This document shows positions 1 through 64,000 of a stretch of DNA of 64,000 nt, piece after piece (position 1 is the first letter of the stretch; every line of letters starts with the position of its first letter). The position numbers were made by a program, and so were the translations under genes. Origin of the DNA: an uncultured Thalassobacter sp. (GTDB taxonomy: Bacteria; Pseudomonadota; Alphaproteobacteria; Rhodobacterales; Rhodobacteraceae); the NCBI GenBank assembly GCA_963922715.1, contig CAWUJT010000001.1:9430-73429 (forward strand), given 5' to 3'. Below the pieces are notes generated by a model. The model ran no database searches, was not told where the DNA came from, and saw only the letters and a list, made by a program, of their open reading frames with translations.

Positions 1-709
1 CAACCTGGAGAAATTCTTGTTGAGGATGTTTACGCCCACCTTGCGGTGGCACAGATGCAACTGTACCTTCCATGATTTTCAAAAGGGCTTGTTGTACGCC
101 TTCACCGGAAACATCACGTGTGATTGATGGGTTATCAGATTTCCGTGTAATCTTATCAACTTCATCAATATAGACGATGCCGCGTTGTGCGCGTTCAACA
201 TTATATTCTGAAGCCTGGAGAAGTTTGAGAATGATATTTTCAACATCTTCGCCAACATATCCTGCCTCGGTCAAAGTTGTGGCATCGGCCATTGTGAAAG
301 GAACGTCCAAAATTCTCGCAAGCGTTTGCGCCAGTAGCGTTTTGCCGCACCCTGTAGGGCCGATTAGCAATATGTTGGATTTGGCGAGTTCGATATCTGT
401 TTTTGAGGCATGATGCAGACGTTTGTAATGATTGTGAACGGCTACAGAAAGAACCCGTTTTGCAATATTCTGCCCAATAACATAATCGTCCAAAACATCA
501 CAAATCTCAATGGGCGTTGGGACACCGTCATTCGATTTTAATCCAGATGCTTTTGTTTCTTCACGAATGATATCCATGCAAAGTTCGACGCATTCATCGC
601 ATATGAATACAGTGGGCCCTGCTATGAGTTTGCGTACTTCATGTTGGCTTTTTCCACAAAAACTACAATAAAGTGTGTTTTTACTATCCCCAGAATTACC
701 AGTCGCCAT
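1..709 (-). CDS. clpX: ATP-dependent Clp protease ATP-binding subunit ClpX, N-terminal ~236 codons. The 3' end lies beyond the window edge.
   Basis: The reverse-strand translation from the ATG at 709 gives [44 protein letters not shown] (ClpX zinc-ribbon). A Walker A motif [18 protein letters not shown] lies further in. The gene sits directly downstream of clpP. Confidence 0.93.
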
Positions 710-871
710 CTTTACACCTCGTCCATGCTGCATCCTCAATGTATCGTCTTATTTGCAGTATTGCTTTCACAATAATTACATTTCAAGCTTAATACGCTGA
801 CCATGGACCCACAATGCCAAATGTTTTGTCTTTTGCCGATAGTCGCTATGAGTTCATAGTTTATTATGCGT

Positions 872-1498
872 CTATTCGTCCGCGCCCGCTGACCGACTTT
901 CAACGATTTCGTCAATATGCCCCCACGCCTGGGCTTCAGTTGGAGACATAAATTTGTCTCTCTCCAAAGCGTCAAATACCGTCTGATACTCTTGGCCGGT
1001 ATGCTTAACATAAATGTTGTAGAGTTGTTTTTTCATCTTTTGCGTTTCTTGTGCATGGATCATAATATCGGTAGCCTGTCCTTGGTAGCCCCCAGAAGGT
1101 TGGTGGACCATAATGCGGGCGTTGGGAAGGGAAAATCGCATCCCCTTTTCACCTGCAACAAGCAAAACTGACCCCATGGATGCTGCTTGTCCGACAACCA
1201 GCGTGCTTACAGCCGGACGAATATATTGCATCGTATCATATATAGATAAGCCAGCGGTCACTACACCTCCTGGACTGTTGATATACATACTGATTTCTTT
1301 GGAGGGGTTTTCAGCTTCAAGGTGGAGAAGCTGAGCAACGATAAGTTGGCTCATTCCGTCATGAACGGGGCCATTTACGAAAATAATACGTTCTTTGAGA
1401 AGACGCGAAAATATGTCGTAAGCGCGTTCTCCCCTACTTGTCTGCTCAACAACCATTGGAACAAGATTATTGTAGTATGTGTGTATCGGATCTTGCAT
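872..1498 (-). CDS. clpP: ATP-dependent Clp protease proteolytic subunit ClpP
   Basis: A 208-aa ORF with [25 protein letters not shown] and the catalytic-Ser context GQAASMGS. It lies upstream of clpX on the same strand. Confidence 0.96.
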
Positions 1499-2371
1499 AG
1501 GTGTAAATCCTTCGGTTCGATATGCCTCTGGGCATTAACCTACGTTTCAGTTGAGTGAGCTGCAAGGGGCGAAGCTATTTCGAGCTAATAGAGCGATATT
1601 AAGAAAAGGTCACTATTAGCGGTTTAACAATGAGATTTTGAGTGTAAAACTTATATCATCACAGGTCTAAACGTCTAAAAATTAGACAAAAAATATGGCC
1701 AAGCATGTGCGGACAGCGTTTCACTTTACAATTATTCTAGAATGGCCGCATCCCGTTTGTAATTTTCTTCGCTGCATTGACATGCTGATCGTTCGACGTG
1801 ACACGTAATTTCAGGGTGTCTTAAGAGTGGGTATTGCCAATATTTTTGCCGCGCTTTTTCGCATTATTTTTGATTTGGCGCTTTGTTGTGCCGAGTTCTA
1901 TGTTCGTTATGATGCATGGCAGGTAAGTAAAATCAGTCTCTGAATTGTTTGGACGTGCAGTTATTGGTGTTGCACAGAGAGTAATACTAGTTTGTTGAAA
2001 AATGAATATTAGGTGCGTAGTTAATCCTTAAAAGTGCCCGCAATATTGACGATCAAGGTCTTACCAATTTTTGTTTTGGCTAACAGTTGGTCTGCATACA
2101 GGGAAATAATCAATGCCAACTATGCAGAATGATAAGCTATTCAAATTACAAAAAAAGATATAAAATCTGAGAATTGTATTTCTGAATTTGATTATAACAT
2201 GGCAGTTTATCTAAAATCGCCTGTGGATAAGGTAAGTTTCACCTACCGTTTTACCGATAAAGTATTCAAAATGCTCAGTGAAGGTGAATGTATTAGTCTC
2301 ATGCCTTGACCTAGCACTGATTCTAGACTTAGAGTTATTTTACATTGTAATCGCTAAAAAAAACGTAATCC

Positions 2372-3172
2372 ATGACTTATGAAACTGCACTGACTGCATT
2401 AGCTGATCCGACACGCAGGTCCATATTAAACAAGCTTCGACGTGGCCCGAGTTCTGTCGCCATGATAGCAAGACCATTACCCGTGAGCCGTCCAGCAGTT
2501 TCTCAACATCTGAAAGTTTTACGTAAGGCTGGTTTGGTTACCGTAAAGCAGCAGGGCACACGAAGCATCTATAGTCTTTCACCAGAGGGACTTGATCCAA
2601 TCAGATCATGGGTTGATAAATTGTGGGACGACGCGATTGATGTGGTCTCTGCTGAAAAGAAAGGATATAAAAAAAATCAACAGGGTGCCATATCATCAAA
2701 CTCTATAACAAAAATCCTTCATGTGCGTCTCGGTGCTGCAGAAGCCATTGATTTGATGATCGCAGACATTGCGCTTTGGTGGCCGGTTTCAAGTCATTCT
2801 GTTTCAGCTGCAAACGGATCGTTACCGCTGGCTTTAACCGTAAAACCACGACCTGGGGGGCAGTTTATCGAAACACTTGCAGATGGTACAAAGACTGTTT
2901 GGGGGACGATCACCCACTGGGTGCATCCTCGTCAAATTAAGATTGACTGGCATGTTGGTCAGCCACAAATCGATGCGACGCAAATAGAGTTGACCTTCAC
3001 CCCAGAAAAAAATGGCACTCAAATTATACTGACGCATTCAGGATGGGAAAAATTTGGCCAAGCGGGTCTTAGCATCCGGGCCGAGTATGATAAAAGCTGG
3101 GATCATGTATTCTTGGATCGATATTCGGCCGCAGCGGCTGCAGCTTTATCAAATTTCAGCGCCGCAATTTAA
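2372..3172 (+). CDS. ArsR/SmtB-family HTH transcriptional regulator fused to an SRPBCC/AHSA1-like domain
   Basis: The N-terminus ALADPTRRSILNKLRRGPSSVAMIA...VSQHLKVLRKAGLV is a typical ArsR winged helix. The C-terminal ~150 aa resemble the Aha1/SRPBCC fold (recall-based). Confidence 0.75.
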   Translation: MTYETALTALADPTRRSILNKLRRGPSSVAMIARPLPVSRPAVSQHLKVLRKAGLVTVKQQGTRSIYSLSPEGLDPIRSWVDKLWDDAIDVVSAEKKGYKKNQQGAISSNSITKILHVRLGAAEAIDLMIADIALWWPVSSHSVSAANGSLPLALTVKPRPGGQFIETLADGTKTVWGTITHWVHPRQIKIDWHVGQPQIDATQIELTFTPEKNGTQIILTHSGWEKFGQAGLSIRAEYDKSWDHVFLDRYSAAAAAALSNFSAAI

Positions 3173-3262
3173 ACCTCAGTCATCCAGAGTTTGTCTCCTC
3201 TTGCAGCTTCGTGAGTTCAAGCTATAAAATAAAGCTGTTTGCCTGTGATCAAGGAATAACAG

Positions 3263-6200
3263 ATGCCCAAACGCGAAGATATTCATTCCATTATGATTAT
3301 TGGCGCCGGACCGATCATTATTGGGCAGGCCTGTGAGTTTGATTACTCGGGCGCTCAGGCGTGCAAGGCTCTGAAAGAAGAAGGGTATCGCGTTATCCTG
3401 GTGAACTCAAACCCTGCCACGATCATGACGGACCCAGGTCTAGCAGATGCAACTTACATCGAGCCGATCACGCCAGACATCGTTGCCAAAATCATTGCCA
3501 AGGAAAAGCCCGATGCACTTTTGCCAACGATGGGGGGGCAAACAGCGCTCAACACGGCGCTGGCTTTGGATGATATGGGCATTTTGGCCGATCATGGCGT
3601 TGAATTGATCGGGGCGAAACGCTCTGCCATTGAAATGGCGGAGGACCGTAAGCTCTTCCGCGAAGCGATGGATCGCCTGGGCATCGAAAACCCCCGTGCG
3701 ACCATTGTCACGGCACCGAAACTGCCAAGTGGAAAGTTTGATTACAAAGCCGGCACACAAATTGCGCTGGAGGCACTCGAAGAGATTGGATTGCCTGCGA
3801 TTATCCGACCTGCGTTCACATTAGGGGGTACGGGTGGGGGTGTTGCCTACAATCGCGCGGACTATGAGCTGATTTGCCGCCGCGGGATGGAGGCCTCCCC
3901 CGTTGCGCAGATACTTGTGGATGAAAGCCTCTTAGGCTGGAAAGAATTCGAAATGGAGGTTGTACGCGACAAGGCTGACAACGCTATCATTGTATGTTCC
4001 ATAGAGAATGTGGACCCGATGGGGGTTCACACCGGGGACTCGATTACCGTCGCGCCCGCTCTGACCCTGACAGACAAAGAATATCAACTGATGCGCAGTA
4101 GGTCGATTGACGTGCTGCGGGAAATCGGGGTGGAGACAGGCGGCTCGAACGTGCAATGGGCGATCAACCCAGACAATGGCCGTATGATCGTGATCGAGAT
4201 GAACCCTCGTGTGTCGCGATCCTCGGCTTTGGCGTCCAAAGCAACAGGTTTTCCCATCGCAAAAATCGCGGCAAAGCTTGCGGTCGGCTACACATTGGAT
4301 GAATTGGATAACGATATCACAAAGGTCACACCCGCGAGTTTTGAGCCTACGATCGATTATGTCGTCACCAAAATTCCCCGGTTTGCGTTTGAAAAATTCC
4401 CAGGGGCAGAGCCGCTGCTGACAACGGCCATGAAATCGGTGGGGGAGGTTATGGCGATTGGGCGCACCTTCCATGAATCCATGCAAAAGGCACTGATCTC
4501 CCTGGAAACGGGTCTGACTGGATTTGATGACATCGCGTTTCCCGATGATCCGATTGCCCAGCGCGCGGAACTGAGCCGCCAAACGCCTGATCGCTTGCGC
4601 TTGATTGCACAAGCCATGCGCGCAGGTATGCGTAATGATGCGCTTTATGAGATCACGTCTTATGATCCGTGGTTTTTGGATCGTATCCGTGAGATCGTCG
4701 AAGCCGAAGACCATATTCGTAAGTCTGGGCTTCCCAAAACATCGGAAGAACTGCGCGGCCTAAAGATGTTGGGCTTTTCAGACGCACGAATTGCAAAATT
4801 GGCGAATATAGCTGAAGCAGATGTCCGGCGCACACGCCATATGCTTGGTGTGGTTGCACAATTCAAAAGGATCGACACATGCGCCGCTGAATTTGAAGCC
4901 CAAACACCCTATCTCTATTCAACTTATGAGGCCCCCATGATGGGGGTGCCTGAGTGTGAGAGCCGCCCAACGAACGCGCGCAAGGTGGTCATTTTGGGAG
5001 GCGGCCCCAACCGGATTGGGCAAGGGATCGAATTTGACTATTGCTGCTGTCACGCCTGTTTTGCCCTGTCCAGTTTGGACTATGAAACCATCATGATCAA
5101 CTGCAACCCAGAGACAGTCAGCACGGATTACGACACCTCTGATCGTCTTTACTTTGAACCTTTGACGTTCGAGCATGTGATGGAAGTTTTGCGCGCAGAA
5201 CAGGAAAACGGCACGCTTCACGGCGTCATCGTGCAATTCGGCGGTCAAACACCCCTGAAACTCGCCAAAGCTCTTGATGCAGCAGGTATCCCGATTCTTG
5301 GGACGTCTTCTGATGCCATAGACCTTGCCGAAGATCGGGAGCGTTTCCAGGCGCTTGTCGCCCACCTTGGGCTCAAACAGCCAAACAACGCGATTGCCTA
5401 TTCCGCTGAAGACGCACGCAAGAAAGCCACTAACCTTGGGTTTCCACTGGTGATTCGTCCGTCTTATGTGTTGGGCGGGCGGGCCATGGAAATCGTCCAA
5501 GATTCTACCCAATTGGAGCGTTATATCTCTGAGGCGGTCGTCGTTTCCGGTGATAGCCCCGTCCTTCTCGACAGCTATCTTGCAGGCGCGATAGAGGTTG
5601 ATGTGGATGCGCTGAGCGATGGCAAAGATGTGCATGTGGCGGGCGTTTTACAGCACATTGAAGAAGCTGGGGTTCATTCTGGCGACAGCGCTTGCTGTTT
5701 GCCACCGCATGATTTGCCGAAAGACGTTATTGATGAGGTTAAACACCAGACGGTGGCGCTGGCTGTTGCGCTCAAGGTGCGCGGTTTGATGAACGTGCAA
5801 TTCGCCATCAAGGACAAGGATGTCTACCTTATTGAGGTCAATCCGCGCGCCTCGCGCACCGTGCCCTTTGTGGCCAAAGCCGTCGACAGCGCGATTGCCT
5901 CGATCGCTGCACGTTTAATGGCTGGAGAACCTTTGTCGAGCTTTCCTTTGCGTGACCCATATCCCGAAGGGACGCAAAGCCATGTGCCTATGGGAAATGC
6001 CATGATGCTGGCCCCGCCGGAAACGCCCTGGTTCAGTGTCAAAGAAGCTGTTTTGCCGTTTGCCCGATTTCCTGGTGTCGATACGATCCTGGGGCCCGAG
6101 ATGCGCTCGACCGGGGAAGTCATGGGCTGGGATCGCTCTTTCCCGCGGGCTTTTCTCAAAGCGCAAATGGGAGCGGGAGCCTATCTTCCAGAACGAGGCA

Positions 6201-6580
6201 CAGTGTTTTTATCGATCAAAGCGGCCGATAAAGGAGCACAGTTGGTGGAAACAGCACGGTTGCTGACAGAGCTTGGGTTCAAAATCCTTGCCACCTCGGG
6301 GACCGCCACGTTCCTCGCCAAGAACGGCATAGCTGCAGAACGTGTCAACAAGGCGTATGAGGGGGGGCGCACAATTGTCGACATTATGCAAGATGGATTG
6401 GTCGATTTGGTGATGAACTCCACCGAAGGCACTCAAGCCATTGAAGACAGCCGCTCGATGCGCAACATCGCGCTGATGGATAAGATTCCGTACTATACAA
6501 CTCTTGCGGCCTCTTACGCTGCAGCCCTAGCCATGAAAGCTCGCCAAGACGGAGACCTGGGCGTTTTGAGCATACAATAG
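3263..6580 (+). CDS. carB: Carbamoyl-phosphate synthase large subunit
   Basis: A 1105-aa ORF with two ATP-grasp halves. The N-terminus [33 protein letters not shown] and the second half [24 protein letters not shown] are both present, followed by a C-terminal MGS-like domain. Confidence 0.98.
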
Positions 6581-6660
6581 CTTAAATTTGGACCCACGGT
6601 TGCAATTGCAGGGCTCAGTTGTGATCTCAGCCAACGAAACCTCTTGAATCTAACACCATT

Positions 6661-6692
6661 AAGGCGCATCTAATGCGCGCCCTTGTTTTTTT
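6661..6692 (+). terminator. Candidate intrinsic terminator downstream of carB
   Basis: AAGGCGC...GCGCCCTT forms an imperfect GC-rich stem (~7 bp with one bulge). It is followed by GTTTTTTT and lies 80 nt after the carB stop. Confidence 0.6.
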
Positions 6693-6729
6693 GAGCCGGG
6701 GCGATTTTGACGTAAAAGAAGGAGACTCC

Positions 6730-6948
6730 ATGGCCAAGGAAGAAATGCTCGAATTCCCCGGTGTCGTGAAAGAACTCCTGCCAAATGCGACATTTCGGGT
6801 CGAGCTGGAAAACGGCCATGAGATTATCGCCCATACGGCAGGAAAAATGCGTAAGAACCGGATCCGCGTGTTGGCTGGTGATAAAGTACAAGTTGAGATG
6901 ACCCCTTATGATCTCACCAAAGGCCGGATCAATTACCGCTTCAAATGA
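6730..6948 (+). CDS. infA: Translation initiation factor IF-1
   Basis: [72 protein letters not shown] (72 aa). An AAGGAG Shine-Dalgarno sequence lies 7 nt upstream. The longer ORF-track start at 6673 is rejected. Confidence 0.96.
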
Positions 6949-7516
6949 GCGCACACGGCTGATCTTAGGATCCGGCTCCCCGCGCCGGTTGGCCTTGCTT
7001 GAACAGCTGGGTGTCGTGCCCGATGCGGTGCGTCCCCCCGATGTGGATGAGACGCCTCTGACAGGTGAAATCCCTCGCCACTATTGCGAACGGATCACTG
7101 CGGCAAAATGTGCGGCGTCCCAGGTGCGGCAGGGGGAGGCTGTGCTTTGTGCCGATACAACTGTGGCTTTGGGGCGCCGTATCCTCGGAAAGCCCACAGA
7201 TGTGACAGAGGCCAAAGTGTTTTTACGCTTGTTGTCTGGGCGGCGGCATCGCGTCATCACGGTAATTGGCGTGAAAACACTGACCGCGACGCGCTTTCGA
7301 ACGGTCGAGACAGTGGTGAAAATGAAGCGTCTCAGCCAGAGTGAGATTGCCAGCTATCTGGCCACAGAAGATTGGCAGGGCAAAGCCGGCGGCTACGGCA
7401 TTCAAGGCCCAGCAGGGGCTTTTATCCCTTGGATTTCGGGCTCTTACCCCGCTGTGATGGGATTGCCGCTGACCGAGACAGTAGGGCTTTTGCGCGATGC
7501 CGGGGTGATCGTATGA
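6908..7516 (+). CDS. maf: Maf-family nucleoside triphosphate pyrophosphatase (septum formation protein)
   Basis: [19 protein letters not shown] and the later [10 protein letters not shown] motif identify the family. The only ATG or GTG in frame before the GSGSPRR motif is at 6908, which overlaps infA by 41 nt. The start is therefore uncertain. Confidence 0.85.
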
Positions 7517-8541
7517 GAGGGTGTGTGGTGGCTTTCGGAACTTGGCGCGACAGGCAGTCCGCGGCGCGCATGATAGATGGCCACTTGGATGATTTATTGA
7601 TTGATGTAGAGGACGCGCATCCCCGCCCTGGTGCGATTTACCGTGCCATCTGCGATCGCCCTGTCAAAGGGCAGGGTGGCATGTTCGTGCGGTTGTCGGA
7701 CACACAAAAGGGGTTTTTGCGTCAAGCCAAGGGTTTGGCTGCCGGTCAATCCCTCTTTGTCCAAGTCACCGGGTATGCTGAAGCCACTAAGGCGATACCT
7801 GTCACAACGAAATTGGTGGTGAAAAGCCGATATGTGTTGACCACGCCAGGGGCGCCTGGGCTCAATATCGCCCGCTCCATCAAGAATACAGCAGCCCATG
7901 ACCAGCTTTTAGAACTGGCCGATGCAACAATACCTGAGCGTGCTGATATAGGCATTATCATACGCACAGCGGCTTTGGAGGCGGACCCGCAAGCTGTGGT
8001 TGAGGATTTAGAGACCACTTGGGCCGTCACGCAGGCGGTTATGTCCGATGATGGGTCTGCGCCCGAGCTTCTACTCGATGGGCCCGTTGCGCGCGAACGG
8101 GCTTGGATTGACTGGACCACACCGCTTCCCGATGAAATCACAGAGGCAGGCTTTGAGACTTTGGGTATCGCGGATGCTATTGCGGCAGAGAAAAACACCT
8201 GGATTGATCTTAGGCCCGGTCGTGCGTTCATTGAAACAACCCGCGCCTTTGTAGCGGTTGATGTGGACACAGGCGCGGACGCCTCTGTGGCTGCGGGCCT
8301 CAAAGCAAACCTGATGCTGGCCAAAGTCCTGCCCCGGACCCTTCGTGTGCGCGGTCTTGGCGGGCAGATTGTGATTGATCCCGCACCGATGCCGAAAAAG
8401 GATCGTCAGAGCTTTGAAACGGCGCTGAAGGCGGCGTTCCGCCGTGATTTGGTTGCCACGACAGCGGTTGGCTGGACACCGCTTGGCCACTATGAGCTCA
8501 CCCGAAAACGGGAGCGCCGTCCGTTGGGAGACTATTTATGA
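7513..8541 (+). CDS. rng: Rne/Rng-family ribonuclease (short RNase G-like protein)
   Basis: The ATG at 7513 overlaps the maf stop (ATGA). The C-terminal part [17 protein letters not shown]...[13 protein letters not shown] matches the RNase E/G catalytic-core signature. The infA-maf-rng-yacG order is typical of alphaproteobacteria. Confidence 0.8.
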
Positions 8542-8699
8542 CATGTCCGCTGTGTAATAGGCCTTCGACAAAAGACTATCGCCCGTTTTGTTCCAAACGC
8601 TGTGCGAATATAAATGGCAGAAGAGAGTTGGTCAGCGGCTTTGACTCTTTGGCAGTTTATGCTAGTAGTTTGGTACGGGGGCTTGCAAGAGCCCCGTGA
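8538..8699 (+). CDS. yacG: YacG-like zinc-ribbon protein (DNA gyrase inhibitor family) with an atypical C-terminal half
   Basis: A 53-aa ORF not present in the supplied track (below its size cutoff). Its ATG overlaps the rng stop. [25 protein letters not shown] matches the YacG CPxC...RPFCSxRC motif. I could not find the downstream IDLxxW motif in frame. Confidence 0.6.
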   Translation: MTCPLCNRPSTKDYRPFCSKRCANINGRRELVSGFDSLAVYASSLVRGLARAP

Positions 8700-8755
8700 G
8701 GCGCCAGCTCAATCTTGTATCCTTCTATTCCAATCCTTGCAAGGGAGGATGCTTC

Positions 8756-9574
8756 ATGGCGTCTTATAACGAAATCACAGTATCAACTTTATTGCGATTG
8801 GTGGGGACACCCATGTGTCCTAACCTGATCGATGTGCGCATCGACGAAGACTTTGATGCAGACCCGCATCTTATTCCCGGTGCTTTTCGACATCCATTTA
8901 CCGATGTGGCTGCTCTGGCTTCTAATTTTCGAGAACAAAGTGTCATTGTCTATTGCCAGAAGGGCTTGAAGATAAGCCAAGGTGCGGCGGCAATTCTAAG
9001 AGCACAGGGTGTTCAGGCCGAAATTCTGCAAGGCGGTCAATTCGCATGGCGTGATGCTGGGCTGCCAATGGTTTTGGCTGAAAAGCTTCCTCCGCTCGAT
9101 GAAAATGGACGCACTGTCTGGGTTACACGGCACCGCCCAAAAATTGACCGCATCGCCTGCCCATGGTTGATCCGGCGCTTTATTGACCCGCGTGCCAGAT
9201 TCCTTTTCGTCTCTCCGGGACAGGTCATGCATGTTGCTGAACGGTTCGACGCAACCCCATTTGATATAGAAGACGTGTATTGGAGCCATCGTGGAGATAC
9301 ATGTACATTTGATACAATGATCGAAGAATTTGGTATCGGGCACGAGGCACTTAAGCGATTGGCGGTGATTGTGCGCGGTGCTGACACCAACAAGCATGAT
9401 TTGGCCCCGGAAGCGGCGGGGCTCTTGGCGGCATCTCTTGGATTGTCGCGTATGTTCCGGGACGACCTCGAACAACTCGACGCCGGGATGTTGTTGTATG
9501 ACAGCTTCTATAGATGGGCGCGTGATGCGACGGAGGAAGGTCATGATTGGCCCGCAACATCGGGTCGGGTTTAA
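8756..9574 (+). CDS. Rhodanese-domain / chromate-resistance (ChrB C-terminal-like) protein
   Basis: The ATG at 8756 is preceded by AGGGAGGA. The N-terminal ~110 aa are rhodanese-like (VIVYCQKGLKISQGAA). The C-terminal part, with DRIACPWLIRRFIDPRARFLFV, resembles the Chrome_Resist domain. It lies immediately upstream of chrA. Confidence 0.7.
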   Translation: MASYNEITVSTLLRLVGTPMCPNLIDVRIDEDFDADPHLIPGAFRHPFTDVAALASNFREQSVIVYCQKGLKISQGAAAILRAQGVQAEILQGGQFAWRDAGLPMVLAEKLPPLDENGRTVWVTRHRPKIDRIACPWLIRRFIDPRARFLFVSPGQVMHVAERFDATPFDIEDVYWSHRGDTCTFDTMIEEFGIGHEALKRLAVIVRGADTNKHDLAPEAAGLLAASLGLSRMFRDDLEQLDAGMLLYDSFYRWARDATEEGHDWPATSGRV

Positions 9575-9577
9575 AGC

Positions 9578-10873
9578 ATGTCCGACATAAGTATTGAAAA
9601 ATCAAGCGCAGCTCCAAGCTTGGCAGAAGCAACCCGCGTCTGGTGGAAAATCGGGGTTTTGTCATTTGGTGGTCCAGCCGCACAAATCGCATTGATGCAT
9701 AAGGAAGTTGTCGAAGAACATGGCTGGCTGTCGGAACAACAGTATCTGAACGCCCTCAGCTTCTGCATGTTGCTACCCGGACCAGAGGCAATGCAACTGG
9801 CCACCTATGTTGGATGGCGTCTGCACGGAATCTGGGGTGGATTGATAGCTGGCCTGCTATTTGTCTGCCCCGGGGCCGTCGTCATCATGGCGCTGGCGGC
9901 AATTTACAGTCTTCTTGGCGACGTGCCACTGGTCAGCGCATTCTTCTATGGGATCAAGGCGGCTGTCTTGGTCATTGTCCTAGAAGCACTGTTACGTATT
10001 TCGAAGAAGGCGCTTACACAAAACGCGCACTGGATCATCGCGGGAATGGCTTTTATTGGGATCTTCTTTTTGTCTATCCCTTATCCCATCATCGTCGCCC
10101 TGGCCGCATTTTGGGGGTGGTTCAATGGAGACGAAGATAAGACAAGAACAGTTGTTGCTGACACCGAACTGGTTCCAATAGGCCGCACATTCAGAACGAT
10201 CCTGATATGGCTAGCCATTTGGGCGCTGCCATTCTTTGTTTTGTGGGTTTCAGATGCAAGCCAAATCCTTATCGAAATCGGCATCTTCTTCTCTACCCTT
10301 GCAGTTGTAACTTTCGGTGGCGCATACGCCGTTCTCGCCTACATGGCACAGGACGTGGTGATGCAATTCGGCTGGCTGTCAGCAGGCGAGATGGTTGATG
10401 CTTTGGGCCTGGCCGAGACAACACCCGGCCCGCTTATCCTTGTTACGCAATTTGTTGGTTTTGTAGCGGGGTTCAAAGAAGGTGGGATGCTCTTGGCATT
10501 GGGTGCCGCTTTTGTGGCGCTCTGGGTAACCTTTGCCCCCTGTTTCTTGTGGATATTTTCAGGGGCTCATTACATTGAATGGATATCGAACCAACCCAGA
10601 TTGCGCGGCGCACTCAAAGCGATCACCGCTGCGGTGGTAGGTGTCATCCTGAATCTGTCTATCTGGTTCAGCCTCCACGTGCTGTTCGCTGATGTCCAGA
10701 AAGAGCAATGGGGTTTGCTCACCCTCTGGCTGCCGGTGTTCTCCTCAATTGAATGGCTGGCACTGGGTCTGTTTATCTTGAACAGTATTTTGGTGTTTCG
10801 ATTTCACTGGGACATCTTAAAAATACTGCTTCTTTCTGCGCTGATTGGCAGCGGAATACATCTTCTTCTTTAA
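9578..10873 (+). CDS. chrA: Chromate ion transporter (CHR family)
   Basis: A 431-aa polytopic membrane protein with two homologous halves. The FGGPAAQIALMH and TFGGAYAVLAYM motifs are characteristic of ChrA. Confidence 0.88.
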   Translation: MSDISIEKSSAAPSLAEATRVWWKIGVLSFGGPAAQIALMHKEVVEEHGWLSEQQYLNALSFCMLLPGPEAMQLATYVGWRLHGIWGGLIAGLLFVCPGAVVIMALAAIYSLLGDVPLVSAFFYGIKAAVLVIVLEALLRISKKALTQNAHWIIAGMAFIGIFFLSIPYPIIVALAAFWGWFNGDEDKTRTVVADTELVPIGRTFRTILIWLAIWALPFFVLWVSDASQILIEIGIFFSTLAVVTFGGAYAVLAYMAQDVVMQFGWLSAGEMVDALGLAETTPGPLILVTQFVGFVAGFKEGGMLLALGAAFVALWVTFAPCFLWIFSGAHYIEWISNQPRLRGALKAITAAVVGVILNLSIWFSLHVLFADVQKEQWGLLTLWLPVFSSIEWLALGLFILNSILVFRFHWDILKILLLSALIGSGIHLLL

Positions 10874-10989
10874 AAACCAGGCTCCGAACAAACCCCTTAC
10901 CGCCCTATTCTGCACCCAACTGGATTCGACCCCATGTTGGAGAGCATGAAGAGCAAGATGAGACCATGGTGCCGGAAAAGGCACCCAAT

Positions 10990-13266
10990 CTATCCATAAT
11001 GCGCAACAGGGGTTCCGGCCAGAGCTGAGATATTCAAAAGCCCACGTGCTGTGATCGAGGGGGTGACGATGTGAGCTTTGTTGCCCATACCCATCAAAAT
11101 CGGCCCGACTTCCAATCCACCACCGCGCATTTTCAGCATGTTTCGTGCGGCACTTGCGGTATCTGTCGAGGCAAAGATCAACACATTCGCCGGGCCTTCG
11201 AGGCGGGAGAAAGGCAGCAAGCGACTGCGCAATTCTGCGTCAAGGGCAGCATCCAAATTCATTTCGCCTTCATAGGCAAAATCGACCTCACGCAGATCAA
11301 GCGCCTCTAGGGCTGCACGCATCAAGCGCCCTGATGCCGTGTCAAGATTGCCAAATTGCGAGCCTGAACACAGCGCGATTTTAGGCTCAATCCCAAAACG
11401 GCGTACATGCCGGGCGGCACCGATCACAATCTCGACGATTTGATCCACGGTGGGTTCCGCATGCACTTGGGTATCGGCAATAAACAATGGACCATCTTCA
11501 TGGATCATTAGGCTTAAAGCACCCACCGGATGGAGACCATCGCGGGCCAACAATTGCCTGACATACCCCAGATGCCAAAGAAATTGCCCAAATGTGCCAC
11601 AGATCAAACTGTCCGCTTCGCCGCGATGCACCATAACGGCAGCGATGGCCGTGGTGTTGGTGCGCATGATGGCACGGGCAAGATCAGGGGTGACGCCGCG
11701 CCGCGCCATCAGGCCGTGGTAGGTTTCCCAATATGCGCGATATCGTGCATCGTGTTCTGGGTTCACAATTTCCACTGTTTCTCCGAGCTTTAATTTCAAA
11801 CCAGCGCGTTTGGCACGGGTTTCTATAACCTCGGGCCGTCCGATAAGGATCGGTACATCGGTGGTATCTTCCATCATCGCTTGGGCAGCCCGAAGCACGC
11901 GCTCGTCCTCGCCTTCGGCATAAACGATCTTGCGCTTGGTTTGGGCGGCGGCAGCGAACACAGGGCGCATCAAAAAAGCAGAGCGAAACACAGAACTATC
12001 GAGCTTGTCTTTGTACGCGTTGATCTCAAGCTCTCTTGTGGCCACACCGCTTTCGATGGCCGCCCGCGCCACGGCAGAGCCTACAACACCCATAAGTCGG
12101 GGATCGAATGGCTTGGGAATTAGGTAATCGGGACCGAAAGACAGCTGTTCCCCCTTATAAGCCGCGGCCGCCTCGGCAGAGGTTGTTTCGCGCGCCAGTG
12201 CCGCGATCCCTTCGACACAGGCCACTTTCATGGCATCATTGATCTCAGTCGCGCCAACATCTAAAGCGCCACGGAAAATGAAAGGAAAACACAACACGTT
12301 ATTGACTTGGTTGGGATAATCGCTGCGCCCCGTGGCCATCAGAGCATCGGGTGCCACAGCGCGGACCTCTTCTGGCCAGATTTCGGGGGTCGGGTTAGCC
12401 AGGGCAAAAACGATAGGCCTTGCGGCCATTTGCGCCACCATGTCAGGTTTCAGAACGTTCGGCCCAGACAGGCCGAGGAACAAATCCGCCCCACGGATCA
12501 CATCGCCGAGGCTGGCCGGGGCGTCACCTTGTGCAAAGGCGGCTTTCTGTGGGCTCATGTCAACTTCCCGTCCTTTATAGACAAGGCCCTCTCTATCGCA
12601 CAGCCAAATATTCTCGCGCTTCACCCCAAGGCTAACCAGCATATTTAGGCAAGCAATACCCGCCGCGCCCCCGCCGGTCGAGACGACCTTAATCGCGTCG
12701 AAGGTTTTCTCTGCCACCATCAAGGCATTCAAGGCCGCCGCGCCCACAACGATCGCCGTGCCGTGTTGATCATCGTGGAACACAGGAATAGACATGTTCT
12801 TTCGGCAAATCTCTTCGACGATGAAACACTCGGGCGCTTTGATGTCTTCCAGGTTGACCGCGCCAAATGTTGGCTCGAGCGCGCACACAATCTCGGCCAG
12901 GCGTTCAGGATCGGGTTCATTGACTTCGATATCAAAGCAATCGATATTGGCGAATTTCTTGAACAACACCGCTTTGCCTTCCATAACTGGTTTTGAGGCC
13001 AAAGCCCCGATATTGCCCAACCCTAACACGGCTGAGCCATTGGAAATCACCGCAACAAGATTGCCCCGTGCGGTGTATTTGGCCGCATTTGCAGGCTCTG
13101 CCACAATTTCCGCGCAGGCTTCTGCCACACCAGGCGAATACGCGCGCGCCAGATCTCTGCCGTTGGCCAGCGGTTTGGTGGCTCTGATTTCAAGCTTTCC
13201 CGGTTTGCCGCTGGCGTGATAGTCTAATGCCGCTTGGCGTAAGCTTTCCCGATCTTCGGTATCCAT
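10990..13266 (-). CDS. maeB: NADP-dependent malic enzyme (malic enzyme domain fused to a phosphate-acetyltransferase-like domain)
   Basis: A ~758-aa ORF with [13 protein letters not shown]...[11 protein letters not shown] and [12 protein letters not shown] motifs plus a C-terminal PTA-like domain. I prefer the ATG at 13266, which has GGGAGG 7 nt upstream, over the TTG at 13281. Confidence 0.93.
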
Positions 13267-13365
13267 TGCATAGCCTCCCAACCCGTCAATGTCCCATTCT
13301 TATCAACTGTAAGATACTTGCCTACACGAAGCCAGCACGATCCCTTGCACCAGGGCGTCCTAAGA

Positions 13366-13962
13366 TCACCCTTTTGCCGCCTCCCAATATGTGAAATCAC
13401 GCGAGTGGCTTGCCCGGACTTGATCGTGCAGTTCTTGTGAGAGATGGGTTGGTCCTTCGGGGGACACATTTTCCTTAGAGAGTATAATTTTTTGCGCAAG
13501 TTGTTCTTCGAGAAAAGAGATCACTGTTGACATATTTTCATAGCGGAAGAGGTGATCAACGCCCAGTTCCCCTGATTTGGTTGTCAAAAACCGCCCTTGG
13601 CTGCCTAAAGCTGCATAAGCTGGCGGCGTCTGCCTGAGCCATTCCCGCACAAAATCTTCGAAAGTAACCTCGGGCGGAATGGCCTTTTCCCGACCTGAGA
13701 TTTCTGGACGGCTCCGATACCGATACCATGACCCGAGCCAATCCACCGGCTCGCGTATAAGGGCAACACGCTTGAAGTGCCGTTGCCCACGCTCAATAAA
13801 TCGCATCACCTCGCGCTCATATTTTTGCACGTTGCAATGCTTTAGTCCGGGGGGATTTACAATCGCCACGTCAGCATAGGGTGCAAGGGCTGCCTCAAGC
13901 GCGGTGGTTCCCGTTTTGGGGACGGCAAACAAAATAAGTTTTGCTTTCCAAAAGACCAACAT
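13366..13962 (-). CDS. Sulfotransferase-family protein (function unknown)
   Basis: The N-terminal LFAVPKTGTTAL resembles the PAPS 5'-phosphosulfate-binding loop of sulfotransferases. The start is set at the ATG at 13962 (MLVFWKAK...). The family call is recall-based. Confidence 0.55.
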   Translation of the reverse strand: MLVFWKAKLILFAVPKTGTTALEAALAPYADVAIVNPPGLKHCNVQKYEREVMRFIERGQRHFKRVALIREPVDWLGSWYRYRSRPEISGREKAIPPEVTFEDFVREWLRQTPPAYAALGSQGRFLTTKSGELGVDHLFRYENMSTVISFLEEQLAQKIILSKENVSPEGPTHLSQELHDQVRASHSRDFTYWEAAKG

Positions 13963-14075
13963 GCAAAAAGACTTTCCCAATCACTTTTTTCTAACGTCTC
14001 ATTAACTTGAGTCTTTCATCAGTGGAATAGGAACAATTTCTCTTGAAATGTTCTCATTTTGGCCTCATAAGATAA

Positions 14076-14090
14076 GAACATGAGGTGAAC
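14076..14090. promoter_or_regulatory. Alphaproteobacterial LexA (SOS) box upstream of recA
   Basis: GAACATGAGGTGAAC is GAAC-N7-GAAC, the reverse complement of the GTTC-N7-GTTC direct-repeat SOS box described for Rhodobacter and Rhizobium. It lies 50 nt upstream of the recA ATG. Confidence 0.7.
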
Positions 14091-14139
14091 ATCAACAAGC
14101 GTTGCTATTTTGTGGCACGCATGAAATGAAGGGCAGAAA

Positions 14140-15210
14140 ATGGCACTGGCAGATATTTTAGATATGACATCAAAACGCAGCAGCGACAAACAAAAGGCAC
14201 TCGACTCTGCTTTGGCTCAGATCGAACGCCAATTCGGCAAAGGCTCCATCATGAAACTCGGGGCCGATAGCCCTATGGCGGAGATTGAGGCGACCTCGAC
14301 CGGCTCACTGGGGCTTGACATCGCGCTGGGCATTGGCGGATTGCCAAAAGGGCGCATTATCGAGATTTATGGCCCTGAAAGCTCCGGCAAAACGACGTTG
14401 ACCCTACACTGCATCGCGGAAGAGCAGAAGAAGGGTGGCATTTGCGCGTTTGTGGATGCTGAACATGCGCTCGATCCGCAATATGCCCGCAAGCTGGGCG
14501 TCGATCTGGATGAGCTCCTGATTTCTCAGCCCGATACAGGGGAACAAGCGCTTGAGATCACCGATACGTTGGTGCGTTCCGGGGCGGTCAATATGGTTGT
14601 GGTTGATTCGGTGGCTGCCCTCACGCCCAAGTCGGAACTCGAAGGCGATATGGGCGATAGCTCTGTCGGTGTTCATGCCCGCTTGATGAGCCAAGCGATG
14701 CGCAAACTCACAGGCTCAATCGCGCGGTCGAATTGCATGGTGATTTTTATCAACCAAATCCGCATGAAAATTGGCGTTATGTTCGGCTCTCCTGAAACCA
14801 CAACCGGGGGCAATGCACTGAAATTCTATAGCTCCGTCCGTTTGGACATACGCCGCATCGGGTCGATCAAGGATAAGGATGAGGTTGTTGGCAACTCCAC
14901 GCGGGTGAAAGTCGTCAAAAACAAAGTGGCTCCGCCGTTCAAACAAGTGGAATTCGACATCATGTATGGGGAAGGTATTTCCAAGATGGGTGAGCTTCTT
15001 GATCTGGGTGTTAAGGCCGGTGTGGTTGAAAAATCCGGCTCTTGGTTCTCATATGGGGATGAACGTATCGGTCAGGGGCGGGAAAACGCCAAAAACTTCC
15101 TGCGGGAAAACGGTGCGGTTGCGCTCGAAATTGAAGACAAAATCCGCGCCGCCCATGGTCTTGATTTCCATATGACGGAGACTGATAAGGCCGAAATTCT
15201 CAATGAATAG
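14140..15210 (+). CDS. recA: Recombinase RecA
   Basis: A 356-aa ORF with [22 protein letters not shown], Walker [11 protein letters not shown], and the DSVAAL motif. Confidence 0.98.
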
Positions 15211-15307
15211 ATGAATGTTCAAGCGCGTTGTGCATAGCCATGGACAGCGCGCCCTCATAAAGCTACATCCTCTTGCGGAACAAAACCTGGCAAGAGCGAT
15301 ATCAATC

Positions 15308-17980
15308 ATGGCAAGCCTTAACACGATACGTCAAACCTTTCTCGATTACTTTGCCCGTCATGGGCATCAAGTGGTGGCAAGCTCACCGCTGGTGCCGCGT
15401 AACGATCCAACCCTGATGTTCGTCAACTCGGGTATGGTGCAGTTCAAAAATGTGTTCACAGGGTTGGAAAAACGAGAGTACCAGCGCGCGGTGACAGCAC
15501 AAAAATGCGTGCGCGCGGGCGGCAAGCACAACGATTTGGACAATGTGGGATACACCGCCCGTCATCACACCTTTTTTGAAATGCTCGGCAATTTTAGCTT
15601 TGGCGATTATTTCAAAACGGAAGCCATTCCCTTTGCCTGGGAGCTGATCACCAAAGACTTCGCGATCCCGTCAGATCGCCTTTATACGACTGTTTTTCAC
15701 ACGGATGACGAGGCCTATGAGATCTGGAAAAAGGTAGGTGTGCCAGAAGATCGAATAATCCGCATCGCCACCTCTGACAACTTTTGGCAAATGGGCCCCA
15801 CGGGGCCGTGCGGCCCGTGCAGTGAGATTTTCTATGATCATGGCCCACATATTTGGGGCGGGCCACCGGGCAGCCCCGAGGAGGATGGCGATCGGTTTAT
15901 TGAGATTTGGAACATCGTCTTTATGCAAAACGAGCAATTCGAAGACGGTAGCATGAAGGCGCTCGACATTCAGTCCATTGACACGGGCATGGGGCTGGAA
16001 CGGATTGGCGCACTTCTTCAGGGCACAAATGATGTTTACGACACAGATCTAATGCGCAGTTTGATAGAAGCCAGTGCGGATGCGACATCACAAGACCCGG
16101 ATGGACCTGGCAAAACACATCATCGTGTGATTGCAGATCACTTGCGCTCCGTCGCTTTTTTGATTGCCGATGGTGTCATGCCCTCAAACGAAGGACGTGG
16201 CTATGTTCTGCGCCGGATTATGCGCCGGGCTATGCGGCACGCGCATCTTTTGGGCGCGAAAGACCCAGTGATGCACAGCCTTGTACCAGCGCTTGTGCGG
16301 CAAATGGGGCAACACTATCAAGAGCTTGTTAAAGCACAGGCCCTTGTTACGGAAACGCTGCATCTGGAAGAAACAAAATTCCAAGCCACGCTCGACCGGG
16401 GGCTTAAACTGCTCGACGAAGAACTCACGCAGTTGCCACAGGGCGCGGCGCTGCCAGGTGAAACGGCCTTTAAACTCTATGATACATATGGGTTTCCGCT
16501 TGACCTGACCCAGGATGCCCTGCGCGAAAAGGGTCACGATGTTGATGTGGCGGGTTTTGATGAGGCTATGGCGGAACAAAAGCGCAAAGCACGTGCAGCT
16601 TGGGCAGGTTCGGGGGCCGCGAGCGATGCAGCGATCTGGTTCGATATCGCTGAGGCAACAGGCAGCACAGAGTTTCTCGGTTATGAGACAGAAAAGGCCG
16701 AAGGTGTTGTTGTTGCTTTGGTCCGTGACGGCGCGGAAACCGATAAGCTCAAAGAGGGTGAGACGGGGTGGGTCGTTCTCAATCAAACCCCCTTTTATGG
16801 GGAATCTGGGGGACAAGTGGGTGATACGGGTTGGTTGCGCCGTCTTGAAAATGAGGACGATTTTGCCCATGTCACCGACACGCAAAAATTGGCCGATGGA
16901 CGCCTGATTGCCCATTTGGTGACCCAAGAGCGCGGCACGATCACCAAACATGACGCTTTGGCGCTTGAGGTAAATCACAAGCGCCGCAGTGCCATTCGCG
17001 CCAACCATTCCGCAACCCATCTTCTCCATGAAGCTTTACGTGTGGCGCTTGGAGATCAGGTTGCGCAGCGTGGCTCTCTCAACGCGCCGGATCGGTTGCG
17101 GTTTGATTTTAGTCATACCAAGGCGCTCAGCCTTGCGGAATTGGCGCATGTTGAGGCAGAGGTGAACGCCTATATTCGTCAAAATACACTTGTTCAAACA
17201 CGGATTATGACACCAGACGACGCCCGCGCTTTGGGGGCGCAGGCGCTTTTCGGGGAAAAATATGGCGATGAGGTGCGCGTTGTCTCCATGGGGCAGAAAA
17301 CAGGCTCCGGCAAAGGGGCGGATGGACAGACATATTCGCTTGAACTTTGTGGCGGGACGCATGTGGCGCGCACCGGCGATATCGGGGCCTTTGTGACCTT
17401 AGGGGACAGTGCAAGCAGCGCGGGCGTGCGGCGGATCGAGGCGCTGACAGGGGCAAAAGCGTTAGACTATCTCAGAGCACAAGACCACAAACTCGCAGAA
17501 ACCGCTTTGGTGCTAAAAGCCCAAGCCACCGAGGTCCCTGAGCGTGTGCGTGCCCTGATGGAGGAGCGTAAAGCGCTGCAAGCCGAAGTCAGCCAACTCA
17601 GACGTGATCTCGCTATGTCGGGGGGTGCGGATGCACCTGAGGTCAACGTCACAGAAATCGCAGGCGTTAAATTTATAGCGCAGGTGTTGCAAGGGGTTCC
17701 CGGCAAAGAGCTTCCTGCTTTGATCGACGCACACAAAGACACGCTTGGCAGTGGCGTTGTTCTGATGATGACGGAAACAGGTGGTAAAGCCGCTGTGGCT
17801 GTGGGGGTGACATCTGACCTTATAGAAAGATATTCCGCCGTTGATTTGCTGCGTGCCGCGGTGGCGGCCTTAGATGGCAAAGGCGGCGGCGGGCGTCCTG
17901 ATTTGGCCCAGGGCGGGGCACCTTCCTTGGCCCAGGCGGATGCGGCGGTCACGGCTGTTGGAACTCTTCTCAAGGGGTAA
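15308..17980 (+). CDS. alaS: Alanine--tRNA ligase
   Basis: The gene starts [47 protein letters not shown]. The editing-domain HSATHLLH and the C-terminal DHHA1-type [12 protein letters not shown] are present. The ORF-track start at 15215 is rejected as an upstream extension. Confidence 0.96.
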
Positions 17981-17983
17981 GCC

Positions 17984-18727
17984 ATGGATACGTTGACCAC
18001 GCCCCAAGGCCGACAGTTGATCTACAACAAAACGCCTGGACGAACCCCTGGGATTGTTTTTCTGGGTGGATATATGTCTGATCGGTCCGGCTCTAAAGCG
18101 GTTCACCTGGAAAGTTGGGCGCAATTGCAAGGATATGCTTATGTGCGTTTTGATTACTCTGGCCATGGGGAAAGTAGCGGGCGTTTCGAAGACGGTGCGA
18201 TTGGCGATTGGTATGAAGATGCTTTGGCGATCCTAGAAAGCTGCTGTGAAGGGCCACAGATCCTTGTCGGCAGCTCTATGGGCGGCTGGATTGCATTGCT
18301 CATCGCCCGAGAAAGAGTCGATCTTGTGTCGGGTCTTGTCACCATCGCGGTGGCCCCTGATTTTACGACGATGAAATGGGACAGTTTGAGCAATGACCAG
18401 AAAAATGCTGTGGCGCAATATGGACATCATCGTGAACCTTCCGCGTATGGTACAGATTACATTTTCACCAAACGTTTGTTTGAGGATGGCATGGCGCGGT
18501 CCGTTCTCAACCACCCTTTGTGCTTGAATATGCCGATCCGCATGTTGCAAGGCACAGAAGACAAAGCTGTCCCCACAGAGGTGGCTTTGCGGCTTCTGGC
18601 CCATATTGAATGCCCTGACGCCAGCCTGGAGCTTGTGAAAAGCAAAGATCACTCCTTTTCCGATTCTGAGTGTTTGACACGTATCGAGACAAAAATTTCC
18701 GAAGTCCAAGAACGGATTGGTCACTAA
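17984..18727 (+). CDS. Alpha/beta-fold hydrolase
   Basis: A 247-aa ORF with the nucleophile elbow GSSMGG and a C-terminal DH catalytic context. Confidence 0.7.
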   Translation: MDTLTTPQGRQLIYNKTPGRTPGIVFLGGYMSDRSGSKAVHLESWAQLQGYAYVRFDYSGHGESSGRFEDGAIGDWYEDALAILESCCEGPQILVGSSMGGWIALLIARERVDLVSGLVTIAVAPDFTTMKWDSLSNDQKNAVAQYGHHREPSAYGTDYIFTKRLFEDGMARSVLNHPLCLNMPIRMLQGTEDKAVPTEVALRLLAHIECPDASLELVKSKDHSFSDSECLTRIETKISEVQERIGH

Positions 18728-18833
18728 GGCCGACGCGCTCATTTCAAAGCCATAAGCGGCACACAGCCGTATTCCGTGGTTTGTGTAAAGCTTTTCTAGA
18801 CCAATGTTGTTCAAGATTATATTTGATGATCCC

Positions 18834-18989
18834 ATGACAAAGAAGACCAGCACCCCAGCAACACGCCAAGACCGCTTGAAAGCGGCCTTGAAGGCCAATA
18901 TGACAAAACGAAAGGCCCAAGCCAAAGCGCGTGACGCGGGTAAAAAGACAAAGATAAACCAAAATTCAAATGTAGAGCAGGATGGATAG
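18834..18989 (+). CDS. Small lysine/arginine-rich hypothetical protein (51 aa)
   Basis: [40 protein letters not shown]... The 3' end overlaps the murA start by 8 nt, which suggests co-translation. I recognise no family. Confidence 0.45.
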
Positions 18990-20250
18990 TATAATTGTCA
19001 CGGGCAATGGCCCGCTTTCAGGTCAGATTTCTATTGCTGGCGCAAAAAACGCATGTTTGACGCTCATGCCTGTCACTTTGCTGACGGATGAGCCACTCAC
19101 GCTGATCAACACACCAAGATTGTCCGACATCCAAACGATGACACGCCTGTTGCAATCCTTGGGAGCAGAAGTCCAAGCCCTTGCCGATGGGACCGTTTTA
19201 TCCCTGTCGTCACATGCTTTGACCACGTGCAAAGCGGACTACAACATTGTGCGTAAAATGCGTGCCTCCATTTTGGTGCTTGGTCCTTTGCTGGCCCGCT
19301 TTGGGGAGGCCACTGTCTCCCTTCCTGGCGGCTGTGCCATCGGCGCGCGTCCGGTCGATCTACACCTCAAAGCTTTGGAAACCATGGGGGCTGTTCTGGA
19401 GCTACGCGACGGGTACGTGCATGCAAAAGCCCCCTCCAGTGGGTTGACAGGGGGGACGGTGAACTTTCCCTTCGTCTCTGTCGGAGCCACTGAAAACGCA
19501 TTGATGGCTGCGACACTTGCAAAAGGCACGAGTGTTCTTAAGAATGCGGCGCGCGAACCAGAAATCGTCGATCTTGGTAAGTGCTTGCAAGCCATGGGGG
19601 CCAAAATCGATGGATTGGGAACGGACATAATTACGGTTGAGGGTGTTGAAGCCCTTCAGGGCACCACGCATCGTGTGATCACAGATCGTATCGAGCTTGG
19701 TACCTACATGATTGCCCCTGCTATTACGGGGGGCTCTGTCTTGCTTGAAAACGGACGTCGTTCTCTTCTGGAGGCGTTTTGCAAAAAACTCGAAGAGACA
19801 GGTGTCACGATCACAGAAACCCCGGACGGTTTGCGTGTGACACGACCTGACGGGCCAATTCATGCGACAGATTTTGACACTGCGCCCTTTCCAGGTTTCC
19901 CAACCGATTTACAAGCGCAAATGATGGCGCTGCTCTCTACCGCAGCAGGCACCTCTGTCATTCATGAGCATGTGTTTGAAAACCGCTTTATGCATGCGCC
20001 TGAATTGGCGCGCATGGGCGCAAAGATTGATATTTCTGGTGGGACGGCAACGGTGACAGGGGTTTCAGGCCTGAAGGGGGCCCCGGTTATGGCCACAGAT
20101 CTACGGGCGTCCGTGTCTCTTATCCTTGCAGGGCTGGCCGCAGAGGGGCGCACCCGTGTTGCGCGTGTGTATCATCTGGATCGTGGATATGAGCGGGTGG
20201 TGGAAAAATTGAGTGCGGTTGGGGCACAAATCGAACGTGTGTCGGAATGA
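18982..20250 (+). CDS. murA: UDP-N-acetylglucosamine 1-carboxyvinyltransferase
   Basis: A 422-aa ORF with [17 protein letters not shown] at the N-terminus, the active-site loop [15 protein letters not shown], and HLDRGYE near the C-terminus. Confidence 0.97.
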
Positions 20251-20708
20251 GTGAAGATGCCAGTTTTCGAGATGGGGATGAGCATCCACTTCGTCTGATT
20301 GCGCGTGACAGTGAAGACTTGGTGGCGATCTCTGCCTTGGTTCAAGACGCTATTCTGCCCGCGAACGAGATGAAGTGGGTACGCAAGAAAAGACAATTCT
20401 CGTTGCTGGTCAATCGCTACCGTTGGGAAGATCCAGCCGCGCGCAACGAACGTGTCCAGGCTGTTTTGAGTTTCCATGATGTGTTCAAAGTCAGAAGTGC
20501 AGGGATTTCGCCAGATAGTGAGACGGTTCTGTCCCTGATGGCGTTGGCATGGATCCCCGATCAAGATGGCATGGGCCAAGTTGAACTGACATTTTCTGGT
20601 GATGGGACGCTGGTTCTACATGTGGAGTGTTTAGAGGTCTGGCTGCGTGATGTCAGCCGCCCGTATGAAGCACCCTCTGGCCAAGCCCCAAAGCACTTAT
20701 TGGATTAA
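20247..20708 (+). CDS. DUF2948-family protein
   Basis: A 153-aa ORF overlapping the murA stop by 4 nt. The position downstream of murA and the [21 protein letters not shown] start match my recollection of DUF2948 in alphaproteobacteria. Confidence 0.55.
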
Positions 20709-21685
20709 GATGTCATCAGTGTTTTGAGGTCTGCCTCAGGCCGCGCCCCGATATGTGAAATGATTTCTGCGGCAGCAACACATCCCATGCGTCCGCAGTC
20801 TTCCAAAGATGCGCCTTGCGTGAGCCCATATAAAAACCCACTTGCGAAAAGATCGCCCGCTCCTGTCGCGTCAACAATATCTGTTGGCACGGCTGGGACA
20901 TGAATACGGTTTTTGCCTTGGGCAATGTGAACGCCTTGTGCCCCGTTGGTACACACAACAATGTCGCACTCCGTTGCAGAGGCCTCTAGGGTTTCCGCAA
21001 GGCTACTGCTGGGATACATCGCCATAAGTTCATGAATGTTGGCAAACAGAAGATCCGCCTCTTCACGGATCAAACGTGCAAAAGCGTCTCTGTGGCGGTC
21101 AACACAAAACGGATCGGATAAGGTCAAAGACACTTTCCCGCCCGTCCCTTTTACGGCTTTGATGGCCTTTGCAAAGGCGGCATGGCTTTGCGGCCCATCA
21201 AAACGGTAGCCTTCAAGATAAATCCACCCTGCTTGACCGATTTGTGCACTATCAATGTCCTCCGGGCCCAGGTGCTCACTCACGCCCAGATATGTGTTCA
21301 TTGTGCGTTCCCCATCGGGGGCAACCAGCACAATACACCGGCCGGTTTCATCGGGGTGTGTTTTTGCGGCAAGCGGCGTTTCATATGTGGCCCCTTGGGC
21401 GCGCAGATCGTGGGCAAAAATCGCCCCAAGCTGATCGTCTTTGACCTTCCCGACGTAGGCAGTGCGGGCACCAAGCTGAGCGAGCCCTGCGATTGTGTTC
21501 GCCGCGGACCCGCCAGAAATTTCTCGGGCTGGGCCTATTTTTTCATAAAGCGACACAGCGCGGTCCATATCAATCAGCTGCATGATCCCGCGGTGAATAT
21601 CATGTTCGATCAGAAAGTCATCGGTGGCATGGGTCAAAATATCAACCATCGCATTGCCAATGCCGATAACGTCAAACGTTTTCAT
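20705..21685 (-). CDS. PfkB-family carbohydrate/nucleoside kinase, probably adenosine kinase
   Basis: A 326-aa ORF with GIGNAMVD at the N-terminus, GGSAANT, and the C-terminal DATGAGDLFASGF (PfkB signature 2). Confidence 0.8.
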   Translation of the reverse strand: MKTFDVIGIGNAMVDILTHATDDFLIEHDIHRGIMQLIDMDRAVSLYEKIGPAREISGGSAANTIAGLAQLGARTAYVGKVKDDQLGAIFAHDLRAQGATYETPLAAKTHPDETGRCIVLVAPDGERTMNTYLGVSEHLGPEDIDSAQIGQAGWIYLEGYRFDGPQSHAAFAKAIKAVKGTGGKVSLTLSDPFCVDRHRDAFARLIREEADLLFANIHELMAMYPSSSLAETLEASATECDIVVCTNGAQGVHIAQGKNRIHVPAVPTDIVDATGAGDLFASGFLYGLTQGASLEDCGRMGCVAAAEIISHIGARPEADLKTLMTS

Positions 21686-22326
21686 AGGGTCTTATCCTCA
21701 TAAGGGCAAAGGTCATTTAGGATGCAAACCTTGCAGAGGGGTTTACGCGCCTTACAGATGTAGCGACCATGCAAGATAAGCCAATGATGCGCGTGCTGTT
21801 GGAAGGGGACAGGCACGTTATCCTCTATCGCGCGCTCAACAGCATCAACGTCTTTGCCTGGGGCAATGCCTGTGCGGTTGCCAACGCGAAAGATGTGGGT
21901 ATCGACGGCCTGTGCCGGAAATCCCCACCACATATTCAATACTACATTTGCTGTTTTGCGCCCCACCCCTGGCAAGCTTGTGAGTGCGGCACGTGAACAT
22001 GGCACATTACCCCCATAGTCCTCAACAAGGATACGGGACAGCTTTATGACGTTTTTGGCTTTGTTGCGATAAAGACCGATTGTCTTGATGTAGTCGATCA
22101 ATCCGCCTTCTCCTAAGGCAAGCATTTTGTCGGGCGTATCGGCAACCTGAAACAGGTTTTTTGTGGCTTTGTTGACCCCCGCATCCGTGGCCTGCGCGGA
22201 CAAAGCAACCGCCACCACCAGTGTGAACGCATTGGTGTGATTGAGTTCCCCTTTGGGTGCGGGCTCTTGCGCTTGAAAACGAGTGAACACCTGCTCTAAT
22301 GTTTGATAATCCATCTGACGTGCCAT
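21682..22326 (-). CDS. nth: Endonuclease III
   Basis: A 214-aa ORF with the HhH-GPD element LPGVGRKTANVVL and the C-terminal 4Fe-4S cluster C-x6-C-x2-C-x5-C (CKARKPLCKVCILNDLC). Confidence 0.94.
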   Translation of the reverse strand: MARQMDYQTLEQVFTRFQAQEPAPKGELNHTNAFTLVVAVALSAQATDAGVNKATKNLFQVADTPDKMLALGEGGLIDYIKTIGLYRNKAKNVIKLSRILVEDYGGNVPCSRAALTSLPGVGRKTANVVLNMWWGFPAQAVDTHIFRVGNRTGIAPGKDVDAVERAIEDNVPVPFQQHAHHWLILHGRYICKARKPLCKVCILNDLCPYEDKTL

Positions 22327-22414
22327 GGCTTTGCCCTAACCGGCCCAGACAAGATGCGCAAGAAGCGGGTCGATTAAGACTGGCCAACCATCTAGGGTAA
22401 GCATCATTAAGGAG

Positions 22415-23248
22415 ATGAATATGAACAATCCGGACGATGCTTATCATTTTGGGGTTGTGCGCAGGGCAATCGAGATCATTGATGCCTCTGAAGGCTCTGG
22501 ACCCTCTTTAGAGGCCTTAGCCCAGGCAATGGCCATGAGCCCCGCGCATTTACAGCGCGTGTTCAGTCGTTGGGCAGGTTTAAGTCCAAAGAAATATAGC
22601 CAATATCTTGCCCTCGATCATGCGAAAACGCTTTTGCGGGAAAACTTCACCACGCTGGATGTCGCAGATATGACCGGCTTTTCCGGCACCGGACGCCTGC
22701 ATGACCTCTTTCTCAGATGGGAAGCCATGAGCCCTGGCACCTATGCTGTGAAAGGAGAGGGCCTGACGATCTTTTGGGAATGGTTTCCAAGCCCCTTTGG
22801 TGAGGCGCTTGTGATGGGGACGGAAAAGGGCCTTTGCGGGATTGGTTTTGCCGAAGAAATGGGTCGTGAGGCAACGTTTGCAGATCTCAGTAGCCGCTGG
22901 CCAAAGGCGCAGTTTGTGGAAGATACTGATATGTTGAAACCTTGGACGGATGCGGCTTTCGGACGTCAAACGGGGGAGGCAAAGCTTTATCTTATCGGGG
23001 CACCTTTTCAGATTAAAGTCTGGGAGGCTTTGCTCAATATCCCCACGGGGCAGGTGACGACCTACTCGGAAATTGCCCGCGTTGTGGGGCACCCCCGTGC
23101 CGTTCGGGCCGTCGGCACAGCGGTGGGCCGCAATCCGATCTCTTGGCTTATTCCGTGTCACCGCGCTTTGCGCAAATCAGGTGGTTTGGGGGGCTACCAT
23201 TGGGGGCTGCCCGTGAAACGCGCTATGCTGGCTTGGGAGGCGGGATAA
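22415..23248 (+). CDS. AraC-type HTH domain fused to methylated-DNA--protein-cysteine methyltransferase (Ada/Ogt-like)
   Basis: The N-terminal HTH is LEALAQAMAMSPAHLQRVFSRWAGLSPKKY. The C-terminal MGMT domain carries the active site IPCHRAL. The gene is divergent from nth. Confidence 0.85.
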   Translation: MNMNNPDDAYHFGVVRRAIEIIDASEGSGPSLEALAQAMAMSPAHLQRVFSRWAGLSPKKYSQYLALDHAKTLLRENFTTLDVADMTGFSGTGRLHDLFLRWEAMSPGTYAVKGEGLTIFWEWFPSPFGEALVMGTEKGLCGIGFAEEMGREATFADLSSRWPKAQFVEDTDMLKPWTDAAFGRQTGEAKLYLIGAPFQIKVWEALLNIPTGQVTTYSEIARVVGHPRAVRAVGTAVGRNPISWLIPCHRALRKSGGLGGYHWGLPVKRAMLAWEAG

Positions 23249-23374
23249 CATGCGGGGTGCTTCATAGCTCTGGTTTTTCGGAGTTTGGCACGCAAGACTT
23301 ATGCGATCCCTCGTGCGCTTGATTGATATGTGTGGCTCTCTTATGAACAAAAGGTGTATAGGGAGGGAAAGTGC

Positions 23375-24043
23375 ATGAAAGCTGCTGTTCTCGTTTTTCC
23401 AGGCTCGAATTGTGATCGCGATCTTGCGGTGTCTTTAAAAGCATCTGGTATGGATGTGACGATGGTTTGGCATAAGGAAACAGCTTTGCCAGAGGGCACT
23501 GATCTTGTGGCTGTGCCCGGGGGGTTTTCCTACGGAGATTATTTGCGGTGCGGCGCTATCGCGGCCCAAAGTCCGATTTCCAGAGCTTTGCATGAACATG
23601 TCAAACGCGGTGGGTACGGTCTTGGCATTTGCAACGGATTTCAAATCCTTACCGAGCTTGGCGTTTTGCCCGGGGCGCTCCTGCGGAACGCCAATTTGAA
23701 ATATGTGTGCAAATCCATTTCCCTGAAAGTCGAAACAAATCAAAGTATTTTCACCCAGAACTACCAGCCAGGTGCAGAAATTGTGATCCCCGTTGCCCAT
23801 CATGATGGAAATTATACAACGGACAGCCAGACGCTTGCGCGCCTGAAAGACGAAGATCGTATTGCATTCACCTACATCGACAATCCCAATGGCTCTTTAG
23901 AAAATATTGCTGGCATTCTTTCTGATAGCCGCCGCATCCTTGGTATGATGCCCCACCCTGAGCGTTATGCCGATGTCGCCCTTGGAGGTATGGACGGTAC
24001 AGCTCTCTTTCAAAGTATCGTCCAAGGACTGGTCATGGCTTGA
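23375..24043 (+). CDS. purQ: Phosphoribosylformylglycinamidine synthase subunit PurQ (glutaminase)
   Basis: [16 protein letters not shown], the catalytic Cys in GICNGFQIL, and MMPHPER are present. GGGAGGG lies 8 nt upstream of the ATG at 23375. Confidence 0.94.
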
Positions 24044-24073
24044 GAAGAAGGCATGTCCAGAGTAAACTAAGTT

Positions 24074-25837
24074 ATGTCGGGAAAATTGATCACTGCGGTT
24101 TCTGAACCTAGGCCACGGCTCTCTTGGGCCATGCGGGGTATTGTACTGGCGATTGCAGCTTTAGCCATCAGTGTGATTTGGATTACGAACAGTTTCCTAA
24201 CGGAACGGTTCACAGAAACAACAAGACAACGTGCAGAGCTGCGTCAAGCTCTCTATGCAGGTTTCGTTCTGTCAGAGTTGCAGCGCAATTCCGTTGTGCC
24301 GCTTTTGCTGTCTCGTGATCCCATAATGATTGCCGCACTGAGATCACAAGATTTTTCAAACACATCCCAACGTCTGATAGAATACCGAGAGGAAATTGGC
24401 GCAGCATCCTTAGTCTTGATAGATACGCAAGGGCGTGTTGTGGCGGCCACAGATCGCGAAATTTTAGGCGAGACGCATCGAAATAAGCCCTATGTTATAG
24501 AGGCTCTGCGCTCTGAAGACACTGTATTTACCATCAGCCCAATTGATCCAGGCGCTTTTGAATTTGGGTTTTCTCGGGCAATTCGGGATGGCAGCCGCGC
24601 CCTTGGTGTTATTCAAGTCGCTGTTGATCTTGCAAAATTCGAAGCGCGCTGGCGCGGCGCTTCTGAAGCGATTGTGATCACCGACTCAACAGGAAATATC
24701 ATTTTGTCAACAGAGCCAAACTGGCGCGGACATGATATCGAAGCGGCTTTGACAGAAGTTTCTGCCCCTTCTGCAATAGCCCGTGCGATTGAAGCAACGG
24801 GAAATTGGATCTCCTATGTTGACACAGGCTATTTTACTGGCACAGCTATCATTCAATCAGAGGCGCGGATTCCGTTTCGTGGATGGCGCATGATCTCATT
24901 TACATCCTATGCCTCGGTACGTGAACGGGTAAACGGCATATTGGCCTTGGAAATCATGGGATTTGCGCTTTTACTTTCGATCGCGTTTTACATTCATACA
25001 AGGCGCACACAATTACGGAATTTATTGTTTCAAAAAGAAAGTGCAGAATTGCGTCATCTTAATGCGCGTCTTAGCCAAGAAATCGCTGAACGCGAACGTA
25101 TGCAGGAAACATTAAAAGAAGCAGAGTTGAGTTTGGCGCAAAGTTCAAAACTTGCCGCACTTGGAGAGATGTCTGCCGCTGTTAGCCACGAACTGAACCA
25201 ACCCCTTGCCGCTATGAAGACGTATCTTGCTGGTGCGAAGTTGTTACTACGACGTCAACGGGTTGAAGAAGCACTTTCGAGCTTTCAACGTGTTGACGAT
25301 CTGATTGAACGTATGGGGGCAATCACAAAGCAACTGAAAAGCTATGCCAGAAAAGGCGGCGATGATTTTGCGCCTGTTGATCTTCGGGAAGTTCTCTCTG
25401 TTTCTCTGACGATGATGGAACCACAGCTGAGATCGCATTCTGTAAGTGTGTCACAAATTACCCCTGATTACCCTGTTCTCGTCATGGCGGATAAACTGCG
25501 GCTTGAGCAAGTTCTGATTAATTTGATCCGAAACGGCATTGATGCGATGAAAGGAACCGGCCGACCTGCGCTTGATATTATTCTGGCTACGGGGGCGCAA
25601 GCTGTGTTGAGTTTACGGGATAATGGTCCGGGCATCGAGAATCTTGATGTACTCTTTGAGCCCTTTTACACAACGAAAAAACCAGGAGAGGGTCTTGGCC
25701 TAGGGTTGGCCATCTCTTCTGGTATTATTAACGACTTGGGCGGGCGGCTTTCCGCGCGGAATTCAACTCAAGGCGGTGCAGTATTTGAGATACGTTTGCC
25801 AATATTGCAGACTGAACAACTTACGGCCGCTGAGTGA
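24074..25837 (+). CDS. DctB-like sensor histidine kinase (two TM segments flanking a large periplasmic sensor domain)
   Basis: A 587-aa ORF with H-box SHELNQPLAA, N-box LINLIRNGIDAM, G1 DNGPGI and G2 GEGLGLGLAIS. The overall architecture resembles C4-dicarboxylate sensor kinases. Confidence 0.85.
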   Translation: MSGKLITAVSEPRPRLSWAMRGIVLAIAALAISVIWITNSFLTERFTETTRQRAELRQALYAGFVLSELQRNSVVPLLLSRDPIMIAALRSQDFSNTSQRLIEYREEIGAASLVLIDTQGRVVAATDREILGETHRNKPYVIEALRSEDTVFTISPIDPGAFEFGFSRAIRDGSRALGVIQVAVDLAKFEARWRGASEAIVITDSTGNIILSTEPNWRGHDIEAALTEVSAPSAIARAIEATGNWISYVDTGYFTGTAIIQSEARIPFRGWRMISFTSYASVRERVNGILALEIMGFALLLSIAFYIHTRRTQLRNLLFQKESAELRHLNARLSQEIAERERMQETLKEAELSLAQSSKLAALGEMSAAVSHELNQPLAAMKTYLAGAKLLLRRQRVEEALSSFQRVDDLIERMGAITKQLKSYARKGGDDFAPVDLREVLSVSLTMMEPQLRSHSVSVSQITPDYPVLVMADKLRLEQVLINLIRNGIDAMKGTGRPALDIILATGAQAVLSLRDNGPGIENLDVLFEPFYTTKKPGEGLGLGLAISSGIINDLGGRLSARNSTQGGAVFEIRLPILQTEQLTAAE

Positions 25838-25866
25838 TTGGACAAAGCAAATGAAAAGAGAGGTCT

Positions 25867-27207
25867 ATGACTCGATCTACTAAATCTGCTGGAAAGATCG
25901 CAATTGTTGATGATGAACAAGATATGCGGCAATCCATTAGCCAATGGTTGTCCTTGTCTGGGCATGAAACAGAAACATACGCGAGTGCTGAAGATGCCTT
26001 GATGCAAATAGGCCCAAATTATCCTGGCATCGTCATATCTGATATCAAGATGCCTGGTATAGATGGGATAACATTTCTGCGTCGCTTGATGGGGCTCGAT
26101 TCTAGTTTGCCAGTTATTCTAATCACGGGACATGGTGATGTGGCTATGGCTGTGGAAGCCATGCGCATAGGCGCATATGATTTCTTGGAAAAACCCTTCA
26201 ACCCTGACCGTATGTCAGAGATTGCGCGACGCGCCCTAACCACACGTCGCTTAACACTCGATAACCGTATGCTCCGGCGAGAACTTTCCGATGGTACGGC
26301 GCTCATGCGAAAACTAATTGGATCCTCAGCAGTCATGGAGCGACTACGAGAGGATATCTTGGATTTGGGCCAGGCTGATAGCCATGTTTTAATCACTGGA
26401 GAAGCAGGTACAGGAAAAACCCTTGTTGCGCAGGCATTGCATGCCGTTGGGGCGCGTCAAGGAAAGCGTTTGGTGAGCTTATCGTGTGCAGCTTTTGACA
26501 TAAAGACATTAGATGCGGCTCTTTTCAAAGGTATTAGAAACGATATTGCCATGGTGGAACAAGCGCGTGGCGGAACGCTCGTTATTGAAGATATAGAGGC
26601 AATGCCCGCTGATATTCAGGCAAAATTTCTTACATTTCTGAATGATCTCGACGCTTCTTCAGAAATCCGTGTTGTGGCAATTTTTAATGGGATGGGCAGT
26701 GAGAAAACATGTGAAGAGATACTAAGACCTGATCTTTACTATCGTCTTGCTGGATTAAATCTCACTGTACCTCCATTGCGTGAGAGAGGGGAAGACATAC
26801 TCACCCTATTTACGCATTTTGCAGATCAGTTTGCTGAAGATTATGGGACGGATGCTCCTCAGATCACGGCAATCGAGGCTGCCCAACTTTTGCAAGCGGC
26901 TTGGCCAGGTAATGTGCGCCAATTGATAAACCTTGCGGAACGTTCCGTTCTTCAAAAACGGCGTGGGGTGGGATCGATTACGGTACTGCTTGATGAAAAC
27001 ACAGGCGCTCTTTCCTCTGTCCCACTGACAACACAAGGCAAGCCTTTAAAGGAATATGTAGATGCTTTTGAGCGTATGCTGATTGAAAATACAATGCGCC
27101 GTCATCGTGGCTCTATTGCGGGGGTTATGGAAGAATTAAGTCTGCCAAGGCGCACGCTGAATGAAAAAATGGCAAAATATGGCTTGAGCCGTGGAAATTA
27201 CCTTTGA
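25867..27207 (+). CDS. DctD/NtrC-family response regulator (REC + AAA+ + Fis-type HTH) that lacks the GAFTGA sigma-54 contact motif
   Basis: The REC domain has VISDIKMPGIDG and Walker A is GEAGTGKT. The HTH is SLPRRTLNEKMAKYGL. The region between ALF and GGTLVIEDI is 8 residues shorter than in canonical DctD and contains no GAFTGA. Confidence 0.85.
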   Translation: MTRSTKSAGKIAIVDDEQDMRQSISQWLSLSGHETETYASAEDALMQIGPNYPGIVISDIKMPGIDGITFLRRLMGLDSSLPVILITGHGDVAMAVEAMRIGAYDFLEKPFNPDRMSEIARRALTTRRLTLDNRMLRRELSDGTALMRKLIGSSAVMERLREDILDLGQADSHVLITGEAGTGKTLVAQALHAVGARQGKRLVSLSCAAFDIKTLDAALFKGIRNDIAMVEQARGGTLVIEDIEAMPADIQAKFLTFLNDLDASSEIRVVAIFNGMGSEKTCEEILRPDLYYRLAGLNLTVPPLRERGEDILTLFTHFADQFAEDYGTDAPQITAIEAAQLLQAAWPGNVRQLINLAERSVLQKRRGVGSITVLLDENTGALSSVPLTTQGKPLKEYVDAFERMLIENTMRRHRGSIAGVMEELSLPRRTLNEKMAKYGLSRGNYL

Positions 27208-27620
27208 TCGCCCCCAAGACTTTGAAAGTATTTGCATGGCAAGTATTTCAGGCGTAAGTTAAGATAACTATTTAACACAAATATGAAAAGTAAGACTAAA
27301 AATAATGTCCTGGGCAATTCAAGATTAAATAGAAACTTTTTGAATTGCCTGGCAGATATGGGCTTTGCCCTAGATTTTTGCGCTATGGTTGTCATGCAAC
27401 CCATCGCAAAGCAGAGTAGATATGTAAAAGTATCAGAAAGTAAACGCAATGACGCTTATGTTTGCAAGTTTTGCCGATAACTATTGGCAGTGCCAGTTCG
27501 AAAACTGCGTCAGAAAACAAAGAATACATCCCTCAAGGTTTGGCCGTTTCAAAGACACATGTAATCGATTTGATTATTGCATGCAGTTCTGTCACCGGCA
27601 GCCTGGGATAGAAAGAGACA

Positions 27621-30239
27621 ATGGCAAAGAAAATGCTTATAGATGCTACACATCCCGAAGAGACGCGGGTTGTGGTAGCCGATGGAAACAAAGTCGACGA
27701 GTTTGATTTTGAAACTATTAATAAACGCCAGCTTGTTGGGAATATTTATCTGGCAAAAGTCACGCGTGTAGAGCCGTCTCTACAAGCAGCATTTGTGGAT
27801 TATGGAGGAAACCGCCATGGATTTTTGGCGTTTTCTGAAATACATCCCGATTACTATCAAATTCCCAAAGCGGATCGAGATGCGCTTTTGGCAGAAGAAA
27901 TCGCGGAAGCCGAGGCTTCAAAACCCGAAGAGCATACTCAGTCAGGCGAAGGCGACGTTTCAAATAAGTCAGACCATCGTGGCGACGAAGACGTCAATCT
28001 AGAAGTACAAAATAAAAAAGAAGCTGGCACAGAGAACGACGTTTCCGCTGATACAGCAAATGGCGCAAAGGCTCACAATGTTCCTGCAGATACAGGACTT
28101 GGTGATAGTACAATTACACAAGACCCAGAAACCAGTATTGACGTTTCATCAGGCCTTGAAATCGGAGCTTCAGATGAACAGCTGAGCAAAAATCTCACAA
28201 AACCTGATACTATTCTAGGAATGGATATTGTTGAAATCGTTGAAGACTCACACGAAAGTATCGAGTTTTCCGAAGAAAACGCGCAATCTAAAAATATAGA
28301 TGAGCCTGCAGAGGATTTGATAGATGAAGTATCCGCAGATGACCTGGACCAAGATGAAATACGTCCTGTGCGCCGTTTGCGGACACGTCGATACAAAATT
28401 CAAGAAGTTATAAAAGTTCGGCAAATCATGTTGATTCAAGTCGTCAAAGAAGAGCGTGGAAACAAGGGTGCGGCGCTTACAACATATCTCAGCCTTGCGG
28501 GACGATACTGTGTACTTATGCCCAACACGGCGCGGGGTGGGGGCATCAGCCGCAAAATCACCCACGCTTCTGATCGAAAGAAACTCAAAGAAATTGCTGC
28601 AGACATCGATGTGCCAAAAGATGTGGGCCTGATTATTCGTACAGCAGGCGCAAAACGCTCCAAAACAGAGATTAAACGTGATTATGAATATCTACAGCGT
28701 CAATGGGAGCAGATCAGAGACTTAACGCTCAAGTCTATTGCACCTGCGCCAATATATGAAGAAGGGGATCTTATCAGACGTTCTATTCGCGATCTTTATA
28801 CACGCGAAATCGATGAAGTTTTGGTCGAAGGTGAAACAGGATATCGCCAAGCTAAAGATTTCATGAAAATGATCATGCCATCGCATGCTAAAAATGTGAA
28901 ACCGTATACGGAAAGAATGCCTCTTTTTACCCGCTATCAAGTTGAAAGTTATCTTTCCGATATGTTTAATCCGAGAGTCCAACTGAGATCAGGTGGGTAT
29001 ATTGTCATTGATGTGACAGAAGCGCTTGTTGCCATTGATGTAAATTCTGGAAAGGCCACGAAACAAGGCTCGATTGAAGAAACTGCTCTAAAGACAAATC
29101 TCGAAGCGGCTGTAGAAGTTGCGCGTCAACTACGTCTTAGGGATCTTGCTGGGTTAATCATTATTGATTTTATAGATATGGATGAGAGACGCAATAATAC
29201 GGCTGTCGAGAAACGTATTAAAGAAGCTCTTCAAACAGATCGTGCGCGGATTCAAGTCGGTCGTATTTCAGGCTTTGGGCTCATGGAAATGTCACGTCAA
29301 CGCTTGCGCCCGGGTATGATTGAAGCAACCACCCAGTCCTGTCCTGCCTGCCATGGAACGGGTTTGGTGCGCTCTGGTGACAGTATTGCTCTGCAAATCT
29401 TGCGTACATTAGAAGAAGAGGGCACACGTGGACAAACCGATGAAATCGTTTTAAAAGTGCCAGTCCAAGTTGCTAATTTTATTATCAACCAAAAACGAGC
29501 GCATTTAACGCAGATCGAAGAACGCTATAAAATAGCTGTGAGCATTGTTGCTGACCCTCATTTGGTTGTGCCAGATTACGAGATGGAAAAAATAAAGAAT
29601 ACCAGCCGTATATCTTCTAAACAAAGCCCATCAATCGTTTCTGTTGACAGTTCATTTATTGACGACACTCGAGAACAAAACACAGATCTTGAAGAAGAAG
29701 TTGCAGAAGGAACCGAAGAAGAGAAAACCAAACCACGACGTCGTAGGCGATCGCGTCGTCGCGGAAAAGCAACGACTGAGCTGGTTGAAAATTCTGATAC
29801 AAATAATACCGATAAAAAAGATACGGCCAATTCAACCGATGAAGAAATTCAAATTGCGGCAGACAAAAATCCAGCGGAAAAGAGCAGTTCTACTAGACCC
29901 AAACGCCGGCGTAATAAAAAACCTCAGCATATTGATGATAAAACAGAAACAGAAGTTTCTAAATCTGCCCAATTAAACGCTGCGTCTGACAGTGACGCGC
30001 CTGATGTTCAATCCAAAAATATGGAAAATGTTTCTCAGGGGTTGACCGTCACACAGTCCAAATCAAAGCCGCGCCAACGCGCAAAAGCGCCAGCCACAGA
30101 AGATATATCAGATATTGCATTATCACAGATAGAATCTCCCCCTCAAACTCACCAACAGGATATCTCATCTAATGATACACGTACGAAAGTGTCGAACGAA
30201 GAACCAAAAGCGAAACGTCTAGGCTGGTGGCGGCGGTAA
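27621..30239 (+). CDS. rne: Ribonuclease E
   Basis: An 872-aa ORF starting MAKKMLIDATHPEETRVVVADGNKVDEFDFE. The S1 domain is interrupted by a ~190-aa acidic insert. The catalytic core has VAIDVNSGKAT and the Zn-link CPACHGTG. An Arg-rich segment KPRRRRRSRRRGK is present, and the protein ends LGWWRR. Confidence 0.96.
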   Translation: MAKKMLIDATHPEETRVVVADGNKVDEFDFETINKRQLVGNIYLAKVTRVEPSLQAAFVDYGGNRHGFLAFSEIHPDYYQIPKADRDALLAEEIAEAEASKPEEHTQSGEGDVSNKSDHRGDEDVNLEVQNKKEAGTENDVSADTANGAKAHNVPADTGLGDSTITQDPETSIDVSSGLEIGASDEQLSKNLTKPDTILGMDIVEIVEDSHESIEFSEENAQSKNIDEPAEDLIDEVSADDLDQDEIRPVRRLRTRRYKIQEVIKVRQIMLIQVVKEERGNKGAALTTYLSLAGRYCVLMPNTARGGGISRKITHASDRKKLKEIAADIDVPKDVGLIIRTAGAKRSKTEIKRDYEYLQRQWEQIRDLTLKSIAPAPIYEEGDLIRRSIRDLYTREIDEVLVEGETGYRQAKDFMKMIMPSHAKNVKPYTERMPLFTRYQVESYLSDMFNPRVQLRSGGYIVIDVTEALVAIDVNSGKATKQGSIEETALKTNLEAAVEVARQLRLRDLAGLIIIDFIDMDERRNNTAVEKRIKEALQTDRARIQVGRISGFGLMEMSRQRLRPGMIEATTQSCPACHGTGLVRSGDSIALQILRTLEEEGTRGQTDEIVLKVPVQVANFIINQKRAHLTQIEERYKIAVSIVADPHLVVPDYEMEKIKNTSRISSKQSPSIVSVDSSFIDDTREQNTDLEEEVAEGTEEEKTKPRRRRRSRRRGKATTELVENSDTNNTDKKDTANSTDEEIQIAADKNPAEKSSSTRPKRRRNKKPQHIDDKTETEVSKSAQLNAASDSDAPDVQSKNMENVSQGLTVTQSKSKPRQRAKAPATEDISDIALSQIESPPQTHQQDISSNDTRTKVSNEEPKAKRLGWWRR

Positions 30240-30437
30240 GATTTTAAAATGTTATATGACTGACATAAAATCTCTATACGCCTTAAATCATAAATTCTCC
30301 GAATTGTCGTGTATGTTTTGAATATGACACTCTACAAATGACTTCTGTGCGACATGAATGTTGGCTTCATCAAACGTTGTGTTTAATGTTCATTAAAAGA
30401 CGGTAAAATTATTTCTAGTCTTACAAGGCTGAGCAGT

Positions 30438-31643
30438 ATGGTTGCATTAGATCTCAAACAGGACGCTAAATTTTCCCAACCCACCCGCCAGATCATCTCA
30501 ATGATCCTTGTACTGCTGTCGGTTGGAGCGGGGCTTTACGTTGCTTATCCAACTCTTGAAACTGTTTTTGAAGCGAACCCATACCTAAACGGTTTGATCG
30601 TCGTTGTATTTATTCTTGGTGTTATCGCTTGTTTCTGGCAAGTTATTCAATTGTTTTCATCTGTGGTCTGGATTGAAGCTTTTGCGCAAGATCGTATTGG
30701 CTTTGACTTAACGAAGGTTCCAAGCCTTCTTGCCACATTGTCAGGAGTGAAGCGTAGGCGCGGAACTTACTTTCAGATGAACACAAGTTCCGCTCGTTCG
30801 ATACTCGACTCTGTTGCACAGCGTATGGAAGAGGCGCGCGATATAACCCGGTACATCATCAATTTATTGATTTTTCTTGGTCTCTTAGGAACATTTTATG
30901 GGCTCGCCACAACGGTTCCGGCGGTCGTTGACACAATTCGTTCGCTAGAACCTGACGCGGATGAGCAAGGTATGGCTGTATTTGGGCGTTTGATTGGTGG
31001 GTTAGAAGATCAGCTTTCAGGCATGGGAACAGCTTTTGCTTCATCCCTTTTAGGATTGGCTGGTTCGCTTATTGTAGGCTTGCTTGAACTTTTTGCGGGC
31101 CACGGACAAAATCGCTTTTATCGGGAACTTGAAGAATGGCTTAGTTCAATAACCCGCATTGGGATCATTTCAGGTGAAGGCGAAGATACACTGGACAAGT
31201 ATTCCATCGCAACCGTGATTGATCACATGAATTATCAGATTGAACAGCTTCAGGAAGTGGTGGTAAAATCAGAAGCTGCACGTACAAAATCTGATGAAAA
31301 CTTGGCAGAACTTACAGACGCTGTCGGCAGAATTAGCACTCAAATCAGTACATGGGGCTCTTTGACCAAAGCAATGGAACGCGTTGCACATGGTCAAGAA
31401 AACATTGTCTCCGTTCTTCAAACCACCGGTGGGAAGGAAGGCGGTCTTGATGCAGAAAGCCGTATGAGGATACGGTCCATTGATGTCCAGCTTCTCAAAA
31501 TTTTTGAAGAAATGGCATCTGGGCGCCTGCATGCAATAGATGAAATACGTGGAGAAATGAGCGATCTGACCCGTAGCTTGAATCAACTGACACGTCTGGC
31601 GCGCGCAAGCCAAATGAAGGCCAGTGCTGAGCTAGAGGAGTAA
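30438..31643 (+). CDS. MotA/TolQ/ExbB-type proton-channel family protein with a ~180-aa C-terminal helical extension
   Basis: A 401-aa ORF with four predicted TM segments. The last two (LLIFLGLLGTFYGLATTVPAV and GMGTAFASSLLGLAGSLIVGLLELF) carry the MotA_ExbB signature. The tail is rich in E, Q, L and R. Confidence 0.75.
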   Translation: MVALDLKQDAKFSQPTRQIISMILVLLSVGAGLYVAYPTLETVFEANPYLNGLIVVVFILGVIACFWQVIQLFSSVVWIEAFAQDRIGFDLTKVPSLLATLSGVKRRRGTYFQMNTSSARSILDSVAQRMEEARDITRYIINLLIFLGLLGTFYGLATTVPAVVDTIRSLEPDADEQGMAVFGRLIGGLEDQLSGMGTAFASSLLGLAGSLIVGLLELFAGHGQNRFYRELEEWLSSITRIGIISGEGEDTLDKYSIATVIDHMNYQIEQLQEVVVKSEAARTKSDENLAELTDAVGRISTQISTWGSLTKAMERVAHGQENIVSVLQTTGGKEGGLDAESRMRIRSIDVQLLKIFEEMASGRLHAIDEIRGEMSDLTRSLNQLTRLARASQMKASAELEE

Positions 31644-31646
31644 GTT

Positions 31647-34139
31647 ATGGCACTGTCTCGCCGCAGCACGACGCGCTTTACCGCGAATGTGTGGCCAGGC
31701 TTTGTGGATGCAATGACTGCCTTGTTGCTTGTCTTGATGTTTGTGCTTTCCATTTTTATGATCGTTCAATTCATCCTATCAGAAACAATCTCGGATCAAG
31801 ATACGGAACTTGATCGTCTGAGCGATGAAATAACATCTCTTGCGCAAGAACTCGGATTGGAACAACAACGCGGGTTTAACCTTGAGACTCAAATCATTGA
31901 TCTCACACAGGAACGCAACCGTCAGCAAGCTCTGATTGCGACGTTACGTACACAATCAAGCGATCTCCAGGCGCGCGTTGCCAGCTTTGAAGAACAGGTC
32001 GCAGGATTGCTTGCCGAGCGCAGCAATTTGCAGACACAGCTGGCAAGTACACAACAAAGTTTGACTGAGACAACACAGACACTCGAAGAGACACAAAACC
32101 GCTTGACAGCCTCTAACACTGAAGTCACCCAGTTGATCGGCGCACAAGAAGCCTTGCAATTGGCACTTGCGCGCGCGCGCGACGAGATTGACGCACAAGT
32201 GGAAGCCGCGCGCCTTGCAGCCGCCGAGCGTGAGGCTATGGAGGCGCTTATTGCCGATCTGCAAAGCGATATTGCCGAAACAGAAATATCCTTGGCCCAG
32301 ACACTTGCCGCCCTCACAGAAAGCACAAATCAAGTTGGGACACTTTCAACCCAACTTGAGGCTATGCAGGCAGAGCTTTCGGAGGAAGAAAAAGCGCGGC
32401 TTGCAGAGGTCGCCGCCGCCGAGGCTTTACGAAACGAACTCGCCACTGTCAGGGAAGGGTTGAGCGCACAAGAACAGGCGCGGCTTGCGGAAGCGGCCGC
32501 TGCCGAACAGTTACGCAATCGCTTAGAAAACGCAGAGGCAGAACTTACCGCAATGACACTTGCGCTTGAAGAACAGCGTCAAAAAGCCGAAGAAACGCTT
32601 ATCTTGTTGGCCGCCGCCGAAACACAGCAAGAGGACCTTACGGCGCAATTGGCGCAAGCATTATTAGAGCTTGAAAGCACAGAACTTGCAGCTGCTGCAG
32701 TGAAGCAGAATGCAGATTTACGGCTGGCAGAGCTTTTGGCGGAACTGCGTGCGGCGCGAAACCAGTCCAACGAGCAGGCTTCAGCGGCAAGAGATACACA
32801 AATGCGTCTCAACGAAACGCGCGCGCGTTTGGAAATATCACGCGCTGAAATGGCGTCCGCTCTGGATACTGTAAATGAACTCGACCAACGTCTGACAACC
32901 GCACAGGCTGCGTTAGCCGCTACCGAAAGAAACGCGCAAAACTTGTCTTTAAAGGTGCAAAGCTTGGAGATGCAATTGGCCGTGGCTCAGCAAGCACCAG
33001 CGCGGGACGATGGCAGTGCACCAGATGCTTCTGTTCAGGCTGAACTGCAGAGGCGCTTGGACGATGTTCTCAGCGATAGAAACAGGCTGACAAGCATAAA
33101 TCAAAATCTCGAGGCTGAGATAGCTACTTTACGCGTTCAACAAAGACAAGAACAGCAGGAAAGGACAAATCTTCGGGAAGCGCTTGAAGCGGCTATCGCG
33201 GCAGAACTCGCTCAGCTAGATGCATTGGAGACCACACAGGAAGATCTTGCCGCCGCGCTTGCTGCCCGATTGGCGGCTGAACGGGAAACCGATAAAGCTT
33301 TAACGGTAGCAGAACAGCGGGCTGTGTTACTTGCGCAAGCTGAAACCGCTCTTTCTGAAGCGGAGGACGATGTATTAGCTGCGCGACGCGACGCGGCACT
33401 TCTTAATGAACAACTGCGCGAACTGCGTGCACAACTTCGCGCTTTATCTGTGACCTTAGACGTTTATCAATCTCAGGATGAAGAAAAACAGGTCCAGATT
33501 GAAAACCTCAGCTCACGGCTTAACACGGCCCTTGCACGTGTCGCCGAAGAGCAACGTCAGCGTGCGGAAGCAGCTGAAGACATACTTGCCTTGCAAAGAG
33601 AGTTAGACAGCGAGCGGCTCTTAAGACTGGAAGCAGAGGCTGATTTGCTGGCTGAGCTTGAGAAAGAAAACGAAGCCCTCAGCCGCGCACAGTCAGAATT
33701 CTTTGGGCAATTGCGTGATATTTTTGAAAATCAAGACGGCGTTGAAATTGTGGGTGACAGATTTGTCTTTCGCTCAGAAGTTCTCTTTCCTTTAGGCGGG
33801 GCGGAGTTGTCAGCAGATGGACGTGATGAAATCGCAAAAGTGGCGGGAATACTACAAGAGGCATCGGCACGTATCCCTCCGGAAATCAATTGGGTGTTAC
33901 AGGTCAACGGTCATACAGATAATGTCCCTGTCTCAAGTACGAACCGCTACAAAAACAACTGGGAGTTGAGCCAAGCGCGGGCCTTGTCCGTTGTGATTTA
34001 TCTGATTGAAGAGCTTGGCTTGCCACCTGACCGCTTGTCTGCGAATGGATTTGGTGAATATCAACCCATCAATTTTGCAGACACGCCGGAAGCACGGGCG
34101 CAGAACCGTAGGATTGAATTGAAGTTTACTCAGAGATAA
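31647..34139 (+). CDS. MotB-like protein: N-terminal plug/TM with a conserved Asp, a ~640-residue coiled coil, and a C-terminal OmpA-like peptidoglycan-binding domain
   Basis: An 830-aa ORF starting 3 nt after the preceding gene, with a GAGGAG Shine-Dalgarno sequence. The N-terminus is WPGFVDAMTALLLVLMFVL (Asp codon at 31707-31709). The centre is A/E/L/Q-rich with heptad character. The C-terminus is NGHTDNVPV...NWELSQARALSVVIYL...NRRIELKF (OmpA/MotB C-terminal motif). Confidence 0.8.
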   Translation: MALSRRSTTRFTANVWPGFVDAMTALLLVLMFVLSIFMIVQFILSETISDQDTELDRLSDEITSLAQELGLEQQRGFNLETQIIDLTQERNRQQALIATLRTQSSDLQARVASFEEQVAGLLAERSNLQTQLASTQQSLTETTQTLEETQNRLTASNTEVTQLIGAQEALQLALARARDEIDAQVEAARLAAAEREAMEALIADLQSDIAETEISLAQTLAALTESTNQVGTLSTQLEAMQAELSEEEKARLAEVAAAEALRNELATVREGLSAQEQARLAEAAAAEQLRNRLENAEAELTAMTLALEEQRQKAEETLILLAAAETQQEDLTAQLAQALLELESTELAAAAVKQNADLRLAELLAELRAARNQSNEQASAARDTQMRLNETRARLEISRAEMASALDTVNELDQRLTTAQAALAATERNAQNLSLKVQSLEMQLAVAQQAPARDDGSAPDASVQAELQRRLDDVLSDRNRLTSINQNLEAEIATLRVQQRQEQQERTNLREALEAAIAAELAQLDALETTQEDLAAALAARLAAERETDKALTVAEQRAVLLAQAETALSEAEDDVLAARRDAALLNEQLRELRAQLRALSVTLDVYQSQDEEKQVQIENLSSRLNTALARVAEEQRQRAEAAEDILALQRELDSERLLRLEAEADLLAELEKENEALSRAQSEFFGQLRDIFENQDGVEIVGDRFVFRSEVLFPLGGAELSADGRDEIAKVAGILQEASARIPPEINWVLQVNGHTDNVPVSSTNRYKNNWELSQARALSVVIYLIEELGLPPDRLSANGFGEYQPINFADTPEARAQNRRIELKFTQR
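32394..32525 (+). repeat. Intragenic duplication inside the coiled-coil gene: a ~45-nt segment repeated with an 84-nt (28-codon) offset
   Basis: GCGCGGCTTGCAGAGGTCGCCGCCGCCGAGGCTTTACG at 32394 aligns with GCGCGGCTTGCGGAAGCGGCCGCTGCCGAACAGTTACG at 32478. At the protein level this is ARLAEVAAAEALRNEL versus ARLAEAAAAEQLRNRL. I counted roughly 65% identity over 48 nt, higher over the first 30. Confidence 0.5.
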
Positions 34140-35157
34140 GGCGTGTGGTTGTTTGCAACCCGTCGATTTTTTCACCGTTGCGCCAAAGGTCAATTTCGCC
34201 GCGATAAATACCTACAGGCATAACGCGCCCGCGAAGACGTCTTCCTGCCGCGCGGAAAGCCTGGGCTTGGGAGCGGTCAATGTCGATACGCCTTTGGAAT
34301 ACTGGCTCATCATTAGGTCCAAAGATGCGCATGTCCAATGTATCGCCCGCACGTGTCCCAAAGAGATAGGCCCAAAGCACCAACGCCCCGGCGGGCGTTG
34401 ACAAGGTCTCTGAGTGTGCTGAGCCCGCTTTAACATCTGCATAGTCTGGTACAGCGTCTGAAAACCCTACTGTCAAAAGACCGCCTGGAATGTAATCAGG
34501 CGTTTCCACCCAAAGAGTGCGCGCGGCTTCCATACATGCAGCGCCTTGCCAAGGCACAAATGGGTCAACAACAGTATCATCGTGCCGGACAATGAACTCT
34601 AGGTGTGGAAATTCCGTAAATCCTGACAGTCCTATATCACCAAGCCGCATTCCGGTTTCAACGGGGTCACCGGGTTGGACAGAAACAGAGCCCTTTTTGA
34701 GATGGCAGTACTGTGTGCGCCATCCGTTGTCATGCTCAATCACAACGCCATTACCACAGCCTTTGCCGCTAAGGGCGGCCCGACGTTCAGGTGTTAGATA
34801 AGCGTCTTCGATCCCATCCCGTACAGCGCGCACAGTACCATTCGCGGCAGCCAGAACCGATATACCATTTATCATGCCTTCAAGATCTAGTGCACGAATA
34901 TCTGTGCCGGCATGTCCATCATAACTGAGCTTATTGCCCATAAAATCGGCATAATCGGGACCGGGCTCCTGATCGACATATTGCTGGATCACACATTGAT
35001 CTCCGTTGATACACTCTACCGGCCAGGCCAACTCGATACCCGTCGAGGCAACATCGCACAAGTGCTCTTCTGCAGACAGTGGTTCTATCGTAAAACTAAT
35101 GGCCCCCAGGACAAACACGGGGATCATTGTAATCTTCTGTATCACATAGACATTCAT
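34126..35157 (-). CDS. Secreted M23-family metallopeptidase
   Basis: A 343-aa ORF with an N-terminal signal-like segment MIPVFVLGAISFTIEPLSA. M23 motifs are present: HAGTDI, then GWRTQYCHLKKGSV and GLSGFTEFPHLEF. Its ATG overlaps the clpA stop (ATGA). Confidence 0.8.
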   Translation of the reverse strand: MNVYVIQKITMIPVFVLGAISFTIEPLSAEEHLCDVASTGIELAWPVECINGDQCVIQQYVDQEPGPDYADFMGNKLSYDGHAGTDIRALDLEGMINGISVLAAANGTVRAVRDGIEDAYLTPERRAALSGKGCGNGVVIEHDNGWRTQYCHLKKGSVSVQPGDPVETGMRLGDIGLSGFTEFPHLEFIVRHDDTVVDPFVPWQGAACMEAARTLWVETPDYIPGGLLTVGFSDAVPDYADVKAGSAHSETLSTPAGALVLWAYLFGTRAGDTLDMRIFGPNDEPVFQRRIDIDRSQAQAFRAAGRRLRGRVMPVGIYRGEIDLWRNGEKIDGLQTTTRLISE

Positions 35158-37490
35158 TCAGCTGTCAGCAGAGGTGGTTTTTTGCGCCCCAGTTTAGGTG
35201 CATCCGGAGATTGTATGCGTAAATCAAGCGTCTCGTCTTTCACACCCACTTGGACAAGCCCGCCTTTGGTAAGTTTGCCAAACAACAGCTCCTCTGCCAA
35301 AGGTTTCTTGATGTGTTCTTGGATAACACGACCAAGGGGCCGGGCGCCCATTTTATCATCGTAGCCTTTATCGGCGATCCATTCAGCAGCCGGGCGGGTG
35401 AGTTCGATGGACACGCCGCGATCCATCAGTTGCGCTTCCAATTGGAGAACGAATTTTTCTACGACCTGCAAGATAACCTCTTTGCCAAGCGGTGCGAAAG
35501 AGACCACGGCATCAAGGCGGTTGCGGAATTCTGGCGTGAATGTCCGCTCAATCGCTGCCATATCTTCGCCCTCGCGACGATCTCGGCCAAATCCGATGGC
35601 TTCTTTGGCTTGCTCGGCTGCACCGGCATTTGAGGTCATGATCAAGATGACATTACGAAAATCAGTCGTGCGGCCATTGTGGTCGGTCAATTTGCCGTGA
35701 TCCATGACTTGCAAAAGGATATTATAAACATCTGGATGCGCCTTTTCGATCTCATCCAAAAGCAGGACACAATGGGGGTTTTGGTCGACTGAGTCTGTGA
35801 GCATTCCGCCTTGGTCAAAACCAACATAGCCAGGGGGCGCACCGATTAATCGGCTGATGGCGTGTTTTTCCATGTACTCAGACATATCGAAGCGTATCAT
35901 CTCAACGCCCAATGTATCGGCAAGTTGCTTGGCAACCTCTGTCTTACCAACGCCAGTGGGTCCCGCAAACAAATAATTTCCAATCGGTTTTTCCGGTTCT
36001 CGCAACCCAGCACGGGCCAATTTGATTGCGGACGATAACGTCTCAATCGCTGGGTCCTGACCAAACACAACGCGTTTTAGGTTTGCCTCGAGATCGCGTA
36101 AAACTTCTGCATCGTCTTTGGATACATTCTTGGGTGGAATGCGAGCGATTTTCGCCACAACAGTCTCGATTTCTTTAGTACTGATGGTTTTGCGTCGCTT
36201 GCTCTCAACAATAAGGGCCTGAGCGGCACCTGCCTCATCAATAACGTCGATGGCTTTGTCGGGCAGCTTACGATCGTTGATATATCTGGCTGAAAGCTCC
36301 ACCGCAGATTTTATCGCATCAGAGGTGTATTTTATCGAATGGTGATCTTCAAAATACGGCTTTAGACCTTTGAGAATTTTGATGGAATCCTCCACGGACG
36401 GCTCATTCACGTCGATTTTCTGGAACCGGCGTGACAAAGCACGGTCCTTTTCAAAATGCTGGCGAAATTCCTTATAGGTTGTGGAGCCCATACATCTTAA
36501 TTTGCCCCCCTGCAGAGCGGGTTTGAGAAGATTAGAGGCGTCCATCGCCCCGCCTGATGTAGCACCGGCACCGATGACCGTATGGATCTCGTCGATAAAC
36601 AACACGGCATCGGGATGATCTTCAAGTTCTGACACAACCGCTTTCAAACGCTCTTCAAAATCTCCTCTGTAGCGTGTGCCCGCCAAAAGTGCCCCCATAT
36701 CCAGGGAGTATATGGTCGAATGGATCAAGACTTCCGGGATTTTCCCCTCAACAATTCGATGTGCGAGCCCTTCTGCAATGGCTGTTTTGCCGACACCAGG
36801 ATCACCCACAAGAAGAGGATTATTCTTTCGACGACGGCATAATACTTGAATGCATCTTTCAACCTCATGGTCACGACCGATCAGAGGATCTACATCGCCT
36901 TTGCGGGACTTTTTGTTGAGATCAACACAGTATTTCGACAGGGCCGTTTCTTTGTTTTCCGATGGGTTTGGGCCCTGCTCGTTTGTATCGTTTGCCTCAT
37001 TTTCAAATCCGTCTGCCCCTTGGACCGGGCGTGTTTCACCAAAATCTGGATCTTTTGCAACGCCATGCGCGATATAGTTTACCGCATCATAACGGGTCAT
37101 ATCCTGATCTTGTAAGAAATAAACGGCGTTTGATTCGCGTTCTGCAAAGATAGCCACAAGGACATTCGCGCCTGTCACTTCTGTCCGACCAGAGCTTTGC
37201 ACATGAATGGCAGCCCTTTGAATAACGCGTTGAAAGGCTGCCGTTGGAACAGCTTCAGACCCGTCAACATCTGTGACCAGTGTTGAAAGATCATCTTGGA
37301 TAAATGTGATAAGTGTTTGACGTAACACATTCAAATCCACACTACACGCCTGCATCACCTTTTGCGCATCGGGCTCATCAATGAGTGCCAGAAGCAAATG
37401 TTCTAAGGTGGCAAGCTCATGTTTGCGTGCATTTGCTTGTGCCAGCGCTGTGTGGATTGCTTGCTCTAGAGTATTCGAAAATGAGGGCAC
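35154..37490 (-). CDS. clpA: ATP-dependent Clp protease ATP-binding subunit ClpA
   Basis: A 778-aa ORF with the N-terminal Clp repeat HELATLEHLLLALI. Two AAA+ modules are present (GDPGVGKTAI and GPTGVGKTEVAKQLA). The GTG start at 37490 has AAGGAG 6 nt upstream. Confidence 0.96.
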   Translation of the reverse strand: MPSFSNTLEQAIHTALAQANARKHELATLEHLLLALIDEPDAQKVMQACSVDLNVLRQTLITFIQDDLSTLVTDVDGSEAVPTAAFQRVIQRAAIHVQSSGRTEVTGANVLVAIFAERESNAVYFLQDQDMTRYDAVNYIAHGVAKDPDFGETRPVQGADGFENEANDTNEQGPNPSENKETALSKYCVDLNKKSRKGDVDPLIGRDHEVERCIQVLCRRRKNNPLLVGDPGVGKTAIAEGLAHRIVEGKIPEVLIHSTIYSLDMGALLAGTRYRGDFEERLKAVVSELEDHPDAVLFIDEIHTVIGAGATSGGAMDASNLLKPALQGGKLRCMGSTTYKEFRQHFEKDRALSRRFQKIDVNEPSVEDSIKILKGLKPYFEDHHSIKYTSDAIKSAVELSARYINDRKLPDKAIDVIDEAGAAQALIVESKRRKTISTKEIETVVAKIARIPPKNVSKDDAEVLRDLEANLKRVVFGQDPAIETLSSAIKLARAGLREPEKPIGNYLFAGPTGVGKTEVAKQLADTLGVEMIRFDMSEYMEKHAISRLIGAPPGYVGFDQGGMLTDSVDQNPHCVLLLDEIEKAHPDVYNILLQVMDHGKLTDHNGRTTDFRNVILIMTSNAGAAEQAKEAIGFGRDRREGEDMAAIERTFTPEFRNRLDAVVSFAPLGKEVILQVVEKFVLQLEAQLMDRGVSIELTRPAAEWIADKGYDDKMGARPLGRVIQEHIKKPLAEELLFGKLTKGGLVQVGVKDETLDLRIQSPDAPKLGRKKPPLLTAE

Positions 37491-37702
37491 AGAGTGCTCC
37501 TTTCCTTCGTTTGATGATGTCGGCCCAGATATTTGAGAGCCTGCCTGCTATATTTTAAGTTTTGGTTGCTCTGGCGTTGTCTTCAAGTCTTTTCTGACGG
37601 TATCAGTTGTTCATGACCAAAAAAATGTGGGGCGATAAGATTTTGCTTAACTAATAGACTAAGTAAGCGTACAGTTGGCCTAAACAAGAGCAGTTGTTTG
37701 TA

Positions 37703-38464
37703 CTAAAATCTATCCTTACGCCGCCTCATTTCCACAAACGTTTCCTCATCAGATGCTTGACTGAGGCCAAGTTGGGATTTGACAGTTGCAAGATGGGTGC
37801 GCAAAAATGGATTGGTTGCGCGTTCTTCCCTCAGCAAAGACGGCACAGTTGGGATATTTTGGTCTCTCAACATATGGATTTTGTCCATACGTGCTTTTAA
37901 AGCATGGTTTTCGGGCTCTATGGTCAGGGCAAAACGCGCATTTGCAGCCGTATATTCATGCCCACTACAGATCAAAGTCTCATCCGGGAGCGTATTGAAC
38001 TTGCTCAAACTTTGCCACATCTGTGAATATGTGCCTTCAAATACACGCCCGCAGCCTAGCGCCATAAGACTGTCACCCGTAAAGGCATAACCGGACAATA
38101 TGTAGGCAACGTGTCCGATTGTATGACCAGACACATCCCATACGGTGATCGTTTCCCCCAAGACCTGAAAAGTGTCGTCTTCAGCGACCGCTTTAGAAAG
38201 AGGCGGCAGTCGCTTGATATCAGCTGCCGCACCAATGACTTCAGCCTGTTCTATATCTTTCAAATCGTTTAATCCGGCAATATGATCATCATGGTGATGG
38301 GTAATCAGCACAGACTTCAAGCGAAGGGCCTCTTGTTCAAGAACTTCATTTATAGGGGCGGCCTCTGGAACATCGACGACAGCCGCCTCTTTTGTTTCTG
38401 AGTTGATCAAAACAAAAGCATAGTTATCTTGAAGGCAAGGGACAGTTCGAACATCAAGCACCAT
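37703..38464 (-). CDS. gloB: Hydroxyacylglutathione hydrolase (glyoxalase II)
   Basis: MVLDVRTVPCLQDNYAFVL and the metallo-beta-lactamase motif THHHDDH are present. The ATG at 38464 has GAGGAG 6 nt upstream. The longer ORF-track start is rejected. Confidence 0.92.
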   Translation of the reverse strand: MVLDVRTVPCLQDNYAFVLINSETKEAAVVDVPEAAPINEVLEQEALRLKSVLITHHHDDHIAGLNDLKDIEQAEVIGAAADIKRLPPLSKAVAEDDTFQVLGETITVWDVSGHTIGHVAYILSGYAFTGDSLMALGCGRVFEGTYSQMWQSLSKFNTLPDETLICSGHEYTAANARFALTIEPENHALKARMDKIHMLRDQNIPTVPSLLREERATNPFLRTHLATVKSQLGLSQASDEETFVEMRRRKDRF

Positions 38465-38527
38465 GAAAATCTCCTCATGTTCTATAGATAGTCGGTAAGG
38501 TAACAATAAACTTAGGGAAGGGTCCCA

Positions 38528-39322
38528 ATGCACCTCGACGTGGTTGATTTGCGTAATTTCTATTATAGGTCAAATCTTGGAAGAGTTGCAAAAAAAGCGG
38601 TGCGCGACAAAGTAGAGTATCTTTGGCCTGCCAAAGATATGAGTGGGCTTACAATGGCTGGATTTGGTTTTGCAATACCGCTGCTGCGGTCTTATATGAA
38701 GACAGCGCATCGTGTGATCGCCCTTATGCCGGGTCAACAAGGGGCGATGCCATGGCCAAGCGGACAGCCAAATGTGAGTATTCTTTGTAATGAGACACTT
38801 TGGCCATTGCAAGCTGGACAAGTGGATAGAGTGATCTTAATGCATGGCCTTGAAACGTCTGAACACGCAACAGCCGTGCTGCAGGAGTGTTCTCGTGTGC
38901 TTGTCTCCCAAGGGCGGGCGCTTTTTATTGTGCCCAATCGATCCGGCCTTTGGGCCAGACGCGACGCGACACCATTCGGTTTCGGGCGCCCCTATACGCT
39001 GAGCCAGCTTGAAACACAGGCCAAACAAGCTGGTTTTACCGTGGAGCGTCATGTCACAGCTCTTTACACGCCCCCTACAACAAAACGATCCTGGTTGAAA
39101 ATCTCAAATTGGTTGGAGCATACGGGCGCAAGTCTCCCTTATATTGCAGTCGGCGGTGTTATTTTGCTGGAGGTTGTCAAACAAACATACGCCCCAATGC
39201 GCCCCGGCTTGGCGGAGCGTGTCAGGCGCCCCTTAAGTGTTCTGGAGCCGTCGCTGCCAGAGCCGAAACCCGCCGGTAAAATATACACCAATCATAAGGT
39301 TGCAGGGTCAAAGACCGTCTGA
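38528..39322 (+). CDS. Class I SAM-dependent methyltransferase-like protein
   Basis: A 264-aa ORF divergent from gloB, an arrangement I recall as common in alphaproteobacteria. The methyltransferase motifs are weak, so the call is tentative. Confidence 0.5.
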   Translation: MHLDVVDLRNFYYRSNLGRVAKKAVRDKVEYLWPAKDMSGLTMAGFGFAIPLLRSYMKTAHRVIALMPGQQGAMPWPSGQPNVSILCNETLWPLQAGQVDRVILMHGLETSEHATAVLQECSRVLVSQGRALFIVPNRSGLWARRDATPFGFGRPYTLSQLETQAKQAGFTVERHVTALYTPPTTKRSWLKISNWLEHTGASLPYIAVGGVILLEVVKQTYAPMRPGLAERVRRPLSVLEPSLPEPKPAGKIYTNHKVAGSKTV

Positions 39323-39424
39323 TAAAGGGACCAAAAATATATTCAGATTTGCTTTCCCAAGCAATTCGACGATATAAAATTGATACAGTGTTTGTTTATG
39401 CAAAACACAATTGAAAGGGTGGAT

Positions 39425-39988
39425 GTGTCAGAATCAGCCTCAATTTCAAAATCAATCGCTGAGCGCTATGCGACAGCTGTATTCGATTTATATTCGGACG
39501 ATAAAAATCTAAAACAGCTTGAGACAGATATAATCGCATTGGAAGACATACTTTCTGAAAGCGAAGAGTTGCACGCGGTTCTTGTGTCCCCCGCTTTCTA
39601 CAGCCGAAGCGAACAAGCGGCTGCTTTGCAAGCGCTATCGGAAAAAATAGGTCTTGGTGACGTCTTGACGCAAACACTCCAGTTGATGGCCTTGAAACGT
39701 CGGTTATTTGTTGTCCCACAGCTTATAGATGTGCTTAAAACGCGTCTTGCTGATGCAAAAGGGGAGATAACGGTCGATATCGTCAGTGCAAAAGCCCTGA
39801 CAAAAACGCAAACGGAAAAATTGTCCAAGACGCTCAAAGACGCCCTGGAACATACCGTAAATATCAATACAGCCGTAGATAATACACTGATTGGCGGCTT
39901 AATCATCAAAGTTGGCTCACGCATGATCGACACAACGGTTCGTGCGCGCCTGAACGCAATCCAGAACACCATGAAAGAGGTCGGATAA
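39425..39988 (+). CDS. atpH: F0F1 ATP synthase subunit delta
   Basis: (M)[21 protein letters not shown] is a typical delta/OSCP N-terminus. I prefer the GTG at 39425, which follows GAAAGG, but the ATG at 39398 is possible. The stop overlaps the atpA start. Confidence 0.85.
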
Positions 39989-41526
39989 TGGGGATCCAAG
40001 CTGCTGAAATATCTGCAATCTTAAAAGAGCAGATCAAGAATTTTGGCCAAGAGGCTGAAGTTGCCGAAGTCGGGCGTGTACTTTCAGTCGGTGACGGAAT
40101 TGCCCGGGTTTACGGGCTCGATAACGTGCAAGCGGGTGAAATGGTGGAATTCCCTGGCGGAATTCGCGGCATGGCACTCAACCTTGAAGCTGACAATGTC
40201 GGTGTCGTGATTTTCGGCTCTGACCGTGACATTAAGGAGGGCGACACTGTTAAACGCACAAACGCAATTGTGGATGTGCCTGCCGGTGACGCTCTGCTTG
40301 GTCGGGTGGTGGATGCTTTGGGCAATCCACTCGACGGCAAAGGGGCGATCAAAGCCTCAGAGCGGCGCGTGGCCGATGTCAAAGCGCCAGGTATTATTCC
40401 GCGTAAATCCGTGCATGAGCCGATGGCCACAGGCCTAAAGTCGGTCGATGCGATGATCCCGATTGGCCGTGGACAGCGCGAGTTGATTATCGGAGACAGG
40501 CAAACGGGGAAGACCGCGGTTGCCCTTGATACGATCCTAAATCAAAAAGCCTACAACGACGCGGCGGGCGATGACGAAAGCAAAAAGCTTTATTGTGTTT
40601 ATGTCGCCGTTGGCCAAAAGCGGTCAACCGTGGCGCAACTGGTGAAAAAGCTCGAAGAAAGCGGCGCGATTGAGTATTCGATTATTGTGGCCGCGACGGC
40701 CTCTGATCCCGCGCCGATGCAGTTTCTGGCCCCCTATGCGGCCACGGCGATGGCGGAGTATTTCCGCGACAACGGCCGCCACGCATTGATCATTTATGAT
40801 GATCTGTCGAAACAAGCGGTTGCTTATCGCCAGATGTCCCTTCTTCTGCGTCGCCCCCCAGGCCGCGAAGCGTATCCAGGCGATGTGTTCTATCTGCACT
40901 CTCGTCTTTTGGAGCGTTCTGCGAAGCTCAATGAAGACAATGGGGCAGGCTCTTTGACCGCCCTTCCGATCATTGAAACGCAAGGCGGGGATGTGTCTGC
41001 GTTTATTCCAACCAACGTGATCTCCATCACCGATGGACAAATCTTTCTCGAGACAGAGCTTTTCTACCAAGGCATCCGCCCGGCTGTGAACACAGGATTG
41101 AGCGTCAGCCGTGTGGGATCATCGGCCCAAACCAATGCTATGAAATCTGTTGCAGGTCCTGTGAAACTCTCGCTGGCGCAATACCGGGAAATGGCCGCGT
41201 TCGCACAATTCGGCTCTGACCTGGATGCTGCCACACAGCAGCTTTTGAACAGAGGCGCGCGTCTGACCGAGCTGATGAAACAACCGCAGTATTCGCCTTT
41301 GACAAACGCAGAGATCGTTTGTGTGATCTATGCCGGCACCAAGGGGTATCTCGACAAAGTTGATATCAAAGATGTGGGCCGATGGGAGCAGGGGTTGCTC
41401 AGCCATATCCGTAGCAAAAATAAAGACCTTCTCGACTTTATCACCGATGAAGATCCTAAGATCAAAGGGGACGCCGAGGACAAGCTGAAAGCTGCCATCG
41501 ATCAATATGCTGCGACATTTGCGTAA
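39988..41526 (+). CDS. atpA: F0F1 ATP synthase subunit alpha
   Basis: A 512-aa ORF with Walker [10 protein letters not shown], plus the ITDGQIFLE and [10 protein letters not shown] motifs. Confidence 0.98.
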
Positions 41527-41535
41527 GGTCATCTG

Positions 41536-43856
<2,321 letters not shown>

Positions 43857-43858
43857 TT

Positions 43859-44269
43859 ATGGCGGACAGTATGCACTTCGATCTTGTTAGCCCCGAGCGT
43901 CGGCTTGCCTCATTCGATGTGACTGAGGTTCAACTGCCAGCTGTAGAAGGTGACATGACAGCGATGCCAAACCATGAGCCTATTTTGTCAACTCTACGCC
44001 CTGGATTTTTACGTGCCACTGGGCCAGAGGGTGTATCAGAGTACCTTGTTACAGGTGGTTTTGTTGAGATCGGTGATGGCGGTGGGGTGACAGTTTTGGC
44101 AGAACGTGTCTATGATAGAGAAAGTATAACTCAATCTGATATGACGGCACTATTAGACGATGCCCGTAAACATTTGAACGAAGCAGAGCCTGAGGCAATA
44201 GAGGCAGCACATAAAATAGTTGGGGATCTTAAAGCACTTACTATCGTCTTAGGTTTTAGCACATCTTAA
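43859..44269 (+). CDS. atpC: F0F1 ATP synthase subunit epsilon
   Basis: MADSMHFDLVSPERRLASFDVTEVQLPAVEGDMTAMPNHEP is a typical epsilon N-terminus. The ATG lies 3 nt after the atpD stop. Confidence 0.93.
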   Translation: MADSMHFDLVSPERRLASFDVTEVQLPAVEGDMTAMPNHEPILSTLRPGFLRATGPEGVSEYLVTGGFVEIGDGGGVTVLAERVYDRESITQSDMTALLDDARKHLNEAEPEAIEAAHKIVGDLKALTIVLGFSTS

Positions 44270-44355
44270 GATGTTTCTATATGCCGTTAAAAACGTTTTG
44301 GTTATACCATTGAGTCATCATTACGTTCACCTGAACTATAGAAAATGAGAGCGTT

Positions 44356-44607
44356 TTATTTTGACGTTTTCGCCTCTAATGCTTCTATTCTCGCGATAAG
44401 TGCCGCATTTTCTTCGCGCGCTTTCTGCGCCATAGCGCGGACGGCATCGAATTCTTCCCGCGTGACAAAATCACGATCTGCCAGCCAACGGTCTGTGAGG
44501 GATTTAAGCGCTGTTTCGGCCTCTTCGCGTGCGCCTTGTGCAACCCCCATGGCATTCGTCATGAGTTGACTTAAGTCGTCGAAAACTTTGTTGCGTGTCT
44601 GCATCAT
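44356..44607 (-). CDS. ubiK: UbiK/YqiC-family accessory factor (membrane-fusogenic BMFP-like)
   Basis: An 83-aa ORF with FDDLSQLMTNAMGVAQGAREEAE and FVTREEFDAVRAMAQKAREENAAL, as in the YqiC/UbiK family. Confidence 0.75.
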   Translation of the reverse strand: MMQTRNKVFDDLSQLMTNAMGVAQGAREEAETALKSLTDRWLADRDFVTREEFDAVRAMAQKAREENAALIARIEALEAKTSK

Positions 44608-44698
44608 TCTGGTTCCTTTTGTTGTTATTTACAATATGGCCTCTCAAAGTCGAAGGCTCAAGGTTGACATCTTGGTTTCATCGACCAATCCAACATTT

Positions 44699-45580
44699 AT
44701 GATGTTTGCAATACCATTTCCCTCAATCTCTCCCGATTTGTTCTCGTTTGAAGTCGGCGGCTTCACTCTTGCGCTTAGATGGTATGGGTTGGCGTATATT
44801 GCCGGGCTGACCATTGCTTGGGCGTTGGCAGTACATTTTGCTAAGCAGGCAACGCTTTGGCCAGACGCGCGCGTCCCAATGACACCTGCGCAAGTTGAAG
44901 ACATCATGACTTGGATGGTTTTAGGGGTGATTTTGGGAGGACGCCTTGGATTTGTGCTGATCTATGAACCTACCTATTACCTCTCCAACCCTTTGGAAAT
45001 ACTCAAGGTTTGGCGGGGGGGAATGGCTTTTCATGGCGGTTTCTTGGGTGTAGTGATTGCGGCTTGGATCTATGCCTGGCGCCATAAACTCCCGTTAGCC
45101 TCAACCGCCGATCTTGTTGCCATTACGGTGCCGCCGGGATTGTTTTTGGGACGTATTGCCAATTTTATCAATGCTGAGCTTTGGGGTAGGCCCACCGATG
45201 TGCCTTGGGGGGTGATTTTCCCAGGCGAGTTAGCACAAGCCTGTGCCACCGCAGCAGGGCCTTGCGTCAGACATCCTTCGCAACTTTACGAGGCTGCTTT
45301 GGAAGGGGGTGTTCTGTTTATCGTTTTGATTTGGCTGGCGGTGCGCCGAGGGGCTTTTCACCGCCCTTGGCTGATCACGGGCACATTCATCGCAGGTTAT
45401 GGTGCCAGCCGAATTTTTGTTGAGGCGTTTCGCCAAGCCGATCCGCAATATATCACCCCCACCAACCCGGTCGGTCATGTGATACAGTTGGGTGATTTTG
45501 GGCTAACGATGGGGCAACTTCTCTCTGTACCGATGCTTTTGGTCGGCTTTGTTATTATTGTTTATGCGCTTCGGCGATGA
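44699..45580 (+). CDS. lgt: Prolipoprotein diacylglyceryl transferase
   Basis: The gene starts MMFAIPFPSISPDLFSF..LALRWYGLAYIAG. The GGMAFHGG, GRIANFINAELWGRPT and HPSQLYEA motifs are present. The ORF-track start at 44588 is rejected as an extension. Confidence 0.94.
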   Translation: MMFAIPFPSISPDLFSFEVGGFTLALRWYGLAYIAGLTIAWALAVHFAKQATLWPDARVPMTPAQVEDIMTWMVLGVILGGRLGFVLIYEPTYYLSNPLEILKVWRGGMAFHGGFLGVVIAAWIYAWRHKLPLASTADLVAITVPPGLFLGRIANFINAELWGRPTDVPWGVIFPGELAQACATAAGPCVRHPSQLYEAALEGGVLFIVLIWLAVRRGAFHRPWLITGTFIAGYGASRIFVEAFRQADPQYITPTNPVGHVIQLGDFGLTMGQLLSVPMLLVGFVIIVYALRR

Positions 45581-46644
45581 CCGCTCTGGCGCCACATCTT
45601 TTGTCGCTGATAGAAACAGGCGGACCAATCCCCGTTTCAACGTACATGGCAGAGTGTCTTTTGCATCCGACATACGGCTATTACAGCACGAAAGACCCTT
45701 TGGGAGAGGCGGGTGATTTCACCACAGCGCCAGAAATGTCTCAAATGTTTGGGGAGTTGATTGGCCTTTGCCTAGGGCAAGCCTGGGTTGATCAAGGCAA
45801 ACCTGCAAAACCTCTCCTTACGGAGCTTGGTCCTGGCCGCGGCACATTGATGTCGGATGCTTTGCGCGCTTTGACGATCATGCCAGAGTTTGCCCCTCGG
45901 CTTCATCTGATTGAGGCCTCTGCCGTGCTGCGGCAAGAACAGATGGAACGGCTGCGACACTATGAGCCGACCTGGCACGCTTCTGTGACAGACTTGCCGC
46001 GCGATCGGCCTCTGTTTCTGATCGCGAACGAATTCTTTGACGCTTTGCCGATCCGTCAATACCAGCGCCGTGAAACGGGCTGGGATGAGATCATGGTGGC
46101 AGCGAAGCATAATAATAAGCTTTGTCAAATACGTGTCCCATGTGTACCTCCTAAGGCTCTTTCGACACGCAGTGACGTTCAACCTGGGCAAATTGTTGAA
46201 CTTTGCCCTGCGTTCGCATCAATCATGTCTGAGATTGAGGATCGTTTGACACGCAACGGAGGGGCGGTGGTCATTATAGATTACGGCGGTTGGCGGTCCT
46301 TAGGGGATACAGTGCAGGCTGTTAGGGATCATAAATCTGAATCCATTTTCGCCAATCCAGGAGAAGCTGATTTGACGGCACATGTGGATTTTGAAGCTTT
46401 GTCAAACCATGCCCCAAACCTCAAAAGATCCGGCATGACGCCCCAGGGTATCTTCCTAGAACGATTGGGGATTACAGCGCGCGCGCAACAGCTGGCCAAG
46501 ACAATGCAGGGGGACGCTTTGGAAAACCATATTGCTGCGCATCGGCGCTTGACGCATCCAAAGGAAATGGGCTCTTTGTTCAAAGTCCTGGCTTTTGTGC
46601 CGAAAGATGCGCCGCTGCCACCTGGGTTTGAGAATACACTATGA
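45577..46644 (+). CDS. Class I SAM-dependent methyltransferase, DUF185 / MidA (NDUFAF7-like) family
   Basis: A 355-aa ORF with YYSTKDPLGEAGDFTTAPEMSQMFGELIG and ELGPGRGTLM. It overlaps the lgt stop by 4 nt. Confidence 0.8.
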   Translation: MTALAPHLLSLIETGGPIPVSTYMAECLLHPTYGYYSTKDPLGEAGDFTTAPEMSQMFGELIGLCLGQAWVDQGKPAKPLLTELGPGRGTLMSDALRALTIMPEFAPRLHLIEASAVLRQEQMERLRHYEPTWHASVTDLPRDRPLFLIANEFFDALPIRQYQRRETGWDEIMVAAKHNNKLCQIRVPCVPPKALSTRSDVQPGQIVELCPAFASIMSEIEDRLTRNGGAVVIIDYGGWRSLGDTVQAVRDHKSESIFANPGEADLTAHVDFEALSNHAPNLKRSGMTPQGIFLERLGITARAQQLAKTMQGDALENHIAAHRRLTHPKEMGSLFKVLAFVPKDAPLPPGFENTL

Positions 46645-47393
46645 CATTGGACATCCTGACAAGCGATCTTTTGCAACCTGCCACGCACGGGTTTTTCACC
46701 CGCAAGGGGGGTGTTTCAACTGGACCCTATGCAGGGCTGAATTGCGGTCTTGGATCAGGGGATGAGGTCCAGCATGTCCTTACCAATCGGCTTCGCGTCA
46801 GTGCTACAATAGGGGTTGAGCGTTTGGAAAGTGTCCACCAAACCCATTCTGCGGATGTCTTAATCGTGGATACACCTGTAAAAGAGCCCCGACCAGAAGC
46901 AGACGCTTTGGTCACACAAACACCTGGGCTTGCCCTCACAATTCTGACCGCTGATTGCCAACCTGTTCTGTTCTATGATCCTCAAGCCAAGGTGATTGGT
47001 GCGGCCCATGCGGGATGGCGCGGCGCGTTGGATGGTATACTTGAAGCAACGCTTGCGGCCATGCAACGGCTCGGGGCGCATATAAGTCGTATCCATGCTG
47101 TGATTGGACCGACGATTAGTGCGAACGCCTATGAGGTGGGCCCGGAGTTTCGAGATCGTTTCCTGGCCGATGACCCCGACACCGCACAGTTTTTTTTCCA
47201 AGGTGATGCGGATCGTTTTCAGTTCGACCTCCCATCCTATGGGCTATGGCGGCTGAGGCGTGCAGGCGTTGGTCAGGCCACTTGGACAGGTCATTGCACC
47301 TATACAGATTCTGAGAGCTTCTATTCGTACCGACGCGCCTGCCACGATGGGGCTTCAGATTATGGACGACTTATTTCTGCTATACGGCTTTGA
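46641..47393 (+). CDS. pgeF: Peptidoglycan editing factor PgeF (YfiH/DUF152 laccase-domain protein)
   Basis: A 250-aa ORF with HGFFTRKGGVS, QTHSADV, TADCQPVLF, AHAGWRG and the C-terminal FYSYRR. Confidence 0.88.
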   Translation: MTLDILTSDLLQPATHGFFTRKGGVSTGPYAGLNCGLGSGDEVQHVLTNRLRVSATIGVERLESVHQTHSADVLIVDTPVKEPRPEADALVTQTPGLALTILTADCQPVLFYDPQAKVIGAAHAGWRGALDGILEATLAAMQRLGAHISRIHAVIGPTISANAYEVGPEFRDRFLADDPDTAQFFFQGDADRFQFDLPSYGLWRLRRAGVGQATWTGHCTYTDSESFYSYRRACHDGASDYGRLISAIRL

Positions 47394-47608
47394 GACAGGT
47401 CTTTGTCAACTTCATGGCGATTTGAGGGAGCTGCGCTTGCATTAAATAAGAATTCTTATGTTTATCTTGGCTTTATACAGAATTGTTTCGCAATGCAGAA
47501 CATTTAATGGTCTATTTATTCCCTCAAATCTTCCTATTCACGTCAAAAGTCTGCCTCATGCTGTAGCTATTGTTTCCTTAGTGAAGCTAAACGCCATGGA
47601 GGATAACA

Positions 47609-47743
47609 ATGGCACGTAAGACCTGGATGAAAGAAGTTATCAAAGCAGCAAAAGCTGATAAAACCGAAGCTCCGTGGACGCGGGGGGCAAAGCGCACTGA
47701 AATGATCGCACGCCGCAAAACCGAGGTCCGTAAATCTGCATAA
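47609..47743 (+). CDS. Small basic hypothetical protein (44 aa), not in the supplied ORF track
   Basis: The ATG is preceded by GGAGGA at 47598-47603 with a 5-nt spacer. The product is MARKTWMKEVIKAAKADKTEAPWTRGAKRTEMIARRKTEVRKSA. It sits in an otherwise empty 378-bp gap. Confidence 0.5.
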   Translation: MARKTWMKEVIKAAKADKTEAPWTRGAKRTEMIARRKTEVRKSA

Positions 47744-47771
47744 GCGATGATAGATATCAATCACGCAAACG

Positions 47772-48842
47772 TCACTTTGATACTATTCGATTGATATGCC
47801 CCATCTTGCGGCCAGGTTTGACGGCGTGTTTGCCATAAAGGTGGACTTGCGTGTGGTTTGTGTTGAGATATTTCTCTAACGCCAACACATCGTCGCCAAT
47901 CAGATTGGTCATCTCGACATCGGCATAGCGGCTGCCATCGCCTAAGGGCAAGCCAGCAATCGCGCGGATATGTTGTTCAAATTGATCAACACTGCAGCCA
48001 GCCTGGGTCCAATGGCCGGAATTATGCACGCGTGACGCGATTTCGTTGACGAGCAATCCGTCCGAGGTCACGAAAAGCTCAACACCTATGACACCAATGT
48101 AATCGAGCGCATTTAGAATTTGGCTCGCTATCAAAACAGCATCGGTTTTTTGTGCAGCAGTGAGTGCAGCGGGCACCGATGTTGTGCGTAAAATACCATC
48201 CTTATGAATGTTCTGGCCTGGATCAAAGCAGGCGATGGAGCCATCCATAGCCCGTGCAGCAATGACACTAATTTCACAGGAAAAATCCACAAAGCCTTCC
48301 AGAACACAGGGCACGGATTTTAGCGATGTCCACGCTTGTGAGATATCAGTGTGCGCGTCTAGTGTAACTTGCCCTTTACCATCATAGCCAAAGCGCCGTG
48401 TCTTGAGGATCCCCGGTGTGCCGATTGTTGCAACAGCCGCGCTTAATGCATCGAGAGTATGCGCGGCTTGATACGGGGCGGTCCTAAGGCCAAGGCCATT
48501 GAGAAAGTCCTTCTCGGATAGCCTATCTTGTGCCGTTTCTAGCGCTGTTCGGTTTGGAAAAATGGGACAAAACTCTTCCAACAGATCCAATGCTGCGGTT
48601 GGAATATTTTCGAACTCATATGTGATAAGATCAACGGCTTGACCAAAGTGCCCTAGCGCGGCTTTGTCATCGTAAGCAGCTTTATGATGATAATTGGCAA
48701 CATGGGATGCAGGGCAATCACCTGCGGGATCAAAAATCGCACATTTGTAGCCTAAACGACTGGCGGCAACCGCCAGCATTCTGCCCAGTTGGCCACCCCC
48801 TAAAATACCGATTGTCGATCCTTGCGGCAAAGGATTAGACAT
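47772..48842 (-). CDS. purK: 5-(carboxyamino)imidazole ribonucleotide synthase
   Basis: The gene starts [22 protein letters not shown] and has an ATP-grasp body. The start at 48842 overlaps the purE stop by 8 nt. The longer ORF-track start is rejected. Confidence 0.93.
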
Positions 48843-49329
48843 CGTGTGGGTGCTCCGGGACGGAGGCAGACAGTGCGTCTTTCCAGGATTGAAGACATCT
48901 GGCGATGTCCGCATCGCAAAGGGCCAGGATGGACGCTGCCATCAGCCCTGCATTGACCGCCCCAGGTATGCCGATGGCCATCGTGGCCACGGGGAAACCC
49001 TTTGGCATTTGAACGATGGAGTAAAGCGAGTCCACGCCTGACAGAGCCTCAGTCAAGACGGGCACGCCAATCACAGGCACATGCGTTTTTGAAGCCAGCA
49101 TACCGGGCAGATGCGCCGCCCCACCTGCACCGGCAATCATCACTTTAATCCCACGTTTGGGCGCCTCTTCTCCATACGCCCAAAGCCTGTCAGGCGTACG
49201 GTGCGCAGATATGATTTTGGTTTCGTGACTGATTTCTAATGTCGAAAGTATCTCGGCGGCATGACGCATCGTTGGCCAATCCGACTGACTGCCCATAATT
49301 ACACCAACACTTAAGGGACGTTCCGACAT
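48835..49329 (-). CDS. purE: 5-(carboxyamino)imidazole ribonucleotide mutase
   Basis: A 164-aa ORF with [22 protein letters not shown] and [10 protein letters not shown]. Confidence 0.96.
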
Positions 49330-49344
49330 AGTTATGTCCTTTTC

Positions 49345-49566
49345 TCACGCTATGATATCAGGTGTGATTTGATCCTCAAGGCGCACAATTTGATCCTTCA
49401 GCATCAACTTGTGTTTTTTTAACCTGCGTATTTCAAGTGAATCCATATGCTCAGTTTCGCCTAAGGAATGTATTTTCTCATCAAGGGCACGATGTTCTTG
49501 CCGCAAGACCCCAAGTCTTGCGCGCAAAATTTCTTTGGAAGACATTTCGTTGAATGTGAATGTCAT
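49345..49566 (-). CDS. YdcH/DUF465-family protein
   Basis: A 73-aa ORF. L..EHR.LD..I and EIRRLKKHKLMLKDQI are typical of DUF465. Confidence 0.7.
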   Translation of the reverse strand: MTFTFNEMSSKEILRARLGVLRQEHRALDEKIHSLGETEHMDSLEIRRLKKHKLMLKDQIVRLEDQITPDIIA

Positions 49567-49720
49567 GATCTTGGTTAAATAATTACGGAAGTAACCTCTT
49601 TAACGTAAGATTTTAAAATTGCAATGGTATTGTAGAGCTTATCCAGAGCTCCCATATCAAAAGTGTGGTGCCACGATGGGCCACACCCATAAGCCGGATC
49701 GCTTTTTAAAGGACCTGCAC

Positions 49721-50137
49721 ATGAGCAAACTTACTCTTGCAACACATCCCTTTCTTTTGGGTTTTGACGAATTAGAGCGTCTTGTCGAACGCACGATAAA
49801 ATCTGGGAACGAAGGATACCCCCCGTATAATATAGAACAAACGGCTGAAAGCAGTTTTCGGATCACACTTGCCTTAGCGGGTTTCCACTTGGACAATCTC
49901 TCCATTCAAATAGAAGACAGACAATTGGTCATTCGCGGCAAGCAACAAGATGACACAGAGGGGCGTGTGTTTTTGCATCGCGGTATTGCAGCGCGGCAAT
50001 TTCAACGTGCATTTGTCCTGGCCGAAGGTGTCGAGGTGGTCGGTGCGACGATGGAGCATGGTCTTTTACACGTTGATCTGGAACGATCCCTTCCCGAGAG
50101 TGTGATCAAAACAATCAAAATTAAGCGCGGTGATTGA
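49721..50137 (+). CDS. Hsp20/alpha-crystallin small heat-shock protein
   Basis: MSKLTLATHPFLLGFDELERL...YPPYNIEQT..FRITLALAGF...GIAARQFQRAF is an IbpA-like ACD. The ATG at 49721 has AAAGGA 7 nt upstream. Confidence 0.9.
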   Translation: MSKLTLATHPFLLGFDELERLVERTIKSGNEGYPPYNIEQTAESSFRITLALAGFHLDNLSIQIEDRQLVIRGKQQDDTEGRVFLHRGIAARQFQRAFVLAEGVEVVGATMEHGLLHVDLERSLPESVIKTIKIKRGD

Positions 50138-50138
50138 G

Positions 50139-50354
50139 ATGAAAAAACAACATTTTGAAGACGATCCGATTGTCTATATTCGTGCTGTAAACCCAGATGA
50201 TTTGCCGGAAAAATTACGTGAGCAGACAGATGGTCTTGACCATCTTTACGCTTTACATCGCGCGGACGGATCACCTGTGGCGCTTGTCAAAGATCGGCAA
50301 ACAGCCTTTATCGTTGCGCGGCAAAACGATCTACAGCCCGTGTCTGTCCATTAA
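50139..50354 (+). CDS. DUF1150-family protein
   Basis: A ~71-aa ORF immediately after hsp20, the conserved alphaproteobacterial pairing. YIRAVNPDDL....LYALHRADGSPVALVKDRQTAFIVARQNDLQPVSVH is present. Confidence 0.7.
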   Translation: MKKQHFEDDPIVYIRAVNPDDLPEKLREQTDGLDHLYALHRADGSPVALVKDRQTAFIVARQNDLQPVSVH

Positions 50355-50384
50355 CGGGCGCAAGGGAAACAGATCAAATAGCGC

Positions 50385-51191
50385 TTAAACGGGCATCATT
50401 CCTTTAAGATCCGCAAGACTGCTTCCATGTGCAGGTTCTGCCGCTTGCAGCACAGCAGTCATGCGGTGGAATTCATGTGGGCCAAAGTGCCCGATGTTTG
50501 GTTTGAGGAGCACCGAAGGTGGAAACCGTGCCAGATGCTGATCTGTCAACGCGCGCACTAAAATGCGAAACGCGCCAGAGGCCGCTGTGACAGGACGGGG
50601 CAGTTTTGGGCCGTCCCGTGGTACTGACAAGGGGCTGATGACGTCTACCGCAATAATCTTATGATCTTGCGACAAAGCCGAGACAGGAAGATTGTCGGTC
50701 ATCCCCCCATCGATATAAACGGTGTCGTCGATGATCTGTGGCTTGAAAATGCCGGGTATGGCCATGGAGGCCGCAAGGGCAGGACGCAAGGGCCCGGTCG
50801 AGAAATAACGGGCCTTTTGACCATAAAAGTCTGTGGCCACACAGGTAAAAGGAATGGGCAATTCCTCGAATGTTTCTGGCACAGTTTCTGGTAAGATCAC
50901 GGACACAACATGCGCAGGGTCCAGGACACGCCGCAGGCCAATGTCCCACCAAGCCCCGCCAACAATCAGCCGCCGCCCAAGGCCCGGAAGATCGGAAATG
51001 AGTGGGATAACATGGGCGCGAATGTCCGCTGCGCTCATGCCAGCAGCATAGCACACCCCCAAAAGCGCCCCGATTGATGTGCCTGCAATCGCCTGTGGTT
51101 TGAGGTTACAACTGTCGATGGCCTCTAGGACGGGGATATGGGCGATACCTGCGGCACCGCCCCCACTCAATGCTAAGGAAATGTTACTCAT
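50385..51191 (-). CDS. Patatin-like phospholipase
   Basis: A 268-aa ORF with the oxyanion GGGAAG, the nucleophile GTSIG (GxSxG) and the catalytic-dyad DGG. Confidence 0.85.
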   Translation of the reverse strand: MSNISLALSGGGAAGIAHIPVLEAIDSCNLKPQAIAGTSIGALLGVCYAAGMSAADIRAHVIPLISDLPGLGRRLIVGGAWWDIGLRRVLDPAHVVSVILPETVPETFEELPIPFTCVATDFYGQKARYFSTGPLRPALAASMAIPGIFKPQIIDDTVYIDGGMTDNLPVSALSQDHKIIAVDVISPLSVPRDGPKLPRPVTAASGAFRILVRALTDQHLARFPPSVLLKPNIGHFGPHEFHRMTAVLQAAEPAHGSSLADLKGMMPV

Positions 51192-51401
51192 ATGGTCAAG
51201 CCATTGGTGCGAAAATGATAGGTTATCAAGTCTAAAGTGCTTTTTGATAACAAAACTCAGTAAATACGATAATCGAACGTGAGCATATCGTCCAGATTGA
51301 CCCAGTCTTGTGTCATCACACTCGTCTTGTGCTTCTCAGAGATAGTCAATCGAACTATTTATAGGTCGTTGGTTCAACTTGAGGCCACAGCAGACATCTC
51401 G

Positions 51402-52412
51402 TCAATCAGAGCCGTTGAGCACATTCACAAGAGTGGCCATGTCATCATGTAGCGCGCTTTTGAAGTGCAGAGCATTCCCGTCCACAGGGTGTTGAAACCC
51501 CAACTCTGCGGCATGAAGGGCTTGGCGGGGAAACCTTTGTACCGCATCTGCTGTCAGATCGTTTTTTGGCAATTTGCGACTGCCCCCGTAAAGGGGATCC
51601 CCAATCAGGCCGTGCCCCACATGCGCCATATGAACACGAATTTGATGGGTGCGCCCGGTCTCAAGCCAGCATTCGATCAAAGCGACATTGCCAAACGTCT
51701 CCAGCACTTTAACCCGTGTCACGGCATGACGGCCATTCGCAAAGACAACCGCTTGACGTTGTCGGTGTGTTTTATGGCGTGCAATCTGACTGGTGATTTT
51801 AAGCACGCCGTTTTGTTCAAAAGAAACACCGCGCACCCCACGCAAGCGTGGATCGGCCGCATTTGGAATGCCGTGACACAGCGCAACATAGAGTCTGTGA
51901 ACGCTGTGTGCCGCGAATTGTGCGGCAAGTCCATGGTGTGCGGCATCGCTTTTGGCAACCACAAGTAAGCCACTTGTGTCTTTATCAATTCGGTGAACGA
52001 TCCCTGGGCGTTTCTGCCCCCCGACGCCCGAGATGTTCTCGCCACAATAAGCCAGCAAGGCATTGACCAAAGTGCCCCGTGGACTGCCCGGCGCAGGATG
52101 CACAACCATGCCTGCCGGTTTATCAATCACCAGAAGGTGATCGTCCTCAAAAACCACGGTCAGTGGAATGGTCTCCGGCAGAGTATCTACTGCAGTCGCG
52201 GCTTCAAGGGCAATCTCCACCAAAGTGCCCTCTGATACGCTGGCTTTGACGGTTTGTGCGACCGCACCATCCACGCGGACAGCGCCTTCTGTAATCAAAC
52301 GTACCAACCGTGTGCGGCTGAGATGAACATTCTCTGGCACATCGCGCGCCAAGGCTTTATCAAGGCGATCAGGTGGATTGGCCCCTATGCGAAAGGCAAC
52401 GATGTCTGACAC
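51402..52412 (-). CDS. rluD: RluA-family 23S rRNA pseudouridine synthase (RluD-like)
   Basis: A 336-aa ORF with an N-terminal S4 domain and the catalytic HRIDKDTSGLLVVAK. HQIRVH is also present. The GTG start at 52412 has AGAAGGA 6 nt upstream. Confidence 0.9.
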   Translation of the reverse strand: MSDIVAFRIGANPPDRLDKALARDVPENVHLSRTRLVRLITEGAVRVDGAVAQTVKASVSEGTLVEIALEAATAVDTLPETIPLTVVFEDDHLLVIDKPAGMVVHPAPGSPRGTLVNALLAYCGENISGVGGQKRPGIVHRIDKDTSGLLVVAKSDAAHHGLAAQFAAHSVHRLYVALCHGIPNAADPRLRGVRGVSFEQNGVLKITSQIARHKTHRQRQAVVFANGRHAVTRVKVLETFGNVALIECWLETGRTHQIRVHMAHVGHGLIGDPLYGGSRKLPKNDLTADAVQRFPRQALHAAELGFQHPVDGNALHFKSALHDDMATLVNVLNGSD

Positions 52413-52695
52413 AGAAAATCCTTCTCAACTGCCACCAGATCTAAAGCTGCTTAAAGGACTGGTGACTGTTTTAACAGTGGTCATGATTTGTGGGATGATA
52501 AGCGTTGTCACACTGCTTGTCCTGCGTTTCCCCAAACCAATTACAGCACCCGAAGAGTTGGCTTTACCGGATGGGGCAACGCCCCAGGCCATCACCCAGG
52601 GTGAAAATTTCTGGGCAGTTGTAACAGAGGATAATCGCATTTTGATTTTTGGTCGAGATGGGATTTTGCGCCAAGACATCGCGATCATGCCTTAG
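52402..52695 (+). CDS. Small single-TM membrane protein (DUF6476-like)
   Basis: MSDTENPSQLPPDLKLLKGLVTVLTVVMICGMISVVTLLVLRF... The ATG at 52402 has GAAAGG upstream. The family name is from recall only. Confidence 0.55.
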   Translation: MSDTENPSQLPPDLKLLKGLVTVLTVVMICGMISVVTLLVLRFPKPITAPEELALPDGATPQAITQGENFWAVVTEDNRILIFGRDGILRQDIAIMP

Positions 52696-52703
52696 ATTGT
52701 TAA

Positions 52704-52780
52704 TGGTACCGCCTCCCCGGCTTGAACGGGGGACCTCTGGATCCACAATCCAGCGCTCTAACCAACTGAGCTAAGGCGGC
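52704..52780 (-). tRNA. tRNA-His (anticodon GTG) lacking a genome-encoded G-1, with a G1:U72 pair, A73, and an encoded CCA
   Basis: The reverse complement is GCCGCCTTAGCTCAGTTGGTTAGAGCGCTGGATTGTGGATCCAGAGGTCCCCCGTTCAAGCCGGGGAGGCGGTACCA. It folds as a 7/4/5/5-bp cloverleaf with anticodon loop TTGTGGA. The base 5' of position 1 is T. Confidence 0.93.
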
Positions 52781-52857
52781 ACGCGAAGTTGTCTAGCTTT
52801 GGGCTCTTGCGATTGCAAGTCTCATTCGTTACAGACCTTTGGCTTGAGGAGTACAAG

Positions 52858-53043
52858 ATGGGTATAAATGACGACAGTGACATCGCTGCCAACCTGCAAA
52901 TCGGTCCCACGACAGAAGGCATGGTGCGGATTTATGTGGAAAGTGACACGGTTTCATTGCCGATGGATTTCGAGCCGGAGGAAGCCCTCGAGATTGCCGA
53001 AGAAATCCGCAGCGCAGCCCTCACAATCACCGGAAAGAGATAG
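52858..53043 (+). CDS. Small acidic hypothetical protein (61 aa)
   Basis: MGINDDSDIAANLQIGPTTEGMVRIYVESDTVSLPMDFEPEEALEIAEEI... A GAGGAG Shine-Dalgarno sequence lies 6 nt upstream of the ATG at 52858. Confidence 0.5.
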   Translation: MGINDDSDIAANLQIGPTTEGMVRIYVESDTVSLPMDFEPEEALEIAEEIRSAALTITGKR

Positions 53044-53052
53044 TCAGCATCT

Positions 53053-54384
53053 TCAGTCCTTCAGCTCAAGAATGCCGTGTAGCTGAGAGAAACTTTCCTC
53101 AATAGATTGCGGTCCTGGTTGGCCAAATAAACCGTCAAGTTTATCTTGCGCGCGTATTGCAGCATCAATTTTTAGATCGCTGCCGCTTACATAAAGTCCG
53201 GATTGTATCATCAGCTCGGCACGTTCATAGGTGCTCAGCAAGTGACGCGCTTGTGTCAGAAGTGTGTTTTCCTCGGGCGTCGCAACCCCAGGCAGTGCGC
53301 GCGAGACAGAGCGCAAAACATCAATCGCCGGGTAGCGGCCACGTTCTGCGATACTCCGGCTCAGCACCACATGGCCATCGATAAGCCCCCGCAAAATGTC
53401 TGCAACAGGTTCTTCCATATCGGATCCCGCCACAAGGACAGAGAAAACGGCTGTGATGTCGCCTGTTGCGCCCGTACCACCTGGCCCCGCGCGTTCAACA
53501 ATCTGTGCCAAGGCATGTGTCAGACTGGATGGAAAGCCGTTGAGGTTTGCCGCCTCGCCCGAGGCCACGGCCACTTCCCGGTGCGCTTCAGCGAACCGTG
53601 TGATACTGTCGGCAAGAAACAGAACATGGGCACCCTGATCTCGAAAAAATTCCGCCACAGTGATCGCAAGTTCAATCGCTTTGCGTCGAATGCCAGGGGC
53701 TTGGTCAGATGTCGCGACAATGACAACCGTCCGTTTCAGGGCCTCTTCGCCTAAGATCGTGTGCAGAAACTCCCCCACTTCCCGACCCCGTTCGCCAATC
53801 AAAGCAACCACGGTCACATCGGTTTCAACGTGCCGGGCAAGGCTGCCAAGAAGCGTGGACTTACCGACCCCTGATCCCGCGAATAATCCAATCCTTTGAC
53901 CACGGGCCAGCGGCAAGAACATATCCATGACCGGAAGCCCCGTTTCAATCCGGTCCCCCATAGGGCGACGGGTGTGCGCCGGTGGTGGCGGAGCTGAGAG
54001 CGTGACTGTGTCAGCACCCGGCCAAAGAGGCCGTCTATCCAGCGGCTCCCCAAAAGGATTGATCACACGTCCCAGCCAACTGCGATCGGGGGCGATGCGT
54101 GGCAGCCCGATCCACCGCACGGGCGCTTTCAAAGGGATGCCGGTGAGCGGCGCGAAAGGTACAGCCGTTGCCGTGTCCGCCCCAAGCCGGGTGATCTCAG
54201 CCCGAAGTGGTTTTTGCGACGGGATCAAAATCTCAACCTCATCTCCCAGATGGATCATGTGAGACAATCCTGTGATCTGAACAGCATTTCCCGCAACCGC
54301 ATGGACATGACCCAGGTGTTGGACCGCCGTCGTTGTTCCAATACGGGCGCGCAACGGCATGAAGACGTTTTCGATTTGTGTCAT
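53053..54384 (-). CDS. fliI: Flagellum-specific ATPase FliI
   Basis: A 443-aa ORF with Walker A GSGVGKSTLLG and Walker B VLFLADSITR. It has F1-beta-like architecture and is divergent from flgB. Confidence 0.92.
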   Translation of the reverse strand: MTQIENVFMPLRARIGTTTAVQHLGHVHAVAGNAVQITGLSHMIHLGDEVEILIPSQKPLRAEITRLGADTATAVPFAPLTGIPLKAPVRWIGLPRIAPDRSWLGRVINPFGEPLDRRPLWPGADTVTLSAPPPPAHTRRPMGDRIETGLPVMDMFLPLARGQRIGLFAGSGVGKSTLLGSLARHVETDVTVVALIGERGREVGEFLHTILGEEALKRTVVIVATSDQAPGIRRKAIELAITVAEFFRDQGAHVLFLADSITRFAEAHREVAVASGEAANLNGFPSSLTHALAQIVERAGPGGTGATGDITAVFSVLVAGSDMEEPVADILRGLIDGHVVLSRSIAERGRYPAIDVLRSVSRALPGVATPEENTLLTQARHLLSTYERAELMIQSGLYVSGSDLKIDAAIRAQDKLDGLFGQPGPQSIEESFSQLHGILELKD

Positions 54385-54468
54385 TTGCCGCCCCTTTTCG
54401 CGTTTCTAACCTTTCCTAAACGAATCGCTCTTAAAGCGAAGTTGATACAATTTGGCGGAGAACCGCGG

Positions 54469-54849
54469 ATGTTTGAAAGATTGAGCTTGTTTTCAATGGC
54501 GCAGAATATGGCCACCCATGCCGCTGCACGCCAGAACGTCATTGCCCAAAACGTCACCAATAGCGACACACCCGGATATAAGGCACAGGACCTTACGGCG
54601 CTTTCCCAGCCCTCAGAAGCGACCTTCCAGATGCGCCGCACCGCACCGCAACATCTCTTGGGCACCACACAGGCACAATGGCATCGGATCGAGATCGCAG
54701 GACAGGCCGATCCCAATGGAAACACCGTTTCTTTGGAAGAGGAGGTCTTACGCTCTGTTGACGCTGCGCGCGCACACAATCGCGCGCTGACAATCTATCA
54801 AAGCTCCCTAGGGATTTTGCGCAGCGCGCTTGGCCGGAGCGGAGGGTAA
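54469..54849 (+). CDS. flgB: Flagellar basal-body rod protein FlgB
   Basis: MFERLSLFSMAQNMATHAAARQNVIAQNVTNSDTPGYKAQDL is present. The 5' extension in the ORF track (54214) runs antisense into fliI and is rejected. Confidence 0.88.
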   Translation: MFERLSLFSMAQNMATHAAARQNVIAQNVTNSDTPGYKAQDLTALSQPSEATFQMRRTAPQHLLGTTQAQWHRIEIAGQADPNGNTVSLEEEVLRSVDAARAHNRALTIYQSSLGILRSALGRSGG

Positions 54850-54852
54850 GCC

Positions 54853-55245
54853 ATGGCTGGATTTTCCCAAACTTTTGACATTCTTGCCAGCGGACTGCGC
54901 GCCCAAGCCACCCGGTTGCGCCATGTCTCTGAGAACATCGCCAATACCGACACGCCTGGCTACAGGGGCAAAACGGTCAGTTTTATGCCGGATTATCGTC
55001 CCGATGTTCCTGAAGGAAGTGTGCGGACAGGACAGGTGCAACTTGATCAAAGCACATTGCCGCGTATTTATGATCCCGCGCATCCGATGGCCAATGCGGA
55101 CGGGTATTATGACGGCTCAAACGTTAATTTGATGCTCGAACTCGCCGATGCGCGTGAGGCGCAGCGATCTTACGAGGCCAGCCTCAAAATGTTTGAGCAA
55201 ACGCGCCGGATGTCCTCGGCGATTATGGAAATTCTGAAAAGATAG
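54853..55245 (+). CDS. flgC: Flagellar basal-body rod protein FlgC
   Basis: A 130-aa ORF with SGLRAQATRLRHVSENIANTDTPGYR and C-terminal ASLKMFEQTRRM. Confidence 0.92.
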   Translation: MAGFSQTFDILASGLRAQATRLRHVSENIANTDTPGYRGKTVSFMPDYRPDVPEGSVRTGQVQLDQSTLPRIYDPAHPMANADGYYDGSNVNLMLELADAREAQRSYEASLKMFEQTRRMSSAIMEILKR

Positions 55246-55254
55246 AGCGTAACG

Positions 55255-55539
55255 ATGGATATCAAATCTACATTGGCGCACCGCGCCTATAGCGAAACGT
55301 TTGCGCCAAAACCGCAAACGAAAGAAAGCAAAGAGGCCGACTTTACGCAAATCGCCCAAAGTTTTGCCGAGACTGTGCAACGGGGTGAGGCACAAGCCAA
55401 AGCGGCGCTTACAACACAAGCCGATCCCCATGCGCTTGTCACAGCTTTGGCGGAAACAAAGCTGGCTGTCGATACGGCTGTCACGGTGCGCGACAAAGTT
55501 GTTGAGGCGTATCAAGAAATTTTAAGGATGCAAGTCTGA
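55255..55539 (+). CDS. fliE: Flagellar hook-basal body complex protein FliE
   Basis: A 94-aa ORF with C-terminal AVDTAVTVRDKVVEAYQEILRMQV. Confidence 0.88.
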   Translation: MDIKSTLAHRAYSETFAPKPQTKESKEADFTQIAQSFAETVQRGEAQAKAALTTQADPHALVTALAETKLAVDTAVTVRDKVVEAYQEILRMQV

Positions 55540-55805
55540 TGGATGAAATCATCTTCTTTGATACACTGCGCCAAGCCTTATGGGCTTCAGTCATTGTCTC
55601 ATTGCCAATTTTGTTGACAGCGCTTGTTGTCGGGGTTGCCATTGGTCTGGTCCAAGCTTTGACCTCTGTTCAAGAGATGACGTTGACCTTTGTGCCGAAG
55701 CTCGGCGCAATGCTGATCGTGTTCTGGGCCGTTATGGGTTTCATGTCCGACACCCTGAACGATTTCTTCCGTGTCGAAATTTTACCCATGATTGAGGTCA
55801 TTTGA
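55539..55805 (+). CDS. fliQ: Flagellar type III export apparatus protein FliQ
   Basis: An 88-aa, two-TM protein with GLVQALTSVQEMTLTFVPKL. Confidence 0.9.
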   Translation: MDEIIFFDTLRQALWASVIVSLPILLTALVVGVAIGLVQALTSVQEMTLTFVPKLGAMLIVFWAVMGFMSDTLNDFFRVEILPMIEVI

Positions 55806-56522
55806 ATGTCTCAAGGTGTCTATTCTGTTTTGGCCCGGCAAAGCGGGCTAATGCGTGAAATCGATATTGTGGCCAATAATATCGCCAATGCAAACACCAC
55901 TGGGTTTCGTGCAGAGGCTATGATATTTTCAGAATTTCTTGAAACACTAGACCCAGCGTCATCTTTGTCTATGGGGGCCGGACATGGAAAGATGATAAAA
56001 TTGGCCCAGGGCGCTTTGGAGGCAACGGGTGGAACCTTTGACTTTGCGATTGAAGGTGAAGGGTTTTTTCAAGTCGAGGCCGTAACGGGCCCACAGATCA
56101 CACGTACCGGTGCTTTCCTACGCAATAATTTCGGAGAGCTTGTCACCCCCGCAGGCGCGCGGCTTCTGGATGTTGGCGGTATTCCCGTTTTCGTCCCCCC
56201 CGACGCGCAAGATGTGTTTTTGGCTCCTGACGGCACATTGAGTGCAGATGGGCAACCTTTGGCTTTGATCGGGCTTGTGCAACCTTTGGACCCGGGACAA
56301 CTTCAACGCGTGGGTGACACGGCATTTGTCGCGGAGGCTGGGGTTGAGCCAATATTTGAGGGCCGTGTCTTGCAAGGCTATCTAGAGGCCTCAAACGTTG
56401 ATCCCGTTAGTGAAGTTGCCCGCATGATCGCAGTCCAACACGCCTATGAAATGGGGCAGGCCTTTCTGCAACGCGAAGACGAGCGATTGAAATCTATCAC
56501 CACCCTGATTGACGGGTCTTAA
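55806..56522 (+). CDS. flgF: Flagellar basal-body rod protein FlgF
   Basis: A 238-aa ORF with IVANNIANANTTGFRAE and C-terminal LEASNVDPVSEVARMIAVQHAYE. Confidence 0.88.
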   Translation: MSQGVYSVLARQSGLMREIDIVANNIANANTTGFRAEAMIFSEFLETLDPASSLSMGAGHGKMIKLAQGALEATGGTFDFAIEGEGFFQVEAVTGPQITRTGAFLRNNFGELVTPAGARLLDVGGIPVFVPPDAQDVFLAPDGTLSADGQPLALIGLVQPLDPGQLQRVGDTAFVAEAGVEPIFEGRVLQGYLEASNVDPVSEVARMIAVQHAYEMGQAFLQREDERLKSITTLIDGS

Positions 56523-56547
56523 TCGGATGTAAAAGGAGTGTAATGCG

Positions 56548-57333
56548 ATGCGCGCTTTGAAAATTGCGGCAACTGGCATGGCCGCCCAGCAAATGCAGGT
56601 CGAGGTTATCTCAAACAACCTCGCCAACATGTCGACCACGGCCTATAATGCGCGCCGCGCAGATTTTGCCGATCTGCATTACCAACAGATGACCCGTGCA
56701 GGCTCCATTGCTGCGGCGGATGGCTCCGTTGTGCCAGCAGGTGTTCAACTTGGCCTTGGCGTGCGACCAACTGCTGTATCGATGGAGGTCCTGCAAGGGG
56801 CCTTGGCGCAAACGGGGGGCGATTTGGATGTCGCGATCGAAGGGGCTGGGTATTTTGAAATCTTACTCCCAAATGGCTTGGCCGCCTACACCCGCGACGG
56901 CGCGTTGAAAAGCAACGGGGACGGGCAGCTTGTGACATCAGATGGCTATGCGGTTGTGCCCGACATAACAATGCCGGCGGACGCGCAATCGGTGCGCATC
57001 ACATCGGATGGCGAAGTGTATGTGAGTTTCGGGGATCAAATCCAACAACAACGCATCGGGCAATTAACTCTGGCCACCTTCATCAACGACAAGGGGCTCG
57101 AAGCGATTGGATCAAACCTTTTCACGGAAACAGAAGCCTCTGGCCCGCCAACGGTCGGGTCGCCGGGGGAAAATGGGGCGGGCCTTTTGCGGCAGGGGTA
57201 TCTGGAAGAAAGCTCGGTCGATGCGGTGCGAGAGGTAACCGATCTGATCGAAGCACAGCGCGGGTATGAGTTGAACTCGAAAGTTGTCAGTGCTGCGGAC
57301 CAAATGTTGGCCGCCACAACGAATATGCGATAA
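56548..57333 (+). CDS. flgG: Flagellar distal rod protein FlgG
   Basis: A 261-aa ORF with MRALKIAATGMAAQQMQVEVISNNLANMSTTAY and C-terminal LEESSVDAVREVTDLIEAQRGYE. Confidence 0.93.
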   Translation: MRALKIAATGMAAQQMQVEVISNNLANMSTTAYNARRADFADLHYQQMTRAGSIAAADGSVVPAGVQLGLGVRPTAVSMEVLQGALAQTGGDLDVAIEGAGYFEILLPNGLAAYTRDGALKSNGDGQLVTSDGYAVVPDITMPADAQSVRITSDGEVYVSFGDQIQQQRIGQLTLATFINDKGLEAIGSNLFTETEASGPPTVGSPGENGAGLLRQGYLEESSVDAVREVTDLIEAQRGYELNSKVVSAADQMLAATTNMR

Positions 57334-57764
57334 TGCCGCAGCGTTTCCTTCTCATATTTTTCTTGCTGGGGATACCTGTTGGCGTTTTTGCGGAAACCGT
57401 CGTGGCGACGACCCTTATTCGCAGTGGCACAATATTGACCCATGCGCATCTTGCTGTGATTTCCTCAGATTACCCAGGGGCCGTGACGGGTATTAATGTC
57501 CTTTTAGGACAGGAAGCGCGGGTGAATCTCTATCCCAATCGCCCTGTACGGTTGCAAGATGTTGGCGCGCCACGCGTGATTGATCGCAATGATCTCGTTA
57601 CTCTTGTTTATCGAAAGGGTGGCCTGAGTATTGAAGCCGAGGGACGTTCGTTGGGCATTGGCGGCGTCGGGGACATGCTTCGAGCGATGAACCTTGGTTC
57701 AAGAAACACGGTACAAGGCGTTGTTGTTTCTCCGGGTGTTATTCATGTCAGAGGGGGGCACTGA
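57333..57764 (+). CDS. flgA: Flagellar P-ring assembly chaperone FlgA
   Basis: A 143-aa ORF with a signal peptide and a SAF-like core (V.RNDLVTLVY..GGLSIEAEGRSL). It sits between flgG and flgH, and its start overlaps the flgG stop. Confidence 0.8.
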   Translation: MPQRFLLIFFLLGIPVGVFAETVVATTLIRSGTILTHAHLAVISSDYPGAVTGINVLLGQEARVNLYPNRPVRLQDVGAPRVIDRNDLVTLVYRKGGLSIEAEGRSLGIGGVGDMLRAMNLGSRNTVQGVVVSPGVIHVRGGH

Positions 57765-58486
57765 TGCGCACAATCATCCTGTTTATGCTGGTATTTGCAA
57801 CGGCATGTGCACGCATCGCAGACGTGGGCCAAGCGCCGGAACTGACCCCTAATGGTCAAGGGTATGAGCATTTGGCGATGGTGGCCCCAAGTGCCCGGGA
57901 AGTCGAAACGGCATCAACACAGCACCTCAAAGGTTCACTCTGGTCTCGCGGGCGGATGTCTCTGCATGGAGACCGTCGGGCCAACCGTCAAGGTGATATC
58001 ATGACCGTCGTGATTGAGATTGATGATCGCGCAGAGCTGTCCAACAGCACAGGTCGCAGTCGCACAGGTTCTGAAAGTTTGGCCATTCCCGATTTTTTGG
58101 GTCTTCCGGAACGCTTAAACAGAGAATTACCCGCAGGGGCCAGTCTGGATAATGCCGCGAATGTGACCAGCAGCGGCACTTCAAGCGGGCAAGGCTCTGT
58201 CAGCCGAAATGAACGCCTGACACTGCGGGTTGCGGCAACAATAGTGGAAGAACTTCCCAACGGTGTGGTCCGCATCGAAGGCCGGCAAGAGGTGCGGGTG
58301 AATTTCGAGGTCCGTGAATTGACAATCTCTGGCTATGTGCGCCCTGAAGATATCTCGCGTAAAAATGAAATCACCTATGACAAAATCGCTTCCGCGCGCA
58401 TTTCCTATGGCGGTAGAGGTCAAATTACTGATGTTCAACAGCCGCGCTATGGTCAGCAAATTGCTGATATCATCCTCCCATTTTGA
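57764..58486 (+). CDS. flgH: Flagellar L-ring lipoprotein FlgH
   Basis: A 240-aa ORF with a lipobox-like LVFATAC. GSLWS, GDIMTVVI and ISGYVRPEDIS.NEI are present, and the C-terminus is ISYGGRGQ. Confidence 0.92.
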   Translation: MRTIILFMLVFATACARIADVGQAPELTPNGQGYEHLAMVAPSAREVETASTQHLKGSLWSRGRMSLHGDRRANRQGDIMTVVIEIDDRAELSNSTGRSRTGSESLAIPDFLGLPERLNRELPAGASLDNAANVTSSGTSSGQGSVSRNERLTLRVAATIVEELPNGVVRIEGRQEVRVNFEVRELTISGYVRPEDISRKNEITYDKIASARISYGGRGQITDVQQPRYGQQIADIILPF

Positions 58487-58495
58487 GGCGTCGAC

Positions 58496-58987
58496 ATGTT
58501 TCGATTAATCCTTCCGCTGGTGATTGCACTCATGGGTATCGCAGGGGGCCTTGGCGCGGGGTATGTCATGAAGCCTGCGCCAGAGGCTTTGGAAGCCGAA
58601 AAACCAGAGTGTCCTGAACCGGAAGAGATGATTGATGGAGCCGCGGTGCCCGTAGGGGATGGCCAATCGGAATATGTGAAGCTCAACAATCAATTTGTCA
58701 TTCCCGTCATTGAGGATGGGCGTGTCACGGCCATGGTTGTGGCAAGCCTTTCGATGGAAGTCTCAAGCGGTCAAAGAACATTGGTGTATGATCACGAACC
58801 AAAGCTGCGGGATGCCTATAATGAGGTTTTCTTCCTGCATGCCAATGCGGGCGGATTTGCCGGTGCTTTCACAGATCCTGTGAAGATGAACCGTTTAAGA
58901 CTGGCTTTGCTGCACAAAAGTCAGGAGCTTTTGGGAAATAGGGTGCGCGCAGTTCTGATTGACAGTATCATGCGACAAGACAATTAA
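58496..58987 (+). CDS. fliL: Flagellar basal body-associated protein FliL
   Basis: A 163-aa ORF with one N-terminal TM. The YVKLNNQFVIPV...V..L.MEV pattern is typical of FliL. It lies directly after flgH. Confidence 0.72.
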   Translation: MFRLILPLVIALMGIAGGLGAGYVMKPAPEALEAEKPECPEPEEMIDGAAVPVGDGQSEYVKLNNQFVIPVIEDGRVTAMVVASLSMEVSSGQRTLVYDHEPKLRDAYNEVFFLHANAGGFAGAFTDPVKMNRLRLALLHKSQELLGNRVRAVLIDSIMRQDN

Positions 58988-59457
58988 AGGCCCAAATCCT
59001 GGGATGTGAGCTTATAGGCTTTGCCAAACCCGCCATTCAAAAAGGCCCGCTGCACCCGAAACACATAGAGATGAAAGTCTTGAAAGTCGTAATACAGCTT
59101 CGCCTTTGGATAGGATGTTAGGTAAGCGTCTCGATGCGTTTTCTTGTCGCTACGTTCAGCGGTGGCTTGTATCGTAAGGCGTGGATGGGTCAGCGGATCG
59201 CCTTTTTGCCCCGGCTCTCCGATCAGCAGACTACAGTGTGGGTTGTGGGCCAAGGCTTGGGTGTGTTGAGACAGCTCCGATATCAATGTGACAGGGCTTT
59301 GATCTTGTAACAGGCTAAATCCAATTCTGCTGACCAAAGGCTCCCCCGTCACAGGGTCGATGACAGCAAGAGCGGCAGATCGGACCTTTGCCAAAAGTGT
59401 CTGTGCCAGAGCGCGTGCTGTTTCATCGACGGGCAGAGTTGTACCCTGAGAGGCCAT
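58984..59457 (-). CDS. Pyridoxamine 5'-phosphate oxidase-related FMN-binding (HugZ-like) protein
   Basis: A 157-aa ORF. The split-barrel-like sequence and the C-terminal FLNGGFGKA motif are recalled from this family. Confidence 0.6.
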   Translation of the reverse strand: MASQGTTLPVDETARALAQTLLAKVRSAALAVIDPVTGEPLVSRIGFSLLQDQSPVTLISELSQHTQALAHNPHCSLLIGEPGQKGDPLTHPRLTIQATAERSDKKTHRDAYLTSYPKAKLYYDFQDFHLYVFRVQRAFLNGGFGKAYKLTSQDLGL

Positions 59458-59540
59458 AGATTTTCCCTTTCTTAATACTAGCAGACTTGCATTCTTCTTT
59501 TAGGGTGTTCAAGTCTCTGCAAACCAACAGGAGAGATGTC

Positions 59541-60404
59541 ATGGCCACGGGGGCAAATATCAAGACATATTGGCAAGGCACTTGGCATGATGCGGATATC
59601 CCAGTGATGCGGGCGGGCGATCATGGGATGTGGTTGGGATCCTCTGTGTTTGATGGCGCGCGTCTTTTTGAAGGGGTGACCCCGGATCTTGAAGCCCATT
59701 GCCAACGTCTGAACGGGTCTGCCGAAGCGATGATGATCACACCCACCCAAACGGCCGCAGAGATTGTTGATATCACACGCGAGGGTTTGGCCCGCTATCC
59801 CAAAGGCGCCGCTGTTTATATCCGCCCGATGTATTGGGCGCTGCATGGCGGGGATCTTGGCGTTGATCCAAAGCCTGGTGCGACGGCTTTTTCAATCTGT
59901 CTCGAGGAAATCCCCATGGCACAAGGGGACAAGACAACGACACTGGGGCGAACCCAGTATCGGCGACCCACTTTAGACACTGCGGTGTGCAACGCCAAGG
60001 CGGGCTGTCTTTATCCCAACAACGCCAGAATGCTGGCAGAGGCTGTCTCTCGCGGGTTTGGGAACGCACTTGTCGCGGATGCCATGGGCAATGTGGCTGA
60101 ATCTGCAACCTCTAATGTTTTCGTTGTGCGCGATGGTGAGGTCTTCACGCCGGTTGCAAATGGGACCTTTCTGGCGGGCATCACGCGCGCTCGTCATATC
60201 GCTAACCTGCGCGCGGATGGTTTTATGGTACATGAAACCGTCTTAAGCTTTGCCGATGTCGAGGCGGCTGACGAAGTGTTTTTGTCTGGCAATATGACAA
60301 AGATTACCCCAGTTGTTGGTTTTGAAGATCGTTCATATCAAGTCGGCCCCGTGACACATCGTGCACGTGACTTGTATTGGGATTGGGCGCTCAGTGATCG
60401 TTAA
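59541..60404 (+). CDS. Branched-chain amino acid aminotransferase (fold-type IV)
   Basis: MATGANIKTYWQGTWHD is followed by a class IV aminotransferase body (YIRP, NAKAGCLYPNN, GITR). An AGGAGAG Shine-Dalgarno sequence lies upstream of the ATG at 59541. Confidence 0.8.
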   Translation: MATGANIKTYWQGTWHDADIPVMRAGDHGMWLGSSVFDGARLFEGVTPDLEAHCQRLNGSAEAMMITPTQTAAEIVDITREGLARYPKGAAVYIRPMYWALHGGDLGVDPKPGATAFSICLEEIPMAQGDKTTTLGRTQYRRPTLDTAVCNAKAGCLYPNNARMLAEAVSRGFGNALVADAMGNVAESATSNVFVVRDGEVFTPVANGTFLAGITRARHIANLRADGFMVHETVLSFADVEAADEVFLSGNMTKITPVVGFEDRSYQVGPVTHRARDLYWDWALSDR

Positions 60405-60469
60405 GGCCGTTGCCAGTGTCATCATTGCAGGGCATTATGTCTAGCAAAACAGCTTAAGGATCACGTGAG

Positions 60470-60922
60470 ATGCGGAAGTTTCTCGTTGTTTTAGACGATA
60501 GCCGTGAGTGCTTAAACGCCATCCGGTTTGCCACCATGCGTGCGGCGCGCACGGGCGGTGGTGTTGAAGTTTTGGCCGTTATCCCGCCAGAGGAGTTTAA
60601 CCACTGGATTGGGGTGGGGGACATCATGCGCGAAGAGGCGCGGGAGCGTATCGTGGCCCACTTCGAAGTCTATGCCAAATGGATGCGCGACAAGCAGGGG
60701 ATCGATCCAGAGCTTGTGATCCGCGAAGGACAGCCTGTAGAGGAAATCCTGGCCCAAGTGCGTGAAGACCCAGAGGTCGGGGTGCTTGTTTTAGGCGCGG
60801 CGTCTGGGGGCACACCTGGGCCTTTGGTGACTCATATGTCACGCAATGCTGGTTCGCTGCCCATTCCTTTGACGATTGTCCCGATTGAACTCACCAAAGA
60901 ACGGTTAGAGATGATTTGCTAA
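60470..60922 (+). CDS. Universal stress protein family protein
   Basis: A 150-aa ORF with the MRKFLVVLDDS start and VLVLGA...G motifs of the UspA fold. Confidence 0.7.
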   Translation: MRKFLVVLDDSRECLNAIRFATMRAARTGGGVEVLAVIPPEEFNHWIGVGDIMREEARERIVAHFEVYAKWMRDKQGIDPELVIREGQPVEEILAQVREDPEVGVLVLGAASGGTPGPLVTHMSRNAGSLPIPLTIVPIELTKERLEMIC

Positions 60923-60996
60923 CTTTAGAATTATTCTGAAATGTTGACCTTTTGTGATAGACATCACATATTTTAGGACAAGAAGGAGTGCATGAG

Positions 60997-61560
60997 ATGT
61001 TTATCCAAACAGAATCGACCCCGAACCCATCCACGTTGAAATTTTTACCGGGGTGCACTGTACTAGAGACGGGGACGGCAGACTTTCCGCAACCCGAGGC
61101 TGCGATGATATCGCCGCTTGCAAAGCGCGTTTTCGCTGTTGAAGGTGTGTCGGGCGTATTTTTAGGCCATGAATTTATAACAGTGTCTAAAACGGACGCG
61201 ATTGAGTGGGATCATATGAAGCCTGCAGTACTTGGGGCGATTATGGAGCATTATCAATCAGGTGCGCCCGCGATCGAAGGGGAGAGCTCTGCCGGTCATA
61301 CAGAGCACGATGCAAATGCGGAAGATGCCAAAATCGTTGGCCAAATCAAAGAGCTATTGGATACCCGTGTGCGGCCTGCCGTCGCGCAAGATGGGGGCGA
61401 TATCACATTTCATGGGTTTGATCGCGGTGTGGTGTATCTTCATATGAAAGGCGCATGTGCCGGGTGTCCTTCATCCACCCTCACCTTGAAAATGGGCATA
61501 GAAAACCTATTGCGTCACTATATCCCCGAAGTGCATGAGGTTCGCCCCGTTGCCATCTAA
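60997..61560 (+). CDS. NifU/Nfu-family Fe-S cluster assembly protein (Nfu_N + NifU C-terminal domain)
   Basis: MFIQTESTPNPSTLKFLPG forms the Nfu_N domain. The C-terminal domain has VRPAVAQDGGDITFHGF...GACAGCPSSTLTLK (CxxC). GAAGGAG lies upstream of the ATG at 60997. Confidence 0.88.
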   Translation: MFIQTESTPNPSTLKFLPGCTVLETGTADFPQPEAAMISPLAKRVFAVEGVSGVFLGHEFITVSKTDAIEWDHMKPAVLGAIMEHYQSGAPAIEGESSAGHTEHDANAEDAKIVGQIKELLDTRVRPAVAQDGGDITFHGFDRGVVYLHMKGACAGCPSSTLTLKMGIENLLRHYIPEVHEVRPVAI

Positions 61561-62149
61561 AGCGATTTTGGCTTTTGACACATCAGGATCGGCCTGCGAT
61601 GTTGCTGTACTGAACCAGGGTCAGATTATCGCAAAACGCTTTGAACCGATGTCGAAAGGCCAGGCAGAGCGGCTTATCCCCTTGGTTAAAGAGACATTGC
61701 AGAGCGCTGGTCAAAATATCAACGACATTGCTGCTATCGGCGTTGGCACAGGCCCAGGAAACTTTACAGGAATTCGAATCTCTGTTGCTGCGGCGCGGGG
61801 CCTTGCCGTTGCGTTGAACATCCCTACGATTGGGGTGACAAGTTTTGATGCTTTGGCGTTTGGTGCAGGGCGTCCTGTCCGCGCGCTTTGTCCCGCGCCA
61901 AGGGGGACATGGCTTTGTCAATTTTTTGTCAACGGCGAGCCAGGCACCCCCGAAACGTTGCAGCCAGGTGATGCGCGCTTAGAGGATTCCATCAACATCA
62001 AACGCCATGCAAGCTTCGCACTCGCCCCTGCGATTGGCCGCATCGCTTTACAGCGCGTAAACCAGGAAAACGCCCGTCCAGTTCCGTTCTATGTGCGTGC
62101 TGCAAATGCCGCCCCGCAGCCTGATCGTGGACCTGTTGTCTTACCATGA
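61535..62149 (+). CDS. tsaB: tRNA t6A37 biosynthesis protein TsaB
   Basis: ILAFDTSGSACDVAV and GVGTGPGNFTGIRISVAAARGLA are present. The only ATG start overlaps the nfu stop by 26 nt, so the start is uncertain. Confidence 0.82.
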   Translation: MRFAPLPSKAILAFDTSGSACDVAVLNQGQIIAKRFEPMSKGQAERLIPLVKETLQSAGQNINDIAAIGVGTGPGNFTGIRISVAAARGLAVALNIPTIGVTSFDALAFGAGRPVRALCPAPRGTWLCQFFVNGEPGTPETLQPGDARLEDSINIKRHASFALAPAIGRIALQRVNQENARPVPFYVRAANAAPQPDRGPVVLP

Positions 62150-62556
62150 CCCCCATTGCACTAGCGCAACTTCATGCGCGTTGCTTTACACACCCAAGGC
62201 CTTGGAGCGCTGAAGAATTCACGAAACTAGCGGATGATGCCACGTTTCACCTGCATCATGTGGACGGTGGCTTTATTGTTGGGCGTACCGCGGCTGGCTC
62301 ATCCGAATTGCTGACCCTTGTTGTTTCGCCCGAACGCCGGCGGCAAGGTCTTGGTCGTTTTTTGGTGCACACGTATGAGGCAGAGGCCGCCGCACGTGGC
62401 GGCAGAGAGTCCTATCTTGAGGTATCGGTTGAGAACCACGCGGCACGGACTTTGTACGAAAACTTGGGATATGTCCAAGTTGGTTTAAGACCGAATTATT
62501 ATGCGGGCAGGGACGCGGTCGTCTTGCGTAAAGCGCTCCAATTTTCTGAAAATTGA
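62146..62556 (+). CDS. rimI: GNAT-family N-acetyltransferase, RimI-like
   Basis: A 136-aa ORF with VSPERRRQGLGRFLV (acetyl-CoA-binding motif A). It follows tsaB with a 4-nt overlap, the usual tsaB-rimI arrangement. Confidence 0.75.
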   Translation: MTPIALAQLHARCFTHPRPWSAEEFTKLADDATFHLHHVDGGFIVGRTAAGSSELLTLVVSPERRRQGLGRFLVHTYEAEAAARGGRESYLEVSVENHAARTLYENLGYVQVGLRPNYYAGRDAVVLRKALQFSEN

Positions 62557-62671
62557 AAAACCGGTTGACCCTGCCCGTCCTCTGTTGCCTTATGTCTGCC
62601 ATGCGCGTAGGGGGCTGCCGTGTGATCATATGTGTCATGCGGGTATCATATAAAAAATCGGGAGAGACATC

Positions 62672-63676
62672 ATGCGTCTGACAAAAAACTTCTTGGGTGC
62701 CAGTGTTGCGATCGCTTTGACAGCGGGGGCGGCCTGGGCCGAACCTGGCTTGATCATCGATCTTGGCGGTAAATTCGACAAATCTTTCAATGAAAGCGCC
62801 TATAACGGTGCCCAGCGGTGGGTGGCAGAAACAGGCGGCAGCTACATGGAGACAGAGCTTGCCAACAATGCACAACGCGAACAAACGATGCGCCGAATGG
62901 CAGAGCGCGGGGCAAATCCAGTGGTCGTGCTTGGGTTCATGAATGCCTCCACGATTGAACAGGTGGCCCCTGACTATCCGGATACGAATTTTGCCATCAT
63001 CGATGTGGGCTGGTTGCCAGATATGGAAAATGTGCGCCAGATTATCTTCTCAGAGCACGAAGGCTCTTACCTTGTGGGGATGATGGCGGCGATGGCCTCT
63101 GAGACTGGGACGGTATCTTTTGTCGGGGGCATGGATGTGCCGCTCATCCGTAAGTTTGCCTGTGGTTATGCGCAAGGCGCAAAAGCTGTAAACCCAGACA
63201 TCACAGTCATTTCTAACATGACAGGTACAACACCGACAGCTTGGAACGATCCCGTCAAAGGTGGGGAGCTGACAAAAGCACAGATTTCACAGGGCTCTGA
63301 CGTTGTCTTTGCGGCCGCTGGCGGCACGGGTGTCGGCGTTCTGCAGACCGCGACAGACGAAGGGATATTGTCTATTGGCGTAGACTCAAACCAGAATTAT
63401 CTGCATCCCGGCTCTGTCCTGACATCGATGCTTAAGCGCGTTGATAACGCGGTTTACGAAGTTTTCTCAAATGGGGCCGATGGTTTCGAAGCTGGCACGT
63501 TCGTCATGGACATTTCCAATGAAGGCGTTGGATATGCACTGGATGAATTCAATACCGCGCTTGTGTCAGCAGACATGAAGGCAGCGGTTGATGCCGCGGC
63601 TGAGGAGATCGCTGCAGGGACTTTGATGGTTCACGATTACACAGCAGATGATGAGTGTCCGGTGATGTCTTTCTGA
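62672..63676 (+). CDS. BMP-family (basic membrane protein / nucleoside-binding) ABC transporter substrate-binding protein
   Basis: A 334-aa ORF with a signal peptide. [17 protein letters not shown] and [22 protein letters not shown] are typical of the Bmp/PnrA family. Confidence 0.82.
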
Positions 63677-63683
63677 TCCCCAG

Positions 63684-64000
63684 ATGTCAGAACATACAAA
63701 CATGCACGACGACGGGCAGGCCTCACAGCCTGCCCCAGCGATTGAACTAAAAGGCATTTACAAAAGCTTTGGGTCCGTGAAGGCCAACAAAGATATATCC
63801 CTGGAGGTTGCGCCGGGCACCATCCATGGGATCATCGGCGAGAATGGTGCTGGCAAATCCACATTGATGTCAATCCTTTATGGGTTTTATGCCGCAGATG
63901 CCGGTGAAATCTTCATCAATGGTAAGCCCACGATCATCTCTGACACGCAAGCGGCGATTGCCGCAGGCATCGGCATGGTTTTTCAGCATTTTAAACTGGT
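63684..64000 (+). CDS. ABC transporter ATP-binding protein, N-terminal fragment running off the window
   Basis: [62 protein letters not shown] contains a Walker A motif. It lies directly downstream of the BMP binding-protein gene. Confidence 0.88.

What the first reader, a model, noticed from the sequence alone, without database searches (positions are those of the whole stretch)
30438..34139. Orphan MotA/ExbB-like + MotB/OmpA-like gene pair with a giant coiled coil in the B subunit: candidate uncharacterised ion-driven envelope machine
What the sequence shows:
- Two genes are separated by 3 nt, and the second has its own GAGGAG Shine-Dalgarno sequence.
- Gene 1 (401 aa) has four TM segments. 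The last two carry the MotA/TolQ/ExbB channel signature (LGLLGTFYG and GMGTAFASSLLGLAG). A ~180-aa helical tail follows.
- Gene 2 (830 aa) begins like a MotB/ExbD-type partner. It has a short cytoplasmic N-terminus and a TM helix with the invariant Asp (WPGFVDAMTALLLV, Asp codon 31707-31709).
- Gene 2 ends in a canonical OmpA/MotB peptidoglycan-binding domain (NGHTDN...NWELSQARA...NRRIELKF).
- About 640 residues of A/E/L/Q-rich heptad-like sequence separate those two ends.

What established knowledge adds: 5:2 stator-type motors (MotAB, PomAB, ExbBD, TolQR, AglRQS, GldLM, Zorya ZorAB) use exactly this A/B logic. In none of those I can recall does the B subunit carry a several-hundred-residue coiled coil. 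In Zorya it is the A subunit that has the long tail.

Inference: the pair is 20 kb from the flagellar cluster in this window and is much larger than a flagellar stator. It is flanked by rne and clpA. It therefore looks like a distinct proton-motive-force-coupled envelope device of unknown output.
Basis: partly seen in the sequence, partly recalled or inferred. Interest (0 to 1): 0.8.

Follow-up and report, generated by a model that had tools for sequence, protein, structure and literature searches.

The report
Conserved stator-like motor with coiled-coil stalk
Two adjacent genes encode what looks like an uncharacterised ion-driven membrane motor, related to ExbB/TolQ/ZorA and MotB, that many Alphaproteobacteria keep as a core chromosomal module and whose wall-anchoring subunit carries a periplasmic coiled coil of very variable length.

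Summary
Gene A (30438-31643, 401 aa) has four TM helices and a 185-aa helical tail. Gene B (31647-34139, 830 aa) has one TM helix with Asp21, about 636 aa of heptad coil and an OmpA-type peptidoglycan-binding domain.

A is a remote member of the 5:2-motor A-subunit class. All 70 family members tested hit ZorA profiles and 37 of 70 hit Pfam MotA_ExbB. A confident AlphaFold model matches only TolQ, ExbB and ZorA chains, never MotA or PomA. Thr152 aligns with the channel threonine of TolQ and ExbB.

B passes NCBIfam PRK09039 ("peptidoglycan-binding protein"), a family that is catalogued but uncharacterised.

The pair is adjacent in 79 of 80 Rhodobacterales loci and in all 7 other loci examined. 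These include Magnetospirillum, Sinorhizobium and five unnamed contigs, with different neighbours. It has its own conserved promoter-like element and no phage or true plasmid copies.

B's ends are invariant but its coil ranges from 151 to 933 aa, so the giant coil is a lineage-specific expansion.

It is not a flagellar stator, Zorya, Tol or Ton. It is most likely a peptidoglycan-anchored A5B2 ion-driven motor with a housekeeping role. No publication on it was found.

The parts
30361..30389 (+). Conserved promoter-like element of the A-B module: -35 TTGGCT (30361-30366), 17-nt spacer, -10 TAATGT (30384-30389). It ends 48 nt before the A start codon.
   Evidence: The pattern TTGG[CT]-N17-19-TAnnnT occurs within 120 nt upstream of A in 40 of 53 orthologous loci. 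Shuffles give a mean of 0.29 and a maximum of 3. It is kept although the upstream gene differs (rne here, chaC in relatives). Sequence read. The simple sigma-70 scan did not flag it.
30438..31643 (+). Gene A, 401 aa: four-TM protein of the ExbB/TolQ/ZorA fold (putative pentameric rotor/channel subunit) with a cytoplasmic helical tail.
   Evidence: ORF. PADLOC ZorA1 E 4.7e-10, and 70 of 70 family members hit it. Pfam MotA_ExbB is hit by 37 of 70 members. AF2 pLDDT is 80.7. The Foldseek top 49 hits are all TolQ, ExbB or ZorA.
30873..30905 (+). A residues 146-156, FLGLLGTFYGL, in TM3: first channel-lining helix motif. Thr152 is encoded at 30891-30893.
   Evidence: F146-F153, G155 and L156 are invariant in 70 sequences. 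hhalign places Thr152 on TolQ T145 and ExbB T148.
31020..31067 (+). A residues 195-210, GMGTAFASSLLGLAGS, in TM4: second channel-lining helix motif. Ser203 is encoded at 31044-31046.
   Evidence: G195, M196, F200, S203, L204, G206, L207, G209 and S210 are invariant in 70 sequences. The equivalence of Ser203 to ExbB T181 is my manual alignment and therefore an inference.
31086..31640 (+). A residues 217-401: cytoplasmic helical tail. Predicted helices are 178-244 (continuing from TM4), 254-330 and 339-400. The conserved patch DAESRMRIRSIDVQLLKIFEE (338-358, nt 31449-31511) follows the Gly-rich turn.
   Evidence: Secondary structure. R346 and D349 are invariant, and D338 and R342 are at least 90% conserved, across Rhodobacterales and Rhodospirillales-type members. 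Charge counts place loop 71-139 in the cytoplasm, which puts the tail there too.
31635..31640 (+). GAGGAG Shine-Dalgarno sequence for gene B, inside the last codons of gene A. The 3-nt gap suggests translational coupling.
   Evidence: Sequence. The A-B gap is typically 3 nt, range -1 to 12, across the 73 orthologous loci tabulated.
31647..34139 (+). Gene B, 830 aa: MotB/ZorB-type subunit, a member of NCBIfam PRK09039.
   Evidence: NF006542 scores 664.5 bits against a cutoff of 388. The C-terminus matches MotB and PomB chains in the PDB, for example 6ysf at E 1.2e-15.
31692..31778 (+). B residues 16-44: WPGFVDAMT... TM helix carrying Asp21 (31707-31709), the presumed ion-binding residue.
   Evidence: W16, P17, G18, F19, V20, D21 and A22 are at least 95% identical in 77 B proteins. 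The motif is present in every intact orthologue. It matches the MotB pattern W..AYADFMTA.
31779..33686 (+). B residues 45-680: periplasmic heptad coiled-coil stalk. Proximal (45-120) and distal (560-640) parts are conserved, with variable internal blocks between them (for example 381-500).
   Evidence: Composition and 3.5-residue periodicity. Conservation and occupancy map. Coil length is 151-933 aa across homologues. No DNA tandem repeats.
33687..34136 (+). B residues 681-830: constant C-terminal module. It comprises the SEFFG..LR junction, GDRFVF.SEVLF and the OmpA-type peptidoglycan-binding domain (GHTD758, NWELS..R778A, NRRIE).
   Evidence: Pfam OmpA E 1.1e-15. The module is always 146-148 aa. 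Invariant residues are listed.

Best explanation
The two genes encode a two-component inner-membrane machine of the 5:2 ion-driven rotary-motor class.

Proposed mechanism:
- Five copies of A form a ring whose TM3 and TM4 helices line an ion path; Thr152 and Ser203 are the candidate hydroxyl residues.
- The ring surrounds two copies of the B TM helix, which carry the ion-binding Asp21.
- Directly after the membrane, the two B chains continue as a dimeric coiled-coil stalk in the periplasm.
- The stalk ends in a constant 146-148-aa module with an OmpA-type domain, which fixes B to peptidoglycan.
- Ion flow then turns the A ring, together with its roughly 10-nm cytoplasmic helical tail, relative to the wall-anchored B dimer.

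The module has its own promoter, is translationally coupled and is vertically inherited on chromosomes of Rhodobacterales, Rhodospirillales-type bacteria and Rhizobiaceae. It therefore most likely serves a housekeeping envelope function rather than motility or phage defence.

Shown here: homology and fold of A, the family membership and domain layout of B, conservation of the key residues, gene linkage and phyletic spread.

Inferred: 5:2 stoichiometry, ion coupling, rotation, which side carries the output, and the physiological role.
For: A subunit:
- All 70 members hit the PADLOC ZorA1 profile (best E 1.6e-16), and 37 of 70 hit Pfam MotA_ExbB. No unrelated family recurs.
- The template-free AF2 model has pLDDT 80.7, with the TM core above 90.
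- The Foldseek top 49 PDB hits are exclusively TolQ, ExbB and ZorA chains at probabilities 0.82-1.0. Hit 50 drops to 0.25.
- Invariant Thr152 aligns to TolQ T145 and ExbB T148.

B subunit:
- WPGFVD21A is invariant in 77 homologues, as are the OmpA-type residues D758 and R778.
- The C-terminus matches MotB and PomB structures.
- The positive-inside rule puts B's N-terminus in the cytoplasm and the coil in the periplasm. It puts A's loop 71-139 and its tail in the cytoplasm.

Linkage and context:
- A and B are adjacent in 79 of 80 loci with a gap of about 3 nt. They are also adjacent in 7 of 7 loci from other lineages with different neighbours.
- A promoter-like element is conserved in 40 of 53 loci, against 0.3 expected.
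- There are no phage hits, and the only 'plasmid' hits are chromosome-sized records.
- The family has 2836 representatives at 50% identity.
Against: - There is no experimental evidence of any kind, and no paper on the family was found.
- Sequence similarity to solved A subunits is too weak for HMMER. Profiles A1 and A2 hit no MotA, ExbB, TolQ or ZorA chain at E <= 10.
- The window's own A is below the Pfam cutoff: 13.8 bits against 22.9.
- Foldseek E-values are modest (6e-3 to 0.1), with TM-scores of 0.32-0.58.
- A rigid coil of 22-139 nm greatly exceeds the roughly 9 nm between inner membrane and peptidoglycan quoted for E. coli (PMC11946911). A simple perpendicular stator geometry therefore cannot hold.
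- A long coiled coil is a poor torque anchor.
- No conserved partner that could receive an output was found.
- The tail patch of A is not evident in S. meliloti.
Confidence: 0.6

Rival explanations
1. PMF-driven periplasmic force transducer working on the Tol/Ton principle. Here the A ring is the stationary part. The B dimer turns inside it, over- or under-winding its own coiled coil. This changes the stalk's length or tension and so pulls the inner membrane and the wall (or wall-associated outer-membrane components) together. The output is periplasmic and the A tail only stabilises the ring.
For: - The fold of A is closest to TolQ and ExbB.
- B combines in one chain what TolR (Asp helix) and TolA (long helical periplasmic domain plus C-terminal binding domain) do in two.
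- The proximal and distal ends of the coil are conserved and fully occupied, as expected if the stalk is a mechanical element.
- Four of six Rhodospirillales-type loci add a secreted OmpA-domain protein directly upstream.
- A precedent for Asp-helix proteins with large periplasmic domains pairing with TolQ-like rings is proposed in PMC12204202.
Against: - Coil length varies six-fold. That is hard to reconcile with a distance-matched transducer.
- The C-terminal domain is a peptidoglycan binder, not an outer-membrane protein binder.
- The A tail is retained in every homologue examined, which suggests it matters.
- No TolB, Pal or TonB-box partner is linked.
Confidence: 0.2
2. Zorya-like envelope-perturbation sensor used for anti-phage defence, with effector genes encoded elsewhere or lost.
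For: By sequence, the closest profiles for A are ZorA1, ZorA2 and ZorA3. B hits ZorB3 at E 1.1e-22. Like ZorA, A has a cytoplasmic helical tail after the last TM helix (PMC11946911).
Against: - The match to ZorA is confined to the channel helices (A 133-253 against profile positions 104-213 of 683).
- NCBIfam antiphage_ZorA_4 scores 23.8 bits against a cutoff of 500.
- The tail is 185 aa, against about 507 aa in ZorA (Gly223-Thr729).
- ZorB has no linker between its TM helix and its peptidoglycan-binding domain, whereas B has 151-933 aa.
- No ZorC, ZorD, ZorE, ZorF or ZorG-like gene is seen in any of the 87 loci.
- Housekeeping synteny is stable within orders, and there are no copies on true plasmids or phages. 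This is unlike defence islands.
Confidence: 0.07
3. An extra flagellar stator (MotAB paralogue), as the automatic label 'flagellar motor protein MotA' on many homologues implies.
For: Database names. B's C-terminus is most similar to MotB and PomB structures. The genome has flagellar genes about 19 kb away.
Against: - No MotA or PomA chain appears among the top 49 structural hits.
- hhalign against E. coli MotA gives a probability of 1.5%.
- The TM2-TM3 cytoplasmic loop is only 69 aa.
- NCBIfam MotB, MotD and MotS models score 51-92 bits against cutoffs of 264-312.
- The pair never sits in a flagellar or chemotaxis cluster in 87 loci.
- The coil replaces the plug and linker.
- From general knowledge, not tested here: several genera carrying it, such as Jannaschia and Litoreibacter, are described as non-motile.
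Confidence: 0.04
4. A passive structural tether. B merely staples the inner membrane to peptidoglycan and A is a membrane chaperone or scaffold. The ion path is vestigial.
For: The long, variable coil and the invariant peptidoglycan-binding residues would suit a tether. No output partner was found.
Against: Asp21 in a TM helix, Thr152, Ser203 and the whole of both channel helices are invariant at about 35% overall identity across orders. That is the signature of selection on the ion pathway. A buried TM aspartate is costly unless it is used.
Confidence: 0.09

Closest known systems
Zorya ZorAB (type I; PDB 8QYD, 8VVN; PMC11946911)
   Same: - It gives the best sequence-profile match for A's channel helices: 70 of 70 members.
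- ZorA chains are among the top fold hits.
- The B-type partner has a TM Asp and a dimerising OmpA-like peptidoglycan-binding domain.
- A cytoplasmic helical tail follows the last TM helix of A.
   Different: - ZorA has 3 TM helices and a tail of about 507 aa (70 nm). A here has 4 hydrophobic helices and a 185-aa tail, predicted as two helices of about 10 nm.
- ZorB's peptidoglycan-binding domain is fused to the TM helix with no linker. B here inserts 151-933 aa of coiled coil.
- There are no ZorC or ZorD effectors here.
- The context is conserved housekeeping synteny, not a defence island.
- The NCBIfam ZorA score is far below its cutoff.
TolQ-TolR-TolA and ExbB-ExbD-TonB (PDB 8ODT, 5SV0, 9DDM)
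   Same: - These are the top structural matches for A.
- Thr152 aligns with TolQ T145 and ExbB T148.
- Together, B's Asp helix and long helical periplasmic region resemble TolR plus TolA domain II in one chain.
   Different: - TolQ and ExbB are 230-244 aa with 3 TM helices and no long C-terminal tail.
- TolR and ExbD are about 140 aa with no OmpA domain.
- The force transducer (TolA or TonB) is a separate protein that targets outer-membrane partners.
- No tolA, tolB, pal or tonB is linked here.
Flagellar stators MotAB / PomAB
   Same: - A-then-B gene order.
- Four-TM topology of A.
- B has an N-terminal TM helix with the W..(Y/F).D..T motif and a C-terminal OmpA-like domain most similar to MotB and PomB.
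   Different: - No MotA-type torque-generating cytoplasmic domain.
- No structural hit to MotA or PomA.
- No plug or flexible linker.
- Not in a flagellar cluster.
- The curated MotA and MotB models are not passed.
TolQ-like pentamers paired with vWA proteins carrying a TolR-like Asp helix (proposed in PMC12204202)
   Same: In both, a B-type Asp helix is fused to a large periplasmic module. The prediction is bioinformatic and awaits experiment.
   Different: The periplasmic module there is a vWA domain aimed at the outer membrane. It is not a coiled coil with a peptidoglycan-binding domain. The lineages and gene contexts also differ.
NCBIfam PRK09039 (NF006542-NF006546) 'peptidoglycan-binding protein'
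   Same: B is a bona fide member: 664.5 bits against a cutoff of 388. The short forms pass NF006543.
   Different: The family carries only a generic name. No function, partner or motor context is recorded, and there is no corresponding curated model for A.

Membership tests
5:2 ion-driven motor superfamily (MotA/ExbB/TolQ/ZorA with MotB/ExbD/TolR/ZorB) | A subunit with the MotA_ExbB-type pair of channel helices and the corresponding fold | tested here: met
   PADLOC ZorA1 hits 70 of 70 members and Pfam PF01618 hits 37 of 70. The Foldseek top 49 hits are all TolQ, ExbB or ZorA. The window protein alone is below the Pfam cutoff.
5:2 ion-driven motor superfamily | B subunit with a single N-terminal TM helix carrying an invariant Asp | tested here: met
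   D21 lies in WPGFVDA and is at least 95% identical in 77 homologues. There is a single TM helix.
5:2 ion-driven motor superfamily | Conserved hydroxyl residue of A facing the Asp (TolQ T145 / ExbB T148) | tested here: met
   Invariant Thr152 aligns to those positions in hhalign. Whether it faces the Asp in space was not tested.
5:2 ion-driven motor superfamily | A and B genes adjacent and co-inherited | tested here: met
   Adjacent in 79 of 80 loci and in 7 of 7 others. The gap is about 3 nt or a 4-nt overlap.
5:2 ion-driven motor superfamily | A5B2 stoichiometry and ion-driven rotation | not testable with these tools
   Only monomer prediction was available. This needs AlphaFold-Multimer, cryo-EM and functional assays.
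Flagellar stator MotAB/PomAB | MotA-type cytoplasmic torque-generating domain and MotA fold | tested here: not met
   No MotA or PomA chain among the top 49 fold hits. hhalign probability against E. coli MotA is 1.5%. The TM2-TM3 loop is 69 aa.
Flagellar stator MotAB/PomAB | Passes curated MotB, MotD or MotS models | tested here: not met
   The best, MotD NF006541, scores 92 bits against a cutoff of 283. The MotB and MotS models score 51-84 bits against 259-312.
Flagellar stator MotAB/PomAB | Encoded with flagellar or chemotaxis genes | tested here: not met
   The neighbours are rne, M23 and clpA here. Relatives have chaC, or suhB, efp and rpmE. The flagellar genes are 19 kb away.
Zorya ZorAB | Passes the curated ZorA model over its full length, including the long tail | tested here: not met
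   NF033917 scores 23.8 bits against a cutoff of 500. The PADLOC match covers only profile positions 104-213 of 683. The tail is 185 aa, against about 507 aa.
Zorya ZorAB | ZorB peptidoglycan-binding domain fused directly to the TM helix | tested here: not met
   151-933 aa of coil intervene. The ZorB anatomy is taken from PMC11946911.
Zorya ZorAB | Adjacent effector genes (ZorC/D, ZorE or ZorF/G) | tested here: not met
   No such genes appear in the neighbourhoods listed. The PADLOC scan was run on A and B only.
Tol-Pal TolQR / Ton ExbBD | Three-TM A of about 230 aa, B of about 140 aa without an OmpA domain, and a separate TolA or TonB transducer | tested here: not met
   A is 401 aa with 4 hydrophobic helices and a tail. 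B is 830 aa with an OmpA domain. No tolA, tolB, pal or tonB is adjacent. The fold of the A core is similar.
NCBIfam PRK09039 peptidoglycan-binding protein | Score above the curated cutoff of the equivalog model | tested here: met
   NF006542 scores 664.5 bits against 388 for the window's B. NF006543 scores 438-508 bits against 305 for six short homologues.

The most novel reading that the evidence does not exclude
This is a core, vertically inherited alphaproteobacterial rotary motor, sister to the ZorAB sensor of Zorya. Its wall-anchoring subunit carries a periplasmic coiled coil of evolvable length (22-139 nm), which acts as a torsional or tension element lying along the wall. The motor would report or correct the mechanical state of the envelope, and the rotating cytoplasmic tail of A would pass that signal to an as yet unknown cytoplasmic partner. 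That would make it a new functional class of 5:2 motor and a plausible housekeeping relative from which phage-sensing Zorya motors were recruited.
Probability: 0.2. Interest if true: 0.85.

Novelty: new variant of a known kind. Interest (0 to 1): 0.6.

Why it matters
Six or seven functional classes of 5:2 ion-driven motors are known: flagellar, Ton, Tol, gliding and type 9 secretion, Agl, and Zorya. Each new class has revealed a new way in which cells spend the proton-motive force across the envelope.

This module is a further, architecturally distinct branch. It is widespread (2836 clusters at 50% identity) and sits in stable housekeeping neighbourhoods in roseobacters, magnetospirilla and rhizobia. 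It is genetically tractable in several model organisms, yet databases mislabel it as either "ExbB" or "flagellar MotA".

Working out its output would:
- fill a gap in alphaproteobacterial envelope biology;
- test whether ZorAB-type motors have non-defence relatives;
- explain what a periplasmic coiled coil many times longer than the periplasm is wide is for.

Correcting the "flagellar motor protein MotA" annotation is useful in itself.

Tried and rejected
- HMMER of A against PDB sequences, as a single sequence and as profiles A1 and A2, found only coiled-coil noise and no motor subunit.
- The first AlphaFold run used 26 close homologues and gave pLDDT 59.8. Its Foldseek search was meaningless, returning axonemal and BAR-domain hits. 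I replaced it with a 70-sequence alignment spanning two orders.
- Tandem-repeat analysis of B found no DNA repeats, so the length plasticity is not recent repeat expansion.
- CtrA-box idea for the AT-rich upstream region: the window has only 1-mismatch sites. No orthologous locus has a perfect TTAA-N7-TTAA, and only 3 of 53 have a site with at most one mismatch. Rejected.
- The generic promoter and terminator scan gave nothing specific. Rfam found nothing in or near the locus.
- rne, clpA and M23 as functional partners: rne adjacency occurs only in this genome. clpA, gloB and M23 are convergent and are conserved only within Rhodobacterales (60, 50 and 37 of 80). They are absent from the Magnetospirillum and Sinorhizobium loci, so I treat them as synteny, not partnership.
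- The ABC transporter next to B in three loci (L081, L082 and S. meliloti) is divergent or convergent and is absent in Rhodobacterales. I did not pursue it.
- S. meliloti Rgs polar-growth proteins: none corresponds to this pair.
- Nine literature searches and readings found no description of the family. The searches were made; further readings were.
- Cluster look-ups for taxonomy of distant representatives were mostly unnamed metagenome proteins.

Full report
**1. Check of the observation**

A is 30438..31643 (+, 401 aa) and B is 31647..34139 (+, 830 aa).

The junction reads GAGGAG (31635-31640), TAA (31641-31643), gtt, then ATG (31647). The Asp21 codon is gat at 31707-31709.

A has four hydrophobic helices at about 19-37, 52-70, 140-158 and 198-216. 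B has one, at 26-44. B residues 46-690 are rich in Ala, Leu, Glu and Gln, and their only prolines are at 451 and 459. The dominant hydrophobic period is 3.51 residues. The C-terminus is a Pfam OmpA domain (E 1.1e-15, residues 714-821).

K+R counts give 10 for A loop 71-139, against 0 for loop 38-51 and 2 for loop 159-197. B's N-terminus is basic and is followed by an acidic stretch after the TM helix. By the positive-inside rule, A is N-in with a cytoplasmic tail, and B's coil and OmpA domain are periplasmic.

**2. What A is**

On its own, the window's A is below every curated threshold. Pfam MotA_ExbB gives E 0.048 and 13.8 bits against a cutoff of 22.9. NCBIfam ZorA_4 gives 23.8 bits against 500. 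It does hit PADLOC ZorA1 at E 4.7e-10 over residues 133-253.

HMMER against PDB sequences finds no motor subunit, whether with the single sequence or with family profiles.

The family view is clearer. I built a 70-sequence alignment spanning Rhodobacterales and Rhodospirillales-type members, which share about 35% identity. All 70 members hit ZorA1 (best E 1.6e-16), and 37 of 70 hit Pfam MotA_ExbB. No other family recurs.

An AlphaFold2 model made from this alignment, without templates, reaches pLDDT 80.7, with the TM core above 90. A first model from 26 close sequences was poor (pLDDT 59.8) and I discarded it.

Foldseek against the PDB returns 49 consecutive hits that are all TolQ, ExbB or ZorA chains. 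Their probabilities are 0.82-1.0 and their target-normalised TM-scores are 0.32-0.58. Hit 50 is a BAR domain at probability 0.25. No MotA or PomA chain appears. The E-values are modest (6e-3 to 0.1), so what carries the weight is that nothing else is hit, rather than any single score.

hhalign against E. coli proteins fetched from K-12 aligns FLGLLGTF.GL with the TolQ and ExbB signature. This places the invariant Thr152 on TolQ T145 and ExbB T148. MotA gives a probability of 1.5%.

Invariant positions cluster in the two channel helices (146-156 and 195-210, including S203) and in QN.F just below the membrane.

**3. What B is**

B passes NCBIfam NF006542 (PRK09039.1-1, "peptidoglycan-binding protein") at 664.5 bits against a cutoff of 388. 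The flagellar MotB, MotD and MotS models score 51-92 bits against cutoffs of 259-312. The C-terminal domain is most similar to solved MotB and PomB domains.

I aligned 77 B proteins. The invariant parts are:
- W16-P-G-F-V-D21-A in the TM helix;
- the junction S683-x-F-F-G and G-D-R-F-V-F-x-S-E-V-L-F;
- the OmpA-type residues GHTD758, NWELS..R778A and NRRIE.

From the SEFF motif to the end the protein is always 146-148 aa. The coil between the TM helix and SEFF ranges from 151 to 933 aa, and is 637 aa here.

The membrane-proximal coil (45-120) and distal coil (560-640) are conserved and fully occupied. Length variation sits in internal blocks; window residues 381-500 have block occupancies of 0.10-0.35. 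There are no DNA tandem repeats.

As uninterrupted coiled coils these lengths correspond to 22-139 nm. The distance from inner membrane to peptidoglycan quoted for E. coli is about 9 nm (PMC11946911).

**4. Linkage, context and spread**

Homologues of A are very numerous. An exhaustive search found 2836 representatives at 50% identity with E <= 1e-3, and 624 with E <= 1e-30.

In 80 Rhodobacterales genome loci, B follows A in 79; the exception is a contig end. The gap is almost always about 3 nt.

Downstream and convergent lie an M23 peptidase (37 of 80), clpA (60 of 80) and a gloB-like gene (50 of 80). Upstream in relatives lie chaC, DUF2125, an extensin-like gene, tyrC and hisC. None of these upstream genes is in the window, where rne sits instead. 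The synteny break is therefore immediately upstream of the module.

Despite that break, a promoter-like element travels with A. The pattern TTGGC(T)-N17-19-TA(GGG)T is present in 40 of 53 loci, against a mean of 0.29 in shuffles. It usually ends 35 nt before the start codon. The window's copy is at 30361-30389.

Outside Rhodobacterales the pair recurs in different neighbourhoods:
- Magnetospirillum aberrantis: A 380 aa and B 339 aa, with a 4-nt overlap.
- Five unnamed alphaproteobacterial or metagenomic contigs: B of 331-481 aa.
- S. meliloti: A 368 aa and B 342 aa, in the order suhB-A-B-ABC(-)-rpmE-DUF1465-DUF1192. Two of the unnamed contigs show the same order.

All six short B proteins pass the sister model NF006543. 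The family is also common across Rhizobiaceae, and one representative is labelled Nitrococcus, a gammaproteobacterium.

tblastn finds no phage copy. The only "plasmid" hits are records of 3.5-4.6 Mb that are evidently chromosomes.

**5. Mechanism**

The best-supported reading is an A5B2 ion-driven motor. A forms a ring with Thr152 and Ser203 lining the path. Asp21 of two central B helices is the ion-binding site. The B dimer continues as a coiled-coil stalk to a peptidoglycan-binding head. The A ring, with its cytoplasmic tail, turns relative to the anchored B dimer.

The tail comprises predicted helices 254-330 and 339-400, each about 10 nm long. A patch conserved in Rhodobacterales and Rhodospirillales-type members, ESR.R.RSIDVQ, follows the Gly-rich turn.

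The shown steps are homology, fold, conserved residues, topology, linkage and inheritance. The inferred steps are stoichiometry, ion coupling, rotation and output.

The main difficulty is geometric. A stalk 2 to 15 times longer than the distance from membrane to wall cannot stand perpendicular, and it is torsionally soft. Either it lies along the wall as a long leash, or it is itself the working element. The second option is the Tol/Ton-like rival, in which rotation of B winds the coil.

Strict conservation of a buried Asp and of both channel helices across orders argues against a purely passive tether.

**6. Comparison with known systems**

- **Flagellar stator:** not a member. It lacks the MotA fold and the torque domain, fails the curated models and is not in a flagellar context.
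- **Zorya:** not a member. Only the channel helices match. The tail is 185 aa rather than about 507 aa. ZorB has no linker where B has a long coil. There are no effector genes, and the context is neither mobile nor a defence island.
- **Tol or Ton:** not a member, because of size, domain content and the lack of TolA, TonB, TolB or Pal, although the fold of the A core is closest to TolQ and ExbB.
- **PRK09039:** B is a true member, but the family has no assigned function.

Recent surveys of MotAB relatives (PMC12505986) and of periplasmic force transducers (PMC12204202) do not describe it. The latter explicitly expects further 5:2 motors to be found.

**7. Verdict**

- The giant coil is a lineage-specific expansion of a variable stalk.
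- B's family is already catalogued, though uncharacterised.
- The rne flank is incidental.

I rate it a new variant of a known kind, with interest 0.6. It is a widespread, tractable and mis-annotated branch of the 5:2 motor class with an unexplained architecture. For now it rests entirely on sequence and predicted structure.

Noticed in passing
L082:5944-6903, L087:4981-5946, L088:4687-5937, L089:4678-5928: In 4 of 6 Rhodospirillales-type loci, a gene for a secreted, Pro-rich protein with a C-terminal OmpA domain (319-416 aa) lies directly upstream of A on the same strand, in the order efp - suhB-like - OmpA gene - A - B. It could be a third component. No NCBIfam model names it, and it is absent from the window and from the S. 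meliloti locus.
   Followed up: partly
window 34126-35157 (-): An M23 peptidase gene converges on B, and the 3' ends overlap by 14 nt (34126-34139). It is next to B in 37 of 80 Rhodobacterales loci but not in other orders. A wall hydrolase beside a wall-binding motor may be coincidence.
   Followed up: partly
homologues: Automatic names for the A family are inconsistent: 'biopolymer transporter ExbB' in Rhodobacterales, and 'flagellar motor protein MotA' or 'MotA/TolQ/ExbB proton channel family protein' in Rhodospirillales and Rhizobiaceae. The evidence here supports neither the MotA label nor the ExbB label.
   Followed up: yes
L090 (CP090106.1): A 3.72-Mb S. meliloti record is titled 'plasmid pSymB' and sits in the plasmid collection, yet it carries rpmE, purE and other core genes. 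Two other hits of 3.5-4.6 Mb are similar. They look like chromosomes filed as plasmids.
   Followed up: no
window 8672-8758 (+) and 8696-10873: An Rfam chrB-a RNA motif (44.6 bits against a gathering score of 43.9) lies at the start of a chrB - chrA (chromate transporter) pair.
   Followed up: no
window 7372-8541 (+) and 27621-30239 (+): There are two RNase E/G-family genes in one window. One is a 389-aa ORF with a partial RNase_E_G match.
   Followed up: no
window 53053-58486: Flagellar genes: a FliI-type ATPase (53053-54384, -), two FlgF/FlgG-type rod proteins (55806-57333, +) and FlgH (57764-58486, +). No MotA or MotB was seen among the ORFs scanned.
   Followed up: partly
L081:5021-6811 (-), L082:9588-11402 (-), L090:8059-9873 (-): An ABC_membrane + ABC_tran gene of about 600 aa lies next to the A-B pair in Magnetospirillum (divergent), and in an unnamed contig and S. 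meliloti (convergent, overlapping the end of B). Whether these are orthologous or relevant was not tested.
   Followed up: no
window B residues 445-465 (nt about 32979-33041): The only two prolines of the 645-residue coil region analysed (residues 46-690) lie in a short Gly/Asp/Ser-rich break (QAPARDDGSAPDAS). The break sits inside the block that most homologues lack. It may be a hinge dividing the stalk into segments of about 400 and 230 residues.
   Followed up: no
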